A stretch of 64,000 bases of DNA from the human T2T-CHM13v2.0 reference genome, Homo sapiens: NCBI RefSeq assembly GCF_009914755.1, contig NC_060925.1. One strand, given 5' to 3'. This document shows, in pieces, positions 1 through 64,000 of this stretch (positions are counted from its first letter, which is position 1; each line of letters starts with the position of its first letter). A program made the translations under genes and the position numbers. Under the pieces are notes generated by a model, which saw nothing but the letters and a program-made list of their open reading frames with translations, did not search any database and was not told the origin of the DNA.

Positions 1-3000
1 CTATTTCTGAAGAAGTGTTCAACTCCCTGAGTTCAATTCACACATCACAATGCAGTTTCTGAGAACGCCACTGTCTTGTTTGTTTTTGAAGATAATTCAT
101 TTCCACCGAAATCCACAAACAGCTCCAAATATCAATAAGCAGATTCTACAAAAGTAGTGTTTCAGTACTGCTGTATCAAAAGAAATGTTCAACTCTGTGA
201 GCTGAATGTACACATCAAACAGCAGTTTCTGAGGATGCTTCTGGCAAGCTTGCATGTGAAGATATTTCCTTTTCCCCCATAGGAATGAAATCGCTCCAAA
301 TATCCACTTGCAGATCCTACGAAGAGACTGTTTAAAACAGCTCTCTCAACAGGAAAGTTCAGCTCTGTGAGTTGAATGCACACATCTCAAAGAAGTTCCT
401 GAGAATTCTTCTGTCTAGTTTTTCTGTGAAGATATATGCTTTTCCAACAGAGGATTCAAATCGCTCCAAATATCCACTTGCAGATTCTACAAAAAGACTG
501 TTTCAAAACTGCTCTCTCAAAAGGAAGGTTCAACTCTGTGAGTAGAAGGCATACATCCAAAAGAAGTTTCTGAGAATGCTTCTGCCTAGTTTTTATGTGA
601 AGATGTTTCGTTTTCCACTATAGGCCTCAAAGCACTTCAAATGAACACTTACAGATGCTAGAAAAAGAGTGTTTCAAAACTGCTCTTTCTAAAGAAGTGT
701 TTAATTCTCTTAGTTGAATTCACACATCACAAAGCAGTTTCTGAGAATACTTCTATCTAGTTTTTATTTGAAGATAATTCGTTTACAATGAAATCCCCAA
801 ACAGCTCCAAATATCCATAAGCAGAGTGTACAAAATTAGTGTTTCAGTACTGCTCTATCAAAAGAAATGTTCAACTCTGTGAGTTTAATGCACACATCTC
901 AAACAAGTCCCTTAGAATCCTTCCGTCTAGTTTTTCTGTGAAGAAATTTCCTTTTCCAACATACGCTTCAAATCTCTCCAAATATCCACTTGCAGATTCT
1001 ACAAAAAGTCTGTTTCACAACTGCTCTCTGAAAAGGAAGGTTCAACTCTGTGAGTTGAATGCATGCATCACCAAGTAGTTTGTGAGAATGCTTCTGTCTA
1101 GTTTTTATGTGAAGATGTTTCCTTTTCCACCATAGGCCTCAAAACGCTCCAAATGAACAACTGCAAATTCTAGAAAAACAGTGTTCCAAAACTGCTCTTT
1201 CTAAAGAATGTTCAACTCTCTGAGTTGAATTCACACATCACAAAGCAGTTTCTGAGAATGCTTCTGTCATGTTTTTATTTGAAGTTATCTCATTTCCAAT
1301 GAAATCCTCAAAAAGCTACAAATATCCACGTGCAGATTCTACAAAAGTAGTGTTTCAGTTTTGCCCTAACAAAAGAAATGTTCAACCATGTGAGTTGAAG
1401 GCACACATCAAAAACCAGTTTCTGAGAATCCTTCTGTCAAGCATTTATGTGACGATATTTCCTTTTCCACCATAGGACTGAAATCGCTCCAAATATTCAC
1501 TTGCAGATCCTGCAAAGGGACTGTTTAAACAGCTCTCTCAACAGGAAAGTTCAGCTCTGTGAGTTGAATGCACACATCTCAAACTAGTTCCTGAGAATTC
1601 TTCTGTCTAGTTTTTCTGTGAAGATATTTCCTTTTCCAACATCGGCTGGACATCGCTCCAAATATCCAGTTGCAGATTCTACAAAAAGACTGTTTTGAAA
1701 CTGCTCTCTCAAAAGGAAGGTTCAACTCTGTGAGTAGAATGCATACATCACAAAGAAGTTTCAGAGAATGCTTCTGCCTAGTTTATATATGAAGATATTT
1801 CCTTTCCCTCCATAGTCCTCAGAGCGCTCCAAATGAACACTCTCAGATTCTAGAAAAAGAGAATTTCAAAACTGCACTTTCTAAAGAAGTGTTCACCTCT
1901 CTGAGCTGAATTCACACATCACAAAGCAATTTCTGAGAATGCTTCTGTCTAGTTTTTTTGAAGATAATTCGTTTATAATGAAATCCTCAAACACCTCCAA
2001 ATATCCACAAGCTGATTCTAAAAAAGTAGTGTTTCAGTACTGCTCTATAAAAAGAGATGTTGAACTCTGTGAGTTGAATGTACGCATGAAAAACAAATTC
2101 CTGAGAATGTTTCTGTCTACATTTCTGTGAAGATGTTTCCTTTTCCAACATAGGCATCAAATCGCTCCAAATATCCCCTTGCAGATTCTACCAAAAGACT
2201 GTTTCAAAACTGCTGTCTCAAAAGGAAGCTTCAACTCTGTGAGTTGAATGCATACCTCACAAAGGAGTTTCTGAGAATGCTTCTGCCTAGTTTTTATGTG
2301 AAGAGGTTTCCTTTTCCACCATAGGCCTCGAAGCCCTCCCAGTGAACACTTGCGGATTCTAGAAAAAGAGTGTTTCAAAACTGCACTTTCTAAAGAAGTG
2401 TTCAACTCTCTGAGTTGAATTCACACATCACTAAGAAGTTTCTGAGAATGCTTCTGTCTAATTTTCATTTTAAGTTATCTAGTTTCCAAAGAAATTTTCA
2501 AACATCTCAAATTACCCACAAGCAGATACAACAAAAGTAGTGTTTCAGTACTGCTCTATCAAAAGAGATGTTCAACTCTGTGAGTTGAAGGTACGCATCA
2601 CAAACAAGTTCCTGAGAATGCTTCTGTCTTCATTTCTGTGAACATATTTCCTTTTCCAACATAGGCTTCAAATCGCTCCAAATATTCACTTGCAGATTCT
2701 ACAAAAAGACTGTTTCAAAACTGCTCTCTCAAAAGGAAGGTTCAACTCCGTGAGTAGAATGCATACATCACAGAGAAGTTTCTGAGAATGCTTCTGCCTA
2801 GTTTTTATGTGAAGATGTTTCCCTTTCCACTATAGGCCTCAAAGCACTCCAAATGAACACTTGCAGATCCTTGAAAAATAGTGTTTCAAAACTGCTCTTT
2901 CTAAAGAAGTGTTCAAAACTCTGAGGTGAATTCACACATCACAAAGCAGTTTCCGAGAATGCTTCTATGTAATTTTCATTTGAAGATATCTCATTTCAAA

Positions 3001-6000
3001 TGAAATCCTCAAAGAGCTGCAAATATCCACAAGCAGATTCTCCATTAGTAGTGTTTCAGTACTGCTCTATCAAAAGAAATGTTCAACTCTGTGAGTTGAA
3101 AGCACGCATCTCAAACAAGTTCCTGAGAATGCTTCTTACTAGTTTTTCTTTGAAGACATTTCCTTTTCCAACATAGGCTTCAAATCACCCCAAATATCCA
3201 CTTGTAGATTCTACAAAAAGACTGTTTCTAAACTGCTCTCTCAAAAGGAAGCTTCAACTCTGTGAGGTGAATGCATACATTACAAAGATGTCTCTGAGAA
3301 TGTTTCTGCCTAGTTTTTATGTGAAGATGTTTCCTTGTCCACCATAGGCCTCAAAGAGCTCCAAATGAACACTTGCAGATTCTAGAAGAGGAGTGTTCCA
3401 AAACTGCTCTTTCTAAAGAAGTGTTCAGCTCTCTAAGTTGAATTCACACATCACAAAGCAGTTTCTGAGAAAGCTTCTGTCTAGGTTTCATTTGAAGTTA
3501 TCTCGTTTCCAACGAAATCCTCAAAGAGCTCCAAATATCCACAAGCAGATACTAGAAAAAGAGTGTTTCAAAACTGTTCTTTCTGAAGAAGTGTTCAACT
3601 CTCTGAGTTGAATCAACACATCACAAAGCAGTTTCTGAGAATGCTTCTTTGTAGTTTTGACTTGAAGATATCTCATTTCCAAAGAAATCCTCAAACACTT
3701 CCAAATATACACAAGCAGAATCTACAAAAGTAGTCTTTTAGTACTGTTCTATCAAAAGAAATGTTCAACTCTGTGAGTTGAATGCACACATCACAAACAA
3801 GTTCCTGAGAATGCTTCTGTCTAGTTTTTCTGTGAAGATATTTCATTTTCCAACATAGGCTTGAAATCCCTCCAAATATCCACTAGCAGATTCTACAAAA
3901 AGACTGTTTCAGATCTGCTCTCTCAAAAGAAAGTTTCAACTGTGTGAGTTGAATGCATACATCAGAAAGAAGTTTCTGAGAACGCTTCTGCCTCGATTTT
4001 ATGTGAAGACGTTTCCTTTTCCACCATAGGCCTGATAGTCCTCCAAATGAACACAAGCAATTTCTAGAAAAAGAGTGTTTGAAAACTGCTCTTTCTAAAG
4101 ACGGGTTCAACTCTGTGAGTTGAATTCACACATCACAAAGCAGTTTCTGTGAATGCTTCTCTGCAGTTTATATTTGAAGATATCTCGTTTCCAATGAAAT
4201 CCTCAAACAACTCCAAATATCCATCAGCAGATTCCACAAAAGTAGTGTTTCAGTACTGCTCTATCATAGGAAATATTCAACTCTGTGAGTTGAATGCACA
4301 CATCACAAAACAGTTTCTGAGAATGCTTCTGTCTAGATTTTATGTGAAGGTATTTCCTTTTCCGACATAGGCCTGAAATCGCTACAGATATCCAGTTGCA
4401 GATCCTATTAAGAGACTGTTTTGAAACAGCTCTCTCAACAGGAAGGTTCAGCTCTGTGAGTTGAATGCACACATCACAAACAAGTTCCTGAAAATGTTCC
4501 TATCTACTTTTTCTGTGAAGATATATCCTTTTCCAACATGGGCTTCAAATCGCTCGAAATATCCAATTGCAGATTCTACAAAAAGACTGTTTAAAAACTG
4601 CTCTCTAAAAAGGAAGGTTCAACTCTGTGATTTGAATGCATACATCTCAAAGAAGTTGCTGAAAATGCTTCTGCCTAGTTTTTATGTGAAGATGTTTCCT
4701 TTTCCACGACAGGCCTCGAAGAGCTCCAAATGAGCACTTGCAGATTCTAGAAAAGAGTGTTTCAAAACGGCTCTTTCTAAAGAAGTGTTCAACTCTCTGA
4801 GTTGAATTCACACATCACAAAGCAGTTTCTGAGAATGCTTCTGTCTCGTTTTTATTTGAAGATAATTCGTTTCCAACGAAATCCTCAAACAGCTCCAAAT
4901 ATCCACAAGCAGATTTTACAAAAGCAGTGTTTCAGTACTGCTCTATCAAAAGAAATGTTCAACTCTGTGAGTGGAATGCACACATCACAAACAAGTTCCT
5001 GAGAATGCTTCTGTCTAGTTTTTCTCTGAAGATATTTGCTTTTCCAACATAGCCTTGAAATCTCTCCAAATATACAATTGCAGAACCTACAAAAAGACTG
5101 TTTCAAAACTGCTCTCTCAAATGGAAGGTTCAACTCCGTGAGTTGAATGCATACTTCACAAAGAACTTTCTGAGAATGCTTTTGCCTAGTTTTCAAGTAA
5201 ATATGTTTCCTTTTCCACCATAGGCCTCAAAGCACTCCAAATGAACACTTGCAAATTCTAGAAAAATAGCGTTTCAAAACTGCTCTTTCTAAGGCTGTGT
5301 TCAACACTCTGAGTTGATTTCACACATCACAAATCAGTTTCTGGAATTGCTTCTCTGTAGTTTTGATTAGAAGATATCTCGTTTCCAGAGAAATCCTCAT
5401 ACTGATCCAAATATCCAAAAGCAGATTCTACAAAAGTACTGTTTCAGTACTGCTCTATCAAAAGAAATGTTCAACCCTGTGAGTTGAATGCACACATCTC
5501 AAACAAGTTACTGAGAATGCTTCTGTCAACTTTTTCTGTGACAATATTTCCTTTTCCAACATAGGCTTCAAATCGCTCCAAATATCCACTTGCAGATTCT
5601 ACAAAAAGTCTTTCAAAACTGCTCTCTCAAAAGGAAGGTTCAACTCTGTGAGTTGAATGCATACATCACAAAGAAGTTTCTGGTAGTGTTTCTGCATAGT
5701 TTTTATGTGAAGATGTTTCCTTATCCACCGTAGGCCTCAAAGTGATCCAAAGGAACACTTGCAGATCCTAGAAAAAGAGTGTTTCAAAACTGCTCTTTCT
5801 AAAGAGGTGTTCAAATCTCTCAGTTTAATTCACACACTAGAAAGCATTTTATGAGAATACTTCTCTGTAGTTTTGATTTGAAGATATCTTGTTTCCAACG
5901 AAATCCTCAAAGAGCTCCAAATATCCACAAGCAGATTCTACAAAAGTAGTGTTTCAGTCCTGCTCTATCAAAAGAAATTTCAACTATGTGAGTTGAATGC

Positions 6001-9000
6001 ACACATCAAAAAGCAGTTTCTGAGAATGCTTCTGTCAAGCTTTTATATGAAGATATTTCCTTTTCCACCATAGGCATGAAATCTCTCCAAATATCCACTT
6101 GCAGATCTTACAAAGAGACTGTTTCAAAACAGCTCTCTCAACAGGAAGGTTCAGCTCTGTGTATTGAATGCAAACATCACACACAAGTTCCTGAGAAATC
6201 TTCTGTCTATTTTTTCTGTGAAGATATACCCTTTTCCATCATAGGCTTCAAATGGCTCCAAATATCAACTTGCCGATTTTTCAAGAAGACTGTTTCAAAA
6301 CTGCTCTCTCAAAAGGAAGGTTCAACTCTGTGATTGGAATGCATACATCACAAAGAAGTTTCTGAGAATGCTTCTGCCTAGTTTTTATGTGAAGATGTTT
6401 CCCTTTCCACCTTAGGCCTCAAAGCTCTCCAAATGAACACTTGCAGACTCTTGCAAAATAGTGTTTCAAAACTGCTCTTTCTAAAGAAGTGTTCAACACT
6501 CTGAGTTGAATTCACACATCAAAAAGCAGTTTACGAGAATGCTTCTCAGTAGTTTTGATTTGAAGATATTTCGTTTCCAAGGAAAACCTCAAAGAGCTCC
6601 AAATATCCACAAGCAGATTCTCCATTAGTAGTGTTTCAGTACTGCTCAATCAAAAGAAATGTTCAACTCTGTGAGTTGAATGCACGCATCTGAAAAAAGT
6701 TCCTGAGAGTGATTCCTTCTAGTTTTTCTTTGAAGACATTTTCATTTCCCACATAGGCTTCAAATCACTCCAAATATCCACTTGCAGATTCTGCAAAAAG
6801 ACTGTTTCAAAACTGCTCTCTCAAAAGGAAGTTTCAACTCTGTGATATGAATGCATACATCACAAAGATGTCTCTGAGAATGCTTCTGTCTAGTTTTTAT
6901 GTGAAGATGTTTCCTTGTCCACCCATAGGCCTCAAAGAGCTCCAAATGAACACTTGCAGATTCTAGAAGAGGAGTGTTCCAAAACTGCTCTTTCTAAAGA
7001 AGTGTTCAGCTCTCTGAGTTGAATTCACACATCACAAAGCAGTTTCTGAGAAAGCTTCTGTCTAGGTTTCATTTGAAGTTATCTCGTTTCCAACGAAATC
7101 CTCAAAGAGCTCCAAATATCCACAAGCAGATACTAGAAAAAGAGTGTTTCAAAACTGTTCTTTCTGAAGAAGTGTTCAACTCACTGAGTTGAATTCACAC
7201 ATCACAAAGCAGTTTCTGAGAATGCTTCTCTGTAGTTTTGACTTGAAGATATCTCGTTTCCAACGAAATCCTCAAACACTTCCAAATATACACAAGCAGA
7301 ATCTACAACAGTAGTGTTTCAGTACTGCTCTATCAAAAGAAATGTTCAACTCTGTGAGTTGAATGCACACATCACAAACAAGTTCCTGAGAATGCTTCTG
7401 TCTAGTTTTTCTGTGAAGATATTTCCTTTTCCAACATAGGCTTCAAATCGCTCCAAATAATCACTTGCAGTTTCTACAAAAAGACTGTTTCAAAACCGCT
7501 CTCTCAAAAGGAAGGTTCAACTGTGTCAGTTGAATGCATACATCACAAAGAAGTTTCTGAGAACACTTCTGCCTCGTTTTTATGTGAAGACGTTTCCTTT
7601 TCCACCATAGGCCTGATAGTGCTCCAAATGAACACTAGAAAACTCTAGAAGAGTGTTTCAAAACTGCTCTTTGTAAAGAAGGGTTCAACTTTCTGAGTTG
7701 AATTCACACATCACAAAACTGTTTCTGACAATGTTTCTCTGTAGTTTTTATTTGAAGATATTTCGTTTCCAACGAAATCTTCAAACAGCTCCAAATATCC
7801 ACGAACAGATATTACAAAAGTAGTGTTTCAGTACTGCTCTATCATAGGAAATATTCAACTCTGTGAGTTGAATGTGCACATCACAAAGCAGTTTCTGAGA
7901 ATGCTTCTGTCAAGATTTTATGTGAAGGTATTTCCTTTACCACCATAGGCCTGAAATCGCTCCAGATATCCACTTGCAAATCCTACAAAGAGACTGTTTC
8001 GAAACAGCTCTCTAAACAGGAATTTTCAGCTCTGTGAGTTGTATGCCCACATCACAAACAAGTTCCTGAGAATGCTACTGTCTAGTTTTGCTGTGAAGAT
8101 ATTTCCTTTTCCAACGTAGGCTTCAAATCACTCCAAATATCCACTTGCAGATTCTTCAAAATGACTGTTTCAAAACTGCTCTCTCAAAAGGAAGGTTCAA
8201 CTCTGTGAGTTGAATGCGTACATCACAAAGTTGTTTCTGAGAATGCTTCTCCCTAGTTTTTATGTGAAGATGTTTCCTTTTCCACCATAGGCCTCAAAGG
8301 GCACAAAATGAACACTTTCGGATTCTAGAAAAATAGTGTTTCAAAACTGCTCTTTCACAAGAAGTGTTCAACCCTTTGAGTTGAATTCACACATTACAAA
8401 GCAGTTTCTGAGAATGCTTCTGTCTCTTTTTTATTTGAAGTTACCTCGTTTCCAACGAAATCTTCAAACAGCTCCAAATATCCTCAAGCTGATTCTACAG
8501 AAGTCGTGTTTCAGTACTGCTCTATCAAAAGAAATGTTCATCTCTGTGAGTTGAATGCACACATCACAAAGCAGATTCAATGAATGATTCTGTCAAGCTT
8601 TTATATGAAGATATTTCCTTGTACATCAAAAGCAGGAAATCGCTCGAAATATCCACTCGCAGATCCTACAAAGAGACTGTTTCAAAACAGCTCTATCAAC
8701 AGGAAGGTTCAACTCTGTGAGTTGTATGCAGATATCACAAACAAGTTCCTGAGAATGCTTCTGTCTAGTTTTTCTGGGAGGATATTTCCTTTTCCAAAAT
8801 AGGCTTCAAATTGCTTCAAATAACCACGTGCAGATTCTACAAAAAGACTGTTTCAAAACTGCTCTCTTAAAGGCCGTTTCAACACAGTCTGTGCAATGCA
8901 TACATCACAAATAATTTTCTGAGAATGCTTCTGCCTAGATTATATGTGAAGATGTTTCCTTTTCCACCATAGGCCTCCAAGCGCTCCAAATGAACACTTG

Positions 9001-12000
9001 CAGATTCTAGAAAAATAGTGTTTCAAAACTGCTCTTTCTCATGAAATGTTCAACCCTTTGAGTTGAATTAACATATCACACTGCAGTTTCTGAGAATGCT
9101 TCTGTCTGGTTTTTATTTGAAGTTATCTCATTTCCAACGAAATCTTCAAACAGCTCCAAATATCCTCAAGTAGATTCTTCAGAAGTCGTGTTTCAGTACT
9201 GCTCTATCAAAAGAAATGTTCAACTCTGTGTGTTGAATGCACACATCACAAAGCAGTTTCAGAGAATGCTTCTCTCCAGCTTTTATATGAAGATATTTTC
9301 TTGCCCACCGTAGGTATGAAATCGCTCGAAATATCCACTTGCAGATCCTACAACGAGACTGTTTCAAAACAGCTCTATCAACAGGATTGTTCAACTCTGT
9401 GAGGTGTATGCAGACATCACAAACAAGTTCCTGAGAATGCTTCTGTCTAGTTTTTCTGTGAGGATATTTCCTTTTCCGACATAGGCTTCAAATCGCTAGA
9501 AATATCCAATTGCAGATTCTACAAATAGACTGTTTCAAAACTGCTCTCTCAAAGGAAGGTTCAACTCTGTGTGTACAATGCATACATCATAAAGAAGTTT
9601 CTGAGAATGCTTCTGTCTAGATTATATGTGAAGATGTTTCCGTTTCCAACATAGGCCTCCAAGCACTCCAAATGAATACTTGCAGATCCTAGAAAAAGAG
9701 TGTTTCAAAGTTGCTCTTTCTAAAGAAGTGTTCAACTCTCTGAGTTGAATTCACACATCACAAAGCAGTTTCTCAGCATGCTTCTGTCTAGTTTTTATTT
9801 GAAGTTATCTCGTTTCCAAAGAAATCCTAAAACAGCTCCAAATATACACAAGCAGATTCTACAAAAGTAGTGTTTCAGTACTGCTCTATCAAAAGAAATG
9901 TTCAACTCTGTGAGTTGAATGCACACATAATAAAGCAGTTTCTGAGAATGCTTCTGTTAAGCTTTTATGTGAAGATATTTCCTTTTCCACCATATGCCGG
10001 AAATTGCTCCAAGCATCCACCTACATATCCTGCAAAGAAACTGTTTCTAAACAGCTCTCTCAAGAGGAAGGTGCAGCTCTGTGAGTTGAATGCACACATC
10101 ACAAACAAATTCCTGAGAATGCTTCTGTCTAGTTTTTCTGTGAAGATATTTCCTTTTCCAACATAGGCTTCAAATCGCTCCAAATATCCAATTGCAGATT
10201 CTGCAAAAAGATTGTTTCAAAACTGCTCCCTCAATAGCAAGGTTCAACTCCGTTGGTTGACTTTATACATCACAAAGAAGTTTCTGAGAATGCTTCTGCT
10301 TTGTTTTTATGTGAAGATGTTTACTTTTCCACCATAGGCCTCAAAGAACTCCAAACGAACACTTGCAGATCCAAGAAAAAGAGTATTTCAAAACTGCTCT
10401 TTCTAAAGAAGTGTTCAACTCTCTGAGTTGAATTCACACATCACAAAGCAGTTTCTGAGAATGCTTCTGTCTAGTTTTTATTTGAAGATAATTCGTTTCC
10501 AGCAAAATACACAAAGAACTCCAAATATCCACAAGCAGATTCCACAAAATTAGTGTTTCAGTACTGCGGTATCAAAAGAAATGTTCAGCTCTGTGAGTTG
10601 AATGCTCACATCACAAACAAGTTCCTGATAATGCTTCTGTCTACTTTTACTGTGAAGATATTTCCTTTTCCTACATAGGCTTCAAATCGCTCCAAATATC
10701 CACTTGCAGATTCTACAAAAAGACTGTTTCAAAACCGCTCTCTCAAAAGGAGGGATCAACTCTGTGAGTTGAATACGTACATCACAAAGTAGTTTCTGAG
10801 AAACCTTCTGCCTAGTTTTTATGTGAAAAAGTTTCCTTTTCCACCACAGGACTCAAAGCACACCAAATGAACACTTGCAGATTGTTTAACAAGAGGGTTT
10901 CAAAACTGCTCTTTCTCAAGAAGTGTTCAAAGCTTTGAGTTGAATTCACACATCACAAAGCAGTTTCTGATAATGCTTCTGTCTGGTTTTTATTTGAAGT
11001 TATCCCGTTTCCAATGAAATCTTCAAATAGCCCCAAATATCCACAAGCAGATTCTACAGAAGTCGTGTTTCAGTACTGCTCTATCAAAAGAAATGTTCAT
11101 CTCTGTGAGTTGAATGCACACATCACAAAGCAGATTCAATGAATGATTCTGTCAAGCTTTTATATGAAGATATTTCCTTGTACATCAAAAGCAGGAAATC
11201 GCTTGAAATATCCACTTGCAGATCCTACAAAGAGACTGTTTCAAAACAGCTCTATCAACAGGAAGGTTCAACTCTGTGAGTTGAATGCAGACATCACAAA
11301 CGAGTTCCTTAGAATGCTTCTGTCTAGTTTTCCTGTGAGGATATTTACTTTTCCTAAATAGGCTTCAAATCGCTTCAACTATCCACTTGCAAATTCTACA
11401 AAAAGACTGTTTCAAAACTGCTCTCTCAAAGGAAGTTTAAACTCCGTGTGTACAATGCATATATCACAAAGAAGTTTCTGAGAATGCTTCTGTCTAGATT
11501 ATATGTGAAGATATTTCCTTTTCCACCATAGGCATCCAAGCGCTCCAAATGAACACTTGCAGATTCTAGAAAAAAGTGATTCAAAACTGCTCTTTCTAAA
11601 GTGGTGTTCAACTCTCTGAGTTGAATTCACACATCACAACGCAGTTTCTCAGCATGTTTCTGTCTAGTTTTTATTTGCAGTTATCTCGTTTCCAAGATAT
11701 CCTCAAAGAGATCCAAATATCCACAAGCAGATTCTACAAAAGTAGTGTTTCAGTACTGCCCTATCAAAAGAAATATTCAACTCTGTGAGTTGAATGCACA
11801 CATAATAAAGCAGTTTCTGAGAATGCTTCTGTCAAGCTTTTATGTGAAGATAATTCCTTTTCCACCATAGGCCTGAAATTGCTCCAAACATCCACTTACA
11901 TATCCTACAAAGAGACTGTTTCTAAACAGTTCTCTCAACAGGAAGATTCAGCTCTGTGAGTTGAATGCACACAACAAAAACAAGTTCCTGAGAATGCTTC

Positions 12001-12209
12001 TGTCTAGTTTTTCTGTGAAGATATTTCCTTTTCCAACATAGGCTTCAAATCGCTAGAAATATCCAATTGCAGATTCTAGGAAGGAAGGAATGTTCAAGGA
12101 AGGAAGGTTCAAGGAAGGAAGGAAGATTCAGAAGTAAGGTTCAACTCCTCAGAAGTTTAACTCCTCAGAAGACGGTTCAAAACTGCTCTCTCAGAAGGAA
12201 GGTTCAACT
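1..12209 (-). repeat. Alpha satellite array, diverged, with degenerate 3-mer/4-mer higher-order structure
   Basis: TTTCTGAGAATGCTTCTG and TTCAACTCTGTGAGTTGAATGCAC recur every ~170-171 bp. Four monomer classes are recognisable (D: ctttctaaagaagtg; A: agtagtgtttcagtactg; B: acagctctctcaacagg; C: ctctctcaaaaggaagg) in DABC/DAC order. Confidence 0.98.
12079..12166. other. Patchwork (templated) insertion next to inversion breakpoint
   Basis: The monomer is interrupted after gcagattcta by ggaaggaaggaatgttcaaggaaggaaggttcaaggaaggaaggaagattcagaagtaaggttcaactcctcagaagtttaactcctc, which is built from pieces of the adjacent tcagaaggaaggttcaact (12191-12209). Confidence 0.85.
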
Positions 12210-15200
12210 GGGCAGCAGCATTATCAGAAACTTCTTTGTGATATGTGCATTGAACTCATGAAGTTGAACCTTTCTTTTGAGAGAGAAGTTTTGAAACAGT
12301 CTTTTTGCAGAATCTGCAAGTGGATATTTGAGCGATTTGAAGATTATGTTGGAAAAGGAATTATCTTCACAGAAAAACTGGATAGAAGCATTCTCAAGAA
12401 CTTGTTTCTGATGTATGAATTCAACTCACAGAGTTGAACATTTCTTTTGATAGAGCAGTACTTAAACACTACTTTTGTAGAATCTGCTTGTGGATATTTG
12501 CAGCTGTTTGACGGTTTCGTTGGAAACGAGATATCTTCAAATAAGAACTAGACAGAAGCATTCTCAGAAACTGCTTTGTGATGTGTGAATTCAACTCAGA
12601 GAGTTGAACACTTCTTTAGAAAGATCAGATTTGAAATAATCTTTTTCTAGAATCTGCAAATGTTCATTCAGAGAGATTTGAGGCCAATGGTGGAAAAGGA
12701 AACATCTTCACATAAAATCTAGGCAGAAACATCCTCAGAAACTTCTTTGTGATGTATGCATTCAACTCGCGGAGTTGAACCTTCCTTTTGAGAGAGCATT
12801 TTTGAAACATTCTTTTTGTAGAATCTGCAGGTGGGTATTTGGAGCGATTTGAAGCCTATGTTGGAAAAGGAAATATCTTCACAGAAAAACTAGACAGAAG
12901 CATTCTAAGGAACTTGTTTGTGATGTGTGCTTTTCAGTCACAGAGTTGAACATTCCTTTTGATAGAGCAGTACTGAAAGACTACTTTTGTAGCATCTGCT
13001 TGTGGATATTTGGAGCTTTTTGAGGATTTCGTTGGAAACGAGATATCTTCAAATATAAACTAGACAGAAGCATTCTCAGACACTGCTTTGTGATGTGTGA
13101 ATTCAACTCAGAGAGTTGAACACTTCTTTAGAAAGAGTATTTTTCAAATAATATTTTTCTTGAATCTGCAAAGGTTCATTGGGAGCACTTTGAGATCTAT
13201 GGTAGAAAAGGGGTCATCTTCACATAAAATCTAGGTAGAAGCATTCTAGAAACTTCTTTGTGATGTATGCATTCAACTCACGGAGTTGAATCTTCTGTTT
13301 GAGAGAGAAGTTTTGAAACAGTCTTTTTGCAGAATCTGCAAGTGGATATTTGGAGCGATTTGAAGCCTGTGTTGTAAAAGGAAATATCTTCCCAGAAAAA
13401 CTAGACAGAAGAATTCTCAGGAACTTGTTTGTGATGTGTGCATTCAACTCACTGAGTTGAACCTTCCTGTTGATAGAGCAGTTTTGAAACAGTCTCTTTG
13501 TAGGATCTGCAAATTGATATTTTGAGCGATTTCTGGCCTATGGTGGAAAAGGAAATATCTTCACATAAAATCTTGATGGAAGCATTCTCAGAAACTGCTT
13601 TGTGATGTGTGCATTCTACTCACTGAGTTGAACATTTCTTTTGATAGAGCAGTGCTGAAACACCACTTTTGTAGAATCTACTTCAGGATATTTGGAGCTC
13701 TTTGAGGATTTCATTGGAAACGCGATATCCTCTAATAAAAAGTAGACAGAAGCATTGTCAGAAACTGCTTTGTGATGTGTGAATTCAACTCAGAGTGTTG
13801 AACACTTCTTTAGAATGAGCAGTTTTGAAACACTCTTTTTCTAGAAGATGCAAGTGTTCATTTGGAGCGCTTTGAGGCCTATGTTGGAAAAGGAAATATC
13901 TTCACTTAAAAACTAGGCAGAAGCATTCTCAGAAACTTCTTTGTGATATGTGCATACAACTCACGGGGTTGAACTTTCCTTTTGTGAGAGCAGTTTGAAA
14001 CAGTCTTTTTATAGAATCTGCAAGTGGATATTTGGAGAGATTTGAAGCCTATGTTGGAAAAGGAAATATCTTCACAGGAAAATTAGACAGAAGCATTCTC
14101 AGGGACTTGTTTCTGATGTGTGCATTCAACTCATAGAGTTGAACCTTCCTCTTGAGAGAGCTGTTTTGAAACAATCACTTTGTAGGATCTGCAAGTCGAT
14201 ATTTGGAGCGATTTCAGGTCTATGGTGGAAAAGGAAATATCTTCACATAAAAGATTGATAGAAGCATTTTCAGAAACTGCTTTGTGATGTGTGCATTCTA
14301 CTCATAGAGTTGAACATTTCTTTTGATAGTGCAGTACCGTAACACCATTTTGTAGAATCTGCTTGAGGATATTTGGAGCTGTTTGAGGATTTTGTTGGAA
14401 ATGAGATATTTTCAAATAAATCTAGACAGAAGCATTCTAAGAAACTGCTTTGTGATGTGTGAATTCAACTCAGAGAGTTGAACACTTCTTGAGAAATAGC
14501 AGTTTGGAAACAAACTTTTTCTAGAATCTGCAAGTATTCATTTGGAGCACTTTGAGGCCTGTAGTGGAAAAGGAAACATCTTCACACAAAAAGTTGACAG
14601 AAGCATTCTCAGAAACTGTTTTGTGATGTGTGCATTCAACTCACAGAACTGAAACTTTCTTTTGAGAGAGCAGTTTTGAAGCAGTCTTTTTGTAGAATCT
14701 GTAAGTGGATATTTGGAGTGATTTGAAACCTATGTTGGCAAAGGAAATATTTTCACAGAAAAACTAGACAGAAGCATTCTCAGGACCTTCTTTGTGATGT
14801 GTGCATTCAACTCAGAGAGTTGAAACTTCCTGTTGATAGAGGTGTTTGGAACAGTCTCTTTGTAGGATTTGCAAGTGGATATTTGGAGATATTTGAGGCC
14901 AATGTTGAAAAAGGAAATACTTTCACATAAAACCATGACAGAAGCATTCTCACAAACAGCTTTGTGATGTGTGCGTTCAGCTCACAGAGTTGAACATTTC
15001 TTTTGGTAGAGAAGTACTGAAACACTACTTTTGTAGAATCTGCTTGTAGATATTTGGAGATGTTTGAAGATTTCCTTGGAAACGGGATATCTTCAAATAA
15101 AAATTAGACAGAAGCATTCTCAGAAACTGCTTTGTGATGTGTGCATTCAACTCAGAGAGGTGAACATTTCTTTAGAAAGAACAGTTTTGAAACATTCCTT

Positions 15201-15997
15201 TTCTAGAATCTGCAAGTGTTCATTTGGAGCACTTTGAGGCGCACGGTGGAAAAGGAAATATCTTCACATAAAAACTAGGCGGAAGCATTATCAGAAACTT
15301 CTTTGTGATGTATGCATTCAACACACAGATTTGAACCTTCCTTTTGAGAGAGCAGTTTTGAAACAGTCTTTTTGTAGAATCTGCCATTGCATATTTGGAG
15401 TGATATGAAGCATATATTGGAAAAGGATACAAAATTCACAGGAAAACTAGACAAAAGTATTCTCAGGAACTTGTTTGTGATGTGTGCATTCAACTCAGAG
15501 AGCTGAACCTTCCTATTGAGAGAGCTGTTTTGAAACAATCTCTTTGTACGTTCTGCAAGTGGATATTTGGAGCGATTTCAGGCCTATGGTGTAAATGGAA
15601 ATATCTTCACATAAAAGTTTAACAGAAACATTTTCAGGAACTTGTTTGTGATGTGTGCATTCAGCTCACCGAGTTGAATATTTTTTTTTGATAGAGCAGT
15701 ACTGAAACACTACTTTTGTAGAACCTGATTGTGGATATTTGGAGCTCTTTGAGGACTTCATTGGAATCAACTTATCTTTAAATAAAAACTAGACAGAAGC
15801 ATTCTCAGAAACTGCTTTTTGATGTGTGAATTCAACTCAGAGAGTTTAACACTTCTTTAGAAAGAGAAGCTTTGAAACACTATTTTTCTAGAATCTGGAA
15901 GTGTTCATTTGGAGCGCTTTGTGGTTTTTGGTGGAAGAGGTAACAACTCCACATAAAAACTAGGCAGAAGCATTCTCAGAAACTTCTTTGTGATGTA
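12210..15997 (+). repeat. Inverted block of the same alpha satellite family (~22 monomers)
   Basis: Reads cattctcagaaac... on +. Same monomer classes in reverse complement (gagcagtactgaaacactact, aacacttctttagaaag, ccttcctgttgatagag). Confidence 0.97.
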
Positions 15998-18900
15998 AGA
16001 GTGTTTGAAAGAGTGTTTCAACACTGAACTATCAAAAGGAAGGTTCAACTCTGTGAGTCGAATGCACACATCACAAACAAGTTCCTGAGAATGTTTCTGT
16101 CTAGTTTCTCTCTGAAGATATTTCCTTTTCCACAATAGGACTGAAAGATCTCCAAATGAAGACTTGCAGATTCCAGAAAGGGAGTGTTTCTAAACTGCTC
16201 CATCAAGAGAAATGTTCAACTCTGTGAGTGAATGCACACATCACAAAGCCGTTTCTGAGAACGCTTCTGTCAAGCTTTTATGTGAAGATAATTTCTTTTC
16301 CAACATAGGCCTGAAAATGCTCCCCATATGCAGTTGCAGAACCTATAAAGAGACTGTTTCAAAACAGCTCTATCAACAGGAAGGTTCAACTCTGTGAGTT
16401 GAATGCACACATCACATACAAGTTCCTGAGAATGCTTCTGTCTAGTTTCTCTCTGAAGATATTTCCTTTTCCAACATAGGCTTCAAATCGCTCCAAATAT
16501 CCACTTGCAGATTCTACAAAAAGACTGTTTCAAAACTGCTCTCTGAAAAGGAAGGTACAACTCTGTGAGTTGAATGCACACATCACAAAGAAGTTTCTGA
16601 GAATGCTTCTGCCTAGTTTTTATGTGAAGATGTTTCCTTTTCCACCATAGGCCTCAAAGCGTTCCAAATGAACACTTGCAGATTCTAGAAAAAGAGGGTT
16701 TCAAAACTGCTCTTTCTAAAGAAGTGTTCAACTCACTGAGTTGAATTCACATATCACAAAGAAGTTTCTGAGAACGCTTCTGTTTAGTTTTTCTGTGAAC
16801 ATAGCCCGTTTCCATAGAAGGCCTCAAAGAGCTCCAAATATCCACAAGTAGCTTCTTTAAAAGGAGTGTTTCAACACTGCTCTATCAAAAGAGAGGTTTA
16901 ACTCTGTGAGGTGAATGGACACATCTCAAAGAACTCTCTGAGAATGCTTTTGTCTAGTTTTTATGAGAAGATATCTCCTTTTCCACCATAGGCCTCAAAT
17001 CACTCCAAATTTCCACTTCTAGATCTTAGAAAAAGACGGTTTCAACACTACTCTATCAAAAGGAAGATTAAACTCTGTGAGTTGAATGCACATATCACAA
17101 AGAAGTTTCCTAGAACGCTTCAGTTCAGTTTTTATGGGAAGATATTTCCTTTTCCACCGTAGGACTGAAAGCGCTCCAAATGAACACTTGCAGATAATAG
17201 AAAAAGAGTGTTTCAAAACTGCTCTTTCTAAAGAAGTGTTCAACTCTCTGAGTTGAATTCACACATCACAAAGCAGTTTCTGAGAATGCTTCTGTCTAGT
17301 TTTTATTTGAAGTTATCTCGTTTCCAACGAAATCCTCAAACAGCTCCAAATATCCAACAGCAGATTCTACAAAACTAGTGTTACACTACTGCTCTATCAA
17401 AAGAAATGTTCAATTCTGTGAGTTGAATGCACACATCACAAAACAGTTTCGGAGACTGTTCTGTCAAGCTTTTATGGGAAGATATTTCCTTTTCCACCAT
17501 AGGCCTGAAATCTCTCCAAATATCTAGTTGCATATCTTTCAAAGAGACTGTTTAAAAACAGCTCTATCAACAGGAAGGTTCAACTCTGTGAGTTGAATGC
17601 ACACATCACAATAAGTTCCTGAGATTGCTTCTGTCTAGTTTTTCTGTGAAGATATTTCCTTTTCCAACATAGGCTTCAAATCGCTCCAAATATCCACTTG
17701 CAGTTTCTACAAAAGGACTGTTTCAAAACTGCTCTCTCTAAAGGAAGGGTCAACTCCGTGAGTGGAATGCATACATCAGAAAGAAGTTTCTGAGAATGCT
17801 TCTGCCTAGTTTTTATGTGAAAGTGTTTCCTTTTCCACCATAGGCCTCAAAGCGCTCCAAATGAACACTTGCAAATTCTAGAAAAAGAGTGTTTCAAAAC
17901 TGCTCTTTCTAAAGAAGTGTTAAACTCTCTGAATTGAATTCACACATCACAAAGCAGTTTCTGAGAATGCTTCTGCCTAGTTTTTATTTGAAGATATATC
18001 ATTTCCAATGAAATCCTCAAAGCGCACCAAATATCCACAAGCAGATTCTACAAAAGTAGTGTCTCAGTACTCCTCTAACAAAAGAAGTGTTCAACTCTGT
18101 GTGTTGAATGCACACATAACAAACAAGTTCCTGAGAATGTTTCTGTCAATTTTTTCTGTGAGGATATTTCCTTTTCCAACATAGGCTGCAAATCGCTCCC
18201 AATATCCACTTGGAGATGCTACAAAAAGACTGTTTCAAAACTGCTCTCTCAAAAAGAAGGTTCAACTCTGTGAGTTGAATGTATACATCACACAGAAGTT
18301 TCTGAGTATCCTTCTGATTAGTTTTCATGTGAAGATGTTTCCTTTGCCACCATAGGCCTCAAAGCCCTACAAGCGAACACTTGCAGATTCTATAAAAAGA
18401 GTGTTTCAAAACTGCTCTTTCTAAAGAAGTGTTCAACTCTCTGAACTGAATTCACACATCACAAAGCAGTTTCTGAGAATGCTCCTGTCTAGTTTTTATT
18501 TGAAGATATCTAGTTTCCAACGAAATCCTCAAAGACCACCAAATATCCACAAGCAGATTCTACAAAAGTAGTGTTTCAGTACTGCTCAATCAAAAGAAAT
18601 GTTCAACTGTGTGATGTGAATGCACACATCACAAAGCAGTTTCTGAAAATGCTTCTGTCAAGCTTTTATGTGAAGATATTTCGTTTTCACCATAGGCCTG
18701 AATTCGCTCCAAATATCCACTTGCTGATCCTACAAAGAGACTGTTTCAAAACAGCTCTATCAACAGGAAGGTTCAACTCTGTGAGTTGAATGCACACTTC
18801 ACAAACAAGTTCCTGAGAATGCTTCTGTCTAGTTTTTCTGTGATCATATTTCCTTTTCCAACTTAAGCTTCAAATTGCTACAAATATCCACTGGCAGATT

Positions 18901-21900
18901 CTACAAAAAGACTGTTTCAAAACTGCTCTCTCAAAAGGAAGTTTCAACTCTGTGAGTTGAATGCGTACATCAAAAAGACGTTTCTGAGAATGCTTCTGCC
19001 TAGTTTTTATGTGAAGATGTTTCCTTTTCCACCATAGGCCTCATAGTGCTCCAAATGAACACTTGCAGATTCTAGAAAAAGATTGTTTCAAAACTGCTCT
19101 TTCTAAAGACATGTTCAACTCTCCTAGATGAATGCACTCATCACAAAACAGTTTCTGAGAAAGCTTCTGTGTAGTTTTTCTGCGAAGATATTTCGTTTAT
19201 AATGAAAGCCTCAAAGAGCTCCAAATATCCAGAAGCAGATAATTCAAAAGGAGTGTTTCAAAACTGTTCTATCAAAAGGAAGGTTTACCTCTGTGAGGTG
19301 AATGGACACATCTCAAAGAACTTTCTGAGAATGCTTCTGTCTAGTTTTTATGTGAAGATATTTCATTTTCCACCATAGGCCTCAAATCACTCCAAATTTC
19401 CACTTCTAGATCCTACAAAAAGACTGTTTCATCACTGCTCTACCAAAAGGAAGTTTCTACACTGTGAGTTGAATGCACACATCACAAAGCAGTTTCTGAG
19501 AATGCTTCTGTCAAGCATTTATGTGAGGATATTTCCATTTCCAACATAGGCCTGAAATCTCTCCAAATATCCACTTGCAGATCCTACAAAGAGACTGTTC
19601 AAACAGGTCTATCAACAGGAAAGTTCAACTCTGTGAGTTGAATGCACACATTAAAAAGAAGTTCCTCAGAATGCTTCTGTCTAATTTTATGTCAAGTTAC
19701 CTCCTTTTCCATCATACGCCCCAAAGCGCTACAAATGAACACGTGAAGATTCTACAAAAAGAGTGTTTCACAACTGCACTATCAGAAGTAAAGATCAAAT
19801 ATGTGAGTTGTGTGCACACATCACAATGCAGTTTCTGAGAATGCTTCTATCTAGTTTTTATTTGAAGATATCTCATTTACAAAGAAATCCTAAAACAGCT
19901 CCAAATATCCACAAGCAGATTCTACAAAAGAATTGTTTCAGTACTGCTCTATGAAAAGAAATGTTCAACTCTGTGAGTTGAATGCACACATCACAAAGCA
20001 GTTTCTGAGAATGCTTCTGTCAAGCTTTTATGTGAAGGTATTTCCTTTTCCACCTTAGGCCTGAAATCGCTCCAAATATCCACTTGCAGATCCAATAAAG
20101 GGAGTGTTTCAAAACAGCTCTATCAAAAGGAAGGTTCAACTCTGGGAGTTGAATGCACACATCACAAACATGTTCCTGAGAATGCTTCTGTCTAGTTTTT
20201 CTGTGAAGATATTCCTTTTTCCAAAATAGTCTTCAAATAGCTCCAAGTATCCACTTGCAGATTCTACAAAAAGACTGTTTCAAAACTACTCTCTCAAAAG
20301 GAAAGTTCAACTCTGTGAGTTGAATGCATACATCACAAAGAAGTTTCTGAGAATGCTTCTGCCTAGTTTTTATGTATGTGAAGATGTTTTCTTTTCCACC
20401 ATAGGCCTGAAAGCGCTCCAAATGAACACTTGCGGATTCTAGAAAAAGAGTGTTTCAAAACTGCTCTTTCTGAAGTAGTGTTCAACTCTTTGAATTGAAC
20501 TCACACATCACAAAGCAGTTTCTGAGAATGCTTTCGTCTAATTTTTATTTGAAGATATCTCTTTTCCAACTAAATCCTCAAACAGCTCCAAATATCCACA
20601 AGTAGATTTTACAAAAGTAGTGTTTCAATACTGCTCTATCAAAAGAAATGTTCACCTCTGTGAGATGAATGCACACATCACAAAGCCGTTTCTGAGAATC
20701 ATTCTCTCAATCTTTTATGTGAAGATATTTCCTTTTCCACCATAGGCCTGAAATCGCTCCAAATATCCACTTGCAGATCCTAAAAAGGGACTGTTTCAAA
20801 ACAGCTCTATCAGCAGGAAGGTTAAACTCTGTGACTTGAATGCACACATCACAAACAAGTTTCTGAGAATGCTTCTGTCTAGATTTTCTGTGAAGATATT
20901 TCCTTTTCCAAAATAGGCTTCAGATCACTCCAAATATCCACTTGCAGATTCTACAAAAAGACTGTTTCAAAACTGCTCTCTCAAAAGGAATCTTCAACTC
21001 TGTGAGTAGGATGCATACATCACAAAAAAGTTTCTGAGAATGCTTCTGCTTAGTTTTTCTGTTAAGATGTTTCCTTTTCCACCATAGGCCTCAAAGCGCT
21101 CCAAGTGAACACTTGCAGATTCATGAAAAAGATTGTTTCAAAACTGCTCTTTCTAAAGAAGTGTTCAACTCTCTGAGTTGAACTCACACATCACAAAGCA
21201 GTTTCTGAGAATGCTTCTTTCTAGTTTTTATTTGAAGATATCTCGTTTCCAACGAAATCCTCAAAGAGCTCGAAATATCCACAAGCAGATTCCACAAAAG
21301 TAGTGTTTCAGTACTCTTCTATCAAAAGAAATGTTCAACTCTGTCTGTTGAATGCAGAAATCACAAAGCAGTTTCTGAGAATCATTCTGTCAGGCTTTTA
21401 TGTGAAGATATTTCCTTTTCCACCATAGCCTGAAATCGCAAAAAACATCCACTTGCAGATCCTACAAAGAGAATGTTTCAAAACAGCTCTATCAAGAGGA
21501 AGGTTCAACTCTGTGTGTTGAATGCACACATCACATACAAGTTCCTGAGAATGCTTCTGTCTAGTTTTTCTGTGAATATATTTTCTTTTGCATCATAGGC
21601 TTCAAATCGCTCCAAATATCCACTTGCAGATTCTACAAAAAGACTGTTTCAAAACTGCTCTCTCAAAAGGAATGTTCACCTCTGTGAGTAGAATGCATAC
21701 ATTATGAAGATGTTTCTCAGAATGCTTCTGCCTAGTTGTTATGTGACTATGTTCCCTTTTCCAACATAAGCCTCAAAGCGCTCCAAATGAACACTTGCAG
21801 ATTCTAGAAAAAGAGTGTTTCAAACCTGCTCTTTCTAAAGAAGTGTTCAACTCTCTGAGTTGAATTCACACATCACAAAGCACTTTCTGAGAATGCTTCT

Positions 21901-24900
21901 CTTTAGTTTTTATTTGAAGATAATTTGCTTATAACGAAATCCTGAAAGATCTCCAAATATCCACAAGCATATTCTACAAAAGTAGTGTTTCAGTACTGCT
22001 CTATCAAAGGAAATGTTCAACTGCGTGAGTTGAATGCATACTTCAGAAAGCAGTTTCTGAGAATGCCTCTGTCAAGCTTTTATGTGAAGATATTTCCTTT
22101 TCCACCATAGGCATGAAATCGCTCCAAATATTCACTTGCAGATCGTACAAAGATACTATTTCAAACAGCACTCTCATCAGGAAGGTTCAGCTCTGTAAGC
22201 TGAATGCACACATCACAAACAAGTTCCTGAGAATGCTTCTGTCTAGTTTTCCTGTGAAGATATTTCCTTTTCCAGCATAGGCTTCAAACCGCTCCAAATA
22301 TCCACTTGTAGAGTCTACAAAAAGACTGTTTCTAAACTGCTCTCACGAAAGGAGGGCTCATCTCTGTGAGTTGAATGCATACATCACAAAGAAGTTTCTG
22401 AGAATGCTTCTGACTAGTTTTTATATGAGGATGTTTCCTTTTCCACCATAGGCCTCAAAGCGCTCCTAATGAACATTTATGGATTCTAGAAAAAGAGTGT
22501 TTCAAAACTGCTCTTTCTGAAGAAGTGTTCAACTCTCAGTTGAAATCACACATCACAAAGCAGTTTCTGAGAATGCTTCTGTCTAGTTCTTTTTTGAAGA
22601 TATCTCGCTTCCAACGAAATCCTCAAACAGCTCCAAATATCCACAATCGGATTCTAGAAAAGTAGTGTTTCAGTACTGCTCTATCAAAAGAAATGTCCAA
22701 CTCTGTGAGTTGAATGCAAACATCACAAAGCAGTTTCTGAGAATTCTTCTGTCAAGCTTTTATGTGAAGAAATTTCCTTTTCCACCGTATGCCTGAAATC
22801 ACAGGAAATATCCACTTGCAGATCCTACAAACAGACTGTTTCAAAAGAGCTCCCTCAACAGGAAGGTTCAGCTCTGTGATTTGAATGCAGATATCACAAA
22901 CATGTTCCTGAGAATGCTTCCGTCTAGTTTTTCTGTGAAGATATTTCCTTTTAAAACATAGGCTTCAAATTGCTCCAAATATCCACTTGCAGCTTCTACA
23001 AAAAGACTGTTTCAAAACTGCTCTCTCAAAAGGAAGGTTCAACTCTGTGAGTAGAATGCACACATCACAAAGTGGTTTCTGAGAATGCTTCTGACTAGTT
23101 ATGTGAAGATGTTTTCTTTTCCACCGTATGCCTCAAAGCGTTCCAAATGAATGCTTTCAGATAATAGAAAAAGAGAGTTTGAAAGCTGCTCTTTTTAAAG
23201 AATTGTTCAACTCTCTGAGTTGAATTCACACATCACAAAGCAGTTTCTGAGAATGCTTCTGTCAAGTTTTTATTTGAAGATATCTTGTTTCCTATGAAAT
23301 CCTCAAAAAGCTCCAAATATCCACAAGCAGATAATACAAAAGTAGTGTTTCAAAACTGCTCTAATAAAAGAAATGTTCAACTCTGTGAGTTGAATGCACA
23401 CATCTCAAAGCAGTTTCTGAGAATCAATCTGTCAAGCTTTTATATGAAGATATTTCCTTTTCCACCAAAGGCCTGAAATCACTCTAAATATCCACTTGCA
23501 GATCCTACAAAGGGACTGTTTGAAAACAGCTCTATCAACAAGAAGGTTCAACTCTGTGTGTTGAATGCACACATCACATACAAGTTCCTGAGAATGCTTC
23601 TGTCTAGTTTTTCTGTGAATATATTTTCTTTTGCATCATAGGCTTCAAATCGCTCCAAATATCCACTTGCAGATTCTACAAAAAGACTGTTTCAAAACTG
23701 CTCTCTCAAAAGGAAGGTTCAAATCTGTGAGTTGAATGCATACATCACAAAGAAGTTTCTGAGAATGCTTCTGCCTTGTTTTTATGTAAATATATTTCCT
23801 TTCCCACCATAGGCCTCAAAGCTCTCCAAATGAACACTTGCAGATTCTAGAAAAAGAGTGTTTCAAAACTGCTCTTTCTAAAGAAATGTTAAACTTTCTG
23901 AGTTGAATTCAGACTTCACGAATCAGTTTCTGAGAATGCTTCTATCTATTATTTATTTGAAGATAATTCACTTCCAATGAAATCCTTAAACAGCTCCAAA
24001 TATCCAAAAGCTGATTCTACAAAGGTAGGATTTCAGTACTGCTCTATCAAAAGAAATGTTCAACTCTGTGAGTTGAATGCACACATCACAAACAAGTTCC
24101 TGAGAATGCTTCTGTCTAGTTTTTCTGTGAAGATATTTCCTTTTCCAACATAGGCATCAGATCACTCCAAATACCGACTTGCAGATTCTACAGAAAGACT
24201 GTTTCAAAACTGCTCTCTCAAAAGGAAGACTCAACTCTGTGAGTTGAATGCGTACATCGCAAAGAAGTTTCTGAAAATGCTTCTGCCTAGTTTTTATGTG
24301 AAGATGTTTCCTTTTCCACCATAGGCCTCTTAGCGCTCCAAATGAACACTTGCAGATTTTAGAAAAAGAGTGTTTCAAAACTGCTCTTTCTAAAGAAGTG
24401 TTCAACTCTGTGAGTTGAATACACACATCACAGAGCATTTTCTGAGAATGATTCTTTCAACCATTTATGTGAAGATATTTTCTTTTCCACCACAGGCCTG
24501 AAACCGCTCCAAATATCCACTTGCAGATCCTACAAAGAGACTGTATCAAAACATCTCTCTCAACAGGAAGTTTCAAATCTGTCAGTTGTATGCACACATC
24601 ACAAACTAGCTCCTGAGAGAGCTTCTGTATAGTTTTTCTGTGAAGAAGTTTTCTGTGAAGATCTTTCATTTGCAACATAGGGTTCAAATCACTCCAAATG
24701 TCCACTTGCAGATTCTACAAAAAGACTGTTTCAAAACTGCTCTCTCAAAAGGAAGGCTCAAATATGTGAGTTGAATGCGTACATCACAAAGAAGCTTCTG
24801 AGAATGCTTCTGCCTAGTTTTTATGTGAAGAGGCTTCCTTTTCCACCATAGGCCTCAAAGTGCTCCAAATGAACACTTGCAGATTTTAGAAAAAGAGTGT

Positions 24901-27900
24901 TTCAAAACTGCTCTTTCTAAAGAAGTGTTCAACTCTGTGAGTTGAATGTACACATCACAGAGCATTTTCTGATAATGATTCTTTCAACCTTTTATGTGAA
25001 GATATTTTCTTTTCCACCATAGGCCTGAAACCGCTCCAAATATCCACTTGCAGATACTACAAATAGACTGTATCAAAACAGCTCTCTCAACAGGAATGTT
25101 CAAATCTGTCAGCTGAATGCACACATCACAAACTAGTTCCTGAGAGAGATTCTGTCTAGTGTTTCTGTGAAGATATTTCCTTTTGCAAAATAGGTTTCAA
25201 ATCACTCCAAATATCCACTTGCAGATTCTACCAAAAGACATTTTCGAAGCTTCTCTCTCAAAAGAAAGGTTCAACTCTGTGAGTTAAATGCGTACATCAC
25301 AAAGAAGTTTCTGAGAATGCTTCTGCCTAGTTTTTATGTGAAGATGTTTCCTTTTCCACCATAGGCCACAAAGCTCTCCAAATGAACACTTGCAGATAAC
25401 AGAAAAAGAGTGTTTGAAAACTGCTCTTCTAAAGAAGTGTTCAACTCTGTCAGTTGAATTCACTTATCACAAAGCAGTTTCTGAGAATGCTTCTGTCTAG
25501 TTGTTACTTGAAGATATCTCGTTTCCAAGGAAATCCTCAAAGAGCTCCAAATATCCACAAGCAGAATCTGCAAAAGTAGTGTTTCAGTACTGCTCTATGA
25601 AAAGAAATATTTTATTCTGTGAGTTGAATGCACACATCACAAAGCATTTTCTGAGAATGCTTCCGTCAAGCTTTTATGTGAAGATATTTCCTTTTCCACC
25701 ATAGGCCTGAATTCGCTCCAAATATCCACTTGCGGATCGTAAAAAGAGACTGTTTCCAAACAGCTCTTTCAACAGGAAGGTTCAACTCTGTGTGCTGAAT
25801 GCACACATCACAACCAAGTTCCTGAGAATGCTTCCTTCTAGTTTTTCTGTGAAGATATTTCCTTTTCCTTCATAGAATTCAAATCGCTCCAAATATCCAC
25901 TTGCAGATTCCACAAAAAGACTGTTTCAAAACTGCTCTCTCAAAAGGAAAGTTCAACTCTGTGAGTGGAATGCATACATCACAAATAAGTTTCTGAGAAT
26001 GCTTCTGCCTAGTTGTTATGTGAAGATGTTTCCTTTCCCAACATAGGCCTCAATGAGCTCCAAATGAACACTTGCAGGTACCAGAAAAAGAGTGTTTCAA
26101 AGCTGGTCTTTCTAAAGAAGTGTTCAACTCTCTGAGTTGAATTCACACATCTCAAATCAGTTTCTGAGAATGCTTCTGTCTATTTTTTATTTGAAGATTT
26201 TTCGTCTCCAACGAAATCCTCAAACAGCTCCAAATATCCACAAGTATATTCTACAAAAGTAGAGTTTCAGTATTGCGCTTTCAGAAGAAATGCTCAGCTC
26301 TGTGAGTTGAATGCACACATCACAAACAAGTTCCTGAGAATGCTTCTGTCTAGTTTTTCTGTGAAGATATTTCCTTTTCCAACATAGGTTTCAAATCGCT
26401 CCAAATATCCATTTGCAGATTCTACAAAAAGACTGTTTCAAAACTGCTCTCTCAAAAGGAGGTTTCAATTCTGTGAGTTGAATGCATACATCCCAAAAAA
26501 GTTTCTGAGAATGCTTCTGCCAAATTTTTATGTGAAAATGTTTCCTTTTCCACCATAGGCATCAAGGTGGTCGAAATGAACACTTGCAGATAATAGAGTG
26601 TTTCAATACTACTCTTTCTAAAGAAGTGTTCAACTCTCTGAGTTGAATTCACACATCACAAAGCAGTTTCTGAGAATGCTTCTGTCTAGTTTTTATTTGA
26701 AGTTATCTCGTTTCCAACGAAATCCTCAAACAGCTCCAAATATTCACAAGCAGATTCTACAAAAGTAGTGTTTCAGTACTGCTCTATCAAAAGAAATGTT
26801 CAACTCTGTGAGTTGAATGCACACTTCACAAAGCATTTTCCGAGAGTTCTTCTGTCAAGGTTTTATGCGAAGATATTTCCTTTTCCAACATAGGCATGAT
26901 ATCACTCCAAATATCCACTTGCAGATCCTACTAGGAGACCATTTCAAAACAGCTCTCTCAACAGGAAGATTCACCTCTGTGAGCTGAAGGCACACATCAC
27001 AAACTAATTCCTGAGAATGCTTCTGTCTAGTTTTTCTGTGAAGATATTTCCTTTTCCAACATTGGCTTCAAAGTACTACAAATATCCACCTGCAGGTTCT
27101 ACAAAAAGAGTGTTTCAAAACTGCTCTCTCAAAAGGAAAGCTCAACTCTGTGAGTTGAATGCGTACATCACAAAGAAGCTTCTGAGAATGCTTCTCCCTA
27201 GTTTTTATGTAAAGATGTTTCCTTTTCCACCTTAGGCTTCAAAGCACTCCAAATGAACACTTTCAGGTACTAGAAAAAGAGTGTTTCAAAACTGCTCTTT
27301 CTAAAGAAGTGTTGAACTCTCTGAGATGAATTCACACATCACAAAGCAGTTTCTGAGAATGCTTCTGTCTAGTTGTTATTTGAAGATATCTCGTTTCCAA
27401 CGAAATCCTCAAACAGCTCCAAATATCCACAAGCAGATTCTGCAAAAGTAGTGTTTCAGTACTGCTCTATGAAAAGAAATATTTTATTCTGTGAGTTGAA
27501 TGCACACATCACATAGCAGTTTCTGAGAATGCTTCTGTCAAGCTTTTATGTGAAGATATTTCCTTTGCAACATAGGCTTCAAATTGTTCCAAATATCCAC
27601 TTGCAGATCCTACAAAAAGACTGTTTCAAAACTGCTCTCTCAAAAGGAATTTTCAACTCTGTGAGTTGAATGCATACATCACAAAGAGGTTTCAGAGAAT
27701 GCTTTTGCCTAGTTTTTATGAGAAGATGTTTCCTTTACCACCGTAGGCCTCAAAACGGTCCATATGAACAATTGCAGATTTTTAAAAAAGAGTGTTTCTT
27801 AACTACTCTTTCTAAAGAAGTAGTCAACTCTCTGAGTTGAATTCACACATCACAAAGCAGTTTCTGATAATGCTTCTGTCTAGTTTTTATGTGAAGATAT

Positions 27901-30285
27901 TTCCTTTTCCACCTTATGCCTCAAGGCACTCAAAATGAACACTAGAAGATTGTAGAAAAAGAGTGTTTCAAAACTGCTCTTTAAAAAGTAACGTTCAAAT
28001 CTGTGAGTTGAATGCACACATCACAAAGCAGTTTCTGAGAATGCTTCTGTCAAATTTTCATGTGAAGATATTTTTGTTTCCACCATAGGCCTGAATTTGC
28101 TCCAAGTATCCACTTGCAGATCCTACAAAGAGACTGTTTCAAAACAGCTCTATGAAAAGGAAGGTTCAACCCTTTGAGTTGAATGCACACATTACCAAGC
28201 AGTTTCTGAGAATGCTTCTGTCGAATTTTTATGTGAAGATATTCCATTTCTAATGAAGGCCTCAAAGAACTCCAAATATTTACAAGCAGATACCGCAATG
28301 GGAGTGTTTCCAAGCTGCTCTATCAAAAGAAATGTTCAACTCTCTGAGTTGAATGCACACATCACTAAGCAGTTTCTGAGAACTCTTCTGACTAGTGTTT
28401 ATGTGAAGATATACCGTTTTCCACCAAAGGCCTCAAATCCTCTTAAATATCCACTTAAAGATTCCTCAAGAAGACTGTTTCAAAACTGCTCTGTCAAAAG
28501 GAAGATTCAACTCTGTGAGTTTTAGGCACACATCACCAAGAAGTTTCTGAGGATGCTTCTGTCTAATTTTTATTTGAAGATATTCCCTTTTCCACTATAT
28601 GCCTCAAAGCTCTCCAAATGAACACTAGAAGATTCTAGAAAAAGAGAGTTTCATAACTGCTCTTAAAAAAGAAATGTTCAACTCAGTGTGTTGAATGTGC
28701 ACATCACAAAGCAGTTTCTGAGAATGCTTCTGTCTGGTTTTTTGTGAAGATATCCAGTTTCCTACGAAGGCCTCAAAGACCTCCAAATATCCACAAGCAT
28801 ATTCTATAATAGGAGTGTTTCAAAACTGCTCTATCAAAAGAAAGGTTCAACTCTGTGAGTTGAATGGACACATCGCAAAGAAGTTTCTGAGAATGCTTCT
28901 GTCCAGTTTTTATGTGACGATATATCCTTTTCCACTATAGGCCTGATATCACTCCAAATTTCCACTTCTAGATCCTACAAAAAGACTGTTTCAAAACTGC
29001 TCTGTCAAAAGCAACGTTCAACTCTTTGAGTTTTAGAGACACATCAGAAAGAAGTTCCTGAGAATGCTTCTGTTTAGTTTTTATGTAAAAATATTTCCTT
29101 TTCCACCTTAGGCCTCTAAGTGCACTAACTGAACACTTGCAGCATATACAAAAAGAGTGTTTCAAAACTGCTTCATCAAAAGAAAAGTTCAACTCTGTGA
29201 GTTGAATGCACTCATCACAAAGCAGTTTCTGAGAATGCTTCTGACTAGTTTTTATCTGAAGTTATTCCCGTATCCAACGAAGTCCTCAAATATCTCCAAA
29301 TATCCACTAGCAGATTCTACAAAAGGAGTGTTTCAGAACTGCTCTATCAAAACGAAGATTCAACTCTGTGAGTTGAATGCGCACATCACAAAGAGGTTTC
29401 TGAGAAAGCTTAGGTCTAGTTTTTATGTGAAGATATTTCCTTTACCACCATAGGCCTGAAAGCCCTCCAAATGAACAGTTGCAGATTCTAGAAAAGGAGT
29501 GTTTCTAAACTGCTCCATCAAGCGAAATGTTCAACACTGTGAGTTGAATGCACACATCACAAAGTAGTTTCAGAGAATGCTTCTGTCCAGCTTTTATGTG
29601 AAGATATTTCCTTTTCCAACATAGGCCTCAAATCTCTCCAAATATCCACTTGCACATCCTACAAAGAGACTGTTTCAAAACAATTCTATGAACAGGAGGG
29701 TTCTACATTGTGAACTGAATGCACACATCATAAAGTAGTTTCTGAGAATGCTTCTGTCTAGTTTTTATGTGAAGTTATTTCCTTTTCCACCATAGGCCTC
29801 AAAGCTGTCCAAATGCAGATTCTAGAAAAAGAGTTTCTAAACTGCCCCATGAAAAGAAGTGTTCAACACTGTGAGTTGAATGCATACATCACAAAGCAGT
29901 TTCTAAGAATGCTTCTGTCTAGTTTTTATGTGAAGATGTTTCCTTTTCCACCACAGGCTTGAAATCGCTCCAAATATCTACTTGCAGATCCTACAAAGAG
30001 ACCGTTTCAAAACAGCTCTATCAACAGGAAGGTTCCACGCTGTGAGTTGAATGCACACATCACAAAGAAGCTCCTGAGAATGCTTCTGTCTAGTTTTTCT
30101 GTGAAGATATTTCCTTTTCCAACATAGGCTTAAAATCGCTCCAAATATCCACTTGCAGGTTCCACAAAATGACTGTTTCAAAACTGCTCTCTCAAAAGGA
30201 AGGTTCAACTCTGTGAGTTGAATGCATACATCACAAAGAAGTTTCTGAGAATGCTTCTGCCTAGTTTTTATGTGAAAATGTTTCC
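15998..30285 (-). repeat. Alpha satellite array; DABC/DAC family to ~27850, then transitional monomers
   Basis: 171-bp periodicity in the original orientation. The A-class monomer (agtagtgtttcagtactg) is last seen at ~27450-27470, after which monomers resemble the right-hand layer. Confidence 0.97.
29266..29282 (-). promoter_or_regulatory. CENP-B box (core intact)
   Basis: Reverse complement CTTCGTTGGATACGGGA fits NTTCGNNNNANNCGGGN. Confidence 0.8.
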
Positions 30286-30559
30286 AAAGTGGCCATTCAA
30301 CCCACGGGGTTGAACTTTTCTTTTGATAGAGCAGTTTTGAAACACTCCTTTTGTAGAACCTGCTTGTTGATATTTGGAGCTCTTTGAGGAGTTCATTGGA
30401 ATCGGCATATCTTCACAGAAAAACTTGACAGAAGCATTCTCAGAAACTTTTTGTGATGTGTGCATTCAACTCAAAGTGTTGAACATTGCTTTTGATAGAG
30501 CAGTTTTGAAACACTCCTTTTTTAGGATCTGCTAATGGATATTTAGATATTTTTGAGGC

Positions 30560-30576
30560 CTTCGTTGGAAACGGGA
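30560..30576 (+). promoter_or_regulatory. CENP-B box (canonical)
   Basis: CTTCGTTGGAAACGGGA. Confidence 0.9.
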
Positions 30577-32774
30577 ATATCTTCAGATAAAAGCTAGTGA
30601 GAAGCGTTCTCAGAAACTGCTTTGTGATGAGTGCATTAAACTCACAGAGTTGAACCTTTCTTTTGATGGAGCAGTTTTGAAACACTCTTTTTGCAGAAGC
30701 AGCAAGTGCACATTTGTTTCGCCTTGAGGTCTGTGGTGTAAAAGGAAATATCTTCATATAAAAACTAGACAGAAGCATCTCAGAAACTTCTTTGTGATGT
30801 GTGCCATCAACTCACAAAGTTGAACCTCCTTTTGACAGAGCAGTTTTGAAACAGTCTTCTTTTAGAATCTGCAAGTGGATATTTGGAATGATTTGAGACC
30901 TATGGTGGAAAAGGGAATATCTTCACAGAAAAACTAGACAGAAGCATTCTCTAGAACATCTTTGTGATGTGTGCATTCAACTCACAGATTTGGACGTCCT
31001 TTTGAGAGAGCTGTTTTGAAACAGTCTTTCTGTAGGATCTCCAAGTGAATATTTGGAGCGATTTCAGGCCTATGGTGGAAAAGGAAATATCATCACATAA
31101 AAACTTGACAGAAGCTTTCTCAGAATCTGCTTTGTGATGTGTGCATTCAACTCACAGAGTTGAACATTTCTTTTGACAGAGCAGTTTTGAAGCCCTCTTT
31201 TTCTAGAATCTGCAAGTGTTCTTTTGGAACACTTTGGGGCCTATGGTGGAAAAGGAAATATCTTCACATAAAAACTAGACAGAAGCATTCTCAGAAACTT
31301 CTATGTGATGTGGGCCTAAATCTCACAGAGTTGAACCTTACTTTTGACAGAGCATTTTTGAAACTGTCTTCTTGTAGAATCTGCAAGTGGATATTTGGAA
31401 CGATTTGGGGCTTATGGTGGAAAAGGAAATATCTTCATGTAAAAACTAGTAAGAAGCATTCTCAGAAACTTCGCTGTGATGTGTGCATTCAACTCACAGA
31501 GTTGAACCTTTCTTTTGATAGAGCAGTTTTGAAACACTCCTATTGTGAAGTCTGCTCGTTCATATTTGGAGCTCTTTGAGGCCTTCTTTGGAAACCGGAT
31601 ATCTTCCCATAAAAACTAGACAGAAGTATTCTCAGAAAATGCTTCATGATGTGTGTGTTGAACTCACAGAGTTGAATCTTTCTTTTTATAGAGCAGTTTG
31701 AAACACTCTTTTTGTAGAATCTGCAAGTATTCATTTGGAGCGCTTTGAGGCCTATGGTGGCAAAGGAAATATCTTCACATAAAAACTATACAGAAGCATT
31801 CTCAGAAACTTCTATGTGCTCCGTCCATTAAACTCGCAGAGTTGAACTTTTCTTTTGATAGAGCAGTTTTGAAACTCTCCTTTTGTAGAATCTACTTGTG
31901 GATATTTGGAGCTATTTGAGGCCTTTGTTGGAAAGGGGATATCTGCACATAAAAACCAGACAGAAGCATTCTCAGAAATTTCTTTGTGTTGTATGCATTC
32001 AACTTAAGGAGTTGAACCTCCCTTTAGAAAGAACAGTTTTGAAACAGTCTTTTTGTAGGATCTGGAAGTGGAAATTTGGAGTGACTTGAGGCCTATGATT
32101 GAAAAGGTAATATCTTCACGTTAAAACTTGACAGAAACATTCTCAGAAATTTCTTTGTGATGTATACATTCAACTCACATGGTTGAAACTTTCTTTTGAT
32201 AGAGCAGTTTTGAAACATCCTTTTTGTAGAATCTGCAAGTGTTCATTTGGAGCCCTTTGAGGCCTATGGTGGAAAAGGAAATATCTTCACATAAAAACTA
32301 GACATAAGATTTGTCAGAAACTTCTTTGTGATATGTGCATTCAACTCACAGAGTTGAACCTTCTTTTGAAAGAGCAGTTTAGAAACAGACTTTTTGTAGG
32401 ATCTCCTAGTGGATATTTGGAGAGATTTGAGGCCTATGGTGGTAAAGGAAATATCTTCACATAAAAACTTGACAGAATGATTCTCAGATACCTCTTTGTG
32501 CTCTGTGCATTCAACTCACAGAGTTGAACTTTTCTTTTGATAGAGCAGTTTTGAAACAGTCTTCTTGTAGAATCTGTAAGTGGATATTTTGAACGATTTG
32601 AGGCCTATGGTTGAAACGGGATATTTTCACATAAAAACTAGACAGAAGCATTCTCAGAAACTGCTTTGTGATGTGTGCATTCAACTAACAGTGTTGAACC
32701 TCTTTTTTGATAGAGCAGTTTTGAAACTTTTCTTTCGTAGGATCTGCTGGTGGATATTTGGATATTTTTGAGGA

Positions 32775-32791
32775 CTTCGATGGAAACGGGA
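32775..32791 (+). promoter_or_regulatory. CENP-B box (core intact)
   Basis: CTTCGATGGAAACGGGA. Confidence 0.8.
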
Positions 32792-34308
32792 ATATGTTAA
32801 CATAAAAACTAGACAGAAGCATTCTCAGAAGCTGCTTTGTGATGTGTGCATTAAACTCACAGAGTTGAACCTTTCTTTTGATAGGGCAGTTTTGAAACAG
32901 TCTTTTTGCAGAATGTGCAATTGGATATTTGGAGCAATTTGAGGTCTATTGTGTAAAAGGAAATATCATCACATAAAAACTTGACAGAAGCATTCTCAGA
33001 AATTACTTTATGATGTATGCATTCAAATGACAGTGTTGAACTTTTCTTTCTATAGAGCAGTTCTGAAACACTCCTTTTGTAGAATCTGCTTGTGGATTTT
33101 TGAAGGTATTTGTGGTCTTCATTTGAAACTTTATATCTTCAAATAAAACCTAGACAGAATCATTCTCAGAAACTGCTTTGTAATGTGTGCATTGAAGTCA
33201 CAGAATTGAACCTTCTTTTTGATTGAACTGTTATGAAACAGTCTTTTTGTAGGATCTCGAAGTGGAAATTTGGAGCGATTTGAAGCCTATGGTGGAAAAG
33301 GATATATCTTCACATAAAAACTTGACAGAAACATTCTCAGAAATTTCCTTATGATGTGTGCATTCAATTCACAGCGTTAAACCTTTCTTTTGATAGATCA
33401 GTTTTGAAACACTCTTTCGTAGAATCTGCTTGTGGATATTTGGAGCTCTTTGAGGCCTTCATTGGAAACAGGATATGTTCAAATAAAATCTAGACAGAAG
33501 CGTTCTTAGAAACTGCTTTGTGATGTGTGCATTCAACTCACGGAATTGAACCTTTCTTTTGATAGAGCAGTTTAGAAACACTCTTTTTGTAGAATCTGCA
33601 AGTGTTCATTTGGAGTGCTTTGACGCCTATGGTGGAAAAGGAAATATCTTCACATAAAAACTAGACAGAAGCATTCTCAGGAACTTCTTTGTGATGTGTG
33701 CATTCAACTAACAGAGTTGAACATTTCTTTTGATAGAGCAGTTTTGAAACACTTTTTTCTAAAATCTGCTGGTGGATATTTGAAGATTTTTGAGGCCTTC
33801 ATTGGAAGCGGGAATATATTCTCATTAAAATTAGACAGAAGCGTTCTCAGAAAATTCTCTTTGTTGTGCACATTCAACTCATCGAATTGAACCTTTCTTT
33901 TGATACAGCAGTTTAGAAACACTCTTTTTTAGGATCAGCAATTGTTCATTTGGAACGCTTTGAGGCCTACTGTGGAAAAGGAAATATCTTCACATAAAAA
34001 CTACACAGAAGCATTCTCAGAAACTCCTTTGTGATGTGTGCATTCAACTCACAGAATTGAACCTTCTTTTGGATAGAGCAGTTTTCAAACAGTCTTTTTG
34101 CAGAATCTGCAAGTGGATATTTGGAGCGATTTGAGGCCTATTGTGGAAAAGGAAATATCTTCTCATAAAAACTACACAGAAGCATTCTCAGAAACTCCTT
34201 TGTGATGTGTGCATTCAACTCACAGAGTTGAACCTTTCTTTTGATAGAGCAGTTTTGAAACACACCTTTTCTAGTATCTGCTAGTGGATATTTGGAGATT
34301 TTTGGGGA

Positions 34309-34325
34309 GTTCGTTGGAAACGGGA
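34309..34325 (+). promoter_or_regulatory. CENP-B box (core intact)
   Basis: GTTCGTTGGAAACGGGA. Confidence 0.85.
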
Positions 34326-35664
34326 ATATCATCTCATAAAAATTACACAGAAGCATTCTCAGAAAGTTATTTGTGATGTGTGCATTCAACTCATAGAGTT
34401 GAACCTTTCTTTTGATAGAGCATTTTTGAAACACCCTTTTTATAGGAAGTGCAAGTGGTCATTTGGAACGCTTTGAGGCCTATGTTGGAAAAGGAAATAT
34501 CTTCCCATAAAAACTACACAGAAGCATTCTCAGAAACTCCTTTGCATTCAACTCACAGAATTGAACCTTCCTTTTGATAGAGCAGTTTTCAAACAGTGTT
34601 TTTGAGGAACCTGAAGTGGATATTTGGAGCGATTTGAGGCCTATTGTGGAAAAGGAAATATCTTCTCATAAATACTAGACAGAAGCATGCTCAGCAACTT
34701 CTTTGTGATGTGTACATTCAACTCACAGAGTTGAACCTTTCTTTTGATAAAGCAGTTTTGAAACACTCCTTTTCTAGAATCTGCTTGTGGATATTTGGAG
34801 ATTTTTGAAGTCTTCATTGGAAACGGGAATATCATCTCATAAAAAGTAGATGGAAGCATTCTCAGAAAGTTCTTTGTGATGTATGCATTCAACTCATGGA
34901 GTTGAACCTTTCTTTTGATAGAGCACTTTAGAAACACACTTTTTGTAGGATCTGCAAGTGTTCATTTGGAGCGTTTTGAGGCTTATGGTGGAAGAGGAAA
35001 TATCTTCACATAAAAACTACACAGAAGCATTCTCAGAAACTTATTTGTGATGTGTGCATTCAACATACAGAGTTGAAATTTCCTTTTGATAGAGCAGTTT
35101 TCAAACAGTCTTTTTCGGAATCTGCAAATGGATATTTGGAGAGATTTAAGGCCTATTGTGGAAAAGGAAATATCTTCTCATAAAAACTAGACAGAAGCAT
35201 TCTCAGGAACTTTTTTGTGATGTGTGCATTCAACTCACAGAGTTGAACCTTTCTTTTGATAGAGCAGTTTTGAAACACTCCTTTTGTGGAATCTGCTTGT
35301 GGATATTTTGAGCTCTTTGAGACTCTTGTTGGAAACGGGATATCTGCAGATAAAAACTAGACAGAAGCATTCCCAGAAACTTCTTTGTGGTGTGTGCATT
35401 CAACTCAAAGAGTTGAACCTTCCTTTTGAAAGAACAGTTTTTAAATGGTCTTTTTGTAAGATCTTGAAGTGGAAATTTGGAGCGATTAGAGGCCTAAGGT
35501 GGAAAAGGTAATACCTTCCCATAAAAGCTTGACAGAAGCATTCTCAGAAACTTCTTTGTAGTATGTGCATTCATGTCACAGCGTTGAACCTTTCTTTTGA
35601 TAGAGCAGTTTTGAAACACTCCTTTTATAGGATCTGCTTGAGGATATTTGGAGCTCTTTGAGGC

Positions 35665-35681
35665 GTTCGTTGGAAACGGGA
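35665..35681 (+). promoter_or_regulatory. CENP-B box (core intact)
   Basis: GTTCGTTGGAAACGGGA. Confidence 0.85.
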
Positions 35682-37714
35682 TATCTTCAAGTAAAAACTA
35701 GACAGAAGCATTCTCTGAAACTGCATTTTGATGTGTGCATTCAATTCACAGAGTTGAACCTTTCTTTTGATAGAGCAGTTTTGAAACAGTTTTTTTGTAG
35801 AGTCTGCAATTGTTCCTTTGGAGCTGTTTGAGGCCTACGGTGGAATAGGAAATATCTTCACATAAAAACCAGGCAGAAGCATGCTCAGGAACTTCTTTGT
35901 GATGTGTGCATTCAATTAACAGAGTTGAACATTTCTTTTGATAGAGCAGTTTTGAAACATTCCTTTTCTAGAATCTGCTAGTGGATATTTTTAGATTTTT
36001 GGGGCCTTCTTTGGAAACAGGAATATCATCTCATAAAAAGTAGACAGAAGGATTCTCAGAAAGTTCTTTGTGATGTGTACACTCAACTCAGAGAGTTGAA
36101 ACTTTCTTTTGATAGAGCAGTTTTGAAACACTTTTTTGTAGTATCTGGAAGTGTTCATTTGGAGCGCTTTGAGGCCTATGGCGGAAAAGGAAATATCTCC
36201 ACATAAAAACTACACAGAAGCATTCTCAGAAACTCCTTTTGTGATGTCTTCATACAACTCACAGAGATGAACCTTCGTTTTGATAGAGCAGTTCTCAAAC
36301 AGTCTTTTTGCAGAATCTGCAAGTGGATACTTTGAGCGATTTGAAGCCTATTGTGGAAAAGGAAATATCCTCATGTAAAAAGTAGACAGAAGCTTTCTCA
36401 GGAACTTCTTTGTGATGTGTGCATTCAACTCACATGTTTGAACCTTGCTTTTGATAGAGTAGTTTTGAAACAGTCTTTTTGTAGCATCCGGAAGTGAAAA
36501 TATGGAACGATTTGAGGCCTATGGTGGAAAAGGAAATATCTTCACATAAAAACTTGACAGAAGCATTCTCAGAAACTACTTTGTGATGGGTGCATTCAAG
36601 GCACAAAGTTGAACTTTCCTCTTGAGAGAGCACTTTTGAAACAGTCTTTATGTAGAATCTGCAAGTGGATATTTTTAGTGCCTTGAGGCCTAAGGTGGAA
36701 AAGAAATGTCTTCACATAAAAACTAGAGATAAGCATTCTCAGAAACTTCTTTATGATGTGTGCATTCAACTCATGGAGTTGAATCTTTCTTTTGATAGAG
36801 CAGTTTTGAAACACTCCTTTTGTAGAATCTGCTTGTGGATATTTGGAGATCTTTGAGGCCTTTGTTGGAAACGGGATATCTTCAAATAAAAACTAGACAG
36901 AAGCATTCTCAGAAACTGCTTTTTGATGTGTGCACTCAACTCACAGAGTTGAACCTTCATTTTGATAGAGCAGTTTTTAAACCCTTTTTTTTTTTAGAAC
37001 CTGCAAGTGTTCATTTGGAGAGCTTTGTAGCCTGTGGTGGAAAAGGAAATAGCTTCACATAAAACCTACACAGAAACATTCTCAGGAAATTCTTTGTGAT
37101 GTGTGCATTTATCTAAAAGAGTTGAACATTTCTTTTGAAAGAGCAGTTATGATACACTCCTTTTCTAGAATCAGCTAGTGGATATTGGGAGACTTTTGAG
37201 GCCTTCATTGGAAACGGCAATATCATCTCATAAAAAGTAGACAGAAGCATTTTCAGAAAGTTCTTTGTGATGTGTGCATGCAACTCATAGTGTTGAACCT
37301 TTCTTTTGATACAGCAGCTTGAAACACTCTTTTTGTAGGATCTGCAAGTGTTCATTTGGAGCGCTTTGAGGCCTATGGTGGAAAAAGAAATATCTTCACA
37401 TAAAAACTACACAGCAGCATTCTCAGAAATTCGTTTGTAATGTGGGCATTCAACTCACAGAGTTGAAGCTTCCTTTTGATAGAGCAGTTTTCAAACAGTC
37501 TTTTTGCAGGATCTGCAAGTGAATATTTGGAGCGATTTGAGACCTATTGTGGAAAAGGAAATATCTTCACATAAAAACTAGACAGAAGCATTCTCAGGAA
37601 CTTCTTTTTAATATGTGTTTTAAACTCAGTGCCTTGAACCTTTCTTTTGATAGAGGAGTTTTAAAACACTCCTTTTGTAGAATCTGCTTGTGGATATTTG
37701 GAGCTCTTTGAGGC

Positions 37715-37731
37715 CTTCGTTGGAAACGGGA
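37715..37731 (+). promoter_or_regulatory. CENP-B box (canonical)
   Basis: CTTCGTTGGAAACGGGA. Confidence 0.9.
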
Positions 37732-39450
37732 TATCTTCCCATAAAAATTAGACAGAAGCATTCTCAGAAACTTCTTTGGGATGTGTGTGTTCAAATCACA
37801 GAGTTGAACCTTTCTTTTGATAGAGCAGTTTTCAAACTATATTTTGTAGGATCTGGAAGTGGAAATTTGGAGTTATTTGAAGTGCATTTTGGAAAAGGAA
37901 ATATCTTCATATAAAAACTTGACAGAAGCATTCTCTGAAACTTCTTTGTGATGAGTGCATTCAACTCCTACCTTTGAAACTTTCCTTTGTTAGAACAGTT
38001 TTGAAAAACTCCTTTTGTAGAATCTGCTTGTGGATATTTGGAGCTCTTTGAGGCCTTCGTTGGAAACCGGATTTCTGCAAATAAAAACTAGACAGAAGCA
38101 TTATCAGAAACAGCTTTTTGATGTGTGCATTCAACTCACAGAGTTGAACCTTTCTTTTGATAGAGCCGTTTTGAAAAACTTTGTTGAATCTGCAAGTGTT
38201 CATTTGGAGGACTTTGAGGCCTATGATGGGAAAGGAAATATCTTCACATAAAAACTACACAGAAGCATTCTCAGAAACTTCTTTGTGATGTGTGCATTCA
38301 ACTCATAGAGTTGAACCTTCCTTTTCAGAGAACACTTTTGAAACAATCTTTTTGTAGAATCTGCAAGTGGATATTTCTAGCGCTTTGAGGCCTATGGTGG
38401 AAAAGGAAATATCTTCACATAAAAACTTGATGGAAGCATTATCAGAAACTTCTTTCTGATTTGTGCATTCGACTCACAGTGTTGAAACTTTCTTTTGATA
38501 CAGAAGTTTTGGAACACTCCTTTCGTAGAATCTGCTGGTGGATATTTGGAGCTCTTTGAGGCCTTCGTTGGAAAAGGGATATCTTCACATAAAAACTAGA
38601 CAGAAACTTTCTCGGAAACTGCTTTTTGACGTGTGCATTCAACTGACAGAGTTGAACTTTTTTTGTTAGAGCAGAAACACTTCTTTTCTAAAATCTGCTA
38701 TTGGATATTTGGAGATTTTTGGGGCCTTTGTTCAAAATGAGTATATATTCTCATAAAAACTAGACAGAAGCATTCTCAGAAAGTTCTTTGTGATCTGTGC
38801 ATTCAACTCACTGATTTGAACCTTCCTTTTGATAGAGCAGATTTCAAACAGTTTTTTGCAGAATCTGCAAGTGGATATTGGGAGCGATTTGAGGCCTATT
38901 GTGGAAAATTAAATATCTTCACATAAAAAGTAGACAGAAGCACTCTCAGAAACTTCTTTGTGATGTGTGCATTCAACTCACTGATTTGAACCGTTCTTTT
39001 GATAGAGCAGTTTTGAAACACTCTTTTTGAAGAAGCTGCAAGTGTTCATTTAGTGCGCTTTGAGGCCTATGGTGGAAAAGGAAATGTCTTCACATATAAA
39101 GTAGACAGAACCATTCTCAGAAACCACTTTGTGATGTGTGCCTTCAACTCACAGAGTTGAACCTTCCTTTTGACAGAGCAGTTTCGAAACAGTCTTCTTG
39201 TAGAATCTGCAAGTGGATATTTGGAACGATTTGAGGCCTATGGTGGAAAAGGGAATATCTTCACATAAAAACTGGACAGAAGCACTCTCTGATACCTCTT
39301 TGTGATGTGTGCAATCAACTCACAGTGTTGAACCTTTCTTTTGATAGAGCAGTTTTGAAACCCTCCTTTTGTAAAATCTGCTTGTGGATATTTGGAGCTC
39401 TTTGAGGCCTTCATTGGAAATGGGATATCTTCAAATAAAAACTAGACACA

Positions 39451-40355
39451 GGGTGGAGCAGCCAAGATGGCCGAATAGGGAGAGTTCCATTCTACAGCTC
39501 CCAGGGTGAACGATGCAGAAGAGGGGTGATTTCTGCATTTGCATCTGAGGTACCGTGTTCATCTCACTAGGTAGTGCCAGAGAGTGGGTGCAGGTTAGTG
39601 GGTGCGTGCACTGTGCACGAGCCAAAGTAGCAGGAGGCATTACCTCACTTGGGAAGCGCCAGGGTCAGGGAGTTCCCTTTCTTAGTCAAAGAAAGTGGTG
39701 ACAGACGGCACCTAGAAAATCGGGTCACTGCCACCCAAATACTGCACTTTTCCAATGGGCTTAAAATATGGTGCACCAGGAGATTATATCCTGCACAAGT
39801 CTTGGAGGGTCCTGCTCACACAGAGTGTCACTGATTGCTAGCACAGCAGCCTGAGATCAAACTGCAAGGCAGCAGCGAGGTTGGATAGGGCTCCCACCAT
39901 TGCCCAGGCTTGCTTAGGAAAACAAAGCCGATGGGAAGCTCGAACTGGGTGGAGCCCACCACAGCTCAAGGAGGCCTGCCTCCCTCTGTAGGCTCCACAT
40001 CTGGGGACAGGGCACAGAACAACAAAAAGACAGCAGTAATCTCTGCAGACTTAAATGTCCCTGTCTGACAGCTTTGAAGAGAGCATTGGTTCTCCCAGCA
40101 CACAGCTGGAGATCTGAGAACTGGCAGACAGCCTCCTCAAGTGGGTCCCTGACCCCTGACCCCCAAGCAGCCTAACTGGGAGGCACCCGCAAGCAGGGGA
40201 AGACTGACACCTCACACGGCTGGGTACTCCAACAGACCTGCAGCTGAGGGTCCTTTCTGTTAGAAGGGAAACTATCAAACAGAGAGGACATCCACACCAA
40301 AAACTCATCAGTACATCACCATCATCAAAGACCAAAAGTAGATAAAACCACAAAG
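39451..40355 (+). promoter_or_regulatory. L1 5'UTR internal promoter (YY1 site at 39461-39473; heavily mutated CpG island)
   Basis: gccaagatggccg YY1 motif near the 5' end. The ~905-bp UTR precedes the ORF1 ATG, and many CpGs are lost. Confidence 0.8.
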
Positions 40356-41351
40356 ATGGGGCAAAAACAGAACAGAAAAACTGGAAACTCTAAAAAGCAG
40401 AGCACCTCTCCTCCTCCAAAGGAATGCAGTTCCTCACCAGCAACGGAAAAAAGCTGGATGGAGAATGACTTTGAAGAGCTGAGAGAAGAAGACTTCAGAT
40501 GATCAAATTACTCTGAGCTACGGGAGGACATTCAAACCAAAGGCAAAGAAGTTGAAAACTTTGAAAAAAGTTTAGAAGAATGTATAACTAGAATAACGAA
40601 TACAGAGAAGTGCTTAAAGGAGCTGATGGAGCTGAAAACCAAGGCTTGAGAACTACATGAAGAATGCAGAAGCCTCAGGAGCCGATGCAATCAACTGGAA
40701 GAAAGGGTATCAGTGATGGAAGAGGAAGTGAATAAAATGAAGTGAGAAGGGAGGTTTAGAGAGAAAAGAATAAAGAGAAACGAGAAAAGCCTCCAATAAA
40801 TATGGGACTGTGTGAAAAGACCAAATCTACGTCTGACTGGTGCACCTGAAAGTGACAGGGAGAATGGAAACAAGTTGGAAAACACTCTGCAGGATATTAT
40901 TCAGGAGAACTTCCCCAATCTAGCAAGGCAGGCCAACATTCAGATTCAGGAAATACAGAGAATGCCAGAAAGATAATCCTCGAGAAAAGCAACCCCAAGA
41001 AACATAATTGTCAGATTCACCGAAGTTGAAATAAAGGAAAAAATGTTAAGGGCAGTCAGAGAGAAGGTCGGGTTACCACTAACAGCGGATCTCTCGGCAG
41101 AAACCCAACAAGCCAGAAGAGAGTGGGGGCCAATATTCAACATTCTTAAAAAAAAGAATTTTCAACCCAGAATTTCATATCCTGCCAAACTAAGTTTCAT
41201 AAGTGAAGGAGAAATAAAATACTTTACAGACAAGCAAATGCTGAGAGATTTTGTCACCACCAGGCCTGCCCTAAAAGAGCTCCTCAAGGAAGCGCTAAAC
41301 ATGGAAAGGAACAACCGGTATCTGCTGCTGCAAAATCATGCCAAAATGTAA
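40356..41351 (+). pseudogene. ORF1: L1 ORF1p (RNA-binding protein), disrupted
   Basis: ATG GGG CAA AAA CAG start and ...LLQNHAKM* end. Internal stops (e.g. TGA at 40500-40502) and 21 bp missing near 41060-41077 relative to the second copy. Confidence 0.93.
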
Positions 41352-41414
41352 AGACCATCAAGACTAGGAAGAAACTGCATGAACTAACGTGCAAAATAAC
41401 CAGCTAATATCAAA

Positions 41415-45243
<3,829 letters not shown>

Positions 45244-45294
45244 ACAGTGAGAACACATGGACACAGGAAGGGGAACATCACACTCTGGGAAATG

Positions 45295-45320
45295 TTGTGG
45301 GGTGGGGGGAGGGGGAAGGG
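45295..45320 (+). other. L1 3'UTR polypurine / G-quadruplex-forming tract
   Basis: ttgtggggtggggggagggggaaggg has four G-runs. Confidence 0.7.
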
Positions 45321-45471
45321 AGCACATTGGGAGATATAACTAATGCTAGATGACGAGTTAGTGGGTGCAGCGCACCAGCATGGCACATATATACATATGT
45401 AACTAACGTGCACATTGGCAACATGTACCCTAAAACTTAAAGTATAATAATTTAAAAAAAAAAATGAAAAA

Positions 45472-47193
45472 AAAAACTAGACAGAAGCATTCTCAGAAAC
45501 ATCTTTGCCATGTGTGCATTCAACTCACAGAGTTGAAACTTTCTTTTCATAGAGCAGTTTTGAAACACTCTTTTTGTAGAATCTGCAAGGGTTCATTTGG
45601 AGTGCTTTCAGGCATATGGTGGAAAATGAAATATCTTCAAATAAAGACTAGACAGAAGCATTCTCAGCGATTTCTTTGGGATGTATAGATTCAATTCACA
45701 GAGTTGAACCTTCCTTTTGATAGAGCAGTTTTGAAACAGTCTTTTTGTAGGATCTCCAAGTGGATATTTGGAGCGATTTGAGGCCTATGATAGAAAAGGA
45801 AATATATTCACATAAAAAGTTGACAGAAGCATTCTCAGAAACTTCTTTGTGATGTGTGCATTCAACTCACAGAATTGAAACTTTCTTTTTATAGAGCAGT
45901 TTTGAAACACCCCTTTTGTACTATCTGCTTGTGGATATTTGGAGCTCTTTGAGGCCTTCTTTGGAAACCGGATATCTTCAAATAAAAACTAGACAGAAGC
46001 ATTCACAGAAACTGCTTTCTGATGAGTGCCTTCAACTCACAGAGTTCAACCTTTCTTTTGATAGAGCAGTTTTCAAACACTCTTTTTGTAGAATTGGCAA
46101 GTGTTCATTTGGAGCGCTTTGAAGCCTATGGTGGAAAGGGAAATAGCTTCACATAAAAACTAGACAGAAGCATTCTCAGAAACTTCTTTGTAATGTGTGC
46201 ATTCAACTCACAGAGTGGATCCTTTCTTTTGACAGAGCATATTTGAAACAGTATTTTTATAGAATCTGCAAGTGGATATTTCGATTAACTTGAGGCCTGT
46301 GGAGGAAAAGGGAATATCTTCACATAAAAAGTAGAGAGAAGCATTCTCAGAAACTTCTTTGTGATGTGTGCATTCAACTCACAAACCTGAACTTTTCTTT
46401 TGATAGAGCAGTTTTGAAACACTCTTTTGTAGAAGCTGCAACTGTTCATTTAGTGCGCTTTAAGGCTAAGGTGGAAAAGGAAATATCTTCACATAAAATT
46501 TAGACAGAAGCATTCTGAAAAACTTCTTTGTGATCAGTGCCTACAACTCACAGAGTTGAACCTTCCTTCTGGCAGAGCAGTTTTGAAACAGTCTATTTGT
46601 AGGATCTGCAAGTGGATATTTGGAGAGATTTGAGGCCTAGGGTGAAAAAGGGAATATCTTCACATAACAACTTGACAGAAGGATTCTCAGAAACTTCTTA
46701 GTGATGTGTGCATTCACCTCACAGAGTTGAACATTTCTTTTGATAGAGCAGTTCTGAAACACTCCTTTTGGAGAATCTGCTAGTGGATATTTGGGCATTT
46801 TTGAGGCCTTCGTTGGAAACGGGAATATCTTCACATAAAAGCTAGTCAGAAGGATTCTCAGAAACTGCTTTGTGATTTGTGCTTTCAACTTACAGAGTTG
46901 AACCTTTCTTTTGATAGAGCAGTTTTGAAACACTCTTTTTGTAGAATCTGCAAGTGTTCGTTTGGAGGGCTTTGAGGCCTATTGTGGAGAAGGAAATATC
47001 TTCACATAAAAACTAGACAGAAGTGTTCTCAGAAACTTCTTTTTGATGTGTGCATTTAACTCACAGAGTTGAAATTTCCTTTTGATATAGCAGTTTTCAC
47101 ACAGTCTTTTGTAGAATTTGCAAGTGAATATTTGGAGCGATTTGAGGTCTATGGTGGAAAAGGAAATATTTTCACATAAAAACTAGACAGAAG
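45472..47193 (+). repeat. Ten-monomer alpha satellite spacer between the two L1s
   Basis: 1706 bp separate equivalent aaaaactagacagaag positions (45472 and 47178). Includes an intact CENP-B box at 46808-46824. Confidence 0.95.
46808..46824 (+). promoter_or_regulatory. CENP-B box (canonical), between the L1s
   Basis: CTTCGTTGGAAACGGGA. Confidence 0.9.
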
Positions 47194-48100
47194 AGGGGAG
47201 GAGCCAAGATGGCCGAATAGGAACAGCTCCGGTCTACAGCTCCCAGTGTGAGCGACGCAGAAGACAGGTGATTTCTGCATTTCCAACTGAGGTACCGAGT
47301 TCATCTCACCAGGGAGTGCCAGACAGTGGGCGCAGGTCAGTGGGTGCGTGCACCATACGCGAGCTGAAGCATGGAGAGGCATTGCCTCACTTGGGAAGTG
47401 CAAGGAGTCAGGGAGTTCACTTCCCAAGTCAAAGAAAGGGGTGATGGACAGCATCTGGAAAATCGGGTCACTCCCACCAGAATACTGCGCTTTTCTGACG
47501 GGCTTAAAAAACGGCGCACCACGAGAGTATATCCCGTACCTGGCTCAGAGGGTCCTATGCCCACAGAGTATCGCTGATTGCTAGCAGGGCAGTCTGAGAT
47601 CAAACTGCAAGGCGGCAGTGAGGCTGGGGGAGGGACACTCGCCATTGTCCAGGCTTGATTAGGTAAACAAAGCAGATAGGAAGCTGGAACTGGGTGGAGC
47701 CCACCACAGCTCAAGGAGGCCTGCCTGCCTCTGTAGGCTCCACCTCTGGGGACAGGGCACAGACAAACAAAAAGACAGCAGTAACCTCTGCAGACTTAAA
47801 TGTCCCTGTCTGACAGCTTTGAAGAGAGCAGTGGTTCTCTCAGCACACAATTGGAGATCTGAGAACTGGCAGACTGCCTCCTCAAGTAGGTCCCTGACCC
47901 CTGACCCCCGAGCAGCCTAACTGTGAGGCGCCCCCCAGCAGGAGCACACTGACACTTCACAGGGCAGGGTATTCCAACAGACCTGCAGCTGAGGGTTCTG
48001 TCTGTTAGAAGGAAAACTAACAAACAGAAAGGACATCCACACCAAAAACCCATCTGTACATCACCATCACCAAAGACCAAAAGTAGATAAAACCACAAAG
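47194..48100 (+). promoter_or_regulatory. L1 5'UTR sense/antisense promoter region (YY1 site at 47203-47215)
   Basis: Intact gccaagatggccg; ~907-bp UTR before the ORF1 ATG at 48101. Confidence 0.8.
47337..47645 (-). CDS. ORF0: L1 antisense ORF0-like reading frame, open (102 aa from ATG at 47645)
   Basis: MASVPPPASLPPCSLISDCPASNQRYSVGIGPSEPGTGYTLVVRRFLSPSEKRSILVGVTRFSRC... matches primate L1 ORF0 (MAGAPPPASLPPCSLISDCCASNQRDSVGVGPSEPG...). There is no evidence of expression from sequence alone. Confidence 0.6.
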   Translation of the reverse strand: MASVPPPASLPPCSLISDCPASNQRYSVGIGPSEPGTGYTLVVRRFLSPSEKRSILVGVTRFSRCCPSPLSLTWEVNSLTPCTSQVRQCLSMLQLAYGARTH

Positions 48101-49116
48101 ATGGGGCAAAAACAGAACAGAAAAACTGGAAACTCTAAAAAGCAGAGCGCCTCTCCTCCTCCAAAGGAACGCAGTTCCTCACCAGCAATGGAACAAAGCT
48201 GGATGGAGAATGACTTTGACGAGCTGAGAGAAGAAGGCTTCAGACACTCAAATTACTCTGAGCTACAGGAGGAAATTAAAATCAAAGGCAAAGAAGTTGA
48301 AAACTTTGAAAAAAATTTAGAAGAATGTATAACTAGAGTAACAAATACAGAGAAGTGCTTAAAGGAGCTGATGGAGCTGAAAACCAAGGCTCGAGAACTA
48401 CATGAAGAATGCAGAAGCCTCAAGAGCCGATGCGATCAACTGGAAGAAAGGGTATCAGCAATGGAAGATGAAATGAATGAAATGAAGCGAGAAGTAAAGT
48501 TTAGAGAAAAAAGAATAAAAAGAAATGGCAAAGCCTCCAAGAAATACGGGACTATGTGAAAAGACCAAATCTACGTCTGATTGGTGTAGCTGAAAGTGAT
48601 GGGGAGAATGGAACCAAGTTGGAAAACACTCTGCAGGATATTATCCAGGAGAACTTCCCCAATCTAGCAAGGCAGGCCAATGTTCAGATTCAGGAAATAC
48701 AGAGAATGCCACAAAGATACTCCTCGCGAAGAGCAACTCCAAGACACATAATTGTCAGATTCACAAAAGTTGAAATGTAGGAAAAAATGTTAAGGGCAGC
48801 CAGAGAGAAAGGTCGGGTTACCCTCAAAGGGAAGTCCATCAGACTAACAGAGGATCTCTTGGCAGAAACCCTACAAGCCAGAAGAGAGTGGGGGCCAATA
48901 TTCAACATTCTTAAAGAAAATAATTTTCAACCCAGAATTTCATATCCTGCCAAACTAAGTTTCATAAGTGAAGGAGAAATAAAATACTTTACAGACAAGC
49001 AAATGCTGAGAGATTTTGTCACCACCAGGCCTGCCCTAAAAGAGCTCCTGAAGGAAGCACTAAACATGGAAAGGAACAACCGGTACCAGCTGCTGCAAAA
49101 TCATGCCAAAATGTAA
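48101..49116 (+). pseudogene. ORF1: L1 ORF1p, disrupted
   Basis: MGQKQNRKTGNSKKQSASPPPKERSSSP coiled-coil N-terminus. A 1-bp deletion near 48528 and TAG at 48778-48780 split it into three ORFs. Confidence 0.95.
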
Positions 49117-49179
49117 AGACCATCGAGACTAGGAAGAAACTGCATCAACTAACAAGCAAAATAACCAGCTAACATCATA

Positions 49180-52931
<3,752 letters not shown>

Positions 52932-52980
52932 ACAATGAGAACACATGGACACAGGAAGGGGAACATCACACTCTGGGGAC

Positions 52981-53008
52981 TGTTGTGGGGTGGGGGGAGG
53001 CGGGAGGG
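52981..53008 (+). other. L1 3'UTR polypurine / G-quadruplex-forming tract
   Basis: tgttgtggggtggggggaggcgggaggg. Confidence 0.65.
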
Positions 53009-54831
53009 ATAGCATTGGGAAACATACCTAATGCTAGATGACGAGTTAGTGGGTGCAGCGCACCAGCATGGCACATGTATGCATATGTAACTAGCCTCCA
53101 AAATGTGCACATGTACCCTAAAATTTAAAGTATAATAATAATTTAAAAAAGAAAAAAAAAACTAGACAGAAGCATTCTCAGGAACAATTTTGTGATGTGT
53201 GCATTCAAATCACAGAGTTGAACCTTCCTTTTGATATAGCTGTTTGAAACAGTCTCTTTGTAGGATCTGCAAGTGGATATTTGGAGCGATTTGCGGCCTA
53301 TGGTGGTAAAGGAAATTTCTTCACAGAAAAACATGACTGATGCATTCTCAGTAACTTCTTTGTGATGGGTGCATTCAACTCACAACGTTGAACATTTCTT
53401 TTGGTAGAGCACTTTTGAAACACTCCTTTTGTAGCATCTGCTAGTGGATATTTGGATGTCTTTGGGGCCTTCGTTGGAAAAGGGAATATCTTCACAAAAA
53501 ACTAGACGGAAGCATTCTCAGAAACTTCCTTGTGATGTGTACATTCAACTCACAGAGTTGAACCTTCCTTTTGAGAATAGCAGTCTTGAAACAGTCCTTT
53601 TGTGGGATCTGCTTGTGGATATTTGGAGCTCTTTGAGTCCTTCATTGGAAACGGGATATCTTCAAATGCAAACTAGAGAGAAGCATTCTTAGAAACTGCC
53701 TTTTGATGTGTGCATTCAACTCAAAGAGTAGAACGTTTCTTTTGATAGAGCAGTTTTGAAACACCCTTTTTGTAGAATCTGCAAGTGTTTATTTGGAGCT
53801 CTTGGAGGCTTATGGTGGAAAAGGAAATATCTTTACATAAAAACTAGACAGAAGCATTCTCAGAAAGTTCTTTGTGATGTGACCATTCACCTCGCAGGGT
53901 TAAACCTTTCATTTGTTAGAGCAGTTTTGAAACACTCCTTTTGAATAATCTGCTAGTGGATATTTGGAGCTCTTTGAGGTCTTCGTTGAAAACGGGGTGT
54001 CTTCACATAAAAACTAGACAGAAGCATTCTCAGAAACTGCTTTGTGAAGGGTGCATTCAACACACAGAGTTGAAACTTTCTCTTGATAGAGCAGTTTTGA
54101 AACACTCTTTTTGTAGAATCTGCAAGTGTTCATTTGGAGCTCTTTGAGGCCTATGGTGGAAAAGGAAATATCTTTACATAAAAACTAGAAAGAAGCATTC
54201 TCAGAAACTTCTTTGTGATGTGTGCATTCACCTCACAGAGTTGAACATTTCTTTTGACAGAGCAGTTTTGAAACACTCATTTTGTGGAATGTGTTTGTAA
54301 ATATTTGGAGCTCTTTGAGGCCTTAGTTGGAAATGGGATATCTTCACGTAAAAACTTGACAGAAGAATTCTCAGAAACTTCTTTGTGATGTGTGCATTCA
54401 ACTCACAGATTTGAACCTTTCTTTTAATGGAGCAGTTTTGAAAGAGTCTTTTCGTTGAATCTGCAGTGTTCATTTGGAGCGCTTTGAGGCCTATGGCAGA
54501 AAAGGAAATATCTTCACATAAAAACTAGACGGAAACATTGTCAGAAACTTTTTTGTGATGTGCTCATTCAGCTCACAGAATTGAACGTTCCTTTTGATCG
54601 AGCAGTTTTGAAACAGTCTTTTTGCAGGATCTGCAAGTGAACATTTGGAGCGATTGGAGGCCTATGGTGGAAAAGGGAATATCTTCACATAAGAGCTAGT
54701 CCGAAGAGTTCTCAGAAACGGCTTTGTAACGTTTGCATTCAACTGACAGTGTTGAGCCTTTCTTTTGATAGAGCAGATTTGAGACACTCCTATTGTGGAA
54801 TCTGCTTGTAAATATTTGGAGCTTTTGAGGA

Positions 54832-54848
54832 CTTCGTTGGAAACGGGA
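54832..54848 (+). promoter_or_regulatory. CENP-B box (canonical)
   Basis: CTTCGTTGGAAACGGGA. Confidence 0.9.
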
Positions 54849-57552
54849 TATCTTCACATAAAAACTAGACAGAAACATTCTCAGAAACTGCTTTGTGATG
54901 TGTGCATTCAACTCGCAGACTTGAACATTTCTTTTCATAGAGCAGCACTGAAAGACTACTTTTGTAGAATCTGCTTGTGGATATTTGGAGCTGTTTGAGG
55001 TTTTTGTTGGAAAGGGGATATCTTCACATAAAAACTAGACAGAAGCTTTCTCAGAAACTGTTTTGTGATCTGTGCACTCAACTCACAGAATTGAAACTTT
55101 CTTTTCTTAGAGCAGTTTTGAAGCACTCTTTTTGTAGAATCTTCAAGTGTTCACTTGGAGCGCTTAGAGGTGTATCATGGAAAAGGAAATAACTTCACAT
55201 AAAAACTAGACAGAAGCATTCTAAGAATCTTCTTTGTGATGTGTGCATTCAACCCACAGAGTTGAACCTTCCTATTGATAGAGCAGTTTTGAAACCGTCT
55301 TTTTGTAGGATCTGCAAGTGGATATTTGGAGCGATTTCCAGACTATGGTGAAAAAGGAAATATCTTCACACAAAAAGTTGACAGAAGCATTCTCAGAAAC
55401 TGCTTTGTGATGTGTGCATTCAACTCACAGACTGGAACACTTCTTTTGATAGAGCAGTACTGAAACACTACTTTGGTAGAATCTGCTCGTGGATATTTGG
55501 AGCTGTTTGAGGTTTTCGTTGGAAACAGGATATCTTCACATAAAAATTAGAAGCATTCTCAGAAACTGCTTTGTGATGTGTGCACTCAACTCACAGATTT
55601 GAATGTTTGTTTTGATAGAGCAGTGTTGAAACACTCTTTTTGTAGAATCTTCAAGTGTTCATTTGGAGAGCTTTGAGGCGTATTTTGGAAAAGGAAATAA
55701 CTTCACATAAAACTAGACAGAAGCATTCTCAGAAACGTCTTTGTGATGTGTGCATTCAACTCACAGAGTTGAACCTTCCTTTTGATAGAGCAATTTTGAA
55801 ACAGTCTCTTTGTGGGATCTAGAAGTGGAAATTTGGAGTGATTTGAGGCCTATGGTGGAAAAGGAAATATTTTCACATAAAAACTAGACAGAAGCATTCT
55901 CAGAAACTTCTTTGTGATGTAAGCATTCAACTCAAATTGTTGAACCTTCCTTTTGGGAGAGCAGTTTTGAAACAGTCTATTTGTAGGATCTGCAAGTGGA
56001 TATTTGGAGAGATTTGAGGCCTATGGTGAAAAAGGAAATATCTTCACATAACAACTTGACAGAAGGATTCTCAGAAACTTCTTTGTGACGTGTGCCTACA
56101 ACTCACAGTGCTGAACCTTCATTTTGAAATAGCAGTTTTGAAATAGTCCTCTTGTAGAATATCCAATTGGATATTTAGAATGATTTGAGGCCTATGGTGG
56201 AAAAGGTAATATCTTCACATAAAAAATAGTCAGAAGAGTTCTCAGAAACTGCTTTGTGATGTATGCATTCAACTCACAGAGTTGAACATTCTTTTGACAG
56301 AGCAGTTTTGAAACACTCCTATTGTGGAATCTGCTTTAAATATTAGTAGGTCTTTGAGGCCTTCGTTGGAAACCGGACATCTTCACATAAATCTTGACAG
56401 AAGCATTCTCAGAAACTGCTTTTTGGTGTGTGCATTCAACTCAAAGAGTTGAATATTTCCTTTTATGGAGCAGTTTTGAAACACTCTTTTTCTAGAATCT
56501 GGAAGTGTTCATTTGGAGCGCTTTGAGGCCTACGGTGGAAAAGGCAATATCTTCACATAAAAACTAGGCAGAAGCATTCTCAGAAACTTCTTTGTGATGT
56601 GTGCATTCAACGCAGAGAGTTGAACATTCCCTTTGATAGAGCAGATTGAAACACTCCTTTTGTAGTATCTGGTAGTGGATATATGGAGGTTTTTGAGGCC
56701 GTCGTTGGAAACGGGAATATCTTCAGATAAAAACTAGTCAGAAGCATTCTCAGAAAGTGCTTTGTGAGTAGTGCATTCAACTCACAGAGTTGAACTTTTC
56801 TTTTGATACAGCAGTTTCGAAACACTCTTTTTGTAGAATATGCAAGTGTTCATTTGGAGCGCTTTGAGGCCTATTGTGGAAAAGGAAATATCTTCACATA
56901 AAAACTAGACAGAAGCATTCTCAGAAACTTCTTTGTGATGTGGACATTCAACTCAGAGAGATGAACATTTCCTTTTACAGAGCAGTACTGAATCACTACT
57001 TTTGTAGAATCTGCTTGTGGATATTTGGAGCTGTTTGGGGATTTTGTTAGAAACGGGATATCTTCAAATAAAAACTAGACAGAAGCATTCTCAGAAACTG
57101 CTTTGTGAAGTGTGCACTCAATTCACAGATTTGAACCTTTCCTTTGAAAGAGGAGTTTTGAAACACTCTTTTTGTAGTATCTTCAAGTGTTCATTCATAG
57201 CGCTTTGAGGCATATGGTAGAAAAGGAAATAACTTCACATAAAAACTTGACAGAATCATTCTCAGAAACTTCTTTATGATGTGTGTATTCAACTCACAGA
57301 GTTGAACCTTCCTTTGATAGAGCAGTTTTGAAACAGTGTTTTTGTAGGACCTAGAAGTGGAAATTTGGAGTGATTTGAGGCCTATGGTGGAAAAGGAAAT
57401 ATCTTCACATAAAGAGTAGACAGAAGCATTCTCAGAAAGTCCTTTGTGACTTGTCTCTTCAACTCACAGAGTTGAATCTTTCTTTTGATAGAGCAGTTTT
57501 GAAACACTCCTTTTGCAGAATCTGCTTGTGGATATTTGGAGCTCTTTGAGGC

Positions 57553-57569
57553 CTTCGTTGGAAACGGGA
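57553..57569 (+). promoter_or_regulatory. CENP-B box (canonical)
   Basis: CTTCGTTGGAAACGGGA. Confidence 0.9.
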
Positions 57570-57891
57570 TATCTTCACATAAAAACTAGACAGAAGCATT
57601 CTTAGAAACTGCTTTGTGATGTGGGCATTCAACTCATAGTGTCGAACACTTCTTTTGAAAGATAAGTTTTGAAACACTCTTTTTCTAGAATCTGTAAGTG
57701 TTCATTTGGAGCACTTTGAGGCCTATATTGGAAAAAAAAATCTTCAAATAAAAACTGGACGTAAGCATTCTCAGAAACTTCTTTGTGATGTGTGCATTCA
57801 GCTCACAGCGTTGAACCTTCCTTTTGATAGAGCAGTTTTGAAACACTCCATTTATACGGTCTGCTGGTGGATATTTGGAGATTTTTGAGGC

Positions 57892-57908
57892 CTTCGTTTT
57901 AAACGGGA
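57892..57908 (+). promoter_or_regulatory. CENP-B box (core intact)
   Basis: CTTCGTTTTAAACGGGA. Confidence 0.75.
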
Positions 57909-60900
57909 ATATCTTCACATAAATGCCAGTCAGAAGCATTCTCAGAAACTGCTTTGTGTTGTGTTCATTCCACTCACAGTGTTGAACCTTTCATTTGATA
58001 GATCAGTTTTGAAACTCTCTTTTTGTATAACCTGCAAGTGTTCCTTCCATGTGCTTTGAGGCCTATGGTGGAAAAGTAAATATCTTCACATAAAAACTAG
58101 ATGGAAGCATTCTCAGAAACTTCTTTCTGATATGTGCATTGAACTCACAGAGTTGAACCTTTGTTTTGATAGGGCAGTTTTGAAACACTCCTTTTGTAGA
58201 ATCTGCTTGTGGATATTTGGAGCTCTTTGAGGCCTTCATTGGAAACGGGATATCTTCAAATAAAAACTAGAAAGAAGCACTCACAGAAAGTGCTTTGTGA
58301 TGTGTGCATTCACCTCACAGAGGTGAACCTTTCTTTTGAGAGAGCACTTTTGAAACAGTCTTTTTGTAGAATCTGCAAGTGGATATTTCTAGCGATTTGA
58401 GGCCTAAGGTGGAAAAGAAATATCTTCAAATAAAAACTAGAGAGAAGCATTCTCAGAAACTTCTTTGTGATGTGTGCATTCAACTCATGTAGTTGAACCT
58501 TTCTTTTGATAGAGCAGTTTTGAAACACTCCTTTTGAATAATCTGCTTGTGAATATTTGGAGCTCTTTGAGACCTTCATTGGAAACGGGATATCTTCAAG
58601 TAAAAACCAGACAGAAGCAGTCTCAGAAACTGCTTTTTGATGTGTGCATTCAACTCACAGAGTTGAACCTTTGTTTTGATAGAGCAGTTTTGAAACACTC
58701 TTTTTTTAGAAGCTGCAAGTGTTCATTTGGAGAGCTTTGTGTCCTATGGTGGGAAAGGAAATATCTTCACATAAAACCTAGACAGAAGCATTCTCAGGAA
58801 CTTCTTTGTGATGTTTGCATTCAACCCACAGAATTGAACAAACCTTTCCATGGAGCAGTTTGAAACAGTCTTTTTGTAGAATCTGCCATTAGATATTTGG
58901 ACCACTTAGAGGCCTTCGTTGAAAACGGAAATATCTTCACATAAAAACTAGACAGAAGCATTCTCAGGCACTTCTTTGTGATGTGTGTATTCAACTCACA
59001 GCGTTGAACTTTTCTTTTGATAGAGCAGTTTTGAAAAAACTCATTTTGTAGAATCTGCAAGTGGACATTTGGAGAGCTTTGAGGCCTGTTGTGGAAAAGG
59101 AAATACCTTCACATAAAAACTAGACAGAAGCATTCTCAGAAACTTCTTTGTGAAGTGTGCATTCAACTCACAGAGTTGAACCTTGTTTTTCATAGAGCAG
59201 TTTTGTAACATTCTTTTCGTAGAATTTGTAAGTGGAAATTTGGATAGCTTTGAGGCCTATGGTGTAAAAGAAAATGTCTTCAAATAAAGACTAGACAGAA
59301 GCATTTTCAGAAACGTCTTTGTGATGTGTGCATTCAACTCACAGAGTTGAGCATTCCTTTTGATACAACAGTTTTGAAACACTCTTTTTGTAGAAGGAGC
59401 AAGTGGATATTTTGGCTGCTTTGATACCTTCGTTGGAAAAGGGAATATCTTCACATAAAAACTAGACAGAAGCATTCTCAGAAACTACTTTGTGATGTGT
59501 GTATTCAACTAATACAGTTGAAGCTTTCTTTTGATAGAGCAATTTTGAAACACTCTTTTTGTAGTATCTGCAAGTGGACATTTGGAGAGCTTTGAGGCCT
59601 ATGATGGAAAAAAAATATCTTCACGTTAAAACTAGACAGAAGCTTTCTCAGAAACTTCTTTGTGATATTTGCATGCAACTCACAGCGTTGAAACTTTCTT
59701 TTGATAGAGAAGTTTTGAAACACTCTATTTGTAGAATCTGCAAGTGGACATTTAGTGAGCTTTGAGGCCTATGCTGGAAAAGGAAATATCTTCACATAAA
59801 AAATAGACAGAAGAATTCTCAGAAACTTCCTTGTGATATTTGCATTCAACTCACAAAGTTGAACATACCTTTTCATAGTGCGGTCTTGAAACACTCTTAC
59901 TGTAGTATCTGCAAGTCGATAATTTGACCACGTTGATGCCTTCGTCTGAAGCGGAAATATCTTAACATAAATACTAGACAGATGCATTCTCAGAAACCTC
60001 TTTGTGATGTTTGCATTCAACTCACAGGATTTAGCAAACCTTTTCATAGAGCAGTTTTAAAACACTCTTTTTGTAGAATCTACACGTGTATATTTGGACC
60101 ACTTTGAGGCCTTCATTGGAAACGGGAATATCTTCACATAAAAACGTGACAGAAGCATTCTCAGAAACTTCTTTGTGATGTGTGCTTTCAACTCACAGCG
60201 TTGAAACTTTCTTTTGATAGAGCAGTTTTGAAATCCTCTTTTTGTAGAATCTGCAAGTGTACATTTGGAGAGTTTGAAGCCTATAGTGGAAAAGGAAATA
60301 TCTTCACATAAAATATAGACAGAAGCATTTTCAAAAACATCTTTGTGATATTTGCATTCAACTCACAGAGTTGAACATTCCTTTTCATAGAGCAGTTTGG
60401 AAACACTCTTTTTGTAGAATCTGCAAGTGGATATTTGGTCCCCTTGAGGCCTTCGTTGGAAATCGGAATATCTTCAAATAAAAACTAGACAGGAGCATTC
60501 TCGGAAACTTCTTTGTGATGTGTGCATTGAACTCACAGAGTTGAACTTTTCTTTTGATAAAGTAGTTTGGAAACACTCTTTTTGTAGAATCTGCAAGTGG
60601 ACTTTCAGAGAGCTTTGAGGCCTATTGTTGAAAAGGAAATATTTTGAAATAGAAACTAGACAGAAGCATTCTCAGAAACTTCTTTGTGATGTTTGCATTC
60701 AACTCAAAGAGTTGAAACTTCCTTTTCATGGAGCCGTTTTGAAACATTCTTTTCGTAGAATCTGCAAGGGAATATTTGGACCGCTTTGAGGCCTTCATTG
60801 GAAACGCGAATATCTTCACATAAAAACTAGACAGAAAGATTCTCAGAAACTTCTTTGTGATATTTGCATTCAATTCACAGAGTTGAACAGACCTTTACAT

Positions 60901-61134
60901 AGAGCAGTTTTGAAACACTCTTTTTGTAGAATCTGCAAGTGGACATTTAGAGAGCATTGTGGCCTATGGTGGAAAAGGAAATATCTTCACATAAAAACAA
61001 GACAGAAGCATTCTGAGAAACTTCTTTGAGATGTTTGCATTCAACTCACAGAGTTGTACCTTCCTTTTCCTAGAGCAGTTTTGAAACACTCTTTTTGTAG
61101 AATCTGCAAGTGGATATTTGGACCACTTTGGGGC

Positions 61135-61151
61135 CTTCGTTGGAAACGGGA
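61135..61151 (+). promoter_or_regulatory. CENP-B box (canonical)
   Basis: CTTCGTTGGAAACGGGA. Confidence 0.9.
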
Positions 61152-63525
61152 ATACCTTCACATAAAAACTAGACAGAAGTATTCTCAGAAACTTCTTTGT
61201 GATGTGTGCCTTCAATTCACAGAGTTGAACTTTTCTTTTGATAGAGCAGTATTGAAACACTCTTTTTGTAGAATTTGCAACTGGACATTTGGAGAGCTTT
61301 GAGGCCTGTTGTGGAAAAGGATGTATCTTCACATAAAGAAATAGACAGAAGCATTCTCAGAAACTTCTTTGTGAAGCGTGCATTCAACTCACAGAGTTGA
61401 ACCTTGTTTTTCATAGAGCAGTTTTGAAACATTCTTTTCATAGAATCTGCAAGTGAATATATGGACCGCTTTGAGGACTTCAATTGAAATGGGGGTATCT
61501 TCACATAAAAACTAGACAGAAGCATTCTCAGAAACTTTTTCTGGTGTGCGCATTCTACTCACGGATTTGAACTTAACTTTTCATAGAGCAGTTTTGAAAC
61601 ACTCTTTTTGTAGAATTTGCAAGTGGACATTTTGATAGCTTTGAGGCCTATGGTGTTAAAGGAAATATCTTCACATAAAAACTAGACAGAAGTATTTTCA
61701 GAAACGTCTTTGTGATGTGTGCATTCTACTCACAGAGTTGAACTTCGTTTTGATAGAGCAGTTTTGAAACACTCTTTTTGTAGTATGAGCAACTGGATAT
61801 TTTGACTGCTTTGATGTCTTCATTGGAAAAGGGAATATCTTCACATAAAAACTAGACAGAATCACTCCCATGAACTACTTTGTGATGTGTGTATTCTACT
61901 CATAGAGTTGAACATTTCTTTTGATAGAGCAGTTTTGAAACACTCTTTTTGTAGAATCTGTAAGTGGACATTTGGAGAGTTTTGAGGCCTATGATGGAAA
62001 AAAAAATATCTTCACATAAAAACTAGACAGAAGCATTCTCAGAAACTTCTTTGTGATGTTTGCATTCAACTCACAGAACTGAACCTTCCTTTTCATTGAG
62101 CAGTTTTGAAACACTCTTTTCGTAGAATCTGCAATTGGATATTTCGACCGCTTTGAGGCCTTCATTGGAAACGGGAATAACCTCACATAAAAACTAGACA
62201 GAAGCATTCTCAGAAACGCCTTTGTGATCTGTGCATTCAACTCACAGAGTTGAACCTTCTTTTTCATAGAGCAGTTTTTAAACACTCTTTTTGTAGAATC
62301 TGCAAGTGGACATTTGGAGCGCTTTGAGGGCAGTGGTGCAAAAGAATATATCTTCACATAAAAACTAGATGGAAGCGTCCTCAGAAATTTCTTTGTGATG
62401 TTTGCATTCAAATGCCAGAGTTGAACATACCTTATCATAGAGCAGTTTTGAAACACTCTTTTTGTACCATCTACAAGTGGACATTTTGAGAGCTTTGAGG
62501 CCTATGGTAGAAAAGGAAATATCTTCACATGAAAAATAGACAGAAGCATTATCAGAAACTTTGTGATCTTTGCATTCAACTCACAGAGTTAAACCTTCCT
62601 TTTCATAGAGCTCTTTTGAAATACTCTTTTCGTAGAATCTGCAAGTGGATATTTGGACCACTTTGAGGCCTTCTTTGGAAACGGGAATATTTTCACATAA
62701 AAACTAGACAGAAGCATTCTCAGAAAAGTCCTTGTAATGTCTGCATTCAACTCACAGAGGTGAACCTTCCTTTTCATAGAGCACTTTTGAAACACTCTTT
62801 TTGTGGAATCTACAAGTGGACTTTTGCAGCGCTTTGAGGACTACGGTGGAAAAGGAAAGATCTTCACATAAAAACTAGACAGAAGCATTCTCACAGACTT
62901 CTTTGTGATGTTTGCATTCAACTAACAGAGTTGAGCATACCTTTTCGTGGAGAAGTTTTGAAACACTCTTTTTTGCAGAATCTGTAGGTGGATATTTGGA
63001 CCGCTTTGAGGACTTCATTGGAAACAGGAATATCTTCACATAGAAACCAGACAGAAGCATTCTCAGAAATATCTTTGTGATGTGTGCATTCAACTCACAG
63101 AGTTGAACCTTTCCTTTGGTAGAGCAGTTTTGAAACACTTTTTTTGAAGTATTTGTAAGTGGACATTTGGAGCGCTTTGAGGGCAATGGTGGAAAAGTGA
63201 ATATCTTCACATAAAGACTAGACAGAAGCATTCTCAGAAACTTCTTTGTGATGTTTGCATTCAACTCACAGAGTTGAACATAACTTTTCATAGAGCAGTT
63301 TTGAAACACTCTTTTTGTAGAATCTTCATGTGGACATTTAGAGCGCTTTGAGGGCTATGGTTGAAAAGGAAATATCTTCACATAAAAACTAGACAGAAGC
63401 ATTCTCAGAAACTTCTTTGTGATGTTTGCATTAAAGTCAGAGGGTTGAACCTTCCTTACCATAGAGCAGTTTTGAAGCACTCTTATTTTAGAATCTGCAA
63501 GTGGATATTTGGACCACTTTGAGGC

Positions 63526-63542
63526 TTTCGTTTGAAACGGGA
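63526..63542 (+). promoter_or_regulatory. CENP-B box (core intact)
   Basis: TTTCGTTTGAAACGGGA. Confidence 0.75.
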
Positions 63543-64000
63543 TTATCTTCACATTAAAAACTAGACAGAAGCATTCTCGGAAACTTCTTTGAGATGTGTG
63601 AATTCAACTCACAGAGTTGAAACTTTCTTTTGATAGAGTAGTTTTGAAACACTCTTTTTTGTAGAATCTGAAAGTGGACATTGGAGATCTTTGAGGTCCA
63701 TAGTGAAAAGCACATATCTTCACATAAAACAAGACAGAAGCATTTTCAGAAAGATCTTTGTGATGTTTGCATTCAACTCACAGAGTTGAACATTCCTTTT
63801 CATAGAGCAGTATTAAAACACTCTTTTTGTAGTATTTGCAAGTGGATATTTGGACCGCATTGATGTCTTCTTTGGAAACGGGGATATCTTCACATAAAAA
63901 CTAGAAAGAAGCATTCTCAGAAACATCTTTGTGATGTTTACTTTCAACTCACAGAGCTGAAGCTTCCTTTTGATAAAGAAGTTTTGAAACACTCTTTTTG

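What the first reader, a model, noticed from the sequence alone, without database searches (positions are those of the whole stretch)
40007..53156. The two dead L1s share an inactivating frameshift, tail signature and many private bases: possible recombinational spread or concerted evolution of L1 within alpha satellite
Seen: both are 1 bp short at the same ORF2 site (cacctcta-gcaaat at 42671; cacctcta-acaaat at 50361; recalled consensus CACCTCTACGCAAAT), a frameshift upstream of the RT. Both tails read ...aataatttaaaaaa..gaaaaaaaaa. Bases shared by both that differ from the L1PA2/3/HS consensus as I recall it, not at CpG transitions: ggggAcagg (40007/47752), gaacTggc (40122/47867), ORF1 MGQK (40362/48107), ccTgcc and aagTttc (41183, 41195 / 48948, 48960), caccAag (41780/49476), ccaAccc (41969/49665), gacCca (42259/49949), atgTcc (42326/50016), aagTca (44002/51690), atgCtgc (44221/51909). 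Established: L1 cis-preference makes retrotransposition of an ORF2-frameshifted copy inefficient. Inference: since the flanking monomers differ, either a dead L1 was copied between equivalent monomer positions by homology-driven repair (homing-like spread using the 171-bp register), or independent insertions were homogenised by gene conversion, or a centromere-resident lineage was mobilised in trans.
Basis: partly seen in the sequence, partly recalled or inferred. Interest (0 to 1): 0.8.

Follow-up and report, generated by a model that had tools for sequence, protein, structure and literature searches.

The report
Sister dead L1s in alpha satellite
Two broken L1 retrotransposons lying ten satellite repeats apart near the chromosome 1 centromere are copies of one already-broken element, but the satellite DNA around them was not copied, so how the copy was made remains open.

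Summary
L1-A (39450-45471) and L1-B (47194-53156) are full-length, + strand, and sit at the same position of two alpha monomers.

- **Shared variants:** across the full length they share 26 states that at least 5 of 6 arm L1 copies lack. I read 15 as non-CpG and 7 as transversions.
- **Shared break:** both lack one ORF2 base that all 54 arm copies have. It is their only shared ORF-breaking indel.
- **Not chance:** in 3.5 kb they share 9 rare non-CpG states. None of 1,539 other pairs exceeds 4.
- **Age of the split:** they are only about 94.7% alike, and most arm copies are closer to each than they are to one another. The shared branch is short (about 0.004) and the private branches long (0.038 and 0.026).
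- **Flanks:** monomers in register are 70-88% identical, which is array background. A segmental duplication is therefore rejected, and the copied unit is the L1 alone.

The tail signature occurs in 105 L1s genome-wide, and the target site is reused by unrelated insertions on chr6 and chr20.

The mechanism is unresolved. My odds are DNA-level, L1-bounded recombination about 0.5 and local trans-retrotransposition about 0.2. Ape orthologues would decide.

The parts
39437..39448 (+). 5' target-site copy of L1-A (AAAAACTAGACA, then C). It is shorter than, or altered relative to, the copy at B.
39450..45471 (+). L1-A, a full-length young L1PA element. The 5'UTR is 906 bp and the ORF1 ATG is at 40356. 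Nine of its 11 indel events lie downstream of the ORF1 start, and it has 4 private nonsense changes. The tail reads TTT-A11-TG-A(n).
42670..42671 (+). Shared 1-bp gap in ORF2 of L1-A. It creates an in-frame TAG upstream of the reverse-transcriptase part.
45472..45487 (+). 3' target-site copy of L1-A (AAAAACTAGACAGAAG).
45472..47193 (+). Spacer of about 10 alpha monomers between the two L1s. In register with the outer flanks it is 70-88% identical, which is array background.
47178..47193 (+). 5' target-site copy of L1-B (AAAAACTAGACAGAAG).
47194..53156 (+). L1-B, a full-length young L1PA element. The ORF1 ATG is at 48101. It has 5 indel events, including a 69-bp deletion at 49325, and 4 private nonsense changes. 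The tail reads TTT-A6-G-A(n).
50360..50361 (+). The same 1-bp gap in ORF2 of L1-B. It creates an in-frame TAA.
53157..53172 (+). 3' target-site copy of L1-B.
37743..39436 (+). Left alpha flank of L1-A. It is not a copy of the spacer: identity anchored at the L1 5' ends is 70-84%.
53173..54874 (+). Right alpha flank of L1-B. It is not a copy of the spacer: identity anchored at the L1 3' ends is 77-88%.

Best explanation
Shown. One L1PA3-type element had been decaying in this static monomeric alpha array long enough to gain about 15 non-CpG changes and a 1-bp ORF2 deletion. It then came to occupy two sites ten monomers apart through a single early event whose boundaries are the L1 itself. Since then each copy has decayed on its own, by 2-3% at non-CpG sites and about twice as fast as arm copies.

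Inferred. I judge the event most likely to have acted on DNA, as recombination confined to L1 homology. Two forms are possible:
(a) A second full-length L1 had inserted independently at the same, recurrently used endonuclease site of a nearby monomer. It was then overwritten along its whole length by non-allelic gene conversion from its 7.7-kb neighbour. My odds are about 0.3.
(b) A break or stalled fork at that site in an empty monomer was repaired by copying L1 plus target-site repeat from the occupied monomer, using the conserved 16-18 bp motif. My odds are about 0.2.
For: Sister status:
- 26 shared states were found over the full length, against at least 5 of 6 arm copies. I read 15 as non-CpG and 7 as transversions.
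- 9 rare shared non-CpG states lie in 3,496 sites, against a maximum of 4 in 1,539 other pairs.
- The tree splits {A,B} from the 54 others with support 95/73.
- The 28-mer carrying 41183T and 41195T occurs genome-wide only in A, B and 4 old L1s that are 74-90% identical to A.

The copied template was already dead:
- The 1-bp gap is the only indel shared, out of 11 events in A and 5 in B.
- Shared coding changes are 13 nonsynonymous to 6 synonymous. The private branches give 118:43 and 76:26.

The copy is bounded by the L1:
- Spacer monomers in register are 77-88% and 70-84% identical to the outer flanks, below their best matches elsewhere in the window (87.6-92.3%).
- No spacer monomer has a match of 93% or more anywhere in the window. 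The array's monomer relationships therefore look older than the A-B split.

One early event:
- A-B divergence is fairly even along the element, and the longest identical run is 163 bp.
- The shared branch is about 0.004 and the private branches 0.038 and 0.026.

A DNA-level route is favoured on these grounds:
- The copies are 7.7 kb apart. Gene conversion among neighbouring Alus is reported to act within about 10 kb (PMC8230782, passages).
- At the time the two L1s would have offered 6 kb of near-identity, whereas the alpha flanks offer about 83%.
- L1 is not known to reinsert locally (recalled, not from a call).
- Coincidence of site is cheap. The same junctions were used independently on chr6 and chr20.
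Against: - A conversion tract must span at least 5.2 kb, from marker 39822 to marker 45011. That is far longer than usual tracts (recalled).
- No mosaic boundary is seen.
- Form (a) needs two full-length, same-strand, same-site insertions within 8 kb.
- Form (b) needs repair across about 83%-identical monomers or a double template switch. The array shows no other sign of exchange since the split.
- The 5' junctions differ (A ...GACAC|AGGGT, B ...GACAGAAG|AGGGG). This fits separate second-strand cuts better than a DNA copy of one junction.
- At 56 subfamily-level polymorphic non-CpG sites, A and B disagree at 13 of 53. That is no better than A or B against random arm copies (means 15.0 and 14.6). 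Well-supported arm sister pairs show 6-11 of 56, so these sites seem hypervariable.
- Two nearby truncated L1s that are clearly retrotransposition products share the rare 44221C allele. This could mean a locally reinserting RNA lineage.
Confidence: 0.5

Rival explanations
1. Local retrotransposition in trans. RNA from the resident, ORF2-dead L1 was reverse-transcribed by another L1's ORF2 protein at a nearby alpha monomer. A read-through transcript would carry ...A(n)CUAGACAG at its 3' end. That end is complementary to the nicked target (…CTGTCTAGTTTTT-3'), which would fix both register and tail, as read-through does for site-specific LINEs such as R1 and R2.
For: - Both copies look like complete target-primed insertions, each with its own target-site repeats and A-tail.
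- The copy unit is exactly the transcript.
- The 5' junctions differ, as expected for separate second-strand cuts.
- The template had intact ORF1 and only one ORF2 lesion when copied.
- Trans-complementation of defective L1 RNA is documented (PMC5860796, passages).
- Two nearby twin-primed L1 fragments share 44221C. That allele has 57 exact 29-mer matches, against 10,979 for the common allele.
Against: - Cis-preference makes such events rare (PMC5860796, passages).
- No local reinsertion bias is known for L1 (recalled). A landing 7.7 kb from the parent in a 3.1-Gb genome is extremely unlikely without a new local mechanism.
- The shared tail does not support it, because 103 other L1s have that tail.
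- The link to fragments C and D rests on one transversion plus one CpG site.
Confidence: 0.2
2. An ordinary tandem or segmental duplication of L1 plus flanking monomers, whose flank identity was later erased by satellite turnover.
For: - The two L1s have the same orientation and lie 7.7 kb apart.
- BLAST diagonals run through the flanks.
Against: - The diagonal alignments exist only because all alpha monomers align with each other. Of 185 alignments of the spacer of 1,500 bp or more, the in-register ones are not among the 40 best, and the best reaches 84.8%.
- In-register identity per monomer is 70-88%, whereas the L1 bodies are about 94.7% identical.
- No spacer monomer has a match of 93% or more in the window that could be a later donor.
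Confidence: 0.05
3. Two independent insertions from one source element elsewhere. The shared states are that source's private variants, and the ORF2 gap arose twice or was moved by a short conversion.
For: - The tail is a lineage trait.
- The target site is a hot spot.
- The same 1-bp gap occurs in one unrelated copy on chr2, which shares none of the 13 other A/B states it could be scored for.
Against: - No other progeny and no source with the double marker exists in this genome.
- Two hits from one distant source within 8 kb are very unlikely.
- A live source would not be expected to carry 13 nonsynonymous to 6 synonymous changes.
- The gap was found in 1 other place by exact 29-mer.
- There is no identical tract around the gap. 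A and B differ 26 bp before it, 1 bp after it and 28 bp after it.
Confidence: 0.07
4. The pairing is an artefact: long-branch attraction or chance coincidence between two fast-decaying copies.
For: - A and B have the two longest branches in the tree.
- They are further from each other than from most arm copies. 51 of 54 arm copies are closer to A than B is, and 54 of 54 are closer to B than A is.
- They are no more alike than random pairs at polymorphic sites.
Against: - They share 9 rare non-CpG states where about 2.3 sites are expected to be hit in both copies, with any base. No other pair exceeds 4.
- Several of the shared states are transversions.
- They share an indel.
- The linked pair 41183T and 41195T is unique among young L1s genome-wide.
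Confidence: 0.03

Closest known systems
Non-allelic (ectopic) gene conversion between neighbouring transposable-element copies. For Alu it is reported to act within about 10 kb (PMC8230782, passages read).
   Same: Two same-family elements less than 10 kb apart share private variants while their flanks are unrelated. A dead copy can overwrite another, which that paper calls 'life after death'.
   Different: Here the shared variants span at least 5.2 kb of a 6-kb element with no visible tract boundary. Known cases are short and partial, by my recollection. No pre-conversion state is observed.
Trans-complementation of defective L1 RNA (PMC5860796, passages read; the Wei et al. 2001 assay is recalled).
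   Same: The template had lost ORF2 before it was copied, and the copy is bounded like a transcript with target-site repeats and an A-tail.
   Different: Known trans events land anywhere in the genome. This one would have landed 10 monomers from its parent at the same register.
Site preference of L1 insertion in alphoid DNA (Laurent et al., Genomics 1997). I saw only the title, in the reference list of PMC4594642; the paper is not held.
   Same: Both L1s, plus an Alu and an L1 on chr6 and a poly(A) insert on chr20, use the same ...AT|AAAAACTAGACAG site of the monomer.
   Different: Site preference explains the register but not the shared private variants.
Transposable elements amplified as part of satellite or composite repeat units in T2T centromeres (recalled from the T2T repeat papers; not read here).
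   Same: An L1 appears more than once inside a satellite array.
   Different: In those cases the flanking satellite is co-amplified. Here it is not.
Site-specific non-LTR elements R1, R2 and Tx1, whose read-through 3' sequence pairs with the target (recalled).
   Same: This would be the working principle of the RNA-homing reading: the same junction and the same register.
   Different: L1 has no known sequence-specific targeting, and nothing here shows a read-through transcript.

Membership tests
Young primate L1 (L1PA2-L1PA4 range), full length | Canonical 5' end (G-run then AGGAGCCAAGATGGCCGAATAGG), ORF1, ORF2, 3'UTR and A-tail; about 6.0 kb. | tested here: met
   A is 6,022 bp and B is 5,963 bp. 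They align end to end with six arm copies of 6,016-6,045 bp at 93.1-93.7% identity to A. The nearest arm copies are 97% identical over 601 bp. No Dfam or RepeatMasker label was available, so 'L1PA3-type' is my inference from branch lengths and the short 906-bp 5'UTR. The link between 5'UTR length and subfamily is recalled.
Target-primed (TPRT) insertion | Target-site duplication beginning in an A-run after a T, a 3' A-tail, and no extra flank. | tested here: met
   Both copies are flanked by AAAAACTAGACA(GAAG), preceded by AT. A-tails precede the 3' copy.
Segmental or tandem duplication | Flanking sequence is co-duplicated at the same identity as the element. | tested here: not met
   Flanks in register are 70-88% identical, whereas the L1 bodies are about 94.7% identical. 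Monomers elsewhere in the window match better.
Private clade of L1 copies (identity by descent after subfamily origin) | Shared derived states that are rare in all other copies, including transversions and indels. | tested here: met
   9 rare shared non-CpG states against a maximum of 4 in 1,539 other pairs. The 1-bp gap is in 0 of 54 arm copies. The double-marker 28-mer is unique among young L1s. The tree split has support 95/73.
Non-allelic gene conversion | A tract with boundaries inside the homologous region, and a mosaic of converted and unconverted parts. | tested here: inconclusive
   Shared markers run from 39822 to 45011 with no gap. The longest identical run is 163 bp, P about 0.009. 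No boundary is seen. A whole-element tract cannot be told from common descent.
Non-allelic gene conversion | An earlier state in which the recipient differed from the donor. | not testable with these tools
   This needs ape orthologues, and no ape assembly is held.
Trans-mobilised defective L1 | The inactivating lesion predates the copy event. | tested here: met
   The gap is shared and is the only shared ORF-breaking indel. No shared nonsense change was found.
Trans-mobilised defective L1 | The daughter has its own tail and target-site duplication, distinct from the parent's. | tested here: inconclusive
   The 5' junctions differ by a 3-nt indel and substitutions. The tails differ only in A-run length. 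The shared TTT...G part is lineage-encoded.

The most novel reading that the evidence does not exclude
A dead, centromere-resident L1 'homed' into the same register of a neighbouring alpha monomer without taking its flanks along. One route is a locally retained read-through RNA whose 3' alpha sequence pairs with the nicked target, which would be R1/R2-like guided priming by the L1 machinery in trans. The other is templated repair at the conserved 16-18 bp motif. Either way, satellite periodicity would give a LINE a copy route that does not need its own proteins. The rare 44221C allele shared with two nearby twin-primed fragments would then mark a locally propagating lineage.
Probability: 0.3. 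Interest if true: 0.75.

Novelty: new variant of a known kind. Interest (0 to 1): 0.45.

Why it matters
Dating of pericentromeric satellite layers, and L1 phylogenies in general, assume that each L1 copy is an independent insertion that decays alone. Here one element was copied after it had died and without its flanks, inside a satellite array that otherwise looks frozen. If this happened by conversion, whole 6-kb elements can be overwritten by a neighbour, which would distort age estimates. If it happened by RNA or by templated repair into an empty monomer, satellite periodicity itself offers mobile elements a homing route. The locus can be tested directly in the ape T2T assemblies. It is one old event, so the general weight is modest.

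Tried and rejected
- **Segmental duplication.** I tested it by global alignment of the two units, by aligning the spacer against the whole window, and monomer by monomer in and out of register. It is rejected.
- **More clade members.** Single-marker k-mers are too common to be useful: 41969A has 94 places and 44221C has 57. Three candidates were checked.
  - The chrX copy carrying 44002T and 44221C differs from the arm majority at 68 of 1,260 columns (5.4%). It lacks the gap, 43017C and 43680A, so I take it as a chance match.
  - The chr2 copy with the same gap shares none of the 13 other A/B states it could be scored for.
  - The pattern combining 42259C and 42326T found only A. B has a mismatch in the typed flank, so that search says nothing.
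- **The poly(A) junction search.** Two of its 4 extra hits are natural alpha variants with a longer A-run, not insertions.
- **dN/dS on the shared branch.** It gives 13:6, but by my own hand count (no script) 7:5 once the CpG sites are set aside. That has no power.
- **Discordance at polymorphic sites.** It looked like evidence against sisterhood, but well-supported arm sister pairs show the same excess.
- **Fetching more full-length arm copies.** Full-length comparisons therefore rest on 6 arm copies, and the chrX, chr6 and C/D copies were seen only in part.
- **Papers.**
  - PMC10415145: the passages read held nothing on insertion sites in alpha satellite.
  - Laurent 1997 is not held.
  - None of my five searches was specific to this locus. 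I therefore cannot say whether the pair is in print.
  - I did not open any supplements.
Full report
**What is there.** The window is chr1:126,728,001-126,792,000 of T2T-CHM13 (hub note). It is monomeric alpha satellite in which neighbouring monomers are about 78-85% identical. Two A-rich, + strand blocks stand out in the composition profile.

They are two full-length L1s.
- L1-A runs from 39450 to 45471, with its ORF1 ATG at 40356.
- L1-B runs from 47194 to 53156, with its ORF1 ATG at 48101.
- Each is flanked by the alpha motif AAAAACTAGACA(GAAG) on both sides and ends in an A-tail.
- Between them lie 1,722 bp, about ten monomers. Both therefore sit at the same position of the monomer in the same orientation.

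I drew L1 copies from the same genome with the genome search.
- I collected 58 further loci around the best matches to a 601-bp ORF2 piece of A and of B.
- I dropped three truncated loci (L023, L040, L059), leaving 54 arm copies aligned over 3.6 kb.
- I also fetched six arm copies at full length.

Both A and B lack one base at 42670/71 and 50360/61 that all 54 arm copies have. The loss makes an in-frame TAG in A and TAA in B.

- Seven are present in 0 or 1 of the 54 arm copies: 41183T, 41195T, 41969A, 42259C, 42326T, 44002T and 44221C.
- Two are present in 0 of the 6 full-length arm copies: 40007A and 40362C.
- 40122T differs from a 5-of-6 arm majority.
- The eleventh, 41780A, is present in 13 of 54 and is an ordinary polymorphism.

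One search listed 38 columns where A and B agree against the arm majority. The first 19 of them (40900-40919) are a ragged-end artefact and I set them aside.

Over the full length there are 26 shared states against at least 5 of 6 arm copies. I read 15 as non-CpG and 7 as transversions.

**Is it more than chance?** A and B have the longest branches in the set, so coincidence and long-branch attraction must be considered.
- Counting only non-CpG sites and only states carried by at most one further sequence, A and B share 9 in 3,496 sites.
- About 2.3 sites are expected to be hit in both copies, with any base.
- None of the 1,539 other pairs exceeds 4.
- A or B paired with an arm copy averages 0.54.
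- The maximum-likelihood tree puts A and B on one side of a branch of about 0.004, with bootstrap 95 and SH-aLRT 73. That bootstrap had not settled when the search ended.
- The 28-mer holding both 41183T and 41195T occurs in the whole genome only in A, B and four old L1s that are 74-90% identical to A.

The pair is real.

**A short shared history and a long separate one.** A and B differ at 5.25% of 3,522 aligned sites.
- 51 of 54 arm copies are closer to A than B is, and 54 of 54 are closer to B than A is.
- Neither element appears among the 40 best genomic matches of the other.
- Terminal branches are 0.038 for A and 0.026 for B, against a median of 0.015 for arm copies.
- Non-CpG divergence from the arm majority is 3.2% for A and 2.1% for B. 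Arm copies have a median of 1.23% and a range of 0.69-2.12%.
- Transitions do not outnumber transversions as they do in arm copies: the ratio is 0.87 in A, 1.06 in B and 1.31 in arm copies.

A 1.1- to 4.1-fold higher mutation rate has been reported for the 1-2 Mb next to alpha HOR arrays (PMC11062924, abstract and passages). That fits the 1.7- to 2.6-fold excess seen here.

Each copy has gone on to collect its own lesions.
- A has 11 indel events and B has 5. Only the 1-bp gap is common to both.
- Each has 4 private nonsense changes.

The common ancestor therefore had one ORF2 lesion and, as far as I can see, an open ORF1.

**What it is not.**
- *Not a segmental or tandem duplication.* BLAST diagonals run from the L1s into the flanks, but only because every alpha monomer aligns with every other. 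Of 185 alignments of the spacer of 1,500 bp or more, the in-register ones are not among the 40 best, and the best reaches 84.8%. Monomer by monomer, the spacer is 77-88% identical to the right flank of B when anchored at the L1 3' ends. It is 70-84% identical to the left flank of A when anchored at the 5' ends. Both figures are below the best matches elsewhere in the window, which are 87.6-92.3%.
- *No later satellite exchange is visible.* No spacer monomer has a match of 93% or more in the window, while the L1 bodies are about 94.7% alike. The monomer relationships visible in the window therefore look older than the A-B split, and nothing shows later exchange among monomers.
- *Not patchwise recent conversion.* A-B divergence is fairly even along the element. 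The longest identical run is 163 bp (43357-43521), against a simulated mean of 100 and a 95th percentile of 137, giving P about 0.009.

**Two clues that do not carry weight.**

*The tail.* The signature ...TATAAT(AAT)n-TTT-A(6-11)-G-A(n) is found at 105 places in the genome, A and B included. One of them is arm copy L071 on chr15, which has none of the rare A/B states. It is a 3' end encoded by a source lineage, not a mark of one insertion.

*The target site.* A search for ten A followed by the same 18 alpha bases found 4 other places.
- One is an Alu on chr6.
- One is another poly(A) insert on chr20.
- Two are natural alpha variants.

A search for the 5' junction found one further full-length L1, at chr6:61.17 Mb. 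It joins ...AAACTAGACAGAAG to the L1 start exactly as B does, but has no gap and no TTT tail.

The L1 machinery has therefore used AT|AAAAACTAGACAG repeatedly. [quoted passage not shown] I saw that title only in a reference list, and the paper is not held.

**The gap recurs, but rarely.** An exact 29-mer search found it in A, B and one copy on chr2. That copy shares none of the 13 other A/B states it could be scored for.

**A check that could have contradicted sisterhood.** At 56 non-CpG sites where at least 5 of 54 arm copies carry a minor allele, A and B disagree at 13 of 53.
- A against arm copies averages 15.0, and 24 of 54 arm copies are as close or closer to A than B is.
- B against arm copies averages 14.6, and 27 of 54 are as close or closer.
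- Well-supported arm sister pairs disagree at 6-11 of 56 although they differ by only about 3% overall.

By that yardstick these sites are several-fold hypervariable, and A-B is not unusual. I still list it as evidence against.

**Mechanism.** What has to be explained:
- one early event;
- a template that was already dead;
- copy boundaries at the L1 or its target-site repeats;
- the same register and strand;
- a spacing of 7.7 kb;
- a satellite array that is otherwise static.

*(a) Conversion of an independent neighbour.* A second full-length L1 inserted independently at the hot-spot site and was then overwritten by its neighbour through non-allelic gene conversion. Two young L1s would offer 6 kb of near-identity at a distance where conversion among Alus is reported to act, about 10 kb (PMC8230782, passages). 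The cost is a tract of at least 5.2 kb and the coincidence of two full-length, same-strand, same-site insertions.

*(b) Templated copy into an empty monomer.* A break or stalled fork at the site in an empty monomer was repaired from the occupied monomer, using the conserved motif. The cost is repair across about 83% identity or a double template switch. The two 5' junctions also differ.

*(c) Trans-mobilisation.* RNA of the dead copy was reverse-transcribed in trans. Both copies look like complete target-primed insertions, and trans-complementation is documented (PMC5860796, passages). However, L1 is not known to reinsert locally, which I state from recall. A read-through RNA ending in alpha sequence could pair with the nicked target and fix the register. 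That is inference only.

I put DNA-level copying (a plus b) at about 0.5, route (c) at about 0.2, and the remaining alternatives together at about 0.15. The rest is unassigned.

The shared coding changes are 13 nonsynonymous to 6 synonymous, and one indel accompanies about 15 substitutions. The shared branch thus looks like neutral decay of a resident copy rather than evolution of a live source. The numbers are small.

**An unexplained neighbour effect.** The 29-mer with 44221C has 57 exact matches in the genome, against 10,979 for the common allele. Four of the 57 lie within 95 kb of each other: A, B and two fragments.
- Fragment C begins about 300 bp beyond the window end. It lies in alpha satellite at another site and in the other orientation.
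- Fragment D lies about 70 kb further on, inside an Alu.

Both are 5'-inverted, truncated L1s with different break points, which makes them independent retrotransposition products. They share with A and B only 44221C and the CpG change 45011T. Either short conversion tracts pass between L1s up to 90 kb apart, or a local lineage reinserted nearby.

Other hits in both single-marker lists also come in close pairs on chromosome arms, by my inspection of the coordinates.

**Comparison with what is known, and verdict.** The parts are ordinary: young L1PA elements, target-primed insertions and a preferred site in alpha monomers. The tail and the target-site duplication are not special. What remains unusual is a whole, already broken L1 present twice with unrelated flanks. 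That resembles known gene conversion between neighbouring repeats, or trans-mobilisation, but in a form (whole element, same satellite register) that I did not find described. None of my five searches was specific to this locus. I rate it a new variant of a known kind, of moderate interest, and directly testable in ape T2T assemblies.

Noticed in passing
L075 306-1350 (chr1:126,792,306-126,793,350, just beyond the window end) and L076 1012-2131 (chr1:126,861,211-126,862,330): Two truncated, 5'-inverted (twin-primed) L1 fragments lie near the pair, one in alpha satellite at another site and strand and one inside an Alu. Both carry the rare 44221C allele that A and B have. Genome-wide that allele has 57 exact 29-mer matches, against 10,979 for the common allele.
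   Followed up: partly
genome-wide lists: By my inspection of the listed coordinates (no script), copies carrying a given rare L1 variant (41969A or 44221C) often lie in pairs or triplets within 5-300 kb. Examples are chr20:30.56/30.82/30.85 Mb, chr10:21.125/21.130 Mb, chr15:15.16/15.20 Mb, chr8:72.73/72.76 Mb and chrX:107.68/107.69 Mb. My rough estimate is that random scatter would give about 0.3 such pairs per list. Segmental duplication, conversion between neighbours or local reinsertion could each cause this.
   Followed up: no
window 39450-45471 and 47194-53156: Both L1s have decayed 1.7-2.6 times faster at non-CpG sites than 54 arm copies of the same kind. Transversions are in excess: the ts/tv ratio is 0.87 and 1.06, against 1.31 in arm copies.
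   Followed up: partly
window about 12,100-16,000 and about 30,300: The alpha satellite changes strand. A block at 12206-15997 is inverted relative to its neighbours, and the array switches orientation again near 30,290. This shows as GC-skew sign changes and as minus-strand self-alignments.
   Followed up: no
window 16,008-30,285: Self-alignments of this block are better at offsets of 512, 683, 1195 and 1365 bp (80.6-82.6%) than at 171, 339 or 852 bp (about 78%). This suggests an old periodicity of three or four monomers.
   Followed up: no
window 38925-39448 vs 45472-45995: The three monomers just left of L1-A and the three just right of it are 87.8% identical. That is the best alpha-to-alpha match of 500 bp or more in the window. 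It is probably old local array structure around the insertion site.
   Followed up: no
L082/L083 (chr6:61.175 and 61.178 Mb): An unrelated full-length L1 on chr6 has the same 5' junction with alpha satellite as L1-B. The sequence after its A-tail is not alpha satellite, which may be a 3' transduction or a rearrangement.
   Followed up: partly
window 43357-43521: A and B are identical over a 163-bp run, which is longer than expected (P about 0.009). It could be a small later conversion tract or a slowly changing stretch.
   Followed up: partly
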